From positions 2,720,001-2,784,000 of the forward strand of contig CAXXLL010000003.1 of NCBI GenBank assembly GCA_963662545.2: DNA of 64,000 nt, read 5' to 3'. A program made the position numbers and the translations under genes. This stretch comes from Gammaproteobacteria bacterium. GTDB lineage: Bacteria; Pseudomonadota; Gammaproteobacteria; Ga0077536. Below the pieces are notes generated by a model that was given only the letters and a program-made list of their open reading frames with translations, was not told the DNA's origin and ran no database searches. Each line of letters begins with the position of its first letter. Within the stretch, counting starts at the first letter, position 1. Positions 1 through 64,000 of this stretch are shown piece by piece.

Positions 1-469
1 TCACGACGATAACGGGAAGAGTATAGTACGAATAACGCCTACTTTTTCCGAGTTTTCGGGTAAAGAAACGCATCGCTACGCGATGAACGCGCGTGAGTGG
101 CGCAAGTGAAGTAATGACATGGGGGAAGTGGGGCGTATGCCGGTTGGTGGATGCGGATCGATGCCAGCGACGCGACGTTGAAGTCGAGTGTTTCCGCGAG
201 CGTCGCTGGCGAGGCCTAGCATCGGTGCGTTGGGCGGGTTTCCGGGCTCAGTCGTTGAAGCGGATCGCGCGCCAGGGTTTCGGCCGCGTCCTATGTTCAA
301 TCGACGACAAGGTAATAGCAGCCGGCTCGTCGCCGTCAACCATCGCGCTTCGCGATCTGGACGAGATCAAGATCACCAAGATGGTTGCGCTAACGCTGGA
401 TGTCAGAAACGCGATTCACGGCCTAGAAGTGTGACCGTTTGGCTAGTCGCTGCGTTCTAATACTAGAAC

Positions 470-814
470 TTACTGTTTTACCTTATACGCTCGCAGGGCC
501 ACGTTAAACTGACTGGCTACCGCTTCCATGTTGTCAACCATCTGATTGTGGCTTTCGATCATTGCGGCTTTCATCGCCAGTGCTTCTTCGTCATCGCCAA
601 GCGTGCCTCCGGCTTCGGTCAAGCATTCCAGGTAAGCATTCGCGGCATCCATGTAGGTCTTGACCGCTTTCTGCGTGCGGATCAGATCCTTTTCGGTCGC
701 TTTTTCTCCGTCGGGAATACCGGGTTCGGCAGGGGTGCTACACCTCTTGGCCGCGAGCGCCGGCTGCGCCGCGAGCAGGGCGATGGTCAACAAGGTCGTC
801 GTAAGTAATTTCAT
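470..814 (-). CDS. Small secreted hypothetical protein
   Basis: 114-aa ORF with a Sec signal peptide (MKLLTTTLLTIALLAAQPALA), two Cys, and a GGAGG RBS upstream on the minus strand. Confidence 0.75.
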   Translation of the reverse strand: MKLLTTTLLTIALLAAQPALAAKRCSTPAEPGIPDGEKATEKDLIRTQKAVKTYMDAANAYLECLTEAGGTLGDDEEALAMKAAMIESHNQMVDNMEAVASQFNVALRAYKVKQ

Positions 815-946
815 TGTTCGCCTCCAAGCGATGAATCCTAACTCAAGGTAGCCGGCCGATCATCTTGCAGTAGTTCACACGACACTGGTGCTAATACTTC
901 GATGCGTTCATCTGCGAACGCGGAAAAGAGGACAAGGGGTCAGGAC

Positions 947-2225
947 CTCAGGGATCCCCTCAAATGTTCGGTTCTAGAGTAATTGAAAGTCGCGCGGTTG
1001 GGGATCATGCTGCCTATTTTGAGGTCAGCAGAGGGCAGCGAAATGGCGAGAGGGTCGATCGGCAGGAAAGATGTATCTAATTTTCTGTCGGATCTATTTG
1101 AGGGAGACGTTCATGCTAAGCGCGTTCAGTCGATGGCGAACGCGACGGTGGGGGTATTGACGAGCGCGTCTTTAGGGGTGCATGCGATTGGCCAGGGTTT
1201 GGCGCACGCGTGCGATTTGATGCCGAAGCACGCGGTGAAACAAGTGGACCGTTTGCTAAGTAATCAAGGGATTGAGGTGTGGGACTACTTTGCTTATTGG
1301 GTGCCTTATGTGGTCGGCAGTCGAACCACGATAGTGGTGGCATTGGATTGGACGATGTTTGAGGGTGATGGTCAGGCGACCATTGCGCTATCGATGTTGA
1401 CGGACCACGGTCGCTCGACGCCGCTGCTGTGGAAGACGGTGCGAAGCGCGACCTTGAAGGGCACTCAGACAATGCATGAAGACGCCTTGCTGGTGCGATT
1501 AAAGGAGGTGGTGCCGGCCGATGTGTCGGTGAGCGTAGTGGCAGATCGGGGCATTGCGGATTGCAAATTGTTTGAGTTTTTGGAGAGTGAACTAGGCTTT
1601 GGGTATGTCATTCGATTGCGCGGCAACAGTTATGTGACGAGTGCCAAAGGCGAACGGCGGCGCGCCCGCGACTGGATTGGCAGCGGCGGCCGTGCGCGAA
1701 CGCTACGACAGGCCCAGGTCACCAAGTCGCATGCTTATCCGATGGCGACCGTCGTGTGCGTGAAAGCGAAAGGCATGAAGGAACCGTGGTGTTTGGTCGC
1801 CAGTGACGCGCAGGTCAGTGCGAAAACCCTGGTGTCTTACTACGCTAAACGCTGGGGTATCGAAGCTAGTTTCAGAGATATCAAAGACATGCGTTATGGC
1901 ATGGGTCTATCGTGGTCACGCGTCTCACAGCCTGCGCGGCGCGACCGACTACTCCTGCTCAGTGCGTTTGCCATGGCCTTACTGTCGTTACTGGGTGCTG
2001 CTGGTGAAAGCCTAGGCTATGACCGTATGTTGAAAGCTAATACCGTCAAACGACGAACCCATTCACTGTTTCGGCAAGGCTACATGCTCTACGAGTGGCT
2101 TCCTACCATGCGCGTAGAGTTCCTACGCCCGCTGATGCAGCGCTTCAACGAGATGCTCCTGCAACAACGCGCCCTAAAACAAGTCTTCGGGGTTTTATGA
2201 CATTTACAATGAGGGGATACCTGAG
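947..2225 (+). mobile_element. IS4-family (IS10-like) insertion sequence
   Basis: Terminal IRs CTCAGGGATCCCCTCA (947) and rc CTCAGGTATCCCCTCA (ends 2225) resemble IS10 ends; 9-bp flanks GGTCAGGAC (938-946) and GGTCAGTAC (2226-2234) match 8/9. Confidence 0.9.
1043..2200 (+). CDS. IS4-family DDE transposase
   Basis: Motifs VALDWT, VVADRG and YAKRWGIEASFRDIK (YREK signature). The ORF track opens at 983; ATG 1043 is the likelier start. Confidence 0.9.
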   Translation: MARGSIGRKDVSNFLSDLFEGDVHAKRVQSMANATVGVLTSASLGVHAIGQGLAHACDLMPKHAVKQVDRLLSNQGIEVWDYFAYWVPYVVGSRTTIVVALDWTMFEGDGQATIALSMLTDHGRSTPLLWKTVRSATLKGTQTMHEDALLVRLKEVVPADVSVSVVADRGIADCKLFEFLESELGFGYVIRLRGNSYVTSAKGERRRARDWIGSGGRARTLRQAQVTKSHAYPMATVVCVKAKGMKEPWCLVASDAQVSAKTLVSYYAKRWGIEASFRDIKDMRYGMGLSWSRVSQPARRDRLLLLSAFAMALLSLLGAAGESLGYDRMLKANTVKRRTHSLFRQGYMLYEWLPTMRVEFLRPLMQRFNEMLLQQRALKQVFGVL

Positions 2226-2280
2226 GGTCAGTACCCTTTAAATTGAAAAATTGGAAGCAATAGTTAGAAGGTACTGCCTC

Positions 2281-2308
2281 CTTTACTCTTTACTCTTTAC
2301 TCTTTATA
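2281..2308. repeat. 7-bp tandem microsatellite (CTTTACT) x3 plus one degenerate unit
   Basis: ctttact ctttact ctttact ctttata, read directly. Confidence 0.8.
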
Positions 2309-2326
2309 AGCATTCTCATCTAGGCG

Positions 2327-2652
2327 GTGGCCCGGATCCGCTCGAGGCCGTCGAGGATCAGATCGAGACATCGGGTCAAGGCGCCGGCCAAAGCCGAGCT
2401 CGAAACCCTCGTCCATCGCTTGAGCGAGCGCATCGGCAGCCATCTCGAACGTCAGGGCCCCTCGAGCCGCACGATGACGATGGCCTGGCCCAGGTCCTCG
2501 GTAGTTCGATTACCTACCGCATCGCCTTCGGCCCCCGCCAGGGACACAAGGCCTTCATGCTACAAACGCTCCCCGCGCAAGATGAACACACGCGTACCAG
2601 CGAGCGCTTGGCCAAGGCCGCGGGCTTCTCCCTACACGCGGGCGTGGCGGCC
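2327..2652 (+). pseudogene. IS91/ISCR-family HUH (Y2) transposase internal remnant
   Basis: KAPAKAELETLVHRLSERIGSHLERQG, SITYRIAFGPRQGHKAFMLQTLP and AGFSLHAGVAA across frames; homologous to the IS91 transposase at 39.4-40.2 kb. Confidence 0.8.
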
Positions 2653-2717
2653 GATCTCGTGCCAAGGTTGCGCCAAGTGAGTCTCCGGCTTTGTAGACAC
2701 GATCTACGGAGGTCATC

Positions 2718-3571
2718 ATGGCACAGCCGAGCAATGGACACATCATTGGGTTGGACGTATCGAAGGCGACATTGGATGTCTTTGAGTGGGACACTGAGCG
2801 CGCGTATTCGATCGCGAATGAAGCGACGGCGATCGAACACTGGCTGGCGGGACTTGATGCACCCGCACGGTTGGCCATTGAACCGACCAACACCTATCAT
2901 CGGGTGGTTGCCGTCGCCGCTTATGCGCAAAGACACCAGGTCTATTTGATTGACCCCTACCGCTTGACGCATTACCGCACGGGTGTCGGTCAACGGGTTA
3001 AGGCCGATCCTCAAGACGCCCAGTTACTGGCACGTTACCTCGCACGGGAAGCCGGCGACCTCAAGGCGTGGGCGCCGTTAACCCCGGGCCAGCAGCGCTT
3101 TTGGCACTTGCTCAGGCGCCGCGCGACGCTGGTGCGCTCGAGAGTTCAACTGCGCGCATCACTGACTGACATGGGGTCATTGCAAGTCGAAGTCGATGCC
3201 TTATTGGGTCACTGTGAGCAGACTATCCGCACCATGGACCGAGCACTCATGGCCGAGGCTAAACATCTGGGTTGGGCTAAACAGCAACGATGCCGTGCGA
3301 TCCCAGGGATTGGACCGCTGACGGCGATGGCGATGGTGGCTGCTTATCACCGTGGCCCGTTCCGCAGCATCGATGCCTTCATCGCCTTTATGAGCATGGA
3401 TGTCCGGGTGCGAGAATCCGGGCAGTGGCGGGGACAATGCAAGCTCACCAAAAAAGGCGACCCCGAGCTGCGCCGCTTACTGTTCAACGCCGCCATGCAG
3501 GGCCGGCGCAACTCCCTATGGGAACCTTACTACCTTAGATTGCGCGCCCGCGGAATGAACACTACCGAATC
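2718..3571 (+). pseudogene. IS110-family DEDD recombinase, C-terminus cut by the IS3 insertion
   Basis: IIGLDVSK, LAIEPT, KADPQDA, IPGIGPLTA and RESGQWRG motifs; the ORF runs into the IS3 left end. Confidence 0.85.
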
Positions 3572-3630
3572 TGCCAGTATGAACAGGACACTTTCTAGAA
3601 ATAGTTTATTGTAGAAAGTGAGTCCATCAA

Positions 3631-4062
3631 ATGTTACAGAACAATCATTCAATGATCGAAGAGAAACCGGGGTCAAGCGACGAAACGCCTGATCCACAGG
3701 TCAAATCGAAGACGATTCGACGCGCCTTTACGACCGCCTACAAGCTGTCGATCCTAGAGCAGGCCGATCAGTGCCAGGGGCATGGTGAGGTCGGTGCGCT
3801 ACTGCGCCGAGAAGGACTATATTCGTCCCACTTGAGCACCTGGCGTCGGTTACGGCGTGAGGGAACGCTGCAGGCGCTCAAGAACAACAAGCGCGGGCCC
3901 AGACCAACGCTGGACCCGGTAGATCGGCGCGTGCTCGAGCAGCTGCGTCGTCGTAATGCGAAGTTGGAGCACGAACTTGAGAAGGCCCGCACTATCATTG
4001 ATGTTCAAAAAAAACTCTCGTCCATCCTGGCGGCGATGCCCGACGACAAGGAGTCGTCATGA
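3631..4062 (+). CDS. IS3-family OrfA (HTH)
   Basis: RRAFTTAYKLSIL...LLRREGLYSSHLSTWR and leucine-zipper tail; A-run AAAAAAA near the end; ATGA overlap with orfB. Confidence 0.85.
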   Translation: MLQNNHSMIEEKPGSSDETPDPQVKSKTIRRAFTTAYKLSILEQADQCQGHGEVGALLRREGLYSSHLSTWRRLRREGTLQALKNNKRGPRPTLDPVDRRVLEQLRRRNAKLEHELEKARTIIDVQKKLSSILAAMPDDKESS

Positions 4063-5063
4063 ACGCGGTCACAGCGCTGGGTGGATCCGTGGGCACACGA
4101 GGCGCCTGCGCGGCACTCAATGTGCATCGGTCACGGTACTACCGTTTTCGACGTCCCAAGCTTGCCACGCGGCGAGCGCCACCGCCATTGAAACTCAGTG
4201 AGGGCGAACGCCAGCACATCCATGAGGTTTTGGTCTCGCCAGCATTCGTCGATCAAACACCGGCCACCGTGGTGGCTAATCTACTCGATGACGGCACCTA
4301 TCTGTGCTCAGCGCGAACGATGTATCGGATCTTGCATGAGCATCAGCAGGTGCGAGAGCGGCGTCGTGGACACCGCCGGGTGCACTACGCGAAGCCGGAG
4401 TTGGTCGCCAGGGTACCGAACCAATGCTGGTCGTGGGACATCACCAAACTCAAGGGGCCGGTTACGTGGCAGTATTTCTACCTATACGTCATCCTGGACC
4501 TGTACAGCCGCTACGTGGTGGGCTGGATGGTGGCTGAACGTGAAGCGGCGGTGCTGGCCAAACGGCTGATCACTGAGACCTGCGCGAAACAGGACATCGT
4601 CGAAGGCCAGTTGACGTTGCACGCCGACCGCGGCTCATCTATGAAGTCGAAGTTGGTCGCTCAACTGCTGGTGGATCTCGGCGTGATCAAGTCTCACTCG
4701 CGGCCGCATACCAGTGATGATAATCCGTTCTCCTAGGCGCAATTCAAAACGCTCAAATATCGACCGGGGTTCCCAGGACGGTTCCCCCACATCGGTGCTG
4801 CCGCAAGACACAGTCAGTCCTTCTTCAATTGGTACAACCTTGAGCACAAGCACTCCGGTATCACGATGTTGACGCCGCACGCCGTTCATTACGGTCTTGC
4901 CGACGGCATACTGGCAGGGCGCCAGCAGGCCCTAAACCAAGCGTTCGCGGCCCATCCCGAGCGCTTCAAATATGCCGCACCCACGGTCACGCCGCTGCCG
5001 ACGGCCGTATGGATCAATCCGCCAGTTCAAACCAAAAAGGAGAGCCGCTGCCAATCAGAATAG
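4059..5063 (+). pseudogene. IS3-family OrfB integrase-core transposase with a nonsense mutation
   Basis: WSWDIT, LHADRGS and DDNPFS*AQFKTLK; TAG at 4734-4736 replaces the expected catalytic Glu, and the frame continues to 5063. Confidence 0.85.
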
Positions 5064-5412
5064 ACATTGAACTTCGAAACCATGTGTCCTATTTTCATTG
5101 ACAGGTTCCGCTACGGCCGCTTTCGTAGCGCTCGGCAGGAAGCTCGCACGGGTTTGTTTTGCGTTGCTCGAAAAAGATACCGATTTCAATCCCGATTTAC
5201 ACCAAGCCGCTTGCGATTCAACATAGAATCTATACTCCGTGGACCTAACGCTTGTCCCGGTGTCGCTTCGGAATGGAACCGGAGTGGGCATGTCTTGACA
5301 GACAGCGGCACCACGGGGGACGGCTGAGGCTACTAACCAAAAACCGACTTAAACGCACCTAACGCTCGCCGACGTTAGCCGTCCAACATGGACCTATATA
5401 AGGACAGGTATT

Positions 5413-6111
5413 GTGAACGCTAAACAACGAGGTAAGAGCCTTATTAGGCGCTCACTAAATTATTTTGGATATAACGTACTAAAACCATCGGCATACAAGC
5501 AATTCAAGACACACTATGAGTCGTTAGCACATCTCCTCTATTTCAAAGAAATCTATGACTTAATTACAAATCTGGAAGGAGATATAGTCGAGTGTGGCGT
5601 AGGCCGTGGCCATAGCTTTTTTAAGTTATGTTGTTTAGCGCATTACGAAAACAAAGGGAGAAAGATTTACGGTTTTGATTCCTTTGAAGGGTTTCCAGAA
5701 CCTTCTGAAGAAGATGCAAGTCCAAGGAATCCGCAAAAGGGCGAGTGGAACGTCGCAACAGTTGAAACTATTGAACAGATATTGACAGAACAAGGAAGAT
5801 TTGAGCTGTCATTTATTAACAATAACGTGAAACTGGTAAAGGGTTTTTTCGAGGAAAGCCTGAGTAGATTTGACGGAAAGAGTATTGTTTTTTTACACCT
5901 GGATGTAGATCTGTATAAATCATACAAAGTCACTCTGGAATATTTCTGGCCCAAGGTTGCAAGGGGTGGGGTCGTTGCCTTCGATGAATACAGAAATGCA
6001 ACGGAGAAATTTCCCGGAGCCGCTAAAGCGATCGATGAGTTCTTCGGTTCTTTAGTAACTCAAATCCGATTTAACGAGCAGGCCAACCGCTATTACATTG
6101 TGAAATCATGA
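5413..6111 (+). CDS. TylF/MycF/NovP-family SAM-dependent O-methyltransferase
   Basis: GDIVECGVGRG, YGFDSFEGFP, LHLDVDLY and GGVVAFDEY motifs; AT-richer than its surroundings. Confidence 0.85.
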   Translation: MNAKQRGKSLIRRSLNYFGYNVLKPSAYKQFKTHYESLAHLLYFKEIYDLITNLEGDIVECGVGRGHSFFKLCCLAHYENKGRKIYGFDSFEGFPEPSEEDASPRNPQKGEWNVATVETIEQILTEQGRFELSFINNNVKLVKGFFEESLSRFDGKSIVFLHLDVDLYKSYKVTLEYFWPKVARGGVVAFDEYRNATEKFPGAAKAIDEFFGSLVTQIRFNEQANRYYIVKS

Positions 6112-6276
6112 TTGGGGCGGGCGCCGATCGGTGAGCGGAAACGCTAGCTGGTAGGCATGCGCCGCGGACATCACCTGCGCGTTTGCGCGGTGCGGGCCTA
6201 GGATCTGTAAGCCGACCGGACGACTCGGTGAAACCGCACGGCTCCGCGACCGCGGGCTTCCGCGTGAGGTTAGCTA

Positions 6277-7973
6277 GTGTGCATCCCTAAACGCGATGCG
6301 GTTGAAATAAAAAGGAAAATTTGTCGCTTAAGGGATCGAAACCTCCGGTGGGTCGTGATCTAATGGAACTTCAAACCTCTGATTTTCCACACAATCATCG
6401 ACACCACAGGAGGGGGAATGCGTCAGAAACGCACGGCCCAAGCGAGTATATACGAGCTGTTTGCTGACCATGACCTGGGGCGAGAGCTGCAGGGCATGTC
6501 CGAGTGGCTCGATGCTCACCCCAAGGTCCTCACGCCGGTCATGAACGATCTGTGTCGGCGGGGTTTGAAGCCCACCGGTCGACGCGGACTGTCGGCGGAG
6601 TCGGTGCTGCGCTGCGCGGTGCTCAAGCAGCACCGGCAATTGAGTTACGAGGAGCTGGCCTTTCACCTGCAGGACTCGGCGAGCTTTCAGGCCTTCGCCC
6701 GGTTGCCGGGTAATGAACGTCCGAAGAAGTCTGCCTTACAGCGGGTGGTCTCGGCGATCCAGGTATCGACGTGGGAGTCTATTCATCGCGCCCTGCTGGC
6801 GACGGCGAAAGAGACGCGCATTGAGCCGGCACAGCGTGTACGGATTGATAGCACGGTAACGGACAGTGCCATCCACGCGCCGAGCGACAGTCATCTGCTG
6901 TGGGATGGCGTGCGTGTTGTGGTTCGTCTGCTCGCACAGGCGCGCGAGTTGCCTGGCGCGCCGGAGTTGTGCTTCGTGAACCACACTCGATTGGCGAAGA
7001 AGCGTGCGCGGGCGCTGTGGTATGCGCGTGGTGCGAAGCAACGCCAACGTCTGTATCGCGATTTGATTGGGGCGACGCGTTCAACCTTGGAAGCGGTAGC
7101 GAGGGTACGTGAGCAGCTGCTGAGCCCGGGCGTCACCGGCGTTGAACTGCCGGACTGGCTAGCGCAGGTAGCGCACTACGAAACACTTGTTCTGCAGGTG
7201 ATTTCGCAAACTGAGCGGCGGGTGTTCGGCGGTGAGAAGGTCCCCGCGAGCGAGAAGTGCGTGAGCTTGTTCGAGCCGCATACCGACATCATCATAAAGG
7301 GTGCGCGCGACGTTCAGTACGGACACAAAATCAATCTGGCTTCGGGGCGCAGTGGCCTCATCCTCGACGTGGTCATCGAGCGAGGCAATCCGGTCGATAG
7401 TCAGCGCTTCATGCCGATGCTCGAACGGCATCGAACACACTACGGGACGATGCCACGACAGGTCGCCGCCGATGGCGGCTATGCGAGCCTCGACAATCTC
7501 CGGGCGGCGAAAGCAGAAGGCATCGAAGACGTTGCCTTCCACAAGAAGCGCGGGCTCGCGATCGCCGACATGGTCAAGAGTCAGTGGGTCTATCGACGCT
7601 TGCGCAACTTCCGCGCCGGCATCGAGGCCGGTATCTCCTGCCTGAAGCGTGCATACGGATTGGCACGTTGCACCTGGAAGAGCCTGCCGCACTTCGAAGC
7701 CTACGTGTGGTCTTCTGTGGTCGCCTACAACCTCAGCCTGCTCGCGCGCTATCAACTCGAATAGCGACGTTCACTCGCACTAACTGACCTCCTCGATATC
7801 GTCGAACGGGCGACTTTGGGTTGCAGCGCTCTGCGGCCGGCGAACGTACTCACAATTACGCTCGAAGAGCCCTTCGACCCCCACCGAACCGCCGCTACCG
7901 CTCCAACAACCTACTTTCAACACCTCGATTTCTCCGTGCCCATCGAAGAAAATGCCTGTTTATGGACGGACAC
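6277..7973 (+). mobile_element. ISNCY-type IS, copy 1 (1697 bp)
   Basis: IRs GTGTGCATCCCTAAAC and rc GTGTCCGTCCATAAAC; same length and apparently same sequence as 43902-45598. Confidence 0.9.
6418..7764 (+). CDS. ISNCY-type DDE transposase
   Basis: RIDST, AADGGY and RNFRAGIEAGISCLKR motifs; 448 aa; the family label is from recall. Confidence 0.85.
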   Translation: MRQKRTAQASIYELFADHDLGRELQGMSEWLDAHPKVLTPVMNDLCRRGLKPTGRRGLSAESVLRCAVLKQHRQLSYEELAFHLQDSASFQAFARLPGNERPKKSALQRVVSAIQVSTWESIHRALLATAKETRIEPAQRVRIDSTVTDSAIHAPSDSHLLWDGVRVVVRLLAQARELPGAPELCFVNHTRLAKKRARALWYARGAKQRQRLYRDLIGATRSTLEAVARVREQLLSPGVTGVELPDWLAQVAHYETLVLQVISQTERRVFGGEKVPASEKCVSLFEPHTDIIIKGARDVQYGHKINLASGRSGLILDVVIERGNPVDSQRFMPMLERHRTHYGTMPRQVAADGGYASLDNLRAAKAEGIEDVAFHKKRGLAIADMVKSQWVYRRLRNFRAGIEAGISCLKRAYGLARCTWKSLPHFEAYVWSSVVAYNLSLLARYQLE

Positions 7974-8013
7974 TAGATAGGATTGTCACTCAACTACGTA
8001 TGACACGGGTAGA

Positions 8014-8607
8014 TTGATGACTGGGATTGGCAAACCTGTACGGCGCAAGGAAGACCGGCGCTTTATCACGGGCGCGGGAACATACACGAGCAATGTCGAC
8101 TATCCCGACCAGGCACATCTCTATATCGTGCGTGCGCAAAATGTACATGCCCGGATACGTGACATCGACACATCGGCGGCACGGGCCGCCGAAGGTGTTG
8201 TCGCCGTCTACACTGCTGCGGATCTCCATGCCGGCGGGATAAGAGATATGCAGCCGGCATGGATCATCTACAACCCTGATGGGTCTCCAATGCATGAAGC
8301 CCCACGTGAAGCGTTGGCGGTTGAGCGCATCCGCTATGTCGGCCAGCCGCTGAGTGCGTCCTTCCTCGATTACGCTATGCCACGTGCGGATGATCTACCC
8401 GCATTCGAAGTTTCGGAATTAGATACGTTCTCGATATCGAATCCACTAGGCGCTAAGGGTGCCGGTGAGGCGGGGACCATTGGTGCACCGATTACAGTCA
8501 TGAACGCCATTTTCGATGCGCTCAAACCGATCGGTGTCACCGACCTTTCAATGCCGGCAACACCCACGAAGATCTGGTCGGCTGTTCAAGCGGCAAACAC
8601 TACCTAA
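8014..8607 (+). pseudogene. Internally deleted duplicate of the CoxL-like gene at 21340-23709
   Basis: About 110 N-terminal aa (to RYVGQP) are fused in frame to the last 85 aa or so (LSASFLDY...); near-identical DNA to the full copy. Confidence 0.9.
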
Positions 8608-9751
8608 ATAGGTGATCCAAATCTTGCGACACTCGGGCAGTTTCCCGGGAATGGACTTGCCGCACGCATGAAGGCACGTACTGCGTCCATCAGACGGTCG
8701 ATGGTCGAGTAACGATGATTCCGGGTGACATTGTCGTGCAACTGTTTCCAGAGTTTCTCAATGTCATTGACCCAGGGCTGATAGGCCGGCTGGAACAGCA
8801 ATCGGAATTTCGGATTGTGCTTTAGCCAGACGTGTGCCAAGCGACATTTGTGGATGATGTAGTTATCCACGATCAAGATAATTCGACGCGCGGCGCGGTA
8901 AGTTTGCCGCAGGTGGTCGAGCAGGCAAAGGAATAGGTCGCTGTTTTTCCGTGTGCCCTCGACATACGCAACGCGACCGGTTCGTGCGTGCAGCGCGCCC
9001 GCCAGATAGCGTTTCCGGTTTTGCCCAGGCGTGGGGATGGCACGTTGACAACCTTGAGTAGACCAAAGGAAACCGATTTTGGGATTGAGGTCGATATCGA
9101 CCTCATCGGCGTAAAACACTTCATGCCCCGATGGGGCTCGAGACAACGCACGATGAATGGCTTTCAGGCGCGTGGCTGCCCGTGGGTCGCGCAGATGTAA
9201 GGTCGGACGAGCACGACGCCAGCCGAATCCCAAATTAACTAGCCAGCGACGTACCGTAGAGGCGTGAATGGGCCGTGACAGCAACGAATTCAGCGTCTCG
9301 GCCAGCATCTCGCTCGTCCACGTACTGCGCAGGTAGCCATAATCACTGGGCGGCTGCTCAACTAACTCGGCGAGCGTCTCCAACAGGGTGTCATCCACCG
9401 TATACGCCCGCCGGCCCGAGCCGCACGCCTCGAGAAAGGCTTCACCCGCGGTCTGGAATTGCGTGACCCATCGATAAACCGTTGAACGCGCGACCGACAA
9501 ACTGCGTGACACGGCCGTCGGTGAGACGCCTGAAGCTAACTGCAACAGGACTTGAGCGCGGCGAACCACCCGCCCGTTATCGCTGCGTTGAATCAACCGC
9601 TTAAAGCGACGTTTCTGTGAGCGCGTCAATGACACTAAACTATCCATACTCAGGTGACCTCTTTCGGGAACGTAGATTGCTCGATACAACCTCTGATCTC
9701 TGAATGTCACCTGAGTTCTTTTTATTTGATCGAGTTTTTGGAACACCTATT
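8607..9751 (-). mobile_element. IS630-family IS with transposase ORF 8604-9746
   Basis: YADEVD, IVDNY and NDIEKLW DDE motifs; IRs AATAGGTGATCCAAA and TTTGGAACACCTATT; TA duplication (8605-6, 9752-3) inside the CTAG stop of the coxL-like copy. Confidence 0.9.
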
Positions 9752-9792
9752 TAGTGTGCTGTCCCGCCTAAAGCTCCCAATTCATACCTATT

Positions 9793-9856
9793 TTGTTATG
9801 CTCACGGGACTGCCCTCGGGTTAACATCCAATAAGACGATGTCGGGAGATTGAACA
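9793..9856 (+). promoter_or_regulatory. Conserved leader of the PQQ-DH paralogs (extended -10-like TGTTATGCT, GGGAGA RBS)
   Basis: Near-identical at 12104-12167; diverged version at about 18617-18681. Confidence 0.5.
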
Positions 9857-11728
9857 ATGAGCAATCTGCGCCTGTTACCCCTGTTTGGGATCCTTTGCGC
9901 GGCGATGGCCGTGTCAGCCGATCCCGCAGCCAAAAAATCGGAGGGACCGGACGCCGCCAAGCTGTACGTCGAACGCTGCGCCGAATGCCACTCGCGCGCG
10001 TTGTTTTCGCCGGACCTAAACGCATTGTCGAACCTGACCGCGGAAGAGGCGTACAAGGATCTGTGGTGGGGCGTCATGGCGCAGTTCGCCAATGGCCTGG
10101 ATGATCAGGAGCGATGGGAGCTGGCCAAGTTCGTCACCAGTCACAAACCGGACAACGAAAAGGACGCGCGCGGCCACGGCGTCAAAATGTGCAAGGACAA
10201 GAAGCCGCTGGTGGCCGATGCCAAGCATGACTGGCCCGGACTCTCGAAGGACAACCGCTACCACCGGCATGCGACCAATTCGAAGTTCACTGCTGCGGGC
10301 GTGAAGAACCTCAAGCTCAAGTGGGCCGTGGGGTTTCCGCAGGTCCATGCGTTCAATGGTGGCGGGCACCCGGTCTCCGTCGTCGGCGACCGCGTGTTCG
10401 TGGGTAATCTCAATCACTGGGTCTACTCGTTCGATGTGGACTCCGGATGCGCGCACTGGGCGTTCCAGGCCGAATGGCGGATTCGATCGAACGTCGCCGT
10501 GGGCGACGGTATCGCCGTATTCGGCGATGTCGGGGCGAACGTCTACGGAGTGAACGCGGAAACAGGCCAGCTGCTCTGGCGCGACAAAGCGGATTGGACG
10601 CCGACCGCCCGCGTTTCGGGTAACGTGACGGTGCACGACGGCGTCGTCTACGTGCCCATATCCAACCTGCAGGAAGTGCTCAACATGGGCGGCAGGACCT
10701 TGGAATTCCCGTGCTGTACGGCTCGCGGCGCAATCGTCGCCTATGACCTGCATACCGGTGAGCGCAAGTGGAAGACCTTTACCATCGACCAGGAGCCCGG
10801 GTATATAGGCACGACGAAAAGCGGCACGAATCGCTACGGCCCCTCGGGCGTCATGGTGTTCTCGGCGATCACGGTCGACGACAAGCGCGGCCTCTTGTAC
10901 GTGCCGACCGCGAACCAGATGACCGAGCCGGTCGTTCGCGAATCCGACTCCGTGATCGCGTTCGACATGAAAACGGGCGCCAAGCGTTGGGTGAAATCAC
11001 TGGCGCCCGAGCAGATGGGCGGCCAGGACATCTACCACCTGGGCTGCGAAGCGTGGGTCGATGAAGAGCGGAAAACCTGCTCGCCCTTAAACCCGAAGGG
11101 ACAGGGTGACCGGGATATCGTGTCGCCCGTGGTGCTGGTGGAACGAGCGGACGGTAAGGAGGTCCTCATGGTCGGATCCAAGGACGGCATGCTTTACGCG
11201 TTGGATCCGGACGCCAAAGGAAAAATCCTGTGGCAGACCCGCGTCGGCAAAGGCGGGGAAGTCGGCGGCATCCAGTGGGGCTTTGCGAGCGATGGCAAGA
11301 ATGCTTACGTCCCCGTCAACGATATGGATGCGGACATGAAGGCGGACGGCTCGTTCACGGCGGTCGATCTCGTGACCGGAAAATCCGTATGGCGCGTCGA
11401 GAAAATGACGCCCGTCTGTGAGGGTAAGCCGACGCCGCCGTGCAGCAATGCCTTCGGCTTGCCCAGTACCGTGGCGAACGACGTCGCTTTCACGGGCAAC
11501 GCCGACGGCGTGCTGCGCGCCTACAATACTGCGACCGGGAAGCTGGTGTGGAGCTTCGATACGGCGCGCGACTATGAAACCGTCAACGGTCACAAGGGCT
11601 ACGGCGGGAGTCTGGGCTTCGGCGGGCCGGTCATCGTGAAGAATCGGATGTTCGTGTCATCCGGCCTGGACTATGGGAATTTCGGGATGGCCGGAAACGT
11701 CCTGCTCGCGTTCGAGCTCGACGAATAG
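9857..11728 (+). CDS. Quinohemoprotein PQQ dehydrogenase with N-terminal cytochrome c (polyvinyl-alcohol-dehydrogenase-like), copy 1
   Basis: Signal peptide, CAECH heme motif, PQQ beta-propeller Trp repeats (TGQLLW, TGERKW, TGKLVW), vicinal CC in PCCT. Confidence 0.85.
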   Translation: MSNLRLLPLFGILCAAMAVSADPAAKKSEGPDAAKLYVERCAECHSRALFSPDLNALSNLTAEEAYKDLWWGVMAQFANGLDDQERWELAKFVTSHKPDNEKDARGHGVKMCKDKKPLVADAKHDWPGLSKDNRYHRHATNSKFTAAGVKNLKLKWAVGFPQVHAFNGGGHPVSVVGDRVFVGNLNHWVYSFDVDSGCAHWAFQAEWRIRSNVAVGDGIAVFGDVGANVYGVNAETGQLLWRDKADWTPTARVSGNVTVHDGVVYVPISNLQEVLNMGGRTLEFPCCTARGAIVAYDLHTGERKWKTFTIDQEPGYIGTTKSGTNRYGPSGVMVFSAITVDDKRGLLYVPTANQMTEPVVRESDSVIAFDMKTGAKRWVKSLAPEQMGGQDIYHLGCEAWVDEERKTCSPLNPKGQGDRDIVSPVVLVERADGKEVLMVGSKDGMLYALDPDAKGKILWQTRVGKGGEVGGIQWGFASDGKNAYVPVNDMDADMKADGSFTAVDLVTGKSVWRVEKMTPVCEGKPTPPCSNAFGLPSTVANDVAFTGNADGVLRAYNTATGKLVWSFDTARDYETVNGHKGYGGSLGFGGPVIVKNRMFVSSGLDYGNFGMAGNVLLAFELDE

Positions 11729-11734
11729 GGTGAC

Positions 11735-11975
11735 GTAACGGCGATTCGATCGGAGGACGTCATACTGAGCGTCGCGGACGCGCTGCAATACATCTCGTCT
11801 TACCCCGAATACATCGCCAACCTCGCGCGCGCCTACGAGCTCTGAAGAGTCGCAGGCCGCGCGCGATGCGATGGCGCAAATCCTGATCAACGCTCGCATG
11901 TGCGCGGAAGGGCACCGTCCGATCTGGCAGGACACCGGTATCGTCACCGTCTTTTGCCGAGTCGGCATGGACGAT
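11735..11975 (+). pseudogene. Class I fumarate hydratase 5' fragment
   Basis: AIRSEDVILSVADALQYIS ... ARDAMAQILINARMCAEGHRPI.QDTGIVTV, frameshifted and truncated. Confidence 0.75.
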
Positions 11976-12167
11976 CCGAATTTGTCTGGTGTGAGTTGCC
12001 CCTTTTTGCCCATTTCTATGTTCCCCGGGTATTGGTCGGGTCAGTAATGCATATCGGACGAATCGCTATCCCGCGCTCGCCGTTAACCGCGCGGGGCTCC
12101 GCTTTGTTATGCTTACAGGATTGCCCTCGGGTGAACATCCAATAAGACGATGTCGGGAGATCGGACC

Positions 12168-14033
12168 ATGAGAAATCTGCACCTGTTACCCCTGTTTGGA
12201 TCCCTGTTCGCGTCGCTCGCAGCGTATGCCGAACCGGCAACCGAAAAGTCGAAGGGACTGGACGGCGCCGCACTGTACGCCGAACACTGTATCGAATGCC
12301 ACGGGCGCGCCGCATTTTCCCCATCGTTGACGGCATTATCGAACATGACTGCAGAGGAAATTCACAAGGAGCTGTGGTTCGGCGTCATGGCGCAGTTCGC
12401 CAATGGCATGGACGATGCGAAGCGATGGACGATAGCCAAGTGGATCGCCGACCATAAACCCGAAAAGGGCACGCGCGGTGCCGGCGTGACCATGTGCAAA
12501 GACAAGACGCCGCTGGTACCCGATGCGGAGCATGACTGGCCTGGACTGTCGAACGACAACCGCTACAACCGGCATGTGACTAATGCGCAGCTCACCGCTG
12601 CGGGGTTAGCGAACCTCAAGGTCAAGTGGGCCGTGGCCTTCCCGCAGGTCCACGCGTACCAGGGTGGTGGGCACTCGGTCGCCGTCGTGGGCGACCGAGT
12701 GTTCGTGGGTAATCTGAATCAATGGGCCTACTCGCTCGATGCGGACACCGGGTGTGCCCACTGGGCGTTTCGCGCGGAATGGCGGATCCGATCGAACATC
12801 GCGGTGTCCGACGGTATCGCCGTGTTTGGCGATCTGGGGGCCAACGTATACGCTTTGAACGCGGAAACGGGCCAATTGCTGTGGCGCGACCGGGCGGATT
12901 GGACGCCGACTTCACGCATTACGGGCAACGTGACGGCGCACGACGGCATGGTTTACGTGCCCGTGTCCTCCCTCCAAGAAGTGCTCAATCTCGGCAAACA
13001 TAAGGAATACCCGTGCTGTACGTTTCGCGGCAGCATCGTCGCCTATGACCTGCGTACCGGTGAGCGCAAGTGGAAGTCCTACACCATCGACAAGGAATTC
13101 GGGTATCTGGGCACGACGAAAGCCGGCACGAATCGCTACGGTCCCTCGGGGGTCGTGGTGTTCTCGGCCGTCACAGTCGACGACAAGCGCGGCCTGCTTT
13201 ACGTGCCAACCGGCAACCAGATGACTGAGCCGGTCGTGCTCGAATCCGACGCCATGTTGGCGTTGGACATGAAAACCGGCGCCAAGCGCTGGGTGAAATC
13301 ACTGGCGCCCGAGCAGATGGGCGGCCAGGACATCTACCACCTGGGCTGCGAAAAGTGGGTGGATCCCGAACAGAAAACCTGCTCGCCCTTAAACCCGACG
13401 GGACACGGTGACCGGGATATCGTGGCTCCCGCGGTGCTGGTGGAACGATCGGATGGTAAGGAGATCATCGTGACCGGATCCAAGGACGGCATGCTTTACG
13501 GCCTGGATCCGGATGACGGCGGCAAAGTCCTGTGGCAGATCCGCCTCGGCGCCGGCGGAGAGATCGGCGGCATCCAATGGGGATTCTCGAGCGACGGCAT
13601 AAATGCCTACGTACCCGTCATCGATATGAATCAGGACATGAAGGCGAACGGGTCCTTCACGGCGGTCGATCTGCTGACCGGTAAATCCATCTGGCGTATA
13701 CAGGGTATGGCGCCTGATTGTGAAGGTAAGACGTCACCCCCGTGCAGCAACGCCTTCAGCTTGCCCAGTACCGTGGCGGGCGGCGTCGTTTACACCGGGA
13801 CCGGCGACGGCGTACTGCGCGCCTACGATACCGCGACCGGCAAGCCGGTGTGGACGTTCGATACCGTGCGCGAATATGAAACGGTTAACGGCCGCAAAGG
13901 GTTCGGTGGGGGGCTCGGCTCGTTCGGGGGGCCCGTCATCGTGAAAAACCGGTTATACGTTTCATCCGGCATGGATCAGTTCAATATTGGGCTGCCCGGA
14001 AACGTACTGATCGCGTTCGAGATCCCCGAATAA
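12168..14033 (+). CDS. Quinohemoprotein PQQ dehydrogenase, copy 2 (diverged paralog)
   Basis: CIECH, PCCT, PQQ repeats and signal peptide; ATG 12168 follows a GGGAGA RBS. Confidence 0.85.
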   Translation: MRNLHLLPLFGSLFASLAAYAEPATEKSKGLDGAALYAEHCIECHGRAAFSPSLTALSNMTAEEIHKELWFGVMAQFANGMDDAKRWTIAKWIADHKPEKGTRGAGVTMCKDKTPLVPDAEHDWPGLSNDNRYNRHVTNAQLTAAGLANLKVKWAVAFPQVHAYQGGGHSVAVVGDRVFVGNLNQWAYSLDADTGCAHWAFRAEWRIRSNIAVSDGIAVFGDLGANVYALNAETGQLLWRDRADWTPTSRITGNVTAHDGMVYVPVSSLQEVLNLGKHKEYPCCTFRGSIVAYDLRTGERKWKSYTIDKEFGYLGTTKAGTNRYGPSGVVVFSAVTVDDKRGLLYVPTGNQMTEPVVLESDAMLALDMKTGAKRWVKSLAPEQMGGQDIYHLGCEKWVDPEQKTCSPLNPTGHGDRDIVAPAVLVERSDGKEIIVTGSKDGMLYGLDPDDGGKVLWQIRLGAGGEIGGIQWGFSSDGINAYVPVIDMNQDMKANGSFTAVDLLTGKSIWRIQGMAPDCEGKTSPPCSNAFSLPSTVAGGVVYTGTGDGVLRAYDTATGKPVWTFDTVREYETVNGRKGFGGGLGSFGGPVIVKNRLYVSSGMDQFNIGLPGNVLIAFEIPE

Positions 14034-14040
14034 GGGTACC

Positions 14041-14137
14041 GTGACGGCGATTAGATCGGAGGACGTTATTCAAAGCGTGGCGGACGCGTTGCAATACATC
14101 TCGTATTACCATCCGCCCGACTACATCGCCAACCGCG
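14041..14137 (+). pseudogene. Class I fumarate hydratase 5' fragment
   Basis: VTAIRSEDVIQSVADALQYISYYHPPDYIAN, then an abrupt junction. Confidence 0.75.
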
Positions 14138-14515
14138 CGCCGCGCGCAGGCCGTTATTGATGTCGAAGCTGCCATCGAGATGGGGGTCGTTGATCAAGCC
14201 TTTCCAGCCAATGGTCGTGCGCGGCTTTTCGAAATAGGCCCGCATGACGATACAGAGGTCCGCTTTGAGATCGTCGAGCGCACCGTGCAGGTGGTCGGCA
14301 TATTCGAGCGCCGCTTGCGTATCGTGTATAGAGCACGGCCCGGCCACGACGAGCAACCGGTCGTCCTCACCGCGGATGATCGCTTCCGTCGCACTGCGCG
14401 CATTGGCAATGAGCTTGGCAGCCTGTTCGGAAACAGGGATCTCCTCCATCAATATTGCCGGCGAAATCAGCGGTCGGTAACCGCTGATACGCGCATCATC
14501 GATAACGTGGAACAT
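14135..14515 (-). pseudogene. Class I-alpha DAHP synthase (AroG/AroF-like) 5' fragment
   Basis: DDRLLVVAGPCSIHD and RAYFEKPRTTIGWKGLINDP motifs; truncated after about 127 aa where it meets the fumarase fragment. Confidence 0.85.
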
Positions 14516-14657
14516 GGGAAACGGCTCCGCAGCCTGCGTTCAAGGGGCGCGATGATAATGCGGCGCTCATATTATCGCCAGTAGCCCAGTTTTTTCGGCA
14601 GTACGCTCGGGCCAGCGATGCGTTATGCTGCTAAATACACACGAGGGAGAACGATCA

Positions 14658-15170
14658 ATGAAACAATTTATTCTGATACTGGCGGCAGCAAGCGTATGCA
14701 ACGCGAGCCTCGCTGCGGATGAAAACTTCAACATGGCAGGATCCCACGGTACGGCGATCATAGCGACGGCTAAAGACAAGGAGTTGTCCGAGCAATACCA
14801 TTATTCTATGGCCTACCGTGCAGGCGATTTCATGTTCTTTTCCGGCGTCGTGGCCGAGGCACCTGGGGAAAATCCGGCAACGACTGAAGAATTTCAGAAA
14901 GATCTCCGCCGTTCGTTTAACGACATCAAGAAGACGCTCGCCGCTGCCGGTGCGGATTTCAATCAGGTCGTCAAGCTCACCACCTTCCACGTCTTCGACA
15001 GTCCCAATTTTGATGGCGACAAGGGCGCGCATATCGCAGCGTTTATGACCGTAAAGGATGAATTTATGCCGGCGCCGTGGACCGCGTGGACAGCGATCGG
15101 TATCAGCGAGTTATTTCCCGACCGAGGTCTGGTAGAGATCCAAATGATCGTTCACGTACCTGGTGAATGA
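14658..15170 (+). CDS. RidA/YjgF-family protein with signal peptide
   Basis: YSMAYRAGDFMFFSG, PWTAWTAIGISEL and VEIQM motifs; MKQFILILAAASVCNASLA signal. Confidence 0.75.
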   Translation: MKQFILILAAASVCNASLAADENFNMAGSHGTAIIATAKDKELSEQYHYSMAYRAGDFMFFSGVVAEAPGENPATTEEFQKDLRRSFNDIKKTLAAAGADFNQVVKLTTFHVFDSPNFDGDKGAHIAAFMTVKDEFMPAPWTAWTAIGISELFPDRGLVEIQMIVHVPGE

Positions 15171-15198
15171 GGTGCGTGTTGCCGCCTGTTGATCGAGG

Positions 15199-16590
15199 CT
15201 AAATAAAGGATCGTGATGCCCCTAGGTGCGGTGCGCTGAGGCGGCGTGGTTCGCCGGCGAGCCGGCTCGCGGCGAACAGACGCTGAGCTTCCGCATACTG
15301 TTTTGCTGCGGTTTGCGGCCTGTCGAAGAGGAAGTGCCAGTCACCGAGCAGGGTCGCCGCAATTGCCTCGCCGGCGCTCTGCTGTATCTTCGCGGCCGCT
15401 TCCAAGGCAACGCGCCCGTCAACGAAATTGTGGATGATGTGATTGCGCTGCGAGATCGACCTGTCATTTTGGCGCGCTGTGAATTCGCTCGTAGTCAGGC
15501 CGGGTGCGGTGATAACCTGTTCCAGCTTGGTGCCCTTTTTCCCATCGCCAGTCGATACGTGACGCGCCATGTCGTAGGCAATCGCCGCGCGCAAATACAA
15601 GATTTCCACCAGGCGCGGATCGTGCTCGCCGTACGCCCTGATGGCGATATCGTGCGCTTGTTCTGCGGCATAGCCGCCCAGTAAAAGGTGCTTGTAGGGC
15701 GGAGTCGATGTCGGCAAATGATGTGCTTCGCGCTGCCAGATCGCGACTAACTGTTCCGCCTCGTCGCCGAGTTCGTGTCGATGTACCGACGCCAGAAGCT
15801 TGAAGTGCGCGTCGACCTGCTCCCAGTTTCCTTGCGCGCGATGACTTTCTATCAGCAGATCGATGATGGGGATCTGGCCGGGATCGTGGAGGCCGAGGTG
15901 CGTGCGCCGGATCTGAAGCGCGTTCGAGAAGCTGTCCACGGCGCCGGCGTGATCCCCCGCATCCCGCTGCGCCAGCCCGAGGCCGAGCCAATGCTCGGCG
16001 AGCGCGAAGCCATGGTTGCCGTGCACGGCCTGCAGCTCGGCGATATGGGCCTGGGATTCGGCTACCGAATTCGGCGGCACGGCGCCGGACGCAACCGCCG
16101 TTGCATCTGGCGTCAGTTCGGCCCATGCGTGAGAGGTGGCGATCAGGGCGATCAAGGCCGAGCACACCGCACCCGACAGCAGCAACCCGAAGCTGGAGAG
16201 CACGGCCAGATCCGAGTACAGATAGCTTAAAAACGCCACGACGAGAATGGCCGTGGTCGTGATCAGCGCCGGGCCGACACCCATCAACGCGCGCTCCAGC
16301 GCGACCCGATAGTCGCCGCTGCAGGCGAATTCAATCTTGTATCGATTGAGCAGATGGATGGTATCGTCGACGGCGATACCGATCGCGATGGTCGCCAGCA
16401 GCAAACGAAAATAGTCCAAAGAGACGCCCGTCAGCCCCATGCAGCCCAGGATGAACAGGATCGGCGTGAGATTCGCGATCATGGCCAGCAGGCCGATCGT
16501 CACACTGCCATAGACCAGGCAGATGAACAGGAAGATCAGCATGAAAACCACGATATAGCCTGGATGCGGCGCAGCGGGATCCGGGCTCAA
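15199..16590 (-). pseudogene. Chimeric ORF: MMPL/RND C-terminal TM fragment fused to a secreted TPR-like protein
   Basis: ANLTP...IAIGIAVDDTIH (RND/MMPL motif) joins near 16160 to ...SHAWAE and TPR-like helices (LGLAQRDAGDHAGAVDSFSNALQIRR). Confidence 0.65.
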
Positions 16591-16608
16591 ACTGTACGCA
16601 GGAGACGC

Positions 16609-17023
16609 TTACTCGTCGAGGTCGATCCGCTCCACGCGCTCGAACCGGCCCAGGCCGCAGCCGGGCCCGCGAAAACGCCCCTCGTGATCAGGTGGGCCTT
16701 GGATCGCGGTGATCCAGTCGACGTCGCATAGTCTGGTGCTCCGCGTATCGATCGCGATACCGCGGTCCATGGTGAGCGCACCGCACGCCTGCGGCAGGGT
16801 ATTGAGATAGTAGCCGGCTGACGCCGGTGCGAAACAGGATGTGGCGCTCGTCGATGACGCGCGTATCCCGTATGCGGTGGAGCTGCAGGCAGCGTTCCAC
16901 CTCGCCGGTGTGCGCGAAACCCGCCTCGAAATCGGCAAGGCGTTCAGCCCCCGTCCTGGCTTGCGCCGCGGTTGCTGAAGCCAAGGTCAAACCGGCCACT
17001 ATTACGACTTTGAGACGATGCAT
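16609..17023 (-). pseudogene. Small secreted hypothetical protein (DUF6491-like), frameshifted
   Basis: Signal peptide and CLQLHRIRDTRVIDERHILF in one frame; YYLNTLPQAC...RLCDVDWI in another. Confidence 0.55.
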
Positions 17024-17482
17024 GGCTCATTAGTGTTGCCGGTGTGGCTGAAGTTCCCCACCGAGGCAATCGGCCGTCGTCTCATCCGCGGCACCGGTCG
17101 GTGGGTGCAAACGCGTGCCGAGCCCCCCGTCGATGCCCGCGTCGGCACGCGGCTCGACGACCGTGTCAGCAACGGAGCAGACCACGGTCAGGCGCAGGGT
17201 TCGCGGGTCGTGCCACGCCCGGCCCGCTGGCGTGCACGCCCGGATTCACTCGAGGCCTTCCTTTTTCGTGTTGAGACTTGATGGACGGGCTTTGTTTACC
17301 CTATAACTCCGCCGACCCGGGCTTTGCCCCGGTCCCGCTTCGGGATGGATCCGGCATGGATCGGTCTCGACAGACAGCGGCAACAGAGGATCGGCTTTGG
17401 GGGCGAACCAAGAACCGATCCGAACGCATCTAACGCTCCCTGAAGTTAGCCGTCCGACGCAGGCGCCCAAAGGATGGTCATC

Positions 17483-18181
17483 GTGAACGCCAGACAACGA
17501 GGAACGAACCTCATTAGACGGTCACTACGTTATTTCGGTTATCGGCTGCCAAAACCGTCAGCGAACAAGCAGTTTCAAATACACTACGAGTCGTTGGCGC
17601 ATTTCCTGTATTTCAAGGAAATCTACGACCTGATCTCGAATCTGGAAGGAGACATCGTCGAATGTGGCGTCGGTCGAGGCCACAGCTTGTTCAAGTTGTG
17701 TTGTCTGGCGTCTTAAGAAAACAAAGGGAGAACCATCTACGGCTTTGATTCCTTCGAAGGGTTTCCGGAACCTTCCGAAGAGGATACGAGTCCGAGGAAT
17801 CCTCAAAAAGGCGAGTGGAATGTCGCGACAGTCGAAACCATCGAACGGAGATTGGCAAAGGATGGCAGAATCGAGCCGTCGTTCATCAAAAATAACGTAA
17901 AACTGATAAAAAGTTTCTTCGAGGAAAGCCTGACCAGATTCGACGGAGAGCGTATCGCTTTTCTGCACCTGGACGTTGATCTGTATGAATCATACAAAGT
18001 GACGCTGGAATTTTTCTGGCCCAAGGTCGCGAGCGGCGGAGTCGTTGCCTTTGATGAATACAGGAACGTAATAGAGCAGTTCCCCGGAGCTGTCAAAGCG
18101 ATCGACGAGTTTTTCGGTTCTCTGGCAACCCAGATCCGTTTCAACGAGCAGGCCGACAGATACTACATCGTGAAGTCGTAA
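17483..18181 (+). pseudogene. TylF-family O-methyltransferase paralog with a nonsense mutation
   Basis: Colinear with 5413-6111; TAA at 17714-17716 where copy 1 has TAC, and the frame continues to 18181. Confidence 0.9.
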
Positions 18182-18681
18182 TTCCAGACGGCTGATTGCC
18201 TATTCGTCATACCGGATTTTTTTTGCTGACAGCGTGTCCATTCCATGGCTCGCTTCCGCGGCCCGCTCCTGCCGTCATGCCGGGCCGGGGTGCCGAGGAA
18301 AGCCGGGCGTGCGGTGCGCGCCGCCCGCCTGAGGGCATGGATCGGCCGCGACCTAGAATGTCGGGGTGCGCCGGCGTGGTCGCCTGATCCCCCAAGCGCG
18401 GCCCCCCGGTCCCCGGGAAGCGCGGACAGCCCGGACGATTTTCGACCACGAAGCAATGCGTGCAGAGGTCGGGGCGCCACGCCGATCACGCAGCTGCGGC
18501 GAAGCGGCATCCGGCACCGGAAAACGTAACGGTGCCGCTCGTCGAATTGGTCTCTCGAATCTAAGGTGGTGTGCTCAGACGATCGGGTAATTTCTTATTC
18601 GACCTGGTACCAAAAACGTTATATGCTCGCGGCACGACCCTGAGGTCGGCATCCAAAAAGACGCAGCTGGGAGATCGGACC

Positions 18682-20550
18682 ATGAGCATTCGGCACCTGT
18701 TACCCCTGTTTGGGATCCTCTTCATGGCGACGGCGGTGTCAGCCGACCCCAACAAAAGATCGGGGAAACCGGACGCCGCCAAGCTGTACGCCGACCGCTG
18801 CGCCGAATGCCACACGCGCGCCGCGTTTTCGCCGGACCTAAACGCATTGTCGAACCTGACCGCGGAAGAGGCGCACAAGGAGCTGTGGTGGGGCGTCATG
18901 CAGCAGTTCGCCAATGGCCTGGACGATCAGGAGCGATGGGAGCTGGCCAAGTACGTCACCAGTCACAAACCGGAGAGCGAAAAGGACGCGCGCGGCCACG
19001 GCGTCAAAATGTGCAAGGACAAGAAGCCGCTGGTGGCCGATGCCAAGCATGACTGGCCCGGACTCTCGAAGGACAACCGCTTCCACCGGCATGCGACCAA
19101 TTCGAAGTTCACTGCTGCGGGCGTGAAGAACCTCAAGCTCAAGTGGGCCGTGGGGTTTCCGCAGGTCCATGCGTTCAATGGTGGCGGGCACCCGGTCTCC
19201 GTCGTCGGCGACCGCGTGTTCGTGGGTAATCTCAATCACTGGGTCTACTCGTTCGATGTGGACTCCGGATGCGCGCACTGGGCGTTCCAGGCCGAATGGC
19301 GGATTCGATCGAACGTCGCCGTGGGCGACGGTATCGCCGTATTCGGCGATGTCGGGGCGAACGTCTACGGAGTGAACGCGGAAACAGGCCAGCTGCTCTG
19401 GCGCGACAAAGCGGATTGGACGCCGACCGCCCGCGTTTCGGGTAACGTGACGGTGCACGACGGCGTCGTCTACGTGCCCATATCCAACCTGCAGGAAGTG
19501 CTCAACATGGGCGGCAGGACCTTGGAATTCCCGTGCTGTACGGCTCGCGGCGCAATCGTCGCCTATGACCTGCATACCGGTGAGCGCAAGTGGAAGACCT
19601 TTACCATCGACCAGGAGCCCGGGTATATAGGCACGACGAAAAGCGGCACGAATCGCTACGGCCCCTCGGGCGTCATGGTGTTCTCGGCGATCACGGTCGA
19701 CGACAAGCGCGGCCTCTTGTACGTGCCGACCGCGAACCAGATGACCGAGCCGGTCGTTCGCGAATCCGACTCCGTGATCGCGTTCGACATGAAAACGGGC
19801 GCCAAGCGTTGGGTGAAATCACTGGCGCCCGAGCAGATGGGCGGCCAGGACATCTACCACCTGGGCTGCGAAGCGTGGGTCGATGAAGAGCGGAAAACCT
19901 GCTCGCCCTTAAACCCGAAGGGACAGGGTGACCGGGATATCGTGTCGCCCGTGGTGCTGGTGGAACGAGCGGACGGTAAGGAGGTCCTCATGGTCGGATC
20001 CAAGGACGGCATGCTTTACGCGTTGGATCCGGACGCCAAAGGAAAAATCCTGTGGCAGACCCGCGTCGGCAAAGGCGGGGAAGTCGGCGGCATCCAGTGG
20101 GGCTTTGCGAGCGATGGCAAGAATGCTTACGTCCCCGTCAACGATATGGATGCGGACATGAAGGCGGACGGCTCGTTCACGGCGGTCGATCTCGTGACCG
20201 GAAAATCCGTATGGCGCGTCGAGAAAATGACGCCCGTCTGTGAGGGTAAGCCGACGCCGCCGTGCAGCAATGCCTTCGGCTTGCCCAGTACCGTGGCGAA
20301 CGACGTCGCTTTCACGGGCAACGCCGACGGCGTGCTGCGCGCCTACAATACTGCGACCGGGAAGCTGGTGTGGAGCTTCGATACGGCGCGCGACTATGAA
20401 ACCGTCAACGGTCACAAGGGCTACGGCGGGAGTCTGGGCTTCGGCGGGCCGGTCATCGTGAAGAATCAGTTATTCGTGTCATCCGGCCTGGACTATGCGA
20501 ATTTCGGGATGGCTGGGAACGTCCTGCTCATGTTCGAGCTCGACGAATAG
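18682..20550 (+). CDS. Quinohemoprotein PQQ dehydrogenase, copy 3
   Basis: CAECH and PCCT; the body appears identical to copy 1 while the termini differ. Confidence 0.85.
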   Translation: MSIRHLLPLFGILFMATAVSADPNKRSGKPDAAKLYADRCAECHTRAAFSPDLNALSNLTAEEAHKELWWGVMQQFANGLDDQERWELAKYVTSHKPESEKDARGHGVKMCKDKKPLVADAKHDWPGLSKDNRFHRHATNSKFTAAGVKNLKLKWAVGFPQVHAFNGGGHPVSVVGDRVFVGNLNHWVYSFDVDSGCAHWAFQAEWRIRSNVAVGDGIAVFGDVGANVYGVNAETGQLLWRDKADWTPTARVSGNVTVHDGVVYVPISNLQEVLNMGGRTLEFPCCTARGAIVAYDLHTGERKWKTFTIDQEPGYIGTTKSGTNRYGPSGVMVFSAITVDDKRGLLYVPTANQMTEPVVRESDSVIAFDMKTGAKRWVKSLAPEQMGGQDIYHLGCEAWVDEERKTCSPLNPKGQGDRDIVSPVVLVERADGKEVLMVGSKDGMLYALDPDAKGKILWQTRVGKGGEVGGIQWGFASDGKNAYVPVNDMDADMKADGSFTAVDLVTGKSVWRVEKMTPVCEGKPTPPCSNAFGLPSTVANDVAFTGNADGVLRAYNTATGKLVWSFDTARDYETVNGHKGYGGSLGFGGPVIVKNQLFVSSGLDYANFGMAGNVLLMFELDE

Positions 20551-20556
20551 GGTGAC

Positions 20557-20775
20557 GTAACGGCGATTCGATCGGAGGACGTCATACTGAGCGTCGCGGA
20601 CGCGCTGCAATACATCTCGTCTTACCCCGAATACATCGCCAACCTCGCGCGCGCCTACGAGCTCTGAAGAGTCGCAGGCCGCGCGCGATGCGATGGCGCA
20701 AATCCTGATCAACGCTCGCATGTGCGCGGAAGGGCACGGTCCCGTCAGCCAGGACACGCGCATCGTCACGGTCTT
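20557..20775 (+). pseudogene. Class I fumarate hydratase 5' fragment
   Basis: Same sequence as 11735-11915, then diverges. Confidence 0.75.
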
Positions 20776-21339
20776 CTGCCAACAACTTCGATGCAGTCGG
20801 CGGCCTTAGTGTCGCCGCAACCGCGGTGCCGTTGCCGGCGAGCGCGCTGTTGCTCGCTCCTGCGCCCGGCTTCCTCGGCTTTCCCACGCGGCGTGCGGCA
20901 GCCGCCGCCTCGCCTGCGTGACAACCGGTGTGCTGTGCCTTGCCCCGCAAGGCCTCCTCTGCTTGCCGGGCTTCGGCTCGGCGTTTTTTTAGCCGCGGTA
21001 GCAGAGGGCGCATTTCGACATTCATCTCATGGGGGAAATGAACACGCTTGAATCGATTCGCACCGCCGGCATCCTCGCTGCGGCGCTCGCCGTGAGCGGT
21101 TGCGCAACCATGCTCGGCCCGGAGATATCGATTGCCAAACAAGCCAGTCTGGGGCGGTCCCCGAGACGCTGGCGAATGCCGGGTGGTGCCGGCAGTTAGC
21201 TGCAAATTCGTCGAGTACAATCGGGGCTGCCAGGCGTTTGTAGGTTAGGTAGTGTTGTTGTAACGATCGATATTCGCCGGTTTGCACGGCGGGACGTGTT
21301 AGGCAGGACTGTTTCTCAACTAAGTGTGACAGGGGTAGA

Positions 21340-23709
21340 TTGATGACTGGGATTGGCAAATCTGTACGGCGTAAGGAAGACCGGCGCTTTATCACGGGCG
21401 CGGGAACATACACGAGCAATGTCGACTATCCCGACCAGGCGTATCTCTATATCGTGCGTGCGCAAAATGCACATGCCCGGATACGTAACATCGACACATC
21501 GGCGGCACGGGCCGCCGAAGGTGTTGTCGCCGTCTACACTGCTGCGGATCTCCATGCCGGCGGGATAAGAGATATGCAGCCGGGCTGGATAATCTACAAC
21601 CCTGATGGGTCTCCAATGCATGAAGCTCCACGTGAAGCGTTGGCGGTTGAGCGCATCCGCTATGTCGGGCAGCCGGTAGCGGCTGTGATCGCTGAATCCA
21701 GTCTTCTTGCGAAAGACGCAGCCGAACTAATCGAGCCCGATCTTGAGGAATTACCTGCCGTTGTCAGCATAGCCGACGCGAACAGTGCGAATGCCCCGAA
21801 GATTTGGGACCACATCTCTGCTAACCAATGCTTCGAGTGGGTCATCGGCGATAGTGAAACGGTAGATGAGGTATTCGCGTCGGCAGCTCAAACTGTGGAA
21901 GCTGACATCGTTCAAAATCGCCTCGTGCCCAATGCGCTCGAACCGCGCGCTGTCGTCGCCACGCATGATGCAAACAACGATGAATTTACACTTCATGTGG
22001 CGCACCAGAATCCACATCTTTTACGGACTTGGACGTGCGCACATACGTTGCCGGTCCCGGAATCCAGGCTGCGGGTCATTTCGGCCGACGTTGGCGGTGG
22101 TTTTGGCTCCAAGATTTTTCAGTACTCAGAGGACCTGGTGGCTTTGTTTGCAGCTAAGGCTTTGGGTCGACCGGTGAAATGGGTGGCCGAACGTAGCGAA
22201 TCGTTCGTTTCCGACGCCCACGCCCGCGATCATGTAACTCATGCAAGCTTGGCGCTGGATTCCGATGGAAAGTTTTTGGCGCTGCGTGTCGATACTGATG
22301 CCAATTTGGGTGCTGCAATATCGAATTACGGTGCCGCCATTCCGACCGTTTTCTACGCCACCATGCTGTCGGGTGTTTACAAGATCCCGGCTATCGCAGT
22401 AAGAGTGCGCGGCATAATGACGAATACGGTGCCGACGGACGCATACCGTGGGGCCGGACGCCCGGAAGCAACGTATGTGCTCGAACGTCTGGTCGATCTC
22501 GCTGCGGAGGCGACCGGTATCGATCGCATCGAGATTAGGCGACGAAATTTTATTCCGCTGTCGGCCTTCCCATACCAGTCGCCCTTGGGCCTCGTTTATA
22601 CCGAAGGCGCGTACGACCAATGCGTCGACGGCGCATTGGAAAACGCAGACATGAAAGGGTACGACGCACGCAAGGCGGCATCACAGGCCGCCGGCAAGCT
22701 GCGTGGATTAGGCGTAATCGTGTATACCGAGCAAGCTGGCGCGGCGCCTTCCCAGGCGGCGATCGCTTTCGGCGCGGGACACGCATTTTTTGAGGTTGCG
22801 ACGATCCGGGTAAATCCGGATGGATCGGTGCGCGTCCTTACCGGCGCACACAGCCACGGACAGAGTCACGAGACGACGTTTGCCCAAATCGTTTCGGATC
22901 AGCTTGGCCTGCCTCTGGACGAGATCGAAGTAATCCACGGTGATACCAATCAACTGCCGTTTGGCATAGGAACATTCGCATCACGCTCAATCAGTGCCGG
23001 CGGCAGCGCGGTGCTCTTAGGCACCGGGAAAATCATCGCCAAGGGCAAGAAGATCGCGGCACATATACTCGAGGGTGAGGCCGAGGACATCGAATTCATC
23101 GACGGCTTTTTCAAACTCAAGGATTCTGACCGTATCTTGTCATTCAAAGAGATTGCGCGCGAAGCGTATGTTCCGGGGAACTATCCGTTGGACCAGCTCG
23201 AGCCCGGGCTTGAAGAAACCACCTTCTTCGACCCACCGAACTTCACATTTCCTGCCGGCTGTCACATTTGCGAGGTCGAAATCGAACCGCAGACCGGCGA
23301 GACAAGGATCGATCGTTACACCGTCTGCGATGATTTCGGCGTGGTGGTCAATCCAATGGTCGTACACGGTCAGATCCATGGCGGCCTGGCGCAGGGCATT
23401 GGTCAGGCGCTTCTCGAAAATGCCGTATACGATGCTGATTCAGGCCAACTGTTGAGTGCGTCCTTCCTCGATTACGCTATGCCACGTGCGGATGATCTAC
23501 CCGCATTCGAAGTTTCGGAATTAGATACGTTCTCGATATCGAATCCACTAGGCGCTAAGGGTGCCGGTGAGGCGGGGACCATTGGTGCACCGATTACAGT
23601 CATGAACGCCATTTTCGATGCGCTCAAACCCGTCGGTGTCACCGACCTTTCAATGCCGGCAACACCCACGAAGATCTGGTCGGCTATTCAAGCGGCAAAC
23701 ACTGCCTAG
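21340..23709 (+). CDS. Xanthine-dehydrogenase-family molybdopterin-binding large subunit (form II CoxL-like)
   Basis: RRKEDRRFITG, VGGGFGSK, AYRGAGR (form II, not the form I AYxCSFR), GQSHET and KGAGEAG motifs. Confidence 0.9.
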   Translation: MMTGIGKSVRRKEDRRFITGAGTYTSNVDYPDQAYLYIVRAQNAHARIRNIDTSAARAAEGVVAVYTAADLHAGGIRDMQPGWIIYNPDGSPMHEAPREALAVERIRYVGQPVAAVIAESSLLAKDAAELIEPDLEELPAVVSIADANSANAPKIWDHISANQCFEWVIGDSETVDEVFASAAQTVEADIVQNRLVPNALEPRAVVATHDANNDEFTLHVAHQNPHLLRTWTCAHTLPVPESRLRVISADVGGGFGSKIFQYSEDLVALFAAKALGRPVKWVAERSESFVSDAHARDHVTHASLALDSDGKFLALRVDTDANLGAAISNYGAAIPTVFYATMLSGVYKIPAIAVRVRGIMTNTVPTDAYRGAGRPEATYVLERLVDLAAEATGIDRIEIRRRNFIPLSAFPYQSPLGLVYTEGAYDQCVDGALENADMKGYDARKAASQAAGKLRGLGVIVYTEQAGAAPSQAAIAFGAGHAFFEVATIRVNPDGSVRVLTGAHSHGQSHETTFAQIVSDQLGLPLDEIEVIHGDTNQLPFGIGTFASRSISAGGSAVLLGTGKIIAKGKKIAAHILEGEAEDIEFIDGFFKLKDSDRILSFKEIAREAYVPGNYPLDQLEPGLEETTFFDPPNFTFPAGCHICEVEIEPQTGETRIDRYTVCDDFGVVVNPMVVHGQIHGGLAQGIGQALLENAVYDADSGQLLSASFLDYAMPRADDLPAFEVSELDTFSISNPLGAKGAGEAGTIGAPITVMNAIFDALKPVGVTDLSMPATPTKIWSAIQAANTA

Positions 23710-23866
23710 TGTGCTGTCCCGTAATAAACTTCGATAAGTCGCGCAGGACTCGTGCCGCGATGCAAGGCGCGAGGAGGCGTCGTATCGGGAATACGGCAAC
23801 GACGAGCAACGCCGCAGCGTGGTGCGAGGACCAGCGAATTATGAAGGTTTATTACGGGACAGCACA
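23710..23866. mobile_element. MITE-like element (157 bp) flanked by CTAG
   Basis: Perfect 20-bp IRs TGTGCTGTCCCGTAATAAAC and GTTTATTACGGGACAGCACA; CTAG at 23706-9 and 23867-70; no transposase inside. Confidence 0.8.
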
Positions 23867-24182
23867 CTAGGGGCTGGATTGCAGGTAATTCGGAATATGC
23901 GGTCTGCGGATAGGAAGCATAACGCCCATCATCATCGCAATCGTCCCCCGTTGTGGGCGGCATCTCGGGCCGAGGAGCGAGTCCCGAGGTCGGATTGAGC
24001 CGTAGCATCTGGGCGACGAGTCACTCGTCGAGGTCGTCCAGTTAGGCATCTCCTTCTCAGCGGGGCAAATCATCGTGTGAGGCCGAGCGCCACCGACAGG
24101 ACCCGGTTCCGGATCTCACCGTTGCAAGCGCGAACCTGCTCCCCGACAAACGCGACGCCGCGCCAGGCTGATCGTCCCCCCC

Positions 24183-24794
24183 TCAACCCGACGCGCTGCG
24201 ACGCATGAGCGAGTGGAGGAGCATTTCGTAGAGCTCGTGGAATGCCTCCGAGATCGTCAGGTCCGTGGAATCGCTGAAGTCGGGTTCGCGCAATCGGTTG
24301 ATGCTGGCGAACACGATTTCGGCGACGAACGCCGGCTGCACCTCGCGGAAGACGCCGGCCTTGACACCGTTGTCGATGATCCGGCGCATGCCCTCGACGC
24401 GCAGGCTGATGTGCTCCTGCCAGATCGCCCGCGCGGGCTCCCATTCGTGGATGTCGGCGACCACAGCCTGGCTCAACCGCTCGGCGACACGCACCGCGAC
24501 CTGAAGATACTCGAACACCTGACGTTCTGGGTCCATGGTGTTATCGGTCGCATGGTCGGCTTCTTGCCTGATGCGGCTGAAGAAGTCATCCAGCACCTTC
24601 AGCACCAGCCTGTTCTTGCTCGGGGCGAGCTCATAGAGGGTGCGCTTCGAGCAGCTGAGACGCGCGGCGATCTCCGAGACGTTGAGCCGCGAGAACCCCT
24701 CGGCAAGGATGAGCGCTTCAAGTGCTTCGAGAGTCTCTGCGCTGCTCTTGCTGATCGGAGCGCTACGGGATTTACGGGGGAGCGTGGTCGGCAT
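24183..24794 (-). CDS. TetR/AcrR-family transcriptional regulator
   Basis: EGFSRLNVSEIAARLSCSKRTLY HTH. Confidence 0.9.
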   Translation of the reverse strand: MPTTLPRKSRSAPISKSSAETLEALEALILAEGFSRLNVSEIAARLSCSKRTLYELAPSKNRLVLKVLDDFFSRIRQEADHATDNTMDPERQVFEYLQVAVRVAERLSQAVVADIHEWEPARAIWQEHISLRVEGMRRIIDNGVKAGVFREVQPAFVAEIVFASINRLREPDFSDSTDLTISEAFHELYEMLLHSLMRRSASG

Positions 24795-24995
24795 GCTCGA
24801 ATTATATCCGAATGATTAACGCGGTCGCGTCGTCCGCCGCGGCATCGAAGCCCGATGAATTGTCCAGGGCCTTCTGGTCATTTCTCCGGGAACAGGGGAT
24901 CGGACAGATCGAAGAAATCGATCGAAATGCTCTTTTGGCCGCCCTCGGACTGATCCGCCGGGCGCGCGTGCGGACCGACTTGCTCCTCGCTGATC

Positions 24996-25397
24996 TCACC
25001 GAGCTGTGGCAGGCCCTTGCGCATCTTGTTGCCGGCCTCGACGACCTTCGCGTGGAGCTCGCCGCTGAACGGTACGCGATACGCGCGGCTCCGTGCCGCG
25101 CGGGCCGCTCGCCATGTCGGTCGCCCGCAGGAATATCTCGCCTTCCGCGCCGGTCGTCTTGTCCGGCTCGACCACGTAGATCGCGACGAGCTTGAAGCGT
25201 TTCGTGAGCTCGGCGCTCGTCGGCCACCCGAGCGGCGGCGGCAGGGAGAAATAGCTGACGAGGTAGAAAGCCGATACGACGACGACCATCAATGCTTTCG
25301 TCTTCCACGACCACGGGGTGTACAACAACAGCGCGGCGAGGAGCAGCGCGATGACGACGTAGGCCGCGACGAGACCCGATCGCCCGAGTAAGAACAC
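24996..25397 (-). pseudogene. Membrane hypothetical protein, probably frameshifted; third gene of the MotA/TolQ-like cluster
   Basis: Two TM helices and LGWP...VVEPDK, then a drift into a low-complexity frame. Confidence 0.5.
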
Positions 25398-25412
25398 GGT
25401 ACCGGTAATCTT

Positions 25413-26018
25413 TCAGAAGTTGATAATGCTTTTGAAAATGTGGCTAATCTGCCCGACGCGCCCGGACGTGTCGATCACGAAACGTACGGCGGTTTTCTCG
25501 TCGCCTTTCTCGTCGAGCAGCGTTTCGCCATTGTAAACGATTTCAAGTGCCGGATTGACCTTGTACACCTTCACCGTGGCGCTTACGGGCTGCCCCGTTT
25601 CCGTTGCGTAGTAGTGCAGATTGACGACGTATTCACCCGGCACGACGCCGCGCACGGTGACGAGTTCCTGGTTCAGTGGATTCAGGATTTCCTGGCCGTT
25701 GATGCTGATCCTGTCGTTGACTACGCCGCGGTCATCGCGGTCGAGGTGAATGAGCCCGGCCTCGCGATTGCGAAACCAAACGACGTTGCCGTTCGGGTCT
25801 TCGACCCAGGTGTCGATATCGTCCGGGTTGGAGTCGGGCCAGGTCACGGCGATGATGTATTCGGCTTTCGGATCGATGAGGCCTTTCTTCGCAACCGGGT
25901 TCATGAACATGATCGCGATCAGAAACAGGTAGGTGAACCCGAGCAGCGCATTGAACAGCAGATCCGTGAACGGATCCGAGCCGGTGCGCTTTCGATCCCA
26001 GGCATTCGTGTAGGCCAT
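25413..26018 (-). CDS. Single-TM hypothetical protein (ExbD/MotB-position partner)
   Basis: FTDLLFNALLGF TM with a conserved-looking Asp, then a periplasmic beta domain (DIDTWVEDP, LDRDDRG, GEYVVNLHYY). Confidence 0.7.
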   Translation of the reverse strand: MAYTNAWDRKRTGSDPFTDLLFNALLGFTYLFLIAIMFMNPVAKKGLIDPKAEYIIAVTWPDSNPDDIDTWVEDPNGNVVWFRNREAGLIHLDRDDRGVVNDRISINGQEILNPLNQELVTVRGVVPGEYVVNLHYYATETGQPVSATVKVYKVNPALEIVYNGETLLDEKGDEKTAVRFVIDTSGRVGQISHIFKSIINF

Positions 26019-26029
26019 GCCGACGTGTC

Positions 26030-26344
26030 TCAGCCGAGCGCGAGGCGCGACTGGGAAAGCCGCAGGATCTGCTCGAGCAGGATGTCGGCACCCTTTTCGA
26101 TCACGAGGTACTGCAGGCCGAGCAGAATGCTGCCAGTGAGCCCGGCAAGCGTGGTGAACAGCGCCGTGCCCATGCCGCCGAGGTACAGCAGGCCGATGAC
26201 GAGTGAGATGCGGCTGGGGTTGCCGGCGTCGAGTGCCTGCAGCAGCCCCTCGTTCCAGCTCACGACGAAACCGAATGCAATCACGCCCGTGATGAGCATC
26301 CACACGAGCATCAGCCAGTGCTTCTGATCCTGAATCATGGGCAT
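26030..26344 (-). pseudogene. MotA/TolQ/ExbB proton-channel-family protein, internally deleted
   Basis: GMGTALFTTLAGL...LGLQ C-terminal motif joined directly to the N-terminal TMs; only 104 aa. Confidence 0.65.
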
Positions 26345-26586
26345 TTCAGTCTCCGTCTTGTTCCAGCGTGAACATGACGATCTGCTTCAGCGTCGCGTTC
26401 ATGCGTCGCGCGAAATCGTTGACGCGCGGGTCAATGCGTATACGCGAATAATATTAGTGCCTACTAACATTTTTGGTGCCAGATCGAGTCAAATATTACC
26501 TGCGTATAAGCAGTATAAACAGGCTTTTCGTCCAGCAGCATCCCGTCGTCACGTTTGTCGGTGGCCGGTCTGACCCGCGAACGCCC

Positions 26587-27207
26587 TCAAACCGGTATTC
26601 CGGCGCCCGAATCTACCCCGGCCGCGGGTTCGCCTGTGCACGGTTCGCCGTGGCACCGGCCCACAGGCCAGCCGCCACCGTGGCCGCGCCGCTGGTGTCG
26701 CAGCGTGAAAACCTTGCGGCCCTGTTGCGGTCCGACCGCGATGCGGTACGTGATTGACGAACCCAGGAGCTCATCCATCGGCCCAGCCTCGAGGCCATCG
26801 CCGGCCAGATAGCTGTTCTGCGCGTCCCGCGTAAGCCACCCCTGCGGTTCGAGATCGCAGACATCCTGCATGCCAATCCGCGATGTCAGCATGTCCGCCG
26901 CTCGGACGAACTCCGCTGTCAGATCGAGACCGCTTACGCGACAGCCGAATTCCGCGGCCAGCGTGCGTGCAGGGCCGCTGATATCGCATCCGAGGTCGAG
27001 CACATGCATGTCCGCCCGCATACCGGCAAAAGCGGCGAGGTCACGGGTCGAGGCAATACCGCCGCCATGAAATTCGTCGAATGGCGTCCGGTCGCGGCGT
27101 TCGAGTCGTTCCAAGTCACGCCCCGCCACCCGCAGGCTGGCGAGAATCCGGGCGCAACTATCGGCGCTGCCGTAATGCTGCTCGACGGCGTGCTCAGGCG
27201 ACTCCAT
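26587..27207 (-). pseudogene. SAM methyltransferase 5' fragment fused to an IS91 transposase remnant
   Basis: DEFHGGG...VLDLGC...GPARTLA, then LEPQGWLTRDAQNSYL...SITYRIAVGPQQGRKVFTL. Confidence 0.75.
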
Positions 27208-27228
27208 CAGCCACCCGCCAGGCGTGGT

Positions 27229-27918
27229 TCAACGAAGGTAGTCATGCAGAACCTGGCCGTGTTCGAGCGCGCACGAGCTTTCGAAGAAGTAGCCCCCCTC
27301 AATGGATTTAATCGGAATGTCGGCCACGCGATCCGATGGCGATTCACCGAAGACGAGGGTGGCGGGGCCGCAATGCACATCTCCGATCTGCATGTTGGTC
27401 AGTGTGGTCGTGGTCAGTTGATCGACGTCAGGCGGGGCGCCGAGTGCGACGTTGGGGATGAACTTGCGCGTAACCCATTCGGTTGTGCCGCCCAGGTCTT
27501 CCGCAGGCATCATTGATTGCATGCGCATGGACGCGTCGATCACCGTGAACCCGCCGCGCTCAACCGTCGCGCGCACGACATCATCGGTGGTGTCGAGCGT
27601 CAGGCGGCCAAGTTTCTTGGGATACCCCCAGATTTCGCGCCCAGCGCCCATCGCGACGTCGCTATCCAGTATCATATAAATACTGAAGTTGACGAAGCGT
27701 CGATCGTAGGTTGCATGAGTGGAAATGTGCGCCTCGTAATAGCGGCCGACGCCAGAGCACAGGAAATCCACGACCTGGGCGAACATCAGGCTATCCTTGT
27801 TTGGTGTTAGCGGGGGCGGAACCAGTTGGCGCAGAACCTTGGGGTCTGTTTTGAACGCCACAGTGATCTGACTCATTTCGCGATAATGGAACGGCGGTTT
27901 GCCGTAAAGTTCGGACAA
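27229..27918 (-). pseudogene. Acetoacetate-decarboxylase-family gene, 5'-truncated copy
   Basis: GREIWGYPKK motif; lacks the first 18 aa and the RBS of the copy at 34147-34890. Confidence 0.75.
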
Positions 27919-28027
27919 GCTGGATTCTTGGGGACCCGGTGTTTATGCTTCCTATACTCCGCGCAGCAGATTGTCGATTTGGCAAAAAATGCCGGTTATG
28001 CTTATCCCTCCTAAAGGAGGGACCGCG

Positions 28028-28717
28028 ATGATTAAAGGCTATGCACTCATTCCCAAAAAACCGGAAATTAGTCTGGAGCAATTCCACCGTCATTGGCGCG
28101 AAGTGCATGCGCCATTGGCCCTGCGAATTAAGGCGCTTAAGCGCTATGTCCAGGCCCATCGAATCCCGGCTAAAGTCGAGGGTTTCTCGAATAGCCCTTA
28201 CGAAGGATTTGCGGAGATCTGGTTTGAAGATCTGCAAACAGGTCTGGATTTAGGAGGCGATCCTGATTACCTCAACGGTGCCTACCTTGATGAGCCTAAT
28301 TTTATATCTGACGAGGGCCCGTCTTTTTTGATGACACGGGAAAATGTCGTCGTTGCCGGACCTGAGCTTGCTAAAGACGCGCCCGGCGTCAAAGCTGTCG
28401 TGTTGGTCAAGCGTAAACGGGGCTTAACGGTGGCCGAGTATCAGGACTATTGGCGGACCGGACACGCCGCCCTGGTACCCAAAACGCCCGGGCTACAGCG
28501 CTATGTCCAAAGTCATGTCGCACCAGAAACCTACGAATCTGGCGCCCCGGCGTACGATGGTGTCGCCGAATTGTGGTGGCAAGATATGGCTGCGTTCGAA
28601 CGAGGCTGGCTGTCCGAGGAGGTGCAGGTTGAACAGTTTAAAGACGCGTCGAATTTCGTTGACTTTGAAACCTCGGTCGGCCTGCTGGTGGAAGAAACGC
28701 GGGTAATCTGGCCCTAG
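28028..28717 (+). CDS. EthD-family protein with two tandem domains
   Basis: Repeated F/Y..HW...HA.L...YVQ.H...YDG.AE.W; AAGGAGG RBS. Confidence 0.85.
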   Translation: MIKGYALIPKKPEISLEQFHRHWREVHAPLALRIKALKRYVQAHRIPAKVEGFSNSPYEGFAEIWFEDLQTGLDLGGDPDYLNGAYLDEPNFISDEGPSFLMTRENVVVAGPELAKDAPGVKAVVLVKRKRGLTVAEYQDYWRTGHAALVPKTPGLQRYVQSHVAPETYESGAPAYDGVAELWWQDMAAFERGWLSEEVQVEQFKDASNFVDFETSVGLLVEETRVIWP

Positions 28718-28929
28718 AAGGGCTGGGCACTGGTTCGAAGTTAATTAAAGCGGCATCGGATCGATGCGCGTCGAGCACTGATTAGGAACGCCGGCTTACT
28801 GCAACGGCCGCTCATTACCTAGGCGATGTTCGTGATAGATTTTTCTAGCCCAGCGTGACACTGGGTGTTTTTCGTATTGTTGATAGAAAGTATTAATTTG
28901 CGAATCGGGAATGTCGCGCCATGGAAATT

Positions 28930-29375
28930 GCGTGTTCTTAATCCGTGGGAAAGAGGATCTTGGTGGGGAAAAATCCAAGCCCCAGCATGCCGAGAAAGCG
29001 GCCGCTGTCACCGTCGACCAGGTACGCTTTGCCGTTCACGAGGCTGTACAGGTTGATATCGTTGACCCACACCCAATGGGGGCCGGCCTCGGCGAGAAGC
29101 CGCTCGCTCTTCTGGACATCGTGTTCGAGTTCGGCGAAAGCAATCGTGCTCGTGATGAGTAGGCCGCAGATAACGGCCAGCACTTTTCGCTCCATGGAGG
29201 TACGATCTCTATGTGATGCGGTCGCGATGCCCTCTGATTTTACCCTTATCTTACGGTTGTATACTGCTCCTGGTACTTCGGGTCCCGCAATCAGGACGAC
29301 AGATATGGAGCGTGAACGATGAGCGCGACCGCGCCAGGCCCTGGCAGCCAAGTTAAAGCGACCGCAGAGGGTCGC
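28930..29375. repeat. About 445-bp duplicate of the mauB 5' end and divergent promoter (other copy 31293-31734)
   Basis: Near-identical with small indels; contains a truncated MERKVLAVIC...ILFPTD ORF starting at 29195 on the minus strand. Confidence 0.9.
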
Positions 29376-29492
29376 TTTAATTGGGAAGATCCCCTGGGCT
29401 TGCACGATCAACTCAGTGAAGAAGAGCGCCTCACCCACGCTGCGGCCCGCCAGTTCTGCCAGGAACGTCTCATGCCGCGCATCCTCGAGGCG
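29319..29492 (+). pseudogene. Glutaryl-CoA/acyl-CoA dehydrogenase 5' fragment
   Basis: FNWEDPLGLHDQLSEEER...ARQFCQERLMPRILEA. Confidence 0.75.
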
Positions 29493-29856
29493 CCATGTTG
29501 CCGATGTTTACATAGGTTTCAGGCGTCTCGGGACTGATCTTCAGAACGTTATTGTAATCGCCGTAGCCGTCCTCAAAGTTCCCGTTCGCTACGCGGATTA
29601 CGCCGCGATTGATGAGCGTTGCGACGCGGTCTTTGAAACCCAAAGCTTCGGTTTCGAGCGCCCGGTCGCAGGGCTCCACATCGACCGTGCCAACGTCGCG
29701 CGTGGAGGCGGCGAATTGCGCCGACGTCGCACAGGTATGGGCATCTTCGCTACCCCCGATGACGGACATGGCCTGAGCAAACGCACTGCCAGGCGCGAGC
29801 GCGAGGAGGAATAAGCAGTAAGGCCAGAACTTGAGCATCATCTGCGGTCCCTGCAA
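29490..29856 (-). pseudogene. Secreted TPR protein, 3'-truncated
   Basis: Signal peptide, C...CDRAL, ATLINRGVI and YVNIGN TPR-like motifs. Confidence 0.6.
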
Positions 29857-29893
29857 TTAATTAGCGTACAGGGCACAGGGTAAGTTTTTACAG

Positions 29894-30421
29894 CTAATGA
29901 TCAGGCTCCGTCGCCACCCCGATGATCGCCGCATACGAGCAATTGACGACGGTATTGCCGTTCGCCGTGCACCAATTGATCTCACTACTCTTGGAGGGAT
30001 GATAAAGAGGCTCGACGCCCTCGGTGCGGGTGCAGCCGCAGCGTGGGCAGATCGTTTTGCCGCAGCAATCGTGATAGGAGATCACGTAATCTTTGTTATC
30101 GGCCGGGTTGCGGCACGTGCCGATCCAACTTATGACCGAAGGCTCAGTGCCGGGCGGGCAGCTGCCCGCCGTGCCGCCGCAACACGCGCATAGGAAGCCA
30201 GACATGCCGCAGTAGCGCCAATAGTCGCAGCTCGTCGGATCACCGGGATCCTCGGGGTTGCCCTTAGCATCGGTGGCGCCGCGGGCAACGGGCAGCAGTG
30301 GGTATGCGGCCGTACCCACGAGCACGGTCCCCAAGCGGGTGAGAAAACTGCGCCGCGACGTGCGGCTCGCGAGCGTGCGGGACATCCGCACCGACCAGCT
30401 ATCAAACCAGGACATCTTCAT
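29894..30421 (-). CDS. mauA: TTQ amine dehydrogenase light (beta) chain, MauA/AauA-like
   Basis: Tat signal SRRSFL, CDYWRYC, CACCGG, SWIGTC and YHDCCGK, plus a second Trp in INWC. Confidence 0.9.
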   Translation of the reverse strand: MKMSWFDSWSVRMSRTLASRTSRRSFLTRLGTVLVGTAAYPLLPVARGATDAKGNPEDPGDPTSCDYWRYCGMSGFLCACCGGTAGSCPPGTEPSVISWIGTCRNPADNKDYVISYHDCCGKTICPRCGCTRTEGVEPLYHPSKSSEINWCTANGNTVVNCSYAAIIGVATEPDH

Positions 30422-31557
30422 GGAATTTGCAAAAACACCGGTGAGGCGCCCAACTCATCCACGGTGCGCAAATGTTCACCGGATTTGGCATCGTATACAT
30501 CGAGGGTCGAACCTCCGAATAACGTCGTAAAAAGCAACGGCTCGGCATCCTGGCTGACCCGTACTGCAGTCGCCGGATGCTTGGCCTTAATGCGTTGTAA
30601 TCGGACGTGCTTCTCGAAATCGTAAACCCATATCTCTTCGGCGGGATCCCAGAACGTGTATTTCCCGCCCTTATGCATCAGGACGAACAAGCGCTGATTC
30701 GCCGCGTGGGCGGCGATTAACTGATGTCCGCCGACTCGCCATGATGCTTGGCGCTCGTCCTCGCTCGCTAATGACCAGGGGGTCGAGAGCGTTAACTCCT
30801 TCCCGCTAGCGTCGAACGTATGTATATATCCCTCGCGAGATACGAACAACCATCGATTTCCGATTCGAACGCCGTCTTCCTCGATCGGATCCTTGTCCGG
30901 ATCGAAAGCCGATTTCGTCAGTGTTCTGTCTATTTCTTGGCCCTGGTCATCGAGTTGCAGGGACATCAAGGAGCCGTCGCCACAGATCATGAAGAAGCTA
31001 TGCGAGCCTGTCGGATAGACCAGGGAGCAGCCGGGCGTTTCGATTTCGCTCAAGGTTTTGCGTGCTTTCACGTCGATAACCGTGACAGATTGCGCCGGCG
31101 TGAAGTTGTAGATGACGATAAATCGGTCTGCGTCGGTAATAGCCATATGGCCTTCGGTCGGGATACCGGTCAGGCGTTTATTCGGGATTATTATCTCGCC
31201 GATCGGTTTTAATTCCTGCGCGTCGTAGATGCCGATGATATCAGTGCGTTCGCCGCGAGTGCCGCGCGAATAGTAGGTCTCGGTCGTGTAAAGCGTGTTC
31301 TTATCCGTGGGAAAGAGGATCTTGGTGGGGAAAAGTCCAAGCCCCAGCATGCCGAGAAAGCGGCCGCTGTCACCGTCGACCAGGTACGCTTTGCCGTTCA
31401 CGAGGCTGTACAGGTTGATATCGTTGACCCATACCCAATGGGGGCCGGCCTCGGCGGGAAGCCGCTCGCTCTTCTGGACATCGTGTTCGAGTTCGGCGAA
31501 AGCAATCGTGCTCGTGATGAGTAGGCCGCAGATAACGGCCAGCACTTTTCGCTCCAT
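30418..31557 (-). CDS. mauB: TTQ amine dehydrogenase heavy (alpha) chain, MauB/AauB-like
   Basis: ETYYSRGTRGERTD, YNFTPAQSVTVID, IETPGC and WRVGG motifs; ATGA overlap with the light chain. Confidence 0.9.
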   Translation of the reverse strand: MERKVLAVICGLLITSTIAFAELEHDVQKSERLPAEAGPHWVWVNDINLYSLVNGKAYLVDGDSGRFLGMLGLGLFPTKILFPTDKNTLYTTETYYSRGTRGERTDIIGIYDAQELKPIGEIIIPNKRLTGIPTEGHMAITDADRFIVIYNFTPAQSVTVIDVKARKTLSEIETPGCSLVYPTGSHSFFMICGDGSLMSLQLDDQGQEIDRTLTKSAFDPDKDPIEEDGVRIGNRWLFVSREGYIHTFDASGKELTLSTPWSLASEDERQASWRVGGHQLIAAHAANQRLFVLMHKGGKYTFWDPAEEIWVYDFEKHVRLQRIKAKHPATAVRVSQDAEPLLFTTLFGGSTLDVYDAKSGEHLRTVDELGASPVFLQIP

Positions 31558-32363
31558 GGAGGTACGATCTCTATGTGATGCGGTCGCGATGCCTCTGATT
31601 TTACCCTTAATCTTACGGTTGTATACTACTCCCGGTACTTCGGGTCCCGCAATCAGGACGACAGATATGGAGCGTGAACGATGAGCGCAACCGCGCCGGC
31701 CCTGGCAGCCAAGTTAGCGACCGCAGAGGGTCGCATTCTTCTTTCGCCTCGGCGTGTGAAATCTCTACGTTGCTCAGAATGTCATCAACTATCGAAGCCA
31801 GAGGTCTGTACGACATCAGCGCTTCCCGTCGGGCCGTTGGTACGTTCCGGTACACCCAACCTTCGGGGGGCAGCGCGCTACTTCTTGCTTCGTCGACCAC
31901 TGCTTAGGGCCTATTCAACTCCCAGCGAATTATGGCAGCAGTTGCCGTCTTAAACGTTTGGCGACAAGGGTCTGGTCTTGGCCGAACGCCGCCGCCCGTC
32001 ATGCTCATCCCGCCGAACGCTATTGGATGACTGCTTCCGAGGGGATTGCAGACGTAATTCTTAGCACTTTTGCACTGCCGTGATTTGGCCGCTGACGACC
32101 CTATATAGCTAGTCTGTCCCGCTTTCCGCGATCCTAGACGCAGCCGGCAGGTAGCTGTCGGTGAAGGCGGGACATGCACCCGCAGACTACGAATAAACGA
32201 CCCAAACACACGATGTTTGCCGCTTTGATTTCGAGTCCGCGGGTGCGCTTGAGTTCGTCAACGAATACTCAGGGCTAGCCGTCGTACCGGCTCCTATATT
32301 GGCTTCGCAGAACTCGAGCGCGCATGTCCCTTCATCAACAGGTAGCACCTCGGGAGGCACAAG

Positions 32364-33419
32364 ATGAACACCCACGATGATTTTGAGTTCACCGCCTACG
32401 TCGGCATCGACTGGTCAGACACCAAACACGATATCTGCATTCAACCCGCCGGCCACCATGACCGGACGTTCGAGCAGATCGCGCATCAGCCTGCGCATAT
32501 CGAACACTGGGCACAATCGATGCGTGAACGTTTCGGTGGACCCATCGCCGTCGTCCTTGAGTTGTCCAAAGGACCGATCGTTTCGGCCCTGCAGAAGTAC
32601 GACTTCTTCGTGCTGTTTCCGGTCAATCCTTCGATGCTTGCGAAGTACCGCGAAGTCTTCAAACCATCCGGCGCCAAGGATGACCCGACCGACGCCGAGT
32701 TGGCCGTCGATTTAGTCTTACGCCATCGCGAGCGCTTCAAACCCCTGCGACCGCAGAGCATCGAGATGCGCACCCTCGCGCACCTGGTCGAGAAACGACG
32801 GCGCCTCGTCGAAGACCGCCTGCGATTCTCGAATCGCCTCACCAGTACCCTGAAAGCTTATTTCCCGCAAGCGGTCGAGTGGTTCTCCCATAAGAACACC
32901 TTCGTCTTTTGTGCCTTCATCACCCGCTGGCCGACCCTCAAACAGGTCAAGCGCGCCCGGCAGACGACCCTGGAAAGCTTCTTTCGCGAACATCGTGTTC
33001 GGCGACCGCTTATCGTCCAGGCACGTATCCAGGCCATCAGAGACGCGACCCCGCTCACCGACGACCCCGCCGTCATCGAACCCTGCGTACTGGAAGCCGT
33101 TGCCCTCGCTGGGCAGCTCAGAACCACCCTCGAGATCATCAAACGCTTTGACGACGCCATCGCCGACCTGGCGCCATCCATGCCCGATTACAACGTGTTC
33201 GCGTCGCTGCCCGCTGCCGGCCCGGTCTTCACCTCCCGTCTCCTCGTCGCCTTCGGCGAAGACCGACAACGCTTCGGCAATGCCGATGAAGTCCAACGTT
33301 ACTCAGGCGTCGCTCGCGTCACCGAGCGCAGTGGCAAATCCTCCTGGGTGCATTGGCGCTGGGCGTGTCCCACCTTCGTGCGACAAACTTGCGTCGAATG
33401 GGCCGAAAAAACCGTCTTC
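32364..33419 (+). pseudogene. IS110-family DEDD recombinase, 3'-truncated by repeat copy B
   Basis: YVGIDWSD, VLELSKG, KDDPTDA and TERSGKS motifs; homology stops at the 33420 junction. Confidence 0.85.
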
Positions 33420-34836
33420 GCGTATAAGCAGTATAAACAGGCTTTTCGTCCAGCAGCATCCCGTCGTCACGTTTGTCGGTGGCCGGTCTGACCCGCGAAC
33501 GCCCTCAAACCGGTATTCCGGCGCCCGAATCTACCCCGGCCGCGGGTTCGCCTGTGTACGGTTCGCCGTGGCACCGGCCCACAGGCCAGCCGCCACCGTG
33601 GCCGCGCCGCTGGTGTCGCAGCGTGAAAACCTTGCGGCCCTGTTGCGGTCCGACCGCGATGCGGTACGTGATTGACGAACCCAGGAGCTCATCCATCGGC
33701 CCAGCCTCGAGGCCATCGCCGGCCAGATAGCTGTTCTGCGCGTCCCGCGTAAGCCACCCCTGCGGTTCGAGATCGCAGACATCCTGCATGCCAATCCGCG
33801 ATGTCAGCATGTCCGCCGCTCGGACGAACTCCGCTGTCAGATCGAGACCGCTTACGCGACAGCCGAATTCCGCGGCCAGCGTGCGTGCAGGGCCGCTGAT
33901 ATCGCATCCGAGGTCGAGCACATGCATGTCCGCCCGCATACCGGCAAAAGCGGCGAGGTCACGGGTCGAGGCAATACCGCCGCCATGAAATTCGTCGAAT
34001 GGCGTCCGGTCGCGGCGTTCGAGTCGTTCCAAGTCACGCCCCGCCACCCGCAGGCTGGCGAGAATCCGGGCGCAACTATCGGCGCTGCCGTAATGCTGCT
34101 CGACGGCGTGCTCAGGCGACTCCATCAGCCACCCGCCAGGCGTGGTTCAACGAAGGTAGTCATGCAGAACCTGGCCGTGTTCGAGCGCGCACGAGCTTTC
34201 GAAGAAGTAGCCCCCCTCAATGGATTTAATCGGAATGTCGGCCACGCGATCCGATGGCGATTCACCGAAGACGAGGGTGGCGGGGCCGCAATGCACATCT
34301 CCGATCTGCATGTTGGTCAGTGTGGTCGTGGTCAGTTGATCGACGTCAGGCGGGGCGCCGAGTGCGACGTTGGGGATGAACTTGCGCGTAACCCATTCGG
34401 TTGTGCCGCCCAGGTCTTCCGCAGGCATCATTGATTGCATGCGCATGGACGCGTCGATCACCGTGAACCCGCCGCGCTCAACCGTCGCGCGCACGACATC
34501 ATCGGTGGTGTCGAGCGTCAGGCGGCCAAGTTTCTTGGGATACCCCCAGATTTCGCGCCCAGCGCCCATCGCGACGTCGCTATCCAGTATCATATAAATA
34601 CTGAAGTTGACGAAGCGTCGATCGTAGGTTGCATGAGTGGAAATGTGCGCCTCGTAATAGCGGCCGACGCCAGAGCACAGGAAATCCACGACCTGGGCGA
34701 ACATCAGGCTATCCTTGTTTGGTGTTAGCGGGGGCGGAACCAGTTGGCGCAGAACCTTGGGGTCTGTTTTGAACGCCACAGTGATCTGACTCATTTCGCG
34801 ATAATGGAACGGCGGTTTGCCGTAAAGTTCGGACAA
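33420..34836. repeat. 1417-bp direct repeat, copy B
   Basis: Matches 26502-27918. Confidence 0.95.
33505..34125 (-). pseudogene. SAM methyltransferase fragment fused to an IS91 remnant (copy B)
   Basis: Same as 26587-27207. Confidence 0.75.
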
Positions 34837-34890
34837 TTCGGGCATGCTATAGCTGCGCGCACTCAAGCTGTCAGCGGGCTTCCGGGCCAT
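34147..34890 (-). CDS. Acetoacetate-decarboxylase-family protein
   Basis: SMP...YGKPPFHY and GREIWGYPKK Schiff-base Lys motif; GGAGA RBS. Confidence 0.85.
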   Translation of the reverse strand: MARKPADSLSARSYSMPELSELYGKPPFHYREMSQITVAFKTDPKVLRQLVPPPLTPNKDSLMFAQVVDFLCSGVGRYYEAHISTHATYDRRFVNFSIYMILDSDVAMGAGREIWGYPKKLGRLTLDTTDDVVRATVERGGFTVIDASMRMQSMMPAEDLGGTTEWVTRKFIPNVALGAPPDVDQLTTTTLTNMQIGDVHCGPATLVFGESPSDRVADIPIKSIEGGYFFESSCALEHGQVLHDYLR

Positions 34891-35164
34891 GGTCGTCTCC
34901 CCAGGGAACTGAAATGAAGGCGACTAGTATATCCGCAGGCGGTCACACGGCAGATTTCGACATGGATATAAGTAGCCTGAAATGCGCAGAAAACTGATTG
35001 TCGTCGTGTTCGCCGCGCTCGCCGCATTACGATGGCCCGGCGGGCACTCATTTCGATGGTGTGCACTTCCATAGACTAAAGTGCGGAGGTATGCATGATG
35101 CCACTTTGAGCGGCTGCGTCGGACGGCGGCGGCGATCCGGACCCGCCCCGCGTGCAGGCGGCGC

Positions 35165-36316
35165 TTACTCGAGTTTACCGAAATTGATCCGCATGTCGTC
35201 GGGCGTGATGTCGACCTTTACCCGCGTCGCGCGCTGGGGCACGCGTTCACCGTCGATGACGCGGGGCCTGAACCGCCATTTGCTCACCGCCGACAGCACT
35301 GCTTGGTCGAATACGCCTGCGGGAAAAGACTCCAGCACCCGGGCGCCGGTGGCGCGTCCGTCGGTAGTGATGTCGAGCTCAGCCAGCACCCATCCTTCGC
35401 GTTCGTTGATGCCCCTGGGAATGATCGGATACACCATGACCAGCGGCTTTGCTTCACCTTCCTCGTCCTTGATTAGTTCCACCAGCTTGTCGCCGTGATA
35501 TTTTTGTCGCTCGTCGTTTTTCAGAGCTTCGTACACTGCGGCCAGGCTGCCGTGCGCCCGCAAGATGCGCGTATCGTCTTCGGGGAGTTGTTCCTGAAAG
35601 ATCCGCAGCGCGTCCAGATAGTATTTTTCCGCCGATTCGAACTTGTTCAGGCGGTTTTCGATTGCACCGCGCTGGAGGATGATCTCGCCCACGGCGGGAT
35701 GACGTTCACCCATCGACTTTGCGATGATCTCCTGCGCGCGTATCAGTGAATTGTGTGCGTTCGGCCCCTCGCCGATATTAGCTTCGAAACTGGCGATATT
35801 GATCAGCAGCGCGGCGATCTCCGGATCGTCCGGTCCCTTGTTGGTCTTCAAGACGTTCAGCGTTTTGCTGTAATAAAGACGCGCTTTGCCGAATTCGCCC
35901 TGGGCCCAGCGCAGCACTGCGAGGTCCCGATACACGGTCAACAGATTCATGTCCGTCTCGCTGTTGATGCTCGACAGCATCTCCTGGGCGCGGAGCAGAT
36001 GAGCCTCCGCCTCCTCCAGGCGCCGAAGTTCGAACAACACGTGGCCGAGATTTATCTCGAGGACGGCAGTCTTTTCATGGTTGGGTCCCAGCTCGGCGAT
36101 GCCCAGCTCGAGCGCCCGGGCGGCCAGCTCCGCGGCCTCCTCATGCTCACCGTCGATGTAGGCCTTGTCATAACCCCGATAGGCCTCCATGAAGGCGTCT
36201 GACACATCCTGAGCCGCCGCCGGGAGGCAACCCAGCACCGCACACAAGCATGTTACGAGGGCGGGTTTGCGAATTCTCCTGTTCATCGTCCGTCGCGCGG
36301 GTGGCTGTGGGCGCAA
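35165..36316 (-). CDS. Periplasmic TPR-repeat protein with a C-terminal TonB domain
   Basis: Signal peptide, kinesin-light-chain-like TPRs (LGPNHEKTA, GERHPAVG), and EGWV...FDQAVLSAVSKWRFRP TonB_C; start may be 36286. Confidence 0.8.
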   Translation of the reverse strand: MRPQPPARRTMNRRIRKPALVTCLCAVLGCLPAAAQDVSDAFMEAYRGYDKAYIDGEHEEAAELAARALELGIAELGPNHEKTAVLEINLGHVLFELRRLEEAEAHLLRAQEMLSSINSETDMNLLTVYRDLAVLRWAQGEFGKARLYYSKTLNVLKTNKGPDDPEIAALLINIASFEANIGEGPNAHNSLIRAQEIIAKSMGERHPAVGEIILQRGAIENRLNKFESAEKYYLDALRIFQEQLPEDDTRILRAHGSLAAVYEALKNDERQKYHGDKLVELIKDEEGEAKPLVMVYPIIPRGINEREGWVLAELDITTDGRATGARVLESFPAGVFDQAVLSAVSKWRFRPRVIDGERVPQRATRVKVDITPDDMRINFGKLE

Positions 36317-36586
36317 AATATACCAGACCGACTTAGGCTACTATAGCCGTTGCCCGCCCGACGAATCATCCAGCGCTTGCACAAGGGTAGTTTTGTTCGA
36401 AAGAATCCGCCGGATGAACTCGGATCATTCACAGTGTGCGGCATACCCCGGGCACCCGGCGGAGCGGGGTTTCGTTCGCGACCGCGACCCTGATCCCGCG
36501 CCCGCGGCTGCGGTACCCTCTGCAGGCGGGACCGCCGAGCCGTCGCATGCCGGTATCGGCTGACGCCCGGCGCACTTACCGCACTG

Positions 36587-36730
36587 ATGTCCGTCGCTGT
36601 AATTATACCGACCCACAACCGCGCGCCGGTGCTGGCCCGCGCACTCGACTCGGTGCTGCGTCAGGAGCCGAAACCGGGTGAGATAATCGTGGTGGACGAC
36701 GGCTCGACGGACGACACGCCGGTTATGTGA
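36587..36730 (+). pseudogene. GT2 glycosyltransferase 5' fragment
   Basis: MSVAVIIPTHNRAPVLARALDSVLRQ...EIIVVDDGSTDDT, then stop. Confidence 0.8.
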
Positions 36731-37178
36731 CAACGGCGATCCGTGCGGCTCGTGGCCTGAGTTGTCCGGACCGCCGGATCTCACTTTGGTGCGCGACACC
36801 ATTGCGACCTTACGCGCGTTGAACAAAGAAGAGGCGGTCGATCTGATCTGGTACGGTGGCGCTCGCTCGGGCACGGATGCGGCGAAGCTCATCGCCATGG
36901 GATGCAAGGCGGTGGTCTACGGCCTGCCGGTCGCTCTCGCGGTAGGCGGATCGATGTCCGCCGCGGGCCTCGACTTCACCGCCGACCGCAGCGCAGACGA
37001 GCGGTCGGACGCGACCGTCAACATCATGAAAGCATATGCGGCCGAAGCCTCCATGATGGCGCGATGCACCGGCAAGACCCGGCTGCACAACCTCGAGCCC
37101 GAGAACCTCCGCTCGATCACGATCGCCCCTGCGGACACGAGCGGGATACCGATGCCCGGCACACGCTTGGAGGCCTGA
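36730..37178 (+). pseudogene. FMN-binding glutamate-synthase-family C-terminal fragment (GlxD/MgsC-like)
   Basis: GGARSGTDAAKLIAMG and MMARCTGKTRLHNLEPENLRSIT motifs; no N-terminus. Confidence 0.7.
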
Positions 37179-37221
37179 ACCGCTCTTTTCGCCCGCTCGA
37201 GGGCGAACAACTCCCGGTGAG

Positions 37222-38295
37222 CTAGCTCCCGCCCAATAGCTGCGCCTTGCGCACGTCTCCCTTGCGAATCGAGCGCCCGGAGGCCGCGAACGCCAGACCG
37301 ACGAGCAGCCGAATCACGGTACCGAGAACCGGCCATTTATATCGCGCCTGCATCGCCGCGTACGGCCGATCGCGCTCCCACGCCCGTTGAACGATCGCGA
37401 GGATCTCCGCAGGGTCCTCCCTGCGTCCGGGACGCTGGCGCGCAGTGGCCAGATCGGTCTCGGCGTTCTTCTTGAGGAGCATGTCCATCTCGGCAACCAG
37501 AAAGTTGCGGGGGTGCAGGAAGTCGGACGTTGCGAGCACGGGCCCCCGCTCGCGGACTGCCACGAGCTCGAATCCGGCCTTCTCGCAGAGCCCCGCGAGC
37601 GTCGTGCGCGAGAAGTAATACGTGTGTACCAGCTTGAAGTACTGAGGAATGCCGCGCCGCAGGACGAGGCCGCGCAGATCGGGCGTCTGTAGATAGAGAT
37701 AGCCACCGCTGCGCAAGACGCGATTCATCTCCACGAGCGCCGCGAGGGGATCGACGAAGTGCTCGATGATCGCGAGCCCGTTGACGAGATCGAAGGTGCC
37801 GGATGGCAGGCCGTTCTGCATGAAATCGGTTTGATGCACCTCGATACCGAACCGCTCCCCGGCAATCGTCGCGGCCTGCACCGACTGCTCGATGCCCAAT
37901 AACCGGTTCGAATCGTCGAAATTTTTCAGCCACGCGCCGTAGCCGCAGCCGATATCGAGAATGGACCAGCCCCCCACTTCGGGCAGGTGACCAATCAACC
38001 ATTGGAAAAGAACGTCGTGCCGCCATTCGCAGGCGTGCAGATGCTTGTCGATGTCGAAGCCGTCGGACGACTGGCCGACGTAGTACTCGCTGCCGTAGAA
38101 GCGGGCCAGGGCATCGCCTACAGGCTGCGGATTGAGAAACGACAGCCCGCATTTCGCACAGACGACCGCCTGCAGAGGCTGACCGAACAAGTGCCCCGGG
38201 TGCCTGACACGCGAGGACATGAGCGGCTCGTGATGTGTCGGATCGGCGCCGCATGCGACGCACGGCACGAGCTTGAAGCGCGGCGTGTCGCTCAT
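37222..38295 (-). CDS. Class I SAM-dependent methyltransferase with N-terminal Zn-finger-like Cys motifs
   Basis: CVACG, CAKCGLSFLNP, ILDIGCGYG and IIEHFVDP motifs. Confidence 0.85.
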   Translation of the reverse strand: MSDTPRFKLVPCVACGADPTHHEPLMSSRVRHPGHLFGQPLQAVVCAKCGLSFLNPQPVGDALARFYGSEYYVGQSSDGFDIDKHLHACEWRHDVLFQWLIGHLPEVGGWSILDIGCGYGAWLKNFDDSNRLLGIEQSVQAATIAGERFGIEVHQTDFMQNGLPSGTFDLVNGLAIIEHFVDPLAALVEMNRVLRSGGYLYLQTPDLRGLVLRRGIPQYFKLVHTYYFSRTTLAGLCEKAGFELVAVRERGPVLATSDFLHPRNFLVAEMDMLLKKNAETDLATARQRPGRREDPAEILAIVQRAWERDRPYAAMQARYKWPVLGTVIRLLVGLAFAASGRSIRKGDVRKAQLLGGS

Positions 38296-38690
38296 CTCGA
38301 AAGGCCGGCCATGTCGAGAACCCTCGGGATATGCCGCTCCCAGCCGAGCGCCATGAAATGCACGCCGGCACAGACTCCGTCGAGCGCTCCGATGGTACGC
38401 GCCGCTATCTCGAAGCTCGTCATAACGACGTCCTCGGCGTCGCGAAGCGCTTCCATGATCGCGTCGGGGACGTTGATCCCGGGGACGTTGCCGCCCAGGT
38501 CCCGGTCCTGATTCAGGGACTGCACGGTCTTCAGCAGGCCGATCGCCTCGAGATTGAAGACGGCTTTCGCGTCCGGGTGGTCGCCCGCGGCGGGATCGTC
38601 ACCTGACATGCACACCACGTTGCGCAGCCCGAGCGCGTGCGCGGACAGCAGATCCGCCTGCAGGGCGATGCGGTTTCGATCGCGATCCGA
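38292..38690 (-). pseudogene. Methylenetetrahydrofolate reductase (MetF-like) fragment
   Basis: RDRNRIALQADLL...NVVCMSGD...GDHP and GVHFMALGW; 5' end and a middle part are missing. Confidence 0.75.
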
Positions 38691-39395
38691 GCTTGCACAT
38701 GTTTTTACGCGGGATCCCCTTACTCCCGGCGCGCGCGGGTACCACAGGCATATAGGAAATATAACCCCCTTATATGGTGGGTTTCCAGGCTATCGGGTTA
38801 TTCATTGTGGCGGGACTGACGCTGTTCATGGCGTGATCAGGCGGTGGTTGCGGCGGAATTTGTGTGGAATTTAGGGCGAGATCGGGCGGACATGCGGGGT
38901 CAGGTTGAACAAGAGCCTGCCGCATCGGGGCACGGCATCTGTGGGGGAACGGGGCAGTTCAGGTTGTGTTGAACAGGCTGGCCTGAGGGGGTGCCCGGGG
39001 TTCGGGTAATGAATTGATCCGGGTGATGGGCTTGGTTCTGTCGAGGTGGTCGAGAATCTTGCGGATGACGAGGGGGTCTTCGATGCAGGCCATGACCTTC
39101 AGGGTGCCGTCACAGGCCTGGCAGGTGGTGATGTCGATGTGGCCTACAGGGATGTAGGTCAGGGGCATGAGCAGGACGCGGAAGCTTTGAAGACCCGCTT
39201 GAGGCGTTGCGCCCAGGTCGCCGCTCTTGCGCATCCCTGCGCCCGCGGCATTAGTGCATCCCTGCACGTCATGGCGGTATGGCGCTCGGCGGGGGTTCGG
39301 TCGTGTGTCTCGTCGGTGGCGCTCTTGCGGCCCTTGCCGCGCCTGGCCGGAGTGATCAGTGCCCGGTGTTTGCTGTTGGGGGCGAAGACACCGTG

Positions 39396-39467
39396 ACAAA
39401 TTTATCTGGAATAAATTTGGACGACCGAAGGTCGCCCGAAGGGTGAGGAACAGGGATGTTCCTCATC
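39396..39467. repeat. 72-bp multi-hairpin insertion within the IS91 transposase
   Basis: Separates TRF and HGVFAP; related to 40056-40128. Confidence 0.75.
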
Positions 39468-40055
39468 AAAGCGGGTGAGGTTGACTCGGGGTTTGGGGAT
39501 CAGTGCGGCGAGGCGTGCAATGAAATCCAGCGGCTCGAAGATCACGTGGGTCGTTCCGTCACGCCAGGGGTTCTTGAGGGTGTATCGGACCTGGCTGTGT
39601 TCGGTCAGTGACAGGCGCTTTTCGGATACGGCGGGGCGGGTGATGGTGCGGCACAGGCGTTCGAGCTTGTCGCGTTCATGGGCTTTGGCCGCCACACCGG
39701 CATGCAGGGAGAATCCGGCGACATTGCCCATCCGGGTGGAGAACGGTTCGTCGCTGGCGGGGAGTGACTGCAGGGTTAGCACCTTGCGTCCCTGGCGGGG
39801 TCCGGTGGCGATGCGGTAGGTGACGGAATGCCCGGTCAGGGACGCCATGGGATCGTCACTTTCGGTGTCCATGCTCAGGTATGCGGTCTCGTCATCGCGC
39901 ACTAGCAGTCCCTGGCGTTCGAGAAAGCGGCTCACGCGATGGGCAATGGTGTGGGTCAGCCGGGTGAGTTCGTCGCTCGTGGGTGCAGTCACCCATCGAA
40001 ACCGCGTGCCGGCGCGGGTGTCATCCACATAGACGCCATCGAGGAACAGCATGTG

Positions 40056-40128
40056 ACAAATCGGCAGGACAGCCGATTTGCACGACCGAAGGTCGCCCAA
40101 AGGGTGGCGCACACGGATGCGCGCCATG
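40056..40128. repeat. 73-bp multi-hairpin insertion splitting the HUH motif
   Basis: Lies between NVHL and HMLFLDG; shares ACGACCGAAGGTCGCCC.AAGGGTG with 39396-39467. Confidence 0.75.
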
Positions 40129-40357
40129 TAAGTGGACATTGAGGTTGAGTGCGCCGCCGAAGCGCTGAATGAGGGTGACGGCGCCGGTGCGCGCGGTGGT
40201 GGCGGTGTAGCCGGCCTTGCGAATCAAGTGGGCCTCGCGGGTCGGCTATTCAGATCTGGGCGTGAATCGCAAGCGCGTCGAAGCGTTGCGAGCGCAGCTT
40301 CCGACCGGCGCGCGATAACGCGAGCCACACAACCAAGAGGTGTCCGCGTTCTTTTCA

Positions 40358-42817
40358 TCAAGCTCTGATTCGTTTCATGTCCGGGTCGTACAACGGTTTT
40401 AGTGAACAACTGCAGGGATAGAGCTCGCCGGCAATCTCGATCGCCCAGATCCCCCCGCTTAAATAGGCCTGGTCTACCGACTCTGAGGCTTCGATCAGCG
40501 CGAGACCGACGGCGCCGCCGAGGGTGTGGCCGTAGCTGCCGGCGCGCACGTAGCCGACCGGCTGCCCGTTGCGCCTGATGACTTCGGCATGCCACAAGAG
40601 CGGCTCCGGATCTTCGACCAGGACTTGTACCAGGCGCCTTTTGTACGGTCCGGCCGCCATCTTGCGCGCGGCCGCTTCTTTACCGATGAAGCCATTCGCT
40701 TTGCCGAGGTCGACGGCAAATCCCAGACCCGTTTCGAAAGGATTATCCGTATTGTCAAGATCGTGACCGAAGTCCCGGTAGCCCTTTTCCAGCCTGAGAC
40801 TTCCCAGCGCCTTGAGCCCCGCGTGCAAGAGCCCATGTTTCTTGCCCTCTGACACGAGCTCTTCATAAACATGTATCGCCTGTTCGCTCGATATATAGAG
40901 CTCGTAACCCAGTTCGCCGACATAGGTGATGCGCACGCAGAGCACGCGTGCATAGCAGATTTCTATTTCACGCGCAGTTCGGAATGGAAAAGTCTCATTG
41001 CTCATGTCAATCGAGGTTAATCCTTGTAGCAACGCGCGACTCGATGGACCCTGAATGTTGATCTGTGTGTACGCCGAGGTTACGTCGGTCACAAAAACGT
41101 GGGAATCAGCCGGGATATTACGGCGCATCCATGTTTCCGTGTGACGGTGCATGGTGTCGCTGACGACAACAAGGAAGGTTTCTTCGTCAAGCTTGCTCAC
41201 GGTGAGATCGGCTTCGAGATTGCCCTTTGGGTTGAGCCATTGGGTATAGGTGATCACGCCGCAGTCGCCATCGACATTATTGGCGGAGATGTGGTTCAAC
41301 ACGCGACCGGCGTCGCGGCCCTGGACCAGGAATTTCGACATGAAGCTCATATCCATCAGGATCACGCCCTCGCGACAAGCCTTGTGCTCGGCCTGCCAGT
41401 AGGGCCACCAGTTCATCCGCCCCCAGCTCAATTTGTCGACTTGCTGCTCTACATCCCCGGCAGCGTACCAGTCAGCGGCCTCCCAACCGCTGACCTCGCG
41501 AAAATACGCGCCGGCCTCCGCGAGGCGATCATGGAGTACGGAGCGTTTTACCCCACGTGCGGTCTCTGGTGATCGGGTCGGGTAGTGGCACTGGTAAACC
41601 ATGCCAAGCGTTTCAACCGTCCGCGCACGACGATGCTCGGCATTGGACTGATAACGATGGAGTCTGTCTATATTGAAGCCGGTCACGTCGACATCCGGTG
41701 AACCGTTGATGATCCAATGAGCCATCACGCGACCTAGACCGCCGCCGGAGAGAATGCCGATCGAATTGAGTCCAGCCGCAACGAAATAGTTTTTCAATTC
41801 CGGCGCCTCACCAACGATCGGCTGCAGGTCCGGCGTGAAGCTTTCTGGCCCGCAGAAGAACTTCCTGATACCCGTTTCGATCGACACAGGCACTCGGCTC
41901 ATGGCCTTCTCCAGGTACGGACCCATCCGCTCCAGATCCGGCTCGAGTTCGGCAAAAGAAAAGTTTTCCGGAATGCGCCCGACATTCCACGGCGCGCACA
42001 CCGGCTCGAAGAGGCCGATCAGCAGTCCGCCCACTTCCTCACGAAAGTAACCGTAATGCGAAGGATCTTCGAGAACCGGCCAGTCGCGACTCAAGCCGTC
42101 AATGTCGTCGGTGATCACGTAGTAATGCTCCGCAGCCTGGTTGGGGATGCTCACACCATGCTCGGCGCCAAACTGGCGAGCCCACATCCCTGCGCAATTG
42201 ACAACGTACTCACACGCGATCGAGCCTTCCTCAGTAGTCACGCTGGTGACCCGTCTGTTTTTCTGCTTGACACCTGTTGCGGCGATACCGGTAAACAGCT
42301 TCGCACCCTGCATGCGGGCACCCTTTGCAAGCGCCATGGTCAGGTCAACGGGGTTCACGCGGCCGTCGTCCCTGACATAAAAACCGGCCAAAATGTCGTC
42401 GGTCCGCGCGATCGGAAACAAGTCGCGAACCTCTTTTGGCGATATTTCCTCTACTTCGATCCCACAATAACGATTGAATGCCGCGATCCGGCGGTACTCC
42501 TCCAGGCGATCGGCGTCGGTAGCCACTTCAATAAACCCGCATTGATGGAGTCCGGTGGCCTGTCCCGTTTCCTGCTCCAGACGCGCGTAAAGGTCACGGC
42601 TGTATTTGCGCATCTCCGTCGAGGTTTCGGATGTGCTACCGAACGTGACCACGAGCCCCGCAGCGTGCCATGTGGTACCGGAAGTGATCTCATCACGTTC
42701 CAGCAATACCACGTCTTTACAACCCATGTTAACCAAGTGGTAAGCAACTGAAGTGCCTATTATTCCGCCGCCGATGATGACCACTTGCGCGGTGTCAGGG
42801 AGTTGCATGGTCGCCAT
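40358..42817 (-). CDS. GcvT-family FAD-dependent amine oxidoreductase (sarcosine/dimethylglycine dehydrogenase-like)
   Basis: VIIGGGIIG, SGTTWHAAG, GPESFTPD, RITYVGELGYE and LRLEKGY motifs. Confidence 0.9.
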   Translation of the reverse strand: MATMQLPDTAQVVIIGGGIIGTSVAYHLVNMGCKDVVLLERDEITSGTTWHAAGLVVTFGSTSETSTEMRKYSRDLYARLEQETGQATGLHQCGFIEVATDADRLEEYRRIAAFNRYCGIEVEEISPKEVRDLFPIARTDDILAGFYVRDDGRVNPVDLTMALAKGARMQGAKLFTGIAATGVKQKNRRVTSVTTEEGSIACEYVVNCAGMWARQFGAEHGVSIPNQAAEHYYVITDDIDGLSRDWPVLEDPSHYGYFREEVGGLLIGLFEPVCAPWNVGRIPENFSFAELEPDLERMGPYLEKAMSRVPVSIETGIRKFFCGPESFTPDLQPIVGEAPELKNYFVAAGLNSIGILSGGGLGRVMAHWIINGSPDVDVTGFNIDRLHRYQSNAEHRRARTVETLGMVYQCHYPTRSPETARGVKRSVLHDRLAEAGAYFREVSGWEAADWYAAGDVEQQVDKLSWGRMNWWPYWQAEHKACREGVILMDMSFMSKFLVQGRDAGRVLNHISANNVDGDCGVITYTQWLNPKGNLEADLTVSKLDEETFLVVVSDTMHRHTETWMRRNIPADSHVFVTDVTSAYTQINIQGPSSRALLQGLTSIDMSNETFPFRTAREIEICYARVLCVRITYVGELGYELYISSEQAIHVYEELVSEGKKHGLLHAGLKALGSLRLEKGYRDFGHDLDNTDNPFETGLGFAVDLGKANGFIGKEAAARKMAAGPYKRRLVQVLVEDPEPLLWHAEVIRRNGQPVGYVRAGSYGHTLGGAVGLALIEASESVDQAYLSGGIWAIEIAGELYPCSCSLKPLYDPDMKRIRA

Positions 42818-42887
42818 TGAGTGGACCCCTGATGACGAACACCTTTATGCTAAACATCATCAATGTAGACCAAGAGAGCTAATATCA

Positions 42888-43577
42888 GTGGCTAGATTAT
42901 CTGACGCTACCATTGAAGGTGGCCAAATCACCCGCAATCGACCACTGAGGTCTATTCGCCATACCGGATTTCTGGTGATCGATGTCCAGTACTTTGTTGC
43001 GGCACCCGGTCACGGCGAATATAAGGATGTCGATTCAGAAAATATTCCTGATGATCTGCAATATTTTTTCTCCAGAATCGACAATTACATCGTTCCCAAT
43101 ATCAAGAGAATTCAGGACGCGTGCCGTCACGCCAGTATCGAGGTGATGTTCACGCTGGTAGAAAATCTTACTCTGGACGGGCGAGACAGGAGTTTGGACT
43201 ATAAGATTTCCGGTTTTAACGTTCCAAAGGGTTCACGTGAAGCGCAGGTGCTCGATGAGATAAAACCCGCCCATGATGAGATTGTCATTCCAAAAACATC
43301 CTCCAGTGTATTTAACTCAACCAATATCGATTATGTGCTTAGAAATCTGGAAGTCGATTACCTGATTGTTGCCGGCATGCTAACCGATCAATGCGTTGAA
43401 TCTGCGGTTCGGGATGCTTGCGATCACGGTTACCTGGTGAGCGTGGTCGAGGATGCCTGTGGCACTTATACGGAGGCGCGGCATAAAAACGCACTGGATA
43501 TGTACAGTGGTTATTGCCGAATCACGTCTACTGATCAGATTGTTGCCGAGATCGAGGCCATCGGCGGCGACAGCTGA
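42888..43577 (+). CDS. Isochorismatase-family cysteine hydrolase
   Basis: LVIDVQ, PKTSSSVFNST and GMLTDQCVES (D-K-C triad). Confidence 0.85.
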   Translation: MARLSDATIEGGQITRNRPLRSIRHTGFLVIDVQYFVAAPGHGEYKDVDSENIPDDLQYFFSRIDNYIVPNIKRIQDACRHASIEVMFTLVENLTLDGRDRSLDYKISGFNVPKGSREAQVLDEIKPAHDEIVIPKTSSSVFNSTNIDYVLRNLEVDYLIVAGMLTDQCVESAVRDACDHGYLVSVVEDACGTYTEARHKNALDMYSGYCRITSTDQIVAEIEAIGGDS

Positions 43578-43598
43578 TTGCCATTTGTTATGACTCTG

Positions 43599-46500
43599 TC
43601 AGAAAACCTGCCGATATTTTAACGTCAGCGCTTCGAGTGATTGCTCAGAAGCTGCGGCAATTTCAGCTTCACGCAGCAGTACATACGAAGCGAGCATATC
43701 CGCGCTGATCCAACTTACCACTGCGGATGCCTGCATCGTTACGAGCGCTGTTTTCGCTGTATCCGGCAAACGGACAACCTCTAATTTACTCAATTCGCTT
43801 TCGGACATTTCACTCGGATCGGTATTCACTAGGGCGGGTTGCGCCAATTGTTCTTCAATGCCCTGCATACCAGCCCGAATCAACGAGCCTAGAGCTAGAT
43901 AGTGTGCATCCCTAAACGCGATGCGGTTGAAATAAAAAGGAAAATTTGTCGCTTAAGGGATCGAAACCTCCGGTGGGTCGTGATCTAATGGAACTTCAAA
44001 CCTCTGATTTTCCACACAATCATCGACACCACAGGAGGGGGAATGCGTCAGAAACGCACGGCCCAAGCGAGTATATACGAGCTGTTTGCTGACCATGACC
44101 TGGGGCGAGAGCTGCAGGGCATGTCCGAGTGGCTCGATGCTCACCCCAAGGTCCTCACGCCGGTCATGAACGATCTGTGTCGGCGGGGTTTGAAGCCCAC
44201 CGGTCGACGCGGACTGTCGGCGGAGTCGGTGCTGCGCTGCGCGGTGCTCAAGCAGCACCGGCAATTGAGTTACGAGGAGCTGGCCTTTCACCTGCAGGAC
44301 TCGGCGAGCTTTCAGGCCTTCGCCCGGTTGCCGGGTAATGAACGTCCGAAGAAGTCTGCCTTACAGCGGGTGGTCTCGGCGATCCAGGTATCGACGTGGG
44401 AGTCTATTCATCGCGCCCTGCTGGCGACGGCGAAAGAGACGCGCATTGAGCCGGCACAGCGTGTACGGATTGATAGCACGGTAACGGACAGTGCCATCCA
44501 CGCGCCGAGCGACAGTCATCTGCTGTGGGATGGCGTGCGTGTTGTGGTTCGTCTGCTCGCACAGGCGCGCGAGTTGCCTGGCGCGCCGGAGTTGTGCTTC
44601 GTGAACCACACTCGATTGGCGAAGAAGCGTGCGCGGGCGCTGTGGTATGCGCGTGGTGCGAAGCAACGCCAACGTCTGTATCGCGATTTGATTGGGGCGA
44701 CGCGTTCAACCTTGGAAGCGGTAGCGAGGGTACGTGAGCAGCTGCTGAGCCCGGGCGTCACCGGCGTTGAACTGCCGGACTGGCTAGCGCAGGTAGCGCA
44801 CTACGAAACACTTGTTCTGCAGGTGATTTCGCAAACTGAGCGGCGGGTGTTCGGCGGTGAGAAGGTCCCCGCGAGCGAGAAGTGCGTGAGCTTGTTCGAG
44901 CCGCATACCGACATCATCATAAAGGGTGCGCGCGACGTTCAGTACGGACACAAAATCAATCTGGCTTCGGGGCGCAGTGGCCTCATCCTCGACGTGGTCA
45001 TCGAGCGAGGCAATCCGGTCGATAGTCAGCGCTTCATGCCGATGCTCGAACGGCATCGAACACACTACGGGACGATGCCACGACAGGTCGCCGCCGATGG
45101 CGGCTATGCGAGCCTCGACAATCTCCGGGCGGCGAAAGCAGAAGGCATCGAAGACGTTGCCTTCCACAAGAAGCGCGGGCTCGCGATCGCCGACATGGTC
45201 AAGAGTCAGTGGGTCTATCGACGCTTGCGCAACTTCCGCGCCGGCATCGAGGCCGGTATCTCCTGCCTGAAGCGTGCATACGGATTGGCACGTTGCACCT
45301 GGAAGAGCCTGCCGCACTTCGAAGCCTACGTGTGGTCTTCTGTGGTCGCCTACAACCTCAGCCTGCTCGCGCGCTATCAACTCGAATAGCGACGTTCACT
45401 CGCACTAACTGACCTCCTCGATATCGTCGAACGGGCGACTTTGGGTTGCAGCGCTCTGCGGCCGGCGAACGTACTCACAATTACGCTCGAAGAGCCCTTC
45501 GACCCCCACCGAACCGCCGCTACCGCTCCAACAACCTACTTTCAACACCTCGATTTCTCCGTGCCCATCGAAGAAAATGCCTGTTTATGGACGGACACTT
45601 GCTAGGGGTTGGCGGTTGCATCGCATGCACGGTATTCAAGATGCAATTGTTCATCGGGCCTGCGACCTGATGTCTCCACGGTCGGGCAGATACGCAGTGC
45701 GGCTTCACGGTTTCTTTCACCAAGACAGGCATAGGGGCCGCTCCATGAATGTGGGATGAGGCGCTCGTAAGAAAGGACGCTGGGCGCAGTGAAAGTCAGA
45801 ATAGAGGGCAGGTATTTAACGATCCCCGCTGAGAACTGGCCTGCAATTTCACTCAAGCGTCCGGGTCGGTTGGCATCATAGGTTCGCGATTTCCCTGCCT
45901 CGTCGAGCAGGCTGAAATGAATATGCACGCCACTTCCCAAGGTATCCGGTGTCAGCTTCGGTGAAAATGAAGCTTTTCGCCCATGCTGGCGGGCGGTTTC
46001 ATGAACGAGCTCGCGCATGATTACCGATCTGTCCGCAGCAGCCAGTGCCAGCGCCGGCTTGCAGCTGAGTTCGTATTGAGCCACGCCGAATTCAGCTAAA
46101 AATGTTTCCGGCTCCTGACCGGCTTGCCGCATTGCCCGTATCAAATGGGTACCAAATGGCTCGACAGCGCGCAGGCGGGCTAGTGAAAACCCTGGGTCTG
46201 CGGCCGGTTGCATATCGGTAAAGGCAAACTCGTGTTCAAACGCTGCACGCACGGAACACCCCGTGCGTTCCCTCAGGTCTTCCACTGTGTTTTTCAAAAA
46301 AGTCCTTGCGCATACGTCCCAAGGTGAGCCATCCAGATGCGTGATGTCACATAGAAAAAAATGTAAAGGCGTATACCCAAGCGCTAGATCAACTCGGACT
46401 TCTGTTGCGGGGTCAGGGAGGAGACGACGGTCGCCGTGCGAACCCCAAAGATCGGATTCCGGTATCTGGTCAAACGGCGAAATAGTCTGGTTAATCGGTA

Positions 46501-46645
46501 CCCAACCCACGCCGGTCTGCATCTTCTCTTGCAGATCAGCCAGTGGTATCGCCCTGCCACGGGTGATACTGCCAAGGTCGTTACATACAAAAACGACCAG
46601 CTCGTCTTCATTTGTATTTTTGTCGTTCATTGCGGAAATACTCAC
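43599..46645 (-). pseudogene. Glutamine-synthetase-like gamma-glutamyl ligase split by ISNCY copy 2
   Basis: AFEHEF, EFGVAQYE, GSGVHIHFS, NREAALR and EYRACDATANP, then YLALGSLIRAG resumes at 43901. Confidence 0.85.
43902..45598 (+). mobile_element. ISNCY-type IS, copy 2 (transposase 44043-45389)
   Basis: Same IRs, length and ORF as copy 1. Confidence 0.9.
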
Positions 46646-46709
46646 GCTAGTTTTTGTCTCTTTGCTTCAAACTGGTCCAAACGCTAATCATGCGAGTAAA
46701 TAGACTGAA

Positions 46710-46885
46710 GTATATAAGACAAACAAAGCCTGCTTTTCGAGTCTACGAGTCTAAAGCGGATCGAGGATGCGTGGGTGGTGCCATCGCGGTAGGGGTTTTT
46801 CAGTTCGTATCGGACCAGGCCGTTTGAGGTCAGCGAGAGGCGTTGTTCGGCAATCGCGGGCCGGGTGATGTAGTGGGATTGGCCG
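46710..46885 (-). pseudogene. IS91-family remnant with an oriIS-like end
   Basis: YITRPAIAEQRLSLTSNGLVRYELKNPYRDGTTH on the minus strand; end rc GGCTTTGTTTGTCTTATATAC. Confidence 0.65.
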
Positions 46886-46909
46886 CTTGCACATACGATA
46901 ACGCACGCC

Positions 46910-48105
46910 TGTCGGTGGCGAATTAATCGTCACGCCGCCGCCGGTAGCTGATAAAGGCCCCCGCAGTAGCCTTGCCATCGGTAGTCGTCGAGGCGAATGA
47001 GCCGATGTTTCGTTGCGAACGTGAGCGCATACGGTGTGGTACCATCCAACGCTCGGTGAACGCGCATGCGATTGTAATATGCCTAAAAATTTCGAAGCTT
47101 CTGTTGCAGATCATGGGCGTTCCAGAACGGTACGAAATCGAGGAATTCCCGCCGGATGGTGCCGACCAATCTCTCAATGAACGGATGAAACAAGGGGACG
47201 TAGGGGACGGTCTTAATCTCGATTACTTCCAGAACCCGAAGGTTCGCCTTCCAGCGATGGAATTCGAACAATGGATCGTTGTCACTGCTGAGATAGCGAG
47301 GTAGGATTCCTGATCCGGCAGTCACCTCGTTGAACATCCGGCAGGCCGCGGGTCCATCGACCACCCCGGCATGAACGGCGAAGCCAATAATCCGCCGAGT
47401 GAACTGGTCCATCACCACCATCACCCAATGGGTCTTGAGGATCAGCGATTCGCACCGAAACAGGTCGACGCTCCAGAGGCTGTCCTTTGTATGTCCGAGG
47501 AACGTCAGCCAACTCGGGCCACCAGAACCCGGCCCAGGATAGTAGTGCTTGGCGAGTACACGGCGCACTATGTCCTTGTCGATCTCCACGCCGAAGACAA
47601 ACGAAATTTGCTCGGCGATACGTCGGCAGCCGAAGCGTGGATTATTTCGTTTCATCCCAACGATCGCGGCAATCAGCTCGGGAGGAGGTCCATTCGGACC
47701 CGGCTTTCCACGGTGTTTAGGCGTAAACAGCAATCGGTATTTTCGCTTCATGAGTGCTCGGTGAAAGCCGATGATGGTAGACGGTTTTAGCACGATGGCG
47801 GAGCGTACGAGCCGGGCCGGGCGCATGAAGCTCGCACAGAGTCCAGCTATGAATCGGTCCATGGGGCGCAGGGCCGGCGCTCGCCTGCGCGGGCGATTGA
47901 GAACCAGCAGTTGATGTTTGACCAGCAGCGATTCCGCGACCACCGAGCGGACGCCGCCCGGACCCAGTAATTTGGCGACCGTCACAATGAAATGGATGAA
48001 TAGGAAAACCCCGTCTCGCATCCCACTATCGTATCCAGCACGGCGATGCTGACAAGACTAGGAAATTGCACTCTTTCTGTTCAAAATTGGAATTCGCCAC
48101 GCACA
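46910..48105 (-). mobile_element. IS481-like rve integrase-core element, frameshifted near the 3' end (ORF 47083-48021)
   Basis: WSVDLF, SSDNDP and FIERLVGTIRRE motifs; IRs TGTCGGTGGCGAATT and rc TGTGCGTGGCGAATT. Confidence 0.75.
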
Positions 48106-48599
48106 CGTTCAAGGAACTGTTTCCCTTGACGGAAATGCGCGCCTTCGGTCGCGGTACTGCGAATCGCGACGCCTTGTGCTCGGCCGGAGAAGCCATGGGG
48201 CTTAACGCGATCAAAGCCGCTTCGGCACGCGAGGCCCTGGAAGGCGCCGATCTCATCGTGACGACGGTAACGTTTTCACCCGACGTCGAGCCGTTTCTAG
48301 ATGCGCGCTGGCTGTCCCCCGGTACCTTCGCCAGTATTACCGAATTCGCCGCGCCGTGGGAAGATGACGGCATGGTGGCTTTCGATCGCATCGTCGTCGA
48401 CGACATGGAGCAGGAGCTCAAAAGCGAAATGCCCCTCGTAAACAAGGCATTGACCGACGGAGACGTATCCGGCCTCGTACTAGGCGAGGTGCCTGTCCGG
48501 AAGGATCCGGAGGAACGCACCGCATTTGTATTTCGCGGGCTGGCCTTGGGTGATCTGGCGATGGCCGTGCTCGCCTATGAACGCGCCACCTCGGATTGA
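48106..48599 (+). pseudogene. Ornithine cyclodeaminase/mu-crystallin-family 3' fragment
   Basis: ADLIVTT, PFLDARWL and ERTAFVFRGLALGDLA motifs; 5' part removed at the IS end. Confidence 0.75.
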
Positions 48600-48605
48600 A
48601 CTAGC

Positions 48606-49463
48606 ATGATTACCATTCGCCAAGTACATCCCCATATCGGCGCTGAAATCGAGGGTGTCGATCTGTCAAAGTTGTTGGACGACGCGACCTTCGCGACGAT
48701 CCTCGACGCCTTTAATCAACACTCCGTGCTCGTTTTCCGCAACCAGCAACTGACCGATGCCGAGCAAGTGGCGTTCAGCGAACGGTTTGGCGAACTCGAG
48801 AAAACATCCTTTGCGATCGGTGCGGACAATCCGTTTGTCTATAAGCTATCGAACATCGATGACACCGGGAATGTACTCGTAGAAGGCTCTGAGAAGCGCA
48901 ACTTTTTGCTGGTGAATAGGCGCTGGCATACCGACAGCTCGTTCCGCCCGATCCCGGCGATGGCTTCGATCCTGTCGGGACGGGAGATCCCCGCATACGA
49001 TGCCGGCGACACGGGCTTCGCATCGATGCGGATCGGTTACGAAACGCTGCCGGAATCACGCCGCACGGCGATCACGGGTCTTGTCGCCTATCATCATTTC
49101 GCCTATTCAGTCGGTTTGTTCGGCAAGACCGGCGTCACCGAGGAAGAACTTGCGGTCTTACCGCCGGTGCCGCATCCGCTCGTCCGCACGCACCCCGGAA
49201 CGGGGAAACCCAATTTGTATGTCAGCGGCCATATCGAACGGATCGAGGGCTTGGCCGTAGAAGAAGGCCGCGGATTAGCCGAAGACTTGGTTGCCTGGTG
49301 TACGCGACCCGAGTACGTCTACCAACACGTGTGGCGGCAGCACGATCTGGTCATGTGGGATAACCGCTGCGCACTGCACCGCGTCACACATATCCCGACG
49401 CATGAGCGCCGCATCATGCATCGCACGACGGTCGCGGGCGAAGGGCCGGTCGAATTAGCTTAA
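48606..49463 (+). CDS. TauD/TfdA-family 2-oxoglutarate dioxygenase
   Basis: WHTDSSF, HPLVRTHP and WDNRCALHR...R (HxD...H...R). Confidence 0.9.
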   Translation: MITIRQVHPHIGAEIEGVDLSKLLDDATFATILDAFNQHSVLVFRNQQLTDAEQVAFSERFGELEKTSFAIGADNPFVYKLSNIDDTGNVLVEGSEKRNFLLVNRRWHTDSSFRPIPAMASILSGREIPAYDAGDTGFASMRIGYETLPESRRTAITGLVAYHHFAYSVGLFGKTGVTEEELAVLPPVPHPLVRTHPGTGKPNLYVSGHIERIEGLAVEEGRGLAEDLVAWCTRPEYVYQHVWRQHDLVMWDNRCALHRVTHIPTHERRIMHRTTVAGEGPVELA

Positions 49464-49466
49464 GTT

Positions 49467-50675
49467 CTAGGCAGCGAACACAGGAAACGTTTCAAAGTGC
49501 CCCTTGAGGACGGTGTCCGCCGCACTGGTCTTTAGCCAGCCGTCGATCGCGGTCGCGTAGACGCGCCTGAAATCAGTGGTATAGATCAAGTTATCACCCT
49601 CATCGAGCTCGACGAGACTCGAGGGCTCACCGTAGTGCCCACCACGCACGGGTTGGCCGGCGAGCAGCATGAGATTGGCCGCGCCATGATCCGTGCCCAG
49701 GTTGGAATTTTCGGGCGCGCGTCGCCCAAACTCCGAATACATCAGCACCGCCACGCGTTCGGCTTGCCCAATGCGCTCCATATCGCGGACAAAACCATGC
49801 ACCGCGTCACCCGCATAACTCAGCAGCCGCCGGTGCAGATCAGGTTGTTGCACATGGGTATCGAACGCATTGTTCGGGAACGCGATGTAATAAAGCTGCG
49901 CGGGTAGCTGGGCTGCGATGCAGGCCGCGACCTTGCGGAACTGTGACGGTAGGACGCCGTAATCGATGGGCGAGTCGTAGTTCGCCCAGGCTTGACGCAC
50001 TAGCTCAGACGCTTCACGCGCACCGCGCGCGACGAGGTTCAAATAGTCGAGTGAGGCATTATCGCTCGGCTCGGCATCGACGTAATCGAGGATCGCCTTC
50101 TCTTGTAGCAGGCCGTTGCGTTTAAAGCGTTCCGGGTCATTGAACACGACCGGCGTATGCACGCGGCTCTTCACTGCCAGGGATTGCGCCGTGTCGATAT
50201 TGATCAGAAAATTCGCCCGCGGTTCGTGCGCCATCGCGTCGGCGAGACGCCCGTACCAACCGTATTCATCGCCGCTGTTGGGCGACGCGGTATGCCAGTA
50301 AGCCATCGAAGTAAAGTGTGAAAAGGAGGGCTGCTCATAACCACAACCGTGCATGACCGCGAGCTGGCCATCCTTCCATAAGCGCTCGAAACCCAGCAGG
50401 CCGGGGTTGAGCCCCCAGTCGTCGTCGAGCTTCAACAACTGATCCGGTTTGATCCCGATCGTCGGCCGCAAGCGATAGTAGGCGTCGTTGGAATACGGCA
50501 CCACGGTATTCAAGCCATCGTTGCCGCCGGAGAGTTCGAATACGACCAGTATCCGATCGTTCGGCGCATCAGCCGCCGCCGTGCGTATCCACGCGGAACT
50601 TAAGCCTCCTAAGTTCAAACTCAAGCTACCCAGCCCCGCGGCCGTTCCTTTGAGCAGTGTTCGTCTATCAATCAT
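49467..50675 (-). CDS. DUF1501-family Tat-exported protein
   Basis: RRTLLK Tat signal, LSGGNDGLNTVVP, FDTH and SEFGR...GTDHG motifs. Confidence 0.85.
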   Translation of the reverse strand: MIDRRTLLKGTAAGLGSLSLNLGGLSSAWIRTAAADAPNDRILVVFELSGGNDGLNTVVPYSNDAYYRLRPTIGIKPDQLLKLDDDWGLNPGLLGFERLWKDGQLAVMHGCGYEQPSFSHFTSMAYWHTASPNSGDEYGWYGRLADAMAHEPRANFLINIDTAQSLAVKSRVHTPVVFNDPERFKRNGLLQEKAILDYVDAEPSDNASLDYLNLVARGAREASELVRQAWANYDSPIDYGVLPSQFRKVAACIAAQLPAQLYYIAFPNNAFDTHVQQPDLHRRLLSYAGDAVHGFVRDMERIGQAERVAVLMYSEFGRRAPENSNLGTDHGAANLMLLAGQPVRGGHYGEPSSLVELDEGDNLIYTTDFRRVYATAIDGWLKTSAADTVLKGHFETFPVFAA

Positions 50676-50681
50676 GGTTTA

Positions 50682-52415
50682 TCACCCTAGTTGATATTCG
50701 GGTCGGCTCAGCATCAGGTGCAATAGCACACGCAGCGGTTCTTCTAAATAGGTGCGGGCGGACAACACATCCTTCGTACCGAGTTCCCGTTCGAAAGCAT
50801 CGGCCAGCATCTTTAGTATCTCGTCGTCCGGCGCTACGGAGAAAAAACGCTCGATGAAATAATCGACCACCGCGGCAGGTGCCGCCAATTCCAGACTCAT
50901 GACCGAACGCGTTAAATCGAGGCGCGCAAGATGGCGGGGAATGGGTTTGACCCGTTCGATCGCCATCTGCCAGCCGCGGTAGCTGCCGTAGCGGGTATTA
51001 AAATCCTCTTCCCGGTCGACCATATTCGACATGGCCATCATGCCGTCGGTGTTTACTGCGTCAACCGGTCGGGTCGCGCTAGCCATGTCTTCGCCATCGC
51101 GCAAACGTCGGTGGACCGCGAGTATCTCAGCGCCGCTCGGGTATTCGGGATAGCGATCATTGGGTACGAACGCGATGTCAGGAAAGACCACATCGAGAAC
51201 GAAGTTGCCGCGCTCGATCAAGAGGCTCGGTGTGATCCAGCTGCGCCCGTAGCTCCAACCCGCCACCGTCGGCGGATGCATCAGGCGCTGCCCCAGGCTC
51301 TCGGTAAGCAGGTTGAAGTCGGGTGCGCCAGGAACTTCGGCCAAGCCAAATTTGCGGTAGGTTGAAATGACGAGTTCTACGGGGCTCTTGATCCGCGTAC
51401 CTATTGATCGCGAGGCGTAGAAGTCCCGTGACAAAAACAGTGTTTCAAGAAACGGTGTGATCTCGTAATTGAGTGCCTTGAGGCGCGCGCCCAGCACCAC
51501 TTTGAATGCCGGTGTTAGCTCATCGCTGACGAAGAATCGATACAGTTTGGCCGCGATGAATTCGGTCGTGGCGGTTTGGTCGAGGATGATATCGATCACT
51601 TCGACGCCGTCGAACCGCCCCGTGCGACCTAGGAATACTTTTTCATCGTCGTCGTGCTTGGCCGCGTCGATCTTGAATTCGAGACCCGCGTAGTTCCATC
51701 CGGTGAACGCGCGCGCGCCTTCACGTATATCTTGCTCCGAATAGTTACCGACGCCCATGGTGAACAGTTCCATGATCTCGCGCGCGAAGTTTTCATTCGG
51801 CGAGCCTTTGACGTTCACGCCCGCGTCGAGAAAAGCGAGCATCGCCGGATCCTGCGCGACGCCAAGCAGCAAGGTGCGAAAATTGCCGAGACCTGCGCTT
51901 TGAAACAATTCCAATTGCTTCAACATCTTCCGATAGTCGCGGACTTTATCCTCGTTGGTCGCGAAGTGCCCGTGCCAGAACAGCGCGACCTTCTCCTGCA
52001 AGGGGTAAGGCGTGGCCAGCATGCGTTGGGCCCACCAATAGGCCACCCGATCGGTTTCGAGACGACTGGCACGCAGCCAGTAAAAAAACTCGTTGACGAT
52101 CGCTTGCATGGGGCGATTGCCCGAGGTCTTGACTTCGATCCCGAGCGATTTACCCTGCTCGGCCGCGAGCGCCGTGGTGGCGGGACGGCTTGGCGGGAAG
52201 GGATCGAGCCCGTCGTTGAAGATGCCTGAGTGGTCGAACGGCGGGAGTGGATTTTCCGCGGCGTTGAACCGTACCAGCGTTTGCACCGCTTGCTGCGGTG
52301 ACATGCCCGCAAGGTGATCGATCTCAGCGGGGGTGCCGCCGAAGGCAGCGCGTTCCAACAGATGCCGGGCTTTGTCCCGGTCCCATTCTTTGGGGGCAAG
52401 AGGTGATAAGTCCAA
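50682..52415 (-). CDS. DUF1800-family protein
   Basis: ARHLLERAAFG, LFWHGHFAT, PNENFAREIMELFTMG and PPTVAGW motifs; start uncertain because the IS91 end sits 24 bp upstream. Confidence 0.85.
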   Translation of the reverse strand: MDLSPLAPKEWDRDKARHLLERAAFGGTPAEIDHLAGMSPQQAVQTLVRFNAAENPLPPFDHSGIFNDGLDPFPPSRPATTALAAEQGKSLGIEVKTSGNRPMQAIVNEFFYWLRASRLETDRVAYWWAQRMLATPYPLQEKVALFWHGHFATNEDKVRDYRKMLKQLELFQSAGLGNFRTLLLGVAQDPAMLAFLDAGVNVKGSPNENFAREIMELFTMGVGNYSEQDIREGARAFTGWNYAGLEFKIDAAKHDDDEKVFLGRTGRFDGVEVIDIILDQTATTEFIAAKLYRFFVSDELTPAFKVVLGARLKALNYEITPFLETLFLSRDFYASRSIGTRIKSPVELVISTYRKFGLAEVPGAPDFNLLTESLGQRLMHPPTVAGWSYGRSWITPSLLIERGNFVLDVVFPDIAFVPNDRYPEYPSGAEILAVHRRLRDGEDMASATRPVDAVNTDGMMAMSNMVDREEDFNTRYGSYRGWQMAIERVKPIPRHLARLDLTRSVMSLELAAPAAVVDYFIERFFSVAPDDEILKMLADAFERELGTKDVLSARTYLEEPLRVLLHLMLSRPEYQLG

Positions 52416-52438
52416 GCGGATTCCTCCAGCGTTGATTC

Positions 52439-53206
52439 GCATATAGGAAATATAACCCCCTTACATGGTGGGTTTCCAGGCTATCGGGTTATTCATTGTG
52501 GCGGGACTGACGCTGTTCATGGCGTGATCAGGCGGTGGTTGCGGCGGAATTTGTGTGGAATTTAGGGCGAGATCGGGCGGACATGCGGGGTCAGGTTGAA
52601 CAAGAGCCTGCCGCATCGGGGCACGGCATCTGTGGGGGAACGGGGCAGTTCAGGTTGTGTTGAACAGGCTGGCCTGAGGGGGTGCCCGGGGTTCGGGTAA
52701 TGAATTGATCCGGGTGATGGGCTTGGTTCTGTCGAGGTGGTCGAGAATCTTGCGGATGACGAGGGGGTCTTCGATGCAGGCCATGACCTTCAGGGTGCCG
52801 TCACAGGCCTGGCAGGTGGTGATGTCGATGTGGCCTACAGGGATGTAGGTCAGGGGCATGAGCAGGACGCGGAAGCTTTGAAGACCCGCTTGAGGCGTTG
52901 CGCCCAGGTCGCCGCTCTTGCGCATCCCTGCGCCCGCGGCATTAGTGCATCCCTGCACGTCATGGCGGTATGGCGCTCGGCGGGGGTTCGGTCGTGTGTC
53001 TCGTCGGTGGCGCTCTTGCGGCCCTTGCCGCGCCTGGCCGGAGTGATCAGTGCCCGGTGTTTGCTGTTGGGGGCGAAGACACCGTGACAAATTTATCTGG
53101 AATAAATTTGGACGACCGAAGGTCGCCCGAAGGGTGAGGAACAGGGATGTTCCTCATCAAAGCGGGTGAGGTTGACTCGGGGTTTGGGGATCAGTGCGGC
53201 GAGGCG
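52439..53206 (-). mobile_element. 768-bp copy of the IS91 3' end (matches 38748-39515)
   Basis: Starts at the same oriIS-like motif and carries the same hairpin insertions. Confidence 0.9.
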
Positions 53207-53590
53207 CTGTTTGTGATGGGTGAAGTACAGTACCGTGAGTGGAAAGTGTGGACGCACCAGAACCTACTTCAGCGGAAAGATGATCTGCTCGAGGCCGAGT
53301 GTGAACAGCGGGAAACGGAGGTCCGGATGGCCCGGGAGCGCGAGGAGAAAATTCGGCGCGACTGATTCGATAAACTCCTCGACGACGCGGCCGCTTATCG
53401 GCAGGCGGAAGATATTCGCCAGTACGTCGAGCGCGTTCTAAGCGCCGTCTCGTACCAGTGTGTTAACGCTGCTCAAGAAGCAGTTGCAACATGGGCAGTG
53501 TGGGCGCGTGCACAGGCCGACGTGCTAGACCCGGTTAAATCTGGGCGGTTTTTGCTTCACGAAGAAGATACCGCGGGATCCGATGGTCAG
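53207..53590 (+). pseudogene. C-terminal fragment of a hypothetical protein with an internal stop
   Basis: ...EKIRRD*FDKLLDDAAAYRQAEDIRQYV...WAVWARAQADVLDP reads through in one frame. Confidence 0.4.
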
Positions 53591-54244
53591 TGAATGCGGT
53601 ATCGGTGCCCGGGAGAGTCCGAACCAAAGGGCGTGGGGAGGTACTTTGAGGCCGAAAGAATTGACGTGGCTAATCGGCTCGCGCTTCGGCGACACTGCCG
53701 CACGCGCCGCCGGAAGCATCGCGCGAAAGCATACCCCGCGCTTTGTCGAGGTAAATGCATAGAACATAAACTTTGATCTAAAAGCATGGAGAGGTGCCAG
53801 AGTGATCGAATGGAGCTGACTCGAAAACAGGCATGCCTGAAGATTGTTCTTGGGGGGAACACGCGGGATATCTCGTTATCCACTTAGTCAAAGATTTCGC
53901 GAACTAGATCTAGTAACGTGCCTCTTTCGATTACCCCTTCCGTATCTTTGTTCGACGAGTTACAAACCGTTGATGCTTGAGCACCAACAAAAATACATCT
54001 GCGATTGCACTCGACACACATACTCATGCTCGTTCTCAACGGAGCTTACGGTTTGCAGGTTTTCGAACGCAAACCTTCGCTTGTTATCCGCGCCTGTAGT
54101 CCGGAGTGATTTGGTGTCATTGTTACGATGACGTGCTACCCGAATCGGCACGAGCTATCGCCGAATACCTGCCACCAAACCTGCCATCTAAATCAGCAAG
54201 TCGTCAAAGGAATTTACTGCTTCGGTGTTAACTTGTTGAATATA

Positions 54245-54294
54245 TGGTGGCCAGGGGCAGAATCGAACTGCCGACACAGGGATTTTCAGTCCTC
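54245..54294 (-). other. att site: 3' half of tRNA-Phe(GAA)
   Basis: rc GAGGACTGAAAATCCCTGTGTCGGCAGTTCGATTCTGCCCCTGGCCACCA has the anticodon loop, T-arm and CCA; the D-arm and 5' acceptor strand are absent. Confidence 0.85.
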
Positions 54295-54845
54295 GTGGGG
54301 TAGATTCTCAAAAAATCTTGGAAGTTCTTATAGGATTGAATAAACAAACAAACCAGGAAGCATTGACATCTTTTTAAATGCCAGACGTTCTGAGCTTTCG
54401 TGTAATTTTCTATGCTGAATTACACGAAATTTACCCTTGGTGAACGAAACCTTGTAGCACAAGATTGCGACAAGTCGGCGAACGATCCTGCTAGCCTACC
54501 GGCATCTGTCCGTGTCATAGAACCAGTTAGCCTTAGATGAAGCTCTCATGTGCGCCTGGGGGACCGACGACATCTGGGATAAGCATGACCAAAAGCTGTT
54601 GATGGCGATGGGCGAGAAAGAAGGACGCGAGGCTCGGAATGTACATCGTCAAAGTTTTTTCAGGGCAGAGTGCGCCTGGATCGAAGAGCGTATCCAGCTC
54701 ATCTGGTTTGCCAACCAAACTGCCCGTTGCTGGTAGCGTAGCCGACGACGCTGCTCCATCGCGCGCCGTTTGATTTTGTGATGCATGGACATAATTGTCT
54801 AGCCGCGCTCGCAGTACATGTCGCCGATAGCAGGTTATTAAGATC

Positions 54846-54887
54846 GTGCTCGTATACTTGACGCTATGGCGTCAAGTATACGAGCAC
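54846..54887. repeat. Perfect 19-bp inverted repeat with a 4-nt loop, downstream of the integrase
   Basis: GTGCTCGTATACTTGACGC-TATG-GCGTCAAGTATACGAGCAC. Confidence 0.9.
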
Positions 54888-54927
54888 CGAGCCGTCGTCG
54901 AGCTGTGATTTCTTCAAGGCCATATGA

Positions 54928-56133
54928 TTAGGACACCTTGTCGTCCAAGGTGTCTTCATAGCAAGATTCCAGTTTCCTCATCGCAAATGCAATATGTTCG
55001 CCATTCGCATGTGCGTAACGTTCCACCATAGCGAGTGTTCTGTGGCCACTAATTCGCTTTACCGTAGGAAGGTCGACACCGCTTTGCACCAAATGAGTGA
55101 TAGCGGTGTGGCGCAAAACGTGAGGCGTGACGATGTCGGGGTCAAGACCAGCAGCCCTCACGACACGTCGCATGCCTTTTCTAACAGTATTAGTGTGCCC
55201 TGTCTTTGCGCCTGAGGAAGGGAAAATCCAGATCGTGTCCTTGGGTAACGAATCGCAATACGGTTGGAGATAGCTCGCTAGTTTTGTGGTCATCGGCTGA
55301 TCTCGCTGCCCGGCTTTGGCTTTTGGGATATGTATGCGACGGCGCTCAAAATCGATGTCGGACTTCCTTATAGAGAGGATTTCGCTCAACCGCATGCCTG
55401 TTTCAAGACCTATTCTGATAAACGCATAGATTTGCGTGTTGGAATCCTCTTTCGCAGAGTCGAGAAGCGCCTTCGCTTGATTTGACGTCAAATACGTGAT
55501 GCGGCCACTGTCCTCCCGAAGTTTGCGGATGCGACAGGGTCGGCGATCAATCCAACCCCAATCGACGGCACTGTTCAGAAGGTGAGATAGCACGGCGAGT
55601 TCGCGATTTATCGTCGCCGCTTTAACAGTGGTTTCTTTGAGGCGCAAACGCTTGGCATCGGGCTTGCCATTGAGGGCCTTCTGAGATCTGCGCTTCTTCT
55701 TGTATCGCTCGACGTCGAAGTCGGTGATCTGCGACAGCGGCTTCGAGCCAAAGAAGGGGATGAGGTGAAGGGTTAAACGTTTCTCCTTGCGGTCAATTTC
55801 ATTTCCACCTGACTTCCGCAATTTCCAGATATACTCAGTTGCGGCCTCCCTGAACCCACGCAGAGTTTTTCGGCGTTTCGGCAAATTCAACCGGTCGTGC
55901 TTAGCATCAGTTCGAATCTGCGCGATGTAATCTTCTACCTGTTTTCGCGTTGTGCCATCGGATTCGTGGCCTACTACGCGATGGATGCGCTGTCCATCCA
56001 CCATGATGTTTATCGAGAACACACCGTCGCCATTGGACTTGCGCTCGAACGTAATGCCGTGTTCAGTGATGGACTGACGGGACGCTAACTTGCGCATTCG
56101 CGAACGCGTCAACTTGGAGAAAGATTTGGCCAT
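54928..56133 (-). CDS. Tyrosine recombinase/integrase
   Basis: TGMRLSEI, PKAK, HVLRH, SGH and ERYAH provide the R-K-H-R-H-Y set; 401 aa. Confidence 0.9.
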   Translation of the reverse strand: MAKSFSKLTRSRMRKLASRQSITEHGITFERKSNGDGVFSINIMVDGQRIHRVVGHESDGTTRKQVEDYIAQIRTDAKHDRLNLPKRRKTLRGFREAATEYIWKLRKSGGNEIDRKEKRLTLHLIPFFGSKPLSQITDFDVERYKKKRRSQKALNGKPDAKRLRLKETTVKAATINRELAVLSHLLNSAVDWGWIDRRPCRIRKLREDSGRITYLTSNQAKALLDSAKEDSNTQIYAFIRIGLETGMRLSEILSIRKSDIDFERRRIHIPKAKAGQRDQPMTTKLASYLQPYCDSLPKDTIWIFPSSGAKTGHTNTVRKGMRRVVRAAGLDPDIVTPHVLRHTAITHLVQSGVDLPTVKRISGHRTLAMVERYAHANGEHIAFAMRKLESCYEDTLDDKVS

Positions 56134-56145
56134 GTTGGTTAGCTA

Positions 56146-56838
56146 GTGTGCATCCCTAAACGCGATGCGGTTGAAATAAAAAGGAAAATTTGTCGCTTAA
56201 GGGATCGAAACCTCCGGTGGGTCGTGATCTAATGGAACTTCAAACCTCTGATTTTCCACACAATCATCGACACCACAGGAGGGGGAATGCGTCAGAAACG
56301 CACGGCCCAAGCGAGTATATACGAGCTGTTTGCTGACCATGACCTGGGGCGAGAGCTGCAGGGCATGTCCGAGTGGCTCGATGCTCACCCCAAGGTCCTC
56401 ACGCCGGTCATGAACGATCTGTGTCGGCGGGGTTTGAAGCCCACCGGTCGACGCGGACTGTCGGCGGAGTCGGTGCTGCGCTGCGCGGTGCTCAAGCAGC
56501 ACCGGCAATTGAGTTACGAGGAGCTGGCCTTTCACCTGCAGGACTCGGCGAGCTTTCAGGCCTTCGCCCGGTTGCCGGGTAATGAACGTCCGAAGAAGTC
56601 TGCCTTACAGCGGGTGGTCTCGGCGATCCAGGTATCGACGTGGGAGTCTATTCATCGCGCCCTGCTGGCGACGGCGAAAGAGACGCGCATTGAGCCGGCA
56701 CAGCGTGTACGGATTGATAGCACGGTAACGGACAGTGCCATCCACGCGCCGAGCGACAGTCATCTGCTGTGGGATGGCGTGCGTGTTGTGGTTCGTCTGC
56801 TCGCACAGGCGCGCACGCGCCGGAGTTGTGCTTCGTGA
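56146..56838 (+). mobile_element. ISNCY copy 3, truncated
   Basis: Left IR and 5' transposase identical to copy 1; degrades at about 56815. Confidence 0.85.
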
Positions 56839-56859
56839 GTTTTTCGTATGCGCGTGGTT

Positions 56860-57130
56860 CAACGCAAATTCAACCGGTCGTGCTTAGCATCAGTTCGAAT
56901 CTGCGCGATGTAATCTTCTACCTGTTTTCGCGTTGTGCCATCGGATTCGTGGCCTACTACGCGATGGATTTCGCGCTGTCCATCCACCATGATGTTTATC
57001 GAGAACACACCGTCGCCATTGGACTTGCGCTCGAACGTAATGCCGTGTTCAGTGATGGACTGACGGGACGCTAACTTGCGCATTCGCGAACGCGTCAACT
57101 TGGAGAAAGATTTGGCCATGTTGGTTAGCA
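56860..57130 (-). pseudogene. Duplicate of the integrase 5' end with small indels
   Basis: Matches about 55880-56143. Confidence 0.8.
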
Positions 57131-57148
57131 TCGATTACGTGGCCAATT

Positions 57149-57951
57149 GTGTGCATCCCTAAACGCGATGCGGTTGAAATAAAAAGGAAAATTTGTCGCT
57201 TAAGGGATCGAAACCTCCGGTGGGTCGTGATCTAATGGAACTTCAAACCTCTGATTTTCCACACAATCATCGACACCACAGGAGGGGGAATGCGTCAGAA
57301 ACGCACGGCCCAAGCGAGTATATACGAGCTGTTTGCTGACCATGACCTGGGGCGAGAGCTGCAGGGCATGTCCGAGTGGCTCGATGCTCACCCCAAGGTC
57401 CTCACGCCGGTCATGAACGATCTGTGTCGGCGGGGTTTGAAGCCCACCGGTCGACGCGGACTGTCGGCGGAGTCGGTGCTGCGCTGCGCGGTGCTCAAGC
57501 AGCACCGGCAATTGAGTTACGAGGAGCTGGCCTTTCACCTGCAGGACTCGGCGAGCTTTCAGGCCTTCGCCCGGTTGCCGGGTAATGAACGTCCGAAGAA
57601 GTCTGCCTTACAGCGGGTGGTCTCGGCGATCCAGGTATCGACGTGGGAGTCTATTCATCGCGCCCTGCTGGCGACGGCGAAAGAGACGCGCATTGAGCCG
57701 GCACAGCGTGTACGGATTGATAGCACGGTAACGGACAGTGCCATCCACGCGCCGAGCGACAGTCATCTGCTGTGGGATGGCGTGCGTGTTGTGGTTCGTC
57801 TGCTCGCACAGGCGCGCGAGTTGCCTGGCGCGCCGGAGTTGTGCTTCGTGAACCACACTCGATTGGCGAAGAAGCGTGCGCGGGCGCTGTGGTATGCGCG
57901 TGGTGCGAAGCAACGCCAACGTCTGTATCGCGATTTGATTGGGGCGACGCG
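57149..57951 (+). mobile_element. ISNCY copy 4, truncated by IS6
   Basis: Left IR and transposase up to LIGATR, then the IS6 IR. Confidence 0.85.
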
Positions 57952-58749
57952 GGTTCTGTCAGGTTGGCGCCGGATCGCGGACAATTAACGCATGACAGAA
58001 GCTCCTAATTATCGCGGATATCGATTTCCGCCTGAAATCATCGCGCGGTCGGTGTGGTTGTACCCTCGTTTTACGCTCAGCTTTCGCGATATCGAAGACC
58101 TTTTAGCCGAGCGCGGCGTGACGGTTTCGTATGAAACTATCCGCCAGTGGTGTCTGACGTTTGGACCCGATTACGCTCGCCGAATTAGGAAACATCAGGG
58201 GCCTTGCGGCGACTGTTGGTTTCTCGATGAGGTCGTCGTCTCAATTCAAGGAAAGCGTCGTTACCTTTGGCGAGCCGTGGACCAAGACGGCGATCTGATG
58301 GAGATCCTCGTACAAAAACGCAAGGATACTAAAGCCGCTAAGCGCTTCTTTCGAAAGGCGCTACGCTCACAAACAGCCGTTCCTATCGAGATAACAACCG
58401 ATAAGCTCCGTAGTTACGCCTCAGCCAAACGCGAGGTAATGCCGTCCGTGCCACACTGCCAAGATCACTATGCGAATAACCGCGCGGAAGTTTCACACGA
58501 GCCGACGCGGGAACAAGAAAGGCAGATGCGCGGGTTTCGATCGGACGGACACGCGCAGCGCTTTCTAAGCGTCCACGGTCAAGTCAACAATCTGTTTCGC
58601 CTCGGTCGTCATCTCCTCAGAGCGAAGAACTATCGTGAACTACGCTCCAAGGCATTTCTCACTTGGTCGGAGGTGACATGCGCCTGCTGATTGACGATGA
58701 TTCTACTTGCTCGAAAGATCGGGCCTGCGCGCAACAACCTGACAAAACC
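57952..58749 (+). mobile_element. IS6-family IS (transposase 57992-58690)
   Basis: IRs GGTTCTGTCAGGTTG and rc GGTTTTGTCAGGTTG (14/15); YRGYRFPPEII, WFLDE, ITTDK and NNRAEVSH motifs. Confidence 0.9.
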
Positions 58750-58792
58750 GCTACCACCACAAGGACGACCAACCGGACAGCCGTCACATTAC

Positions 58793-58883
58793 AAAAAATA
58801 AAAAGGGCCCGACGATGTCGGACCCTTTGGGTACAGCATTTTGCTTTATTGTAACAACGGCTCTCACCCCGGATTGCTGCAAT
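58793..58883 (-). ncRNA. tracrRNA of the type II-C CRISPR-Cas system
   Basis: rc reads anti-repeat ...GAGAGCCGTTGTTACAAT, AAAGC nexus-like segment, GGGTCCGAC/GTCGGGCCC hairpin and U-tract; immediately upstream of cas9. Confidence 0.8.
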
Positions 58884-58908
58884 AGCGCTTAGTATTATCG
58901 GAGGTTTC

Positions 58909-61900
58909 GTGATGACGCGCAACAATCTCTCCCTAGGCCTCGACATAGGAATCGCATCAGTTGGTTGGGCTGTCCTGGATTCGGATCACATCATCGCTCT
59001 CGGCGTTCGAGCATTCAATAAGGCCGAAGTCGCTCAAACAGGGGAGTCACTCAATCTTCAACGACGTAGCGCACGACTTGCGAGGCGTACATTAAGACAC
59101 CGACGTCAAAGGCTCGCAAAGCTCGCGAAACTACTAGAAGCCTCGGGCGTTATCACAAAAGAGCGGCTTTACGCCACACCGACGCGAGAAAGTTATCCAT
59201 CGCCTTGGGCTCTTCGAGTCAAAGGTTTAGATGAATGTCTTGCGGGCGAGGAATGGGGCCGCGTTATCTATCACATTTGTAAGCACCGTGGTTTTCATTG
59301 GGTTAGCCGTGTGGAGGAAAAAAAGTCTGGCGAGAATGCGAAACAAGAAGGCGGAAAAGTGAAGCAGGCCCTCAAATCGACGAGAGGTCTATTTGCTTCT
59401 AAGAAATATCGCTCAGCTGCCGAGATGATTATCTCTGAATTTCCCGATGCCTATCGGAACAAGCATGGTGATTATGGAAAAGCGCTGTCTAGAACACTGT
59501 TAAGCGAGGAACTCGAACTCCTTTTCCAACGGCAAAGTTGCCTTAAGAATCCACATGCAACCGATTTTCTAAAAAATGCAGTGTTGGGTAAGGGGGACAA
59601 GAAGACAGGCCTTCTCTGGGAACAACACCCTGCACTGTCTGGGGATGCGCTGCTTGCCATGCTCGGGAAATGCACGTTTGAGCGTCAAGAGTACCGGGCA
59701 CCGCGAAAGAGCTTCACTGCCGAACGTCATGTTTTATTGACGCGGCTCAACAATCTTCGAATAACCATTGACGGTGCAAGAAGGCCACTGACCGACAATG
59801 AGCGCCGATGTGCTCTATCACTTTCTTATGAACGGGCGGCTGATATTAAGTATTCAAAACTTCGGTCAGCCTTAGAAAAGACTTGCGGAACACCTTCTGA
59901 GTTTGCATTCGTGGGGCTTGCCTATCCGAGTGAGTTTCAAAAACAAGAGGAGAAAGCAAAGAATCCCGAGGAGGCAGCCGTTTTTAAATTGCCGGGCTGG
60001 CACGAACTGAGAACTACGCTTAAAAAAGCCGGTCTCGAAGACGAATGGAAACAGCTTACGTGCCTCGCATTAAAAGGTGACCCCACATTATTGGACCAAG
60101 TGGCTTGGGTTTTAAGTGTCTACAAAGAAGACGAAGAAGTGGTGGCGGCTTTGGACGATTTACCCCTGCCAAATAAAGAGGCGGTAATAGATGCGCTCCT
60201 TAGCGTGCAGTTCTCGGAGTTTCATGCATTATCGTTGAAGGCGCTTCGAAATATCGTGCCAAAAATGGAGTTAGGGCTCCGATATGATGAGGCTTGTACA
60301 CAAAGTGGTTATGACCATAGTCAACCGTTCGATCCAGAACGACAGAAAAGCCAATCACTACCGCCGTTCTACTTAGGCCATGACCATTTATCGCGAATGC
60401 GTTTAAACGAAGACGTAGGCGATTTACCCCGAAACCCAGTTGTCATGCGCGCCCTCAATCAGGCTAGGAAAGTCGTTAATGCACTAGTGGGAAAACATGG
60501 AGCTCCCCACTCTGTACATATAGAAATGGCCCGCGACCTTTCACGTCCGCTAACCGAGCGTAGAAAGATTCAAAAAGAGCAAGATGACTACCGGGATAAA
60601 AATGACAAAAACCGCAGCTTCTTTATAGAGCAGTTTAACCGCGAACCCCGAGGGCAAGAGTTCCAGAAACTTCAACTTTATCGGGAACAATCCGGTAAAT
60701 GTCTTTACTCCCTTGCTCCACTCGATCTGTCAAGATTGTTAGAGATGGGTTACGTAGAAATCGATCATGTTTTGCCGTACTCAAGAAGCTATGACGATAG
60801 TAAAAATAACAAGGCCTTAGTTCTCACAAAGCAAAATAGAGACAAAAGCGATTTAACTCCGTACGAGTATCTTCAGGGCGCTCAAGATACTGAAGCGTGG
60901 ATAAAGTTCTCGGCCTTCGTCAAGTCCAACAAAAACTACCGCGCCGCGAAACGAAACCGTCTTCTAACGAAAGACTTCGACGAAGAGAATGCTAAAGACT
61001 TCCAGGAACGAAATCTAAATGACACGCGGTATATCTGCCGATATTTCAAGAGTTACTTAGAGGAATATTTAGAACTCTCCGACGAGAGCGAACACCGACG
61101 TTGCGTGGTGGTCAATGGCCGACTAACCGCATTTCTGCGTGCTCGCTGGGGGCTCCATAAAGAACGCTCTGAGAGTGACAGACATCATGCATTGGATGCC
61201 GCGGTCGTAGCGGCGTGCACTCGCGGCATGGTCAAACGCTTGGCCGATTACGCTAAGGGCCGAGAGCTACGTTATGTTCAGGCAGATTCCATTGACCGGG
61301 AAACCGGAGAGATTATTGATTTCGACAGGTATAAAAAACTAGAGAACGAATTTCCACAACCCTGGCAAGGCTTTCGGGGAGAGCTACTCGCGCGGTTAAA
61401 CACAGACGATGTGTCCACCCTGAGAGCATCATTGTCGAAACTCGGAACTTACAGTCGTGAGGAAATCGAAGCGGTAAAACCACTCTTCGTCTCACGGGCA
61501 CCCCAACGCCGGAACTCCGGCGCAGCGCATATGGACACAATTTATCAGCAAACAACAAGGCTTAAAGATGAGCGAAAAATCAGCCAAAAAATCAAGCTCG
61601 CCGGTCTGTCTTTTCGGCAAACCAAGAAAACGCCGAAACCCATAACCGAGCAAATAGAACAATTCGTGAAAAAATTGGCTGACCCACATAGAAACCAGAA
61701 ACTCTACGACGCTGTTTGTGATCGGTTGAAGGCATTCGCGGGCGACGGGAAAAAAGCGTTCAGTGCCGAGAACCCTCTCTACAAACCGGACAAGAACGGA
61801 AACCCGACAGGACCCATTGTCCGAACAGTGACAATGAGCGAGCGAATGTCCGGGATTCCAGTTCGGGGTGGATTGGCAAAGAACGAAACCATGCTTCGCG

Positions 61901-62295
61901 TGGACACATTTTCAAAAGGAGGCAAGCACTATCTTGTCCCGGTCTATGTACACCACAAGGTAACTGGTCTACCCAATCACGCTATCGTTAGCGGGAAGGA
62001 TGAGGCCGACTGGAGAGAGGTGGACGAGACATTTGAGTTTGAATTTTCCTTATATCCGAATGACTTGTTGCAAATTTGCCTCAAAAAACAGACGCACCTT
62101 GGGTATTTTGCTGGCTGTAATCGATCCAATGGGGCCATACATTTGTGGGCCCATGATCGATCGTCCAAAGTGGGCAAAAACGGCCTAATAAGCAGTATCG
62201 GTATTCAAAGGGCAAAGCACCTTAAAAAGTTTGAAGTTGATGTGCTCGGAAACCGTTTTCTCGCGAAAGCCGGTAAGCGAGATGGGCTGGCGTAG
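58909..62295 (+). CDS. cas9: Type II-C CRISPR-associated endonuclease Cas9 (1128 aa)
   Basis: RuvC-I LGLDIGIASVGWA, Arg-rich bridge helix, RuvC-II HIEMARD, HNH EIDHVLP...NNK...N and RuvC-III HHALDA. Confidence 0.97.
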   Translation: MMTRNNLSLGLDIGIASVGWAVLDSDHIIALGVRAFNKAEVAQTGESLNLQRRSARLARRTLRHRRQRLAKLAKLLEASGVITKERLYATPTRESYPSPWALRVKGLDECLAGEEWGRVIYHICKHRGFHWVSRVEEKKSGENAKQEGGKVKQALKSTRGLFASKKYRSAAEMIISEFPDAYRNKHGDYGKALSRTLLSEELELLFQRQSCLKNPHATDFLKNAVLGKGDKKTGLLWEQHPALSGDALLAMLGKCTFERQEYRAPRKSFTAERHVLLTRLNNLRITIDGARRPLTDNERRCALSLSYERAADIKYSKLRSALEKTCGTPSEFAFVGLAYPSEFQKQEEKAKNPEEAAVFKLPGWHELRTTLKKAGLEDEWKQLTCLALKGDPTLLDQVAWVLSVYKEDEEVVAALDDLPLPNKEAVIDALLSVQFSEFHALSLKALRNIVPKMELGLRYDEACTQSGYDHSQPFDPERQKSQSLPPFYLGHDHLSRMRLNEDVGDLPRNPVVMRALNQARKVVNALVGKHGAPHSVHIEMARDLSRPLTERRKIQKEQDDYRDKNDKNRSFFIEQFNREPRGQEFQKLQLYREQSGKCLYSLAPLDLSRLLEMGYVEIDHVLPYSRSYDDSKNNKALVLTKQNRDKSDLTPYEYLQGAQDTEAWIKFSAFVKSNKNYRAAKRNRLLTKDFDEENAKDFQERNLNDTRYICRYFKSYLEEYLELSDESEHRRCVVVNGRLTAFLRARWGLHKERSESDRHHALDAAVVAACTRGMVKRLADYAKGRELRYVQADSIDRETGEIIDFDRYKKLENEFPQPWQGFRGELLARLNTDDVSTLRASLSKLGTYSREEIEAVKPLFVSRAPQRRNSGAAHMDTIYQQTTRLKDERKISQKIKLAGLSFRQTKKTPKPITEQIEQFVKKLADPHRNQKLYDAVCDRLKAFAGDGKKAFSAENPLYKPDKNGNPTGPIVRTVTMSERMSGIPVRGGLAKNETMLRVDTFSKGGKHYLVPVYVHHKVTGLPNHAIVSGKDEADWREVDETFEFEFSLYPNDLLQICLKKQTHLGYFAGCNRSNGAIHLWAHDRSSKVGKNGLISSIGIQRAKHLKKFEVDVLGNRFLAKAGKRDGLA

Positions 62296-63190
62296 CGTTG
62301 TCATTTCGTCCCCAGCAGTGCTTAAACGACGGCACAATTCTCTCGCGATTATTCAAGGCAACACGGCGCTCATACCGTTTGAAGATATCGCGGTTATCAT
62401 TTTAAACCACCGAGAAATTACGTTAACGCACCCGGTCTTAAGTTTCTGCTCTCAGCACGGAATAGCGCTCTTCGCAACAGGAGATGACCATCAGCCGTGC
62501 GGTGTTTTCGTTCCGTTCCTTACGCATACCAGGACTACCAAGTTACTACGACAACAGCTGTCAGCCCCGAAACCGTTAACTAAGCGGACTTGGGCTGCAA
62601 TCGTTCAATCGAAGATCCACAATCAATCCACTTGCCTGCGACTATCGGGTAAGCGGGGTGCGTCTCAATTGGAGTCCTATAGGCGCCGCGTCAGATCTGG
62701 TGACAGCACCAACATGGAAGGCCAAGCCGCCTGGGCATATTTCACCCAACTGTTCGGCGATAAGTTCCGACGGGGCGCAGACGATTGGAGAAACTCCGCT
62801 CTTAACTATGGATACGCTGTACTTAGGGGGGCGATCGCCCGCTCTTTGGTGGGGCATGGTTTTCATCCGAGTGTTGGCTTGTTTCATTCGAGCGAACGAA
62901 ATGCATTCAACTTAGCTGACGACATCATTGAGCCTTTCAGGCCTGTCGTAGACCTATCGGTCGTAAAACGCTATGGCAACAGTGACAAGATAGCGCTTAC
63001 AACCGAAGACAAGGCTTATTTAATATCGTTGCTCAACGTCGATGTCAGCTTGTCTAACGACAAAACATCCGTGCTGTCCGCAATCGATGATGTTGTCACC
63101 AGCATCATGCGAGTTTTTGAACAGCAAGACGAAGCTCTGCTCGTTCTTCCCATTTTGCTGGGGATGAATCAACACGTCGATAATGATTGA
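62282..63190 (+). CDS. cas1: Type II CRISPR-associated Cas1
   Basis: MGWRSVVIS, IPFEDI, NMEGQAA, NSALNYGYAVLR and FNLADDIIEPFRP motifs; overlaps the cas9 stop. Confidence 0.95.
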   Translation: MGWRSVVISSPAVLKRRHNSLAIIQGNTALIPFEDIAVIILNHREITLTHPVLSFCSQHGIALFATGDDHQPCGVFVPFLTHTRTTKLLRQQLSAPKPLTKRTWAAIVQSKIHNQSTCLRLSGKRGASQLESYRRRVRSGDSTNMEGQAAWAYFTQLFGDKFRRGADDWRNSALNYGYAVLRGAIARSLVGHGFHPSVGLFHSSERNAFNLADDIIEPFRPVVDLSVVKRYGNSDKIALTTEDKAYLISLLNVDVSLSNDKTSVLSAIDDVVTSIMRVFEQQDEALLVLPILLGMNQHVDND

Positions 63191-63192
63191 CG

Positions 63193-63307
63193 GTGGGAAC
63201 GGAGACCCGCCGACATATGAGAATGCTGGTGTTATTTGATCTCCCGATGGTCACGAAGGAGCAAAAACGTACATATAGTCGATTCCGTCGATATCTCCTC
63301 TCAGACG
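63193..63307 (+). pseudogene. cas2: cas2 5' part, interrupted by IS66
   Basis: MRMLVLFDLPMVTKEQKRTYSRFRRYLLSD, then GTAA at the IS66 end. Confidence 0.9.
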
Positions 63308-64000
63308 TAACCGGTCAAACGGCGGCGTCTGGTAATTGATCTCGTGTTGCGGTAACGACGGCCAAGTTAGAACGCAGCGGTTGGGTAGCGAACAATGTCT
63401 TCCACACCCGAGGCGTGAGTTGTTCCACTGCGCTATCCGGATGGATCGCGATCCTCTGGAGTACATCAACCAGGTAGGTGTACGGATTAATGCCGTGTAT
63501 TCGGCAAGTACAGATCAAACTTTGTATGATCCCAACGTGTTCAGCGCCCACCTCAGTCCAACAGAACATCCAATTCTTTCGGCCCATCGGAATGGGTCTC
63601 AGAGCGCGCTCTAAATGATTCGTGTCGATCGCGACGCTCGCATCCGATAAGTAAACACGTAACGCGCCCTCACGCTCGGCTGCATAGGCCAGCGCCTTCG
63701 TAAACGGCTGACTCGGTAATAAACCCATGCACTGGCGTTGCTCGTCAAGCCAGGCAAAAAATGCATCAACCGCAGGCAAGGCGTACCGGCTGCGGTAGGT
63801 CTGGGTCGCCGCTTCATCCATTGCCTGGTCACGGATGGTGGCCTCAACGGCATACAGTGCCGCGATCAAATCAAGTGCCTGCGCCGCACTTTGTGGCCTA
63901 TCGGATAATGCCCTTTCGAACTGACGACGCGTGTGCGCCCAGCATTGCGCATGCACGACTTCATCGCCGCGATCGGCGGCAAAACGCGCATAAGCCGCGG
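63307..64000 (-). mobile_element. IS66-family element (right end and TnpC C-terminus), running off the window
   Basis: GTAA terminus; CWAHTRR, IDTNHLERALRPIPMGRKNWMF and SLICTCRIHGINPYTYL motifs. Confidence 0.9.

Follow-up and report, generated by a model that had tools for sequence, protein, structure and literature searches.

A recent oriIS-anchored duplication of an orphan ISCR end and adjoining metabolic genes in a gammaproteobacterial genome, with a possible rolling-circle origin

How did a 1417-bp segment come to stand twice in one stretch of a gammaproteobacterial genome, with both copies starting at the end of an ISCR-type mobile element? We addressed this question in a window of 64,000 nucleotides (assembly GCA_963662545.2, contig CAXXLL010000003.1), the features of which are collected in Table 1. 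The two copies of the segment, here termed unit U, correspond as 26502-27918 = 33420-34836 and differ by a single mismatch at 26639, with both boundaries exact to the base. Copies A and B begin precisely where an ISCR-type oriIS has its outer end, 2 nt beyond TATAC. More specifically, the repeat starts with GCGTATAAGCAGTATAAACAGGC, and the minus strand reads ..GTTTATACTGCTTATACGC up to the boundary. The initial annotation of this DNA had described a 1417-bp repeat that begins at an oriIS-like motif and ends mid-gene with neither inverted repeats nor a target duplication, and this description stands: no inverted pair of at least 40 nt was found in 20000-42000, and no target duplication or direct repeat common to the flanks of A and B was seen. 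Furthermore, there were no Rfam matches over 23000-41000 and no ARAGORN genes in the 64-kb window. As a whole, the locus has the layout L-U-X-U-R', in which an insert, X, separates the two copies of U.

Table 1. Features of the duplicated locus and of a second oriIS-anchored repeat, by position in the window.
Feature	Position	Strand	Remarks
Left flank L, conserved gene cluster	24878..26432	.	paralogous to C2:2396492-2398901; present in relatives
"Outer module"	26433..26501	-	~69 bp, AT-rich (~43% GC); common only to copy A and the third copy
Unit U, copy A	26502..27918	-	1417 bp; left junction old, right junction new
ISCR 3'UTR and oriIS module	26502..26704	-	203 bp; oriIS motif 26502-26524
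ISCR/Y2 transposase, internal fragment	26698..26919	-	74 aa; 62% identical in alignment with the 516-aa relative (its aa 233-302)
SAM methyltransferase gene, first 119 codons	26851..27207	-	fused in frame to the transposase fragment
Acetoacetate decarboxylase (ADC) family gene, copy A	27229..27918	-	PF06314; 5'-truncated
Insert X	27919..33419	.	5501 bp between the two U copies
oriIS end (last 39 bp) of a different, R-type ISCR element	27921..27959	+	faces outward
EthD-domain protein gene	27971..28717	+	
Methylamine-dehydrogenase-type genes	29894..31557	-	heavy chain 30418-31557, light chain 29894-30421
IS110-family transposase gene	32364..33419	+	truncated at residue 352 by copy B (oriIS end)
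Unit U, copy B	33420..34836	-	left junction new (IS110 remnant / oriIS), right side old
Complete ADC gene, copy B	34147..34890	-	247 aa; extends beyond copy B into R'
Second oriIS-anchored repeat, copy C	38748..39515	-	transposase remnant runs on to 40223
Second oriIS-anchored repeat, copy D	52439..53206	-	768 bp, 1 mismatch; cut off within the transposase gene

Within U, the 203-bp module that carries the oriIS is collinear with the sequence that follows the transposase stop in G023:C131, in the 516-aa element of this genome and in a plasmid ISCR. The IS91 transposase stub to which the initial annotation referred lies, as a correction to that account, inside the repeat. Two passenger genes had likewise been proposed: the ADC gene is one, while the other open reading frame (26587-27207) turned out to be chimeric, joining a methyltransferase N-terminus to the transposase fragment and to read-through sequence. 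Of the 277 residues of this methyltransferase, the first 119 are left; in relatives it is 277 aa long and encoded next to an ADC gene. The two genes are neighbors in genomes G006, G011 and G014, with different flanks. Of an HUH/Y2 transposase with Zn-binding N-terminus (PF14319 and PF04986), U retains only the internal fragment and is therefore a remnant rather than an autonomous member of the IS91/ISCR family. Consequently, a transposase would have to be supplied in trans, a dependence that had been foreseen for so minimal an end. The best explanation of U is that a decayed ISCR (IS91-family) element has left its orphan oriIS end, now joined to what remains of a methyltransferase gene and to an ADC gene.

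Insert X has a GC content of 0.569, compared with 0.61-0.63 in L, U and R', and both of its ends fall within truncated mobile elements whose missing parts are absent from the genome. At the left end, an oriIS-like motif that had been noted just beyond copy A (27939-27957) proved to lie in the last 39 bp of another ISCR-type element; this short stretch is 95% identical to C2:723317-723355 and is present in a same-genus genome too. At the right end, the IS110 gene is indeed truncated by one of the copies, as first annotated. Its open reading frame retains the DEDD_Tnp_IS110 and Transposase_20 domains but not the full length of ~420 aa, which marks it as a truncated member: seven of nine relatives have reading frames of 418-429 aa, and the other two, of 384 and 421 aa, have a divergent tail. 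A search of the genome with 7 tail peptides did not recover the missing tail (best E 0.04). To the left of copy A, the outer module ends on the minus strand in an oriIS-like sequence, ..TTATTCGCGTATACGCATTG. We considered whether this module and the R-type remnant on the right flank of A could be parts of one R-type element and rejected the idea, as the two show no similarity. The region also contains segmental repeats without ISCR ends (28930-29378 = 31293-31737 and 23443-23708 = 8341-8606).

To assess the boundary motif, we compared it with other ISCR material. The pattern TTTAT[AG]C(3-6)TATA[CG] matches only 8 times on both strands of the 5.58-Mb genome, and one of these matches lies ~230 bp downstream of an apparently intact ISCR-type transposase gene of 516 aa. 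This open reading frame (C3:2499002-2500549), which carries both PF14319 and PF04986, is the only full-length one of the ISCR clade in the genome, and it provides an apparently intact Y2 transposase of the kind for which a search had been suggested. It scores 696 bits on the NCBIfam model ISCR_clade_Ia, short of the cut-off of 925, and is ~74% identical to a transposase found on more than 4600 plasmid records. The motif also follows the transposase stop by ~230 bp in G023 and in a plasmid ISCR. On the resistance plasmid NZ_CP071767.1, TATAC+2 is the end position in all three full-motif ISCR copies with common upstream sequence, and the same plasmid has oriIS-anchored truncated ISCR copies of ~38 bp and 927 bp. 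In the present genome, TATAC+2 is also the end of two further repeat pairs (27959 vs C2:723317, and 38748 vs 52439), the second of which comprises copies C and D of the same window. These sequence comparisons support the motif as a genuine ISCR/IS91-type oriIS, and the placing of the repeat boundary at the exact end position of the family.

Other signals associated with IS91-type movement were sought at these ends. The tetranucleotide next to the oriIS is AGGT in copy A and the third copy and GAAG in copy B, neither of which matches the CTTG/GTTC rule of IS91; a rule of this type is established for IS91, IS801 and IS1294 (PMC13181058) and not for ISCR. Among 12 compared ends, there was no common tetranucleotide. 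Single-strand DNA folds of four oriIS ends, on both strands, gave z-scores from -1.21 to +0.95 relative to shuffled sequences, which is not significant for a hairpin. Neither 27918 nor 33419 showed a terIS-like sequence, and the stop points 27918, 33419 and 39515 have no motif in common; the plasmid ISCR copies are truncated or mosaic and hence gave no terIS for comparison.

These results bear on whether ISCR was involved at all. X may have been inserted by illegitimate recombination or template switching that duplicated 1.4 kb in the process, leaving the boundary at oriIS to chance or to the fragility of AT-rich DNA. Such an event would be consistent with the lack of a terIS, a target rule or a significant hairpin, and with the other segmental repeats in the region that have no ISCR ends. 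Yet the boundary coincides to the base with the end position of the family, at a motif with so few matches genome-wide, and a second repeat in the window is anchored alike. We regard an origin unrelated to ISCR as unlikely.

To determine which junctions are old and which are new, we made use of a third partial copy of U and of metagenome contigs. The third copy (C3:2122372-2122657) extends ~69-82 bp past the 26502 boundary together with copy A and stops at 26704, with 16 differences in 286 bp as against 1 in 1417 bp between A and B. It was tested for a continuation into a transposase gene and has none. The expectation that copies would share the oriIS boundary and vary at the other end is borne out by A and B and not by this third copy, which runs past the boundary. 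In metagenome run X3, which contains a strain with ~1% differences, a contig spans 26076-26534 and with it the left junction of A. Since this junction is common to the diverged third copy and to the X3 strain, it must be old. The right side of copy B is also old, because the ADC gene is intact there and collinear with its relatives, and because an X3 contig covers 27226-27918 and then goes on into the flank of B. Therefore, two new joints bound the 5.5-kb insert X. Before the duplication, the locus probably read L-outer-U-R' and held a single U with an intact ADC gene, although the single-U state in X3 could also be attributed to a later deletion between two U copies.

As A keeps its old left junction and B its intact ADC gene, neither copy is a clean insertion, and the simple one-ended copying from locus to locus that the initial annotation had favored does not hold in that form. 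Plain one-ended transposition, with the 1417-bp unit copied once between loci and no homologous recombination, would produce a common boundary exactly at oriIS and another end in mid-gene, with neither a target duplication nor an inverted repeat; it is documented for IS91 and IS1294 (PMC13181058). However, an insertion at A predicts a new left junction there, whereas that junction is common to the older third copy and X3, and an insertion at B is at odds with an ADC gene that runs seamlessly beyond 34836. In addition, the flanks of A are not contiguous pieces of a single target, and the 3' part of IS110 that would be expected across the insertion is missing from the genome. This makes a single transposition quite unlikely. 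Among the 40 and 25 related genomes searched with both loci (best identity 64−85%), there was no empty site for A or B, and in none of them does L adjoin EthD or ADC adjoin the TPR/TonB gene.

Two further alternatives concern the near-identity of the copies. Two old, independent ISCR insertions could have been followed by gene conversion, which copied the decayed structure along with neighboring DNA. Conversion is common between repeats and would account for the way in which differences are spread in the third copy (13 of 82 outer positions vs 3 of 203 inner ones), an unevenness that our preferred reading leaves unexplained. But it requires homology on both sides, and identity ends abruptly at 27918 against unrelated sequence; the converted tract would also have to take in 1.2 kb of methyltransferase and ADC sequence, which is non-IS DNA with no reason to be present beforehand at a second locus. 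We consider this course of events very unlikely.

An assembly artefact with a single real copy, a concern raised by the initial annotation, has nothing but the near-identity of the copies in its favor and is next to negligible. The copies have different flanks, both junctions of A are bridged by contigs of other public runs (left in X3, right in X1), and the flanks of B appear in loose contig ends, the left one in X15 and X16 and the right one in X16 and X3. Contigs from X15 and X16 across both A junctions overlap U by 30 letters, one short of the 31 needed to count as bridging; run X15 may be the source sample. In both runs, the word depth of U is ~2x that of its flanks, which is a weak measure as it derives from contigs. 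Scans of metagenome contigs gave 0 matches for the ADC stretch across 34836 and 0 for the oriIS end. Run X3 did not cover 27921-28800, and the loose ends listed for it included none at the left junction of B; at such low coverage, we give these absences no weight.

The reading that we prefer, with a probability of roughly 0.55, combines aberrant rolling-circle events of the ISCR type, which a transposase acting in trans would have started at the orphan oriIS, with the homologous rescue of a circle made up of U and X. We infer three steps in the following order. In the first, a transposase supplied in trans would have nicked the orphan oriIS, and U would have been copied from there to a chance stop in ADC at 27918, landing at another locus, 39-41 bp inside the R-type ISCR oriIS end near the EthD, amine-dehydrogenase and IS110 genes. 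In the second, another aberrant round from the same oriIS would have proceeded through U and a further 5.5 kb to a stop inside IS110 at 33419, the product closing into a 6918-nt circle of U and X. In the third, homologous recombination between this circle and the chromosomal U would yield L-U-X-U-R'. The genome does not contain the donor locus of X; the first two steps must then have involved a different replicon or cell, unless the donor was lost later. At its joint, the proposed circle would be identical in sequence to the left junction of B, which means that reads cannot tell circle from chromosome. The sole full-length transposase shares only 62% identity with the fragment in U, and ~5 of 20 positions differ in its oriIS; with such divergence, no cognate transposase is present in the genome now.

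The proposed product resembles the complex class 1 integrons formed with ISCR1. In the Toleman model, as described in PMC7707992, a circle arising from twice-aberrant rolling-circle replication at oriIS is inserted by homologous recombination. The order on the transposase strand is then an upstream segment, ISCR with its oriIS, a unique captured region and a 5'-truncated second copy of the upstream segment. Our locus has the same order and a proposed origin of the same kind, with a partial direct duplication flanking oriIS and a unique region: X abuts the oriIS of copy B, and copy A is truncated in ADC. It differs in that the duplicated segment includes a dead ISCR remnant, and in that methyltransferase and ADC genes are involved instead of qacEdelta1-sul1.

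Comparable requirements are described for IS91 and IS1294 and for mini-IS91, which is mobilized by TnpA in trans. According to PMC13181058, one-ended transposition of these elements needs only the oriIS end, terminates variably, leaves no target duplication and can act in trans on a minimal end, as we propose here; their required tetranucleotide and subterminal palindromes are, in contrast, not evident in our sequence. An environmental parallel is cIS91sdpA of Sphingobium herbicidovorans, an 11-kb IS91 circle with catabolic genes for which PMC5737581 reports a proposed one-ended capture and an oriIS fixed 167 bp downstream of the CDS. There, however, intact IS91 copies exist and the circle was seen by mobilome sequencing, whereas the present case is known from sequence alone. 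Within the ISCR family, clade Ia (ISCR2-like) shares the oriIS motif, the stop distance of ~230 bp and the end at TATAC+2 with U. Unlike these elements, U has no working transposase, sits in a chromosomal setting and is associated with metabolic rather than resistance genes. Non-autonomous Helitrons are similar in that they are rolling-circle elements which lack a transposase, depend on one in trans for their movement and pick up pieces of host genes through read-through; they differ in being eukaryotic, in their end signals and in keeping both ends.

ISCR elements are known chiefly from resistance plasmids, and to our knowledge direct demonstrations of their movement are rare. In ISCR1, ISCR2 and ISCR8, the promoter of the transposase gene is under LexA control (PMC13393415). 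Judged by a single difference in 1417 bp, the duplication of U is a very recent event, and its setting is non-clinical. The oriIS end is the sole surviving ISCR part, yet the product shows the full "complex integron" layout. If the preferred reading is correct, oriIS alone would be sufficient in nature, transposases could act in trans on diverged ends, and the capture-and-rescue route proposed for resistance genes would also rearrange ordinary metabolic genes. A more far-reaching and rather doubtful possibility is that the 203-bp orphan end, which has neither transposase nor terIS, is a working launch pad in a marine bacterium: a diverged ISCR transposase would act on it in trans, and chromosomal metabolic genes would be captured and shuffled time and again. 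Dead ISCR ends dispersed over genomes might then be latent gene-capture sites, much like non-autonomous Helitrons. The locus provides a short testable substrate for these ideas, consisting of the 203-bp module and the candidate 516-aa transposase.

For the second oriIS-anchored repeat of the window, an empty site of copy D was also sought. An open reading frame does span the joined flanks of copy D, but a paralogue places the start of the gene just inside the left flank, and D is thus intergenic; contiguous flanks of D were not found in relatives. The organism itself occurs in sponge and seawater runs.

A BLAST search of the whole genome (5.58 Mb in three contigs, with the window at G000:C3:2720001-2784000) finds the 1417-bp unit U at full length only twice, as copy A (26502-27918) and copy B (33420-34836), whose sole mismatch lies at position 26639 and whose identity is lost abruptly at both ends. 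In addition, there is one third, partial copy (C3:2122372-2122657), 94% identical to window positions 26420-26704. U has a four-part content on the minus strand, and because of it two assignments of the initial annotation have to be redrawn. The transposase stub, noted with the motif downstream of it, lies within U, and one of the two proposed passenger genes (ORF 26587-27207, 206 aa) is a chimera. U also carries an acetoacetate decarboxylase (ADC) gene.

Genes and modules of the repeat unit U
Feature	Position	Strand	Remark
ADC-family gene (PF06314), copy A	27229-27918	minus	5'-truncated
ADC-family gene (PF06314), copy B	34147-34890	minus	complete
SAM methyltransferase, first 119 codons	27207-26851	minus	within U
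IS91/ISCR transposase internal piece, 74 aa	26919-26698	minus	in-frame fusion to methyltransferase part
203-bp module	26704-26502	minus	collinear with the non-coding stretch from transposase stop to oriIS in ISCR relatives

The full methyltransferase gene encodes 277 aa and adjoins ADC in three related genomes (G006, G011, G014). The transposase piece is 62% identical to residues 233-302 of the genome's own 516-aa relative (81% over 156 nt). The 203-bp module has counterparts in a related genome (G023:C131), in the element of the resident 516-aa ORF and in an ISCR on a plasmid.

A regular expression for the oriIS motif, the start end of IS91/ISCR elements, matches eight places in the genome, and one of these matches follows the 516-aa ORF at a distance of ~230 bp. 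On NZ_CP071767.1, a plasmid with a transposase ~74% identical to that ORF, the motif is exact at four ISCR ends and has a short form at a fifth; the three ends with common upstream sequence diverge 2 nt past TATAC. The same TATAC+2 offset is found at the A/B boundary, in the pair 27959 versus C2:723317, and in copies C and D (38748-39515 and 52439-53206), a 768-bp direct repeat with one mismatch whose start coincides exactly with the oriIS end of an ISCR-type element (..TTATATTTCCTATATGC). The proposed anchoring of the repeat at an oriIS-like motif is thus borne out. Because the offset recurs in plasmid ISCR ends and in other genome pairs, the boundary of U is the family's true end and no chance break. 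The second motif noticed at 27939-27957 is also real: it sits in the terminal 39 bp of a different ISCR element, of R type. Short oriIS-anchored remnants (~38 bp and ~927 bp) are found beside the ISCR of NZ_CP071767.1. Copy D stops within a transposase gene, and copy C extends into a 273-aa transposase remnant.

To date the junctions, contigs from four public sequencing runs (X1, X3, X15, X16) were compared with the locus. Copies A and B share the boundary at 26502, as had been expected of further copies, but the third copy continues past oriIS together with A for a further 69-82 bp of AT-rich sequence (outer module). Between the third copy and A, 16/286 positions differ, against 1/1417 between A and B. 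In X3, a seawater-metagenome strain with ~1% differences, one contig (26076-26534) spans A's left junction, and another covers 27226-27918 and then continues into the right flank of B with an intact ADC gene. Furthermore, ADC of copy B is collinear with its relatives past 34836. Judged by the third copy, the X3 contigs and this collinearity, A's left junction and B's right side are ancestral; the new joints are 27918/27919 and 33419/33420, one at each end of the 5501-bp insert X. The present layout, L-U-X-U-R' (L and R' being the outer flanks), cannot have arisen by inserting U once at either site, and a plain one-ended insertion of U into one locus does not fit these junction ages. The divergence of the third copy from A is uneven (outer 13/82, inner 3/203; Fisher p = 1e-5), possibly through conversion or a second site-specific insertion. 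The end of the third copy falls no more than a few bases from U's internal breakpoint (26700-26704).

An assembly artefact behind the two copies, raised as a caveat in the initial annotation, is unlikely. The right junction of A is bridged in X1 and its left junction in X3, the left flank of B is visible as loose ends in X15 and X16, and its right flank in X16 and X3. Word depth of U, a weak measure, is ~2x that of the flanks in X15, which may be the source sample, and in X16.

X encodes an EthD protein and both chains (heavy and light) of an amine dehydrogenase, and also contains an R-type remnant, a truncated IS110, a duplicated fragment and a REP-like repeat; its GC content (0.569) is below that of L, U and R' (0.61-0.63). 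Its left end lies 39-41 bp within the R-type ISCR end, and the R-type body is also missing. Its right end interrupts the IS110 transposase gene at residue 352, in agreement with the earlier claim that one copy truncates an IS110. In seven of nine relatives examined the ORF is 418-429 aa long, and in the remaining two it reads 384 and 421 aa with a divergent tail; the missing tail was not found in the genome. The 450-bp direct repeat in X (28930-29378 and 31293-31737, 97%) comprises the heavy-chain gene's 5' end plus the sequence upstream of it, and its borders carry no ISCR end. Directly upstream of IS110, a REP- or MITE-like element (31977-32105, ~75-125 bp) has ~50 diverged copies (70-86%) on both large contigs. 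The 244 bp upstream of the transposase start (32087-32330) are 94-95% identical to two same-genus loci (G001:C8 and C3), where the transposase gene itself has no match; they may be the non-coding left end of IS110, and an Rfam search covering them gave no match.

We favor, at a probability of about 0.55, an ISCR-style rolling-circle origin with rescue of a circle by homologous recombination. First, a copy of U starting at oriIS and stopping by chance within ADC would have inserted into an R-type ISCR adjoining the X genes. A second round from the same oriIS would have crossed U and X and closed into a circle at 33419, and the U+X circle would then have recombined with the chromosomal U. The transposase was presumably supplied in trans, because the decayed structure is common to both U copies. 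For IS91, trans action on minimal ends and frequent termination failure are shown experimentally (PMC13181058). Toleman's model of complex class 1 integrons, as outlined in PMC7707992, has a circle from twice-aberrant rolling-circle replication at oriIS inserted via homologous recombination. Along the transposase strand, our locus has the arrangement of ISCR1 complex class 1 integrons: an ADC-methyltransferase remnant, then an ISCR remnant that includes oriIS, a unique region, a second ADC-methyltransferase remnant (5'-truncated) and a second ISCR remnant.

Several observations count against this rolling-circle origin. The intact Y2 transposase to be sought has an apparent representative, an ORF of 516 aa stop to stop (G000:C3:2499002-2500549) with Zn_Tnp_IS91 and Y2_Tnp domains, but this only full-length ISCR-clade ORF of the genome is a distant relative of U's fragment. 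It scores 696 bits on the NCBIfam ISCR clade Ia model, below the strict cut-off of 925, and at least 4658 plasmid records encode a transposase ~74% identical to it. That plasmid transposase sits on thousands of resistance plasmids; DNA of the host genome occurs in sponge and seawater runs. The 23 Y2 matches in the genome are mostly partial, which fits a picture of many decayed copies. A donor locus of X is absent from the genome, X3 could owe its single U to a secondary deletion, and the third copy's uneven divergence likewise weighs against the mechanism. No terIS-like signal (the opposite element end) was found at the stop points, no common tetranucleotide beside oriIS among the 12 ends compared, and hairpins at oriIS were no better than in shuffled sequences.

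Published work already covers the element family, one-ended capture, the mobilisation of minimal ends in trans and rescue by recombination. New here, on a reading we hold slightly likelier than its negation, would be an instance beyond resistance plasmids, with an orphan oriIS end as driver and metabolic genes as cargo.

ARAGORN found no tRNA in the window. Other repeats include a dispersed ~165-bp repeat (23705-23870) with ~30 genomic copies, some 98-100% identical, and a 266-bp repeat (23443-23708 and 8341-8606, 97%) of the 3' end of a molybdopterin oxidoreductase gene. For two short segments (45-57 bp; 53787-53830 and 54236-54294), many genomes, related and even distant ones, carry sequences 85-98% identical.

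Follow-up and report, generated by a model that had tools for sequence, protein, structure and literature searches.

The window analysed here, a stretch of 64,000 nucleotides from an uncultured gammaproteobacterium (its MutY groups with the Gammaproteobacteria), carries near its right end a type II-C cas9, a cas1 and the beginning of a cas2, preceded by a predicted tracrRNA, several insertion sequences (IS) and a tyrosine integrase. The remainder of cas2, the CRISPR array and an intact tRNA-Phe lie beyond it, and their positions are given as window-equivalents or on the sequences that carry them. From left to right, the features are:

54244-54292, minus strand: distal att, the 3' 48 nt of tRNA-Phe(GAA) plus 1 nt, a direct repeat of the intact gene
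54928-56133, minus strand: tyrosine integrase, 401 aa, full length and with no stop (Pfam PF00589 Phage_integrase, E 5.9e-36)
56140-56838, plus strand: truncated high-copy IS (DUF772, ISNCY/IS5-like transposase), beginning 6 nt upstream of the integrase ATG
56864-57148, minus strand: duplicated 5' end of the integrase, 94 codons with one TGA, 91% identity over residues 1-94
57149-57951, plus strand: second copy of the DUF772 IS, interrupted by the IS6; an 803-nt stretch belonging to a class with 42 hits elsewhere in the genome
57952-58749, plus strand: multi-copy IS6-family element, transposase 57992-58690 (NF033587, 207 bits), left border of the cas locus here
58793-58883, minus strand: predicted tracrRNA, about 90 nt, made up of an anti-repeat (58849-58883), one small hairpin inside and a terminator (12-bp hairpin followed by a T run)
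58912-62295, plus strand: type II-C cas9, 1127 aa from the ATG, intact
62282-63190, plus strand: cas1, 302 aa from the ATG at 62282, overlapping the end of cas9 by 14 nt
63217-63305, plus strand: 5' part of cas2, its first 30 codons; the remainder lies at L002:1662-1888 (window-equivalent 65662-65888)
63306-64000 and on to window-equivalent 65661, minus strand: IS66 inside cas2, 2356 nt, with tnpA, tnpB and tnpC
L002:1950-2536, beyond the window, crRNA-sense strand minus: CRISPR array, 8 repeats of 36 nt
Window-equivalent 90918-90993 (L003:6918-6993; C3 c[2810918-2810993]), outside the window and 36.7 kb right of the distal att: intact tRNA-Phe

The type II-C locus

The start of cas9 is preceded, 7 nt upstream, by GGAGG. 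Its open reading frame (ORF), 58909-62295, yields 1128 aa if counted from a GTG, the length given in the initial annotation, and the database form is the one of 1127 aa. The protein scores 739.6 bits against TIGR01865 (cut-off 100), contains the Pfam domains HNH_4 and RuvC_III, and aligns end to end with PDB 6jdq (residues 5-1116; E 1.9e-217, 728 bits). In this alignment, the motifs DIGIASVGW, HIEMARD, EIDHVLPYS...NNK and DRHHALDA are all in place. Together, these three lines of evidence confirm the earlier description of an intact Cas9 with RuvC I-III and HNH nuclease motifs. Near-identity to a characterised ortholog, which had been named as a result that would refute the earlier reading, was not found: all orthologs with a solved structure are only distantly related to this protein.

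Cas1 is of the NMENI subtype (cas1_NMENI, 277.8 bits; cut-off 120). Cas2 matches TIGR01573, and the 3' part beyond the IS66 also matches Cas2; the reading frame is continuous across the insertion, which shows an 8-bp target duplication (TCTCAGAC). The whole genome holds one cas1 and one cas2, and the neighbouring ORFs showed neither a Csn2 nor a Cas4 domain. Type II-C is defined by cas9, cas1 and cas2, with neither the csn2 of type II-A nor the cas4 of type II-B (PMC5965381, in excerpt). With these genes, a predicted tracrRNA and an array, the locus fits this definition and the assignment made earlier stands. What this genome carries is an incomplete system, with cas2 split and the array cut short by a second IS66. 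A strain whose sole cas2 is split would presumably be unable to acquire further spacers. The same cas locus, with cas2 whole, is present on contigs from three other studies: those of runs X4, X7 and X10 join straight across the IS66 site (three of the four studies examined).

The short tracrRNA proposed in the initial annotation is likewise predicted here, on the minus strand, which had been left unsaid. Positions 58861-58883 pair with the CRISPR repeat with one mismatch in 23, a match that none of 100 shuffles reproduced, and the predicted duplex of tracrRNA and crRNA repeat has an energy of -48.9 kcal/mol. The 12-bp hairpin and T run of the terminator, at 58828-58802, occur on the minus strand only and thus point to transcription from that strand. 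In addition, the fold has a z of -3.3. An Rfam search of 40000-64000 with permissive E-values returned 0 matches, so that no Rfam model catches the predicted RNA. A sigma-70 scan in which a -35 box was required identified no promoter-like site for the tracrRNA and 0 sites within the array. By eye, a weak TTGCGC-17-GATAAT can be seen on the minus strand upstream of the anti-repeat. Promoters inside repeats are a trait of Nme and C. jejuni. In the present array, each repeat ends in a TGnTAnAAT-like motif on the crRNA-sense strand (plus-strand ATTGTAGCA), and crRNAs may start at this extended -10-like motif, as in N. meningitidis.

The array, sought beyond the IS66 as had been suggested, proved to be short. 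Between its repeats lie six normal spacers, five of 30 nt and one of 36 nt, at L002:2135-2164, 2201-2230, 2267-2296, 2333-2368, 2405-2434 and 2471-2500, and one odd unit of 114 nt; its last repeat is interrupted by the second IS66 and its far end is lost. The first repeat lies 60 nt from the cas2 stop, with no ORF between, which gives the order tracrRNA (minus), cas9, cas1 and cas2 (plus), and array (crRNA-sense strand minus). Searched against the host's own genome, including a 17.6-kb contig, spacers 2-7 yielded self-matches only. No match to the six normal spacers was found among phage records, and none to the spacers among plasmid records, where the four records matched (Pasteurella, Acidovorax) were all hit through the repeats. 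Similarly, none of 80 other genomes in the host family contained the repeat or the spacers, and comparison with 164 related loci gave only chance matches of 15-22 nt. Three of four runs leave the spacer part of the array (L173 8233-8526) uncovered.

The 114-nt unit sits between the first two repeats, and 89 nt of it are identical to an internal piece of tnpC from the IS66 that splits cas2. It could be imagined that a fragment of IS66, oversized or aberrant, was once acquired by the array, and that the locus records a fight between CRISPR-Cas9 and an expanding IS that the IS won by knocking out cas2; we regard this as distinctly doubtful.

Borders of the island and its insertion sequences

The distal att and the intact tRNA-Phe are identical over 49 nt and have the same orientation. 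ARAGORN detected 0 tRNA genes in the window; the att site of the initial annotation therefore stands as an identical repeat of a tRNA-Phe 3' end, but it is a 48-nt fragment and not a tRNA gene. No third copy was found in window-equivalent 50-95 kb, even when 14 mismatches in 49 were allowed, which leaves two copies only. A far att lying before cas9 had been named as the result that would speak against cas9 as cargo of an integrated element. The intact tRNA-Phe lies beyond cas9, which is thus placed between the repeats, and the objection does not apply. The distances from cas9 to the integrase start (2.8 kb) and to the att (4.6 kb) are as claimed.

The integrase retains its catalytic residues, and its homologs, 395-401 aa long, align over 95-100% of its length with 57-63% identity. 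It occupies the end of the island far from the intact tRNA and points, with its 3' end, at the distal att 635 nt away, as one would expect had attP been situated immediately after int. A 62-aa ORF nearby (54548-54736) could be assigned to no family, and no excisionase was recognised.

The right flank is kept at 90% identity in the same-genus genome G002, from the tRNA gene onward. Downstream of its tRNA-Phe, G002 carries other, unrelated genes, and a clean empty site was not found among the relatives. To the left of the distal repeat, no conservation was seen even between members of the genus; this flank includes a tRNA-Ser-like fragment and a 768-nt segment that is repeated. At a distance of 276 kb there is a third tRNA-Phe fragment, a diverged one, which suggests that more than one event has taken place at this tRNA.

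In composition, cas9 (48.6% GC), cas1 (50.2%), int (51.7%) and the gap between att and int (48.7%) all fall below the genome (58.1%), and the earlier remark that cas9 is AT-richer than the host is correct. The parts of the island range from 45.7% to 60.2% GC and form a mosaic. Among genomes of the same genus, Cas9 was found in neither of two; in the family, only relatives of at most 35% identity were present, in two of 36. Across the 80 other family genomes searched, neither the integrase nor this Cas9 was recovered.

IS DNA makes up about half of the island (~17.4 of 36.6 kb). Between the integrase and the cas locus lie the two truncated IS copies, a tandem duplication of about 1 kb (55881-56814 versus 56864-57817, 97.9% identity) and the IS6. 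The missing half of the DUF772 IS occurs nowhere else in window-equivalent 52-93 kb, which indicates that a deletion or rearrangement took place at the IS6. Elements of the IS6 family can bring in or delete neighbouring DNA. In runs X7 and X10, the contigs continue left of 58750 with sequence other than this IS6. On the right, the cas locus is bordered by an IS66 abutting an IS21. A composite transposon, with the cas locus between the IS6 at 57952-58749 and that at window-equivalent 72950-73738, was considered and rejected: megablast does not match the two copies to each other, and the missing IS half follows neither.

By Pfam, no relaxase, coupling protein or type IV secretion gene was found among the ORFs scanned (at least 80 aa in L002 and L003, at least 60 aa in the window), and PADLOC recognised no further defence system in the island. 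The word mobile, used in the initial annotation, finds no support here: about half of the island is IS DNA, an IS stands 6 nt before the integrase start codon, and conjugation genes are missing from the ORFs scanned. Probably the island moves poorly today, or not at all.

Origin and present state of the island

The reading that we favour, and consider likely, is that a Neisseria-type II-C CRISPR-Cas9 locus lies on a foreign island of about 36.7 kb that entered the 3' end of tRNA-Phe and has since decayed through IS activity. The island would have entered the host's single tRNA-Phe gene through tyrosine-integrase recombination, with the cas locus arriving beside the integrase as its cargo; insertion sequences would later have eroded it. 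The Cas9, the tracrRNA and the six spacers of 30 or 36 nt may still be able to cut matching DNA beside a PAM. Cargo of a tRNA-Phe element, as the initial annotation described the locus, is thus a description that agrees with the position of cas9 between 49-nt direct repeats and with the integrase at one end. However, it receives little help from related loci, among which a relative of the integrase was found in one of 80 only.

This last count also bears on the strongest alternative, which we hold to be unlikely though deserving of weight: that the cas locus was not cargo of the integrase's element and arrived separately, ending up between the repeats. It might have come with a second element that integrated in tandem into this tRNA and subsequently lost its inner att, or through an insertion or rearrangement mediated by IS6 or IS66. 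The borders of the cas locus are IS6 on the left and IS66 with IS21 on the right, so that no native junction to the integrase survives, and the lost half of the DUF772 IS reveals a deletion or rearrangement at the IS6. The GC mosaic of the island and the repeated use of this tRNA, of which the third fragment is a sign, are also what such a history would leave. However, an inner att left no remnant detectable at 14 mismatches in 49, and the mutually unmatched IS6 copies argue against a simple composite transposon. In addition, a low GC (48.6-51.7%) is common to the cas genes, the integrase and the gap between att and int, and neither the CRISPR repeat nor the integrase was found in any of the 80 other family genomes searched, which favours a joint arrival.

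Much less probable is an island that is still a working mobile element and uses its Cas9 against rival plasmids or islands, as proposed for CampyICE1, a published precedent (PMC8743540, in excerpt). The full-length integrase with its catalytic residues, the two intact att repeats, the intact Cas9, tracrRNA and six spacers, and the whole cas2 of strains in three of the four studies examined are compatible with such activity. Against it stand the replacement by IS of the region upstream of int, the absence of a recognised excisionase and, among the ORFs scanned with Pfam, of relaxase, coupling protein and type IV secretion genes. The use in inter-element conflict put forward earlier found no echo in the spacers either: in the collections searched, none of the six normal ones matched a plasmid, a phage record, a family genome or the host's own 17.6-kb contig. 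Finally, that unrelated events left the two tRNA-Phe repeats, with a variable chromosomal region and not one island between them, is scarcely credible, although the left flank is unconserved in relatives and holds the tRNA-Ser-like fragment and the 768-nt repeated segment, given that an identical, same-orientation 49-nt repeat of a tRNA 3' end beside an integrase is a signature of site-specific integration and that the 90% identity of the right flank to the same-genus genome starts at the tRNA gene.

Relatives and known systems

The closest named relatives of this Cas9 belong to Nitrosomonadales, Rhodocyclales and Thiobacillus, with 50-61% identity over the whole protein. These betaproteobacterial proteins (at most 62% identity) are the nearest bar one, a metagenomic Cas9 that is 86% identical and lies on a 6.3-kb contig. 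A metagenome scan with Cas9 gave a best match of 62%, the 86% relative not being among its matches, and no Cas9 relative was found in viral contigs. Array repeats lie downstream of cas1 and cas2, on the strand opposite to cas9, in 66 of 80 related loci, that is, in all 66 with a detected array; the 14 loci without repeat matches have a downstream flank of at most 1.3 kb. The same gene order, with the array downstream on the opposite strand, is seen in Nitrosomonas nitrosa Nm90 (L053), Propionivibrio limicola (L057) and Ca. Desulfobacillus denitrificans (L082). As far as such sequence comparisons go, the architecture of this cas locus is the norm for its Cas9 clade. The integrase, on the same grounds, is not a trait of the clade: unlike here, the type II-C loci of Nitrosomonadales, Rhodocyclales, Thiobacillus and their kin show no relative of it in 79 of 80 cases, 56 of the 80 including at least 5 kb upstream of cas9.

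If the favoured history is correct, the locus offers a natural case of CRISPR-Cas9 being carried between proteobacterial lineages by a tRNA-linked island and then dismantled by IS, a process still under way, with sister strains that keep cas2 unbroken. It also adds one more compact type II-C Cas9, of 1127 aa and at most 62% identical to all database relatives but one. Since the predicted tracrRNA and the repeat are fully defined in sequence, one could proceed at once to a single-guide RNA and a PAM screen. No new question is opened, as CRISPR-Cas systems on islands, plasmids and integrative conjugative elements (ICEs), type II-C among them, are already documented.

Among characterised systems, the closest in organisation is that of Neisseria meningitidis (Nme1Cas9; best PDB 6jdq). 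The two have in common a set limited to cas9, cas1 and cas2 with an NMENI Cas1, repeats of 36 nt and spacers of 30 nt, a TGnTAnAAT-like motif at the repeat end and an anti-repeat that pairs with nearly the full repeat around an internal bulge, the last feature being predicted here. However, the present Cas9 is a distant ortholog of Nme1Cas9, whose C-terminal PAM-reading part cannot be equated with its own; moreover, an insertion interrupts cas2, the short array is cut by IS66, and the host is an uncultured gammaproteobacterium. In N. meningitidis, the operon has three genes and promoters are located inside the repeats (PMC5965381, in excerpt).

A type II-C Cas9 on an integrative element has already been published in CampyICE1, an integrative conjugative element of 70-129 kb in Campylobacter (van Vliet et al., 2021; PMC8743540, in excerpt). 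According to the same excerpt, Cas9 stands alone there and most spacers map to plasmids. In the present island, by contrast, Pfam detected no conjugation genes, cas1 is present, cas2 was broken only recently, the spacers had no target in the collections searched and half of the DNA is IS. Despite these differences, the two systems, as far as that excerpt describes CampyICE1, share a type II-C Cas9, one or more short arrays, a chromosomally integrated element as their carrier and an adaptation side that is missing or broken.

The tRNA-Phe repeats and the island between them

The cas9 locus lies between two copies of a tRNA-Phe 3' end. ARAGORN calls no tRNA gene in the window, where the repeat at 54244-54292 consists of one base and the final 48 nt of tRNA-Phe(GAA). 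It has the same sequence and orientation as the corresponding part of the sole tRNA-Phe of the genome, on the complement strand of contig CAXXLL010000003.1 (2810918-2810993; window-equivalent 90918-90993). No further copy of the 49-nt repeat occurs between the two, even with 14 of 49 mismatches allowed, so that direct repeats of the classic kind left by tRNA 3'-end integration enclose a segment of 36.7 kb, the entire cas locus included. The initial annotation had placed cas9 within a tRNA-Phe element; the case against this, a far att lying before cas9, was examined, and the placement holds, with the intact tRNA-Phe at 90918-90993. The integrase of this segment is the following:

54928-56133, minus strand: tyrosine integrase, 401 aa

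It sits at the end opposite the intact tRNA-Phe, its 3' end toward the distal repeat, 635 nt away. Site-specific recombination with attP next to int leaves int at the border away from the intact tRNA, and the position found here would fit an attP immediately downstream of int. The protein is full length, 95-100% of it being covered by homologs of 395-401 aa (57-63% identity) in many Proteobacteria, in agreement with its earlier description as intact. Just past its stop codon, between int and the att repeat, is a perfect 19-nt inverted repeat with a 4-nt loop (window 54846-54887).

Three features count against reading the cas locus as cargo of this element. First, sequence to the left of the distal repeat is unconserved even among members of the genus. 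Second, no clean empty site is seen in comparison with the same-genus genome G002, in which tRNA-Phe and its right flank are conserved at 90% identity and the downstream genes are unrelated and non-mobile. Third, another, diverged tRNA-Phe 3' fragment lies 276 kb from the window copy in the same orientation (contig positions 2498160-2498206; 5161-5207 of host stretch L005). Its two changes are at positions inferred to pair together in the T stem; the fragment lies between ordinary genes and a pair of transposase genes, one IS91-type and one truncated IS6. To the left of the distal repeat there is also a 43-nt stretch resembling a tRNA 5' half, tRNA-Ser-like by eye (window 53788-53830), with 85-93% identity to several places in the host genome and relatives, in which ARAGORN calls no tRNA. 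Further left, a 768-nt segment (52439-53206) has one other genomic copy at 99.87% identity, and homology with same-genus genomes stops at ~52383.

Judged by multi-copy boundaries, insertion sequences make up ~17.4 of the 36.6 kb of the island: two truncated DUF772/ISNCY-like copies, two different IS6, two IS66, three IS21, and two IS3. The DUF772 element, whose class has 42 hits at other genomic sites, starts 6 nt ahead of the integrase ATG, so that int has lost its native promoter and ribosome-binding site. A tandem duplication of ~1 kb (55881-56814 versus 56864-57817; 97.9% identity, small indels) spans the first 94 integrase codons and the start of this element, giving a second integrase fragment with a TGA. 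The original junction of int with the cas locus has not survived, which also counts against the cargo reading. Other island genes encode an acyl-CoA dehydrogenase, a GNAT protein, a lone hydantoinase B, an Old-Yellow-Enzyme-like reductase, trypsin-like and M48 peptidases, a Sel1 protein (split by IS21), and products without a family. No other defence systems were found in the island. A Pfam search of its open reading frames (at least 60 aa in the window, at least 80 aa beyond it) for relaxase and type IV secretion genes found none, so it is called an island and not an ICE.

Cas9, tracrRNA, and the type II-C assignment

The first two cas genes are the following:

58909-62295: cas9 open reading frame, 1128 aa if read from GTG
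62282-63190: cas1, its first 14 nt lying within cas9

The codon after the GTG is ATG, with GGAGG 7 nt upstream, and the database form of Cas9 has 1127 aa. The protein scores 739.6 bits against the Cas9 equivalog TIGR01865 (cut-off 100), and also scores for Pfam HNH_4 and RuvC_III. Among solved structures the best match is PDB 6jdq (E 1.9e-217, residues 5-1116), of the Nme1Cas9 type; in this alignment the RuvC-I Asp, RuvC-II Glu, HNH His/Asn, and RuvC-III His/Asp motifs are all present, as expected for the intact nuclease first described. In contigs of the sequencing runs X7 and X10, 57 nt of cas9 (window 61294-61350, codons 795-813, RuvC-III region) are absent in frame at a low depth of 2-5, and at that depth X7 contains both forms.

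Cas1 matches cas1_NMENI with 277.8 bits (cut-off 120), and neither csn2 nor cas4 is present at the locus. Under the three-gene definition in an excerpt of PMC5965381, the set of cas9, cas1, and cas2 without csn2 or cas4 indicates type II-C. In membership and predicted mechanism the locus is thus a type II-C system, as had been proposed, and resembles that of N. meningitidis, with every defining feature examined present. Its gene and array layout is normal for the Cas9 clade: among 80 related Cas9 loci from named genomes, 66 have repeat matches downstream of cas1 and cas2, always on the strand opposite cas9, and the other 14 have a downstream flank of at most 1.3 kb. In 11 related loci an anti-repeat-like match, oriented as here, lies 45-75 nt upstream of cas9. 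A tRNA-Leu gene on the opposite strand lies directly upstream of the tracrRNA/cas9 region (~265 nt from cas9) in four of the 80 (L007, L009, L011, and L017), which hints that some relatives are also located at tRNA genes.

Positions 58861-58883 match the CRISPR repeat with one mismatch in 23, which none of 100 shuffles did. A terminator scan of 58600-59100 gave a single candidate, a minus-strand one in which a T run comes after a 12-bp hairpin (58828-58802). The predicted tracrRNA, from 58883 to ~58793 on the minus strand, comprises the anti-repeat, a small hairpin, and this terminator (-34.3 kcal/mol, z = -3.3). Its duplex with the repeat covers nearly all 36 nt, with an internal bulge (-48.9 kcal/mol). 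Because the opposite-strand control also pairs, as expected, the strand is called from the terminator and the layout of relatives: the tracrRNA is on the minus strand, divergent from cas9. The initial annotation had given 58793-58883 and no strand, and these coordinates are correct. The only promoter-like site in 58600-59100 (58673-58701, plus strand, GTGACA-17-GATGAT) lies in the right end of IS6 and is directed at the tracrRNA/cas9 region.

The interrupted cas2 and the CRISPR array

The cas2 gene starts at 63217 and is broken after 30 codons by a 2356-nt IS66 (63306-65661) carrying tnpC, tnpB, and a small first open reading frame. It picks up in frame at 65662 and reaches its end at window-equivalent 65888, and the 8-bp target duplication TCTCAGAC is on both sides of the insertion. 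The genome contains one cas1 and one cas2; since the only cas2 is split, the strain has lost its adaptation module. A near-identical cas stretch is present in runs of seven studies, and contigs from one run of each of four studies were compared over window-equivalent 57901-66700 (L173). Those of X4, X7, and X10 join position 5397 of this stretch straight to 7761, leaving cas2 whole and without IS66, the 10 ambiguous letters at the joint being consistent with the target duplication; the X1 contig enters the IS66 instead. The cas9-covering contigs of X7 and X10 run 252 and 519 letters left of window 58750 without fitting IS6, so the IS6 insertion is lineage-specific too. In three of the four runs no contig reaches the spacer part of the array (L173 8233-8526).

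The array lies 60 nt past cas2, in the 32 kb examined beyond the window (L002, window-equivalent 64001-84000; L003, 84001-96000). At L002:1950-2536 it contains eight 36-nt repeats and six spacers, 30 nt long in five cases and 36 nt in one, together with a 114-nt unit. On the plus strand the repeats start with ATTGTAGCA. A second IS66, 76% similar to the first and abutting IS21, truncates the final repeat; the remainder of the array was not found anywhere in the genome. Read in crRNA sense (minus strand), each repeat has a TGnTAnAAT-like motif at its end. Promoters within repeats are reported for N. meningitidis and C. jejuni in an excerpt of PMC5965381, and these motifs may, by analogy, act likewise; a generic promoter scan of the array gave 0 sites.

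The strangest feature of the locus is the 114-nt unit between repeats 1 and 2 (L002:1985-2098; window-equivalent 65985-66098), where 30 nt is usual. The 89 nt in its middle (65997-66085) exactly match an internal IS66 tnpC piece (64296-64384, same orientation) and 12 other genomic copies, and are bordered by 12 and 13 unrelated nt. Because the 12 nt adjoining the downstream repeat in crRNA sense differ from IS66, the unit should give no guide against IS66.

Spacers 2-7 matched nothing in the host genome (including its 17.6-kb contig), phage records, 80 family genomes, or 164 fetched related loci, and in plasmid records the repeats alone matched. The proposal to retrieve the array beyond IS66 and map its spacers thus succeeded for the array and yielded no target, and the suggested use in inter-element conflict is without support.

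Composition, relatives, and comparison with CampyICE1

The GC content of cas9 (48.6%), cas1 (50.2%), int (51.7%), and the att-int gap (48.7%) compares with 58.1% for the genome, consistent with the AT-richness first noted for the system. Together with the distribution among relatives described next, this points to a foreign origin. The host MutY groups with uncultured Gammaproteobacteria. Cas9 is found in neither of two same-genus genomes and in two of 36 same-family genomes, at no more than 35% identity; searches of 80 other genomes of the family found neither the repeat and spacers nor the integrase. The closest Cas9 protein, a single one with 86% identity, is encoded on a metagenome contig of 6.3 kb, followed by hundreds at 62% or less; named relatives are from Nitrosomonadales, Rhodocyclales, Thiobacillus, and Gallionella, and none was found on viral contigs. 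Among the 80 related Cas9 loci, 56 of which extend 5 kb or more upstream of cas9, one (L069) contains a relative of the island integrase, at 29% identity, which again counts against the cargo reading. Overall, the initial observation is confirmed and its interpretation partly supported.

CampyICE1 of Campylobacter is an already published case of an integrated mobile element with a type II-C Cas9 (PMC8743540). Compared with CampyICE1 as an excerpt of that paper describes it, no target was found here for the spacers, the element is without conjugation genes and is a decayed tRNA island, and the locus has cas1 and a recently broken cas2.
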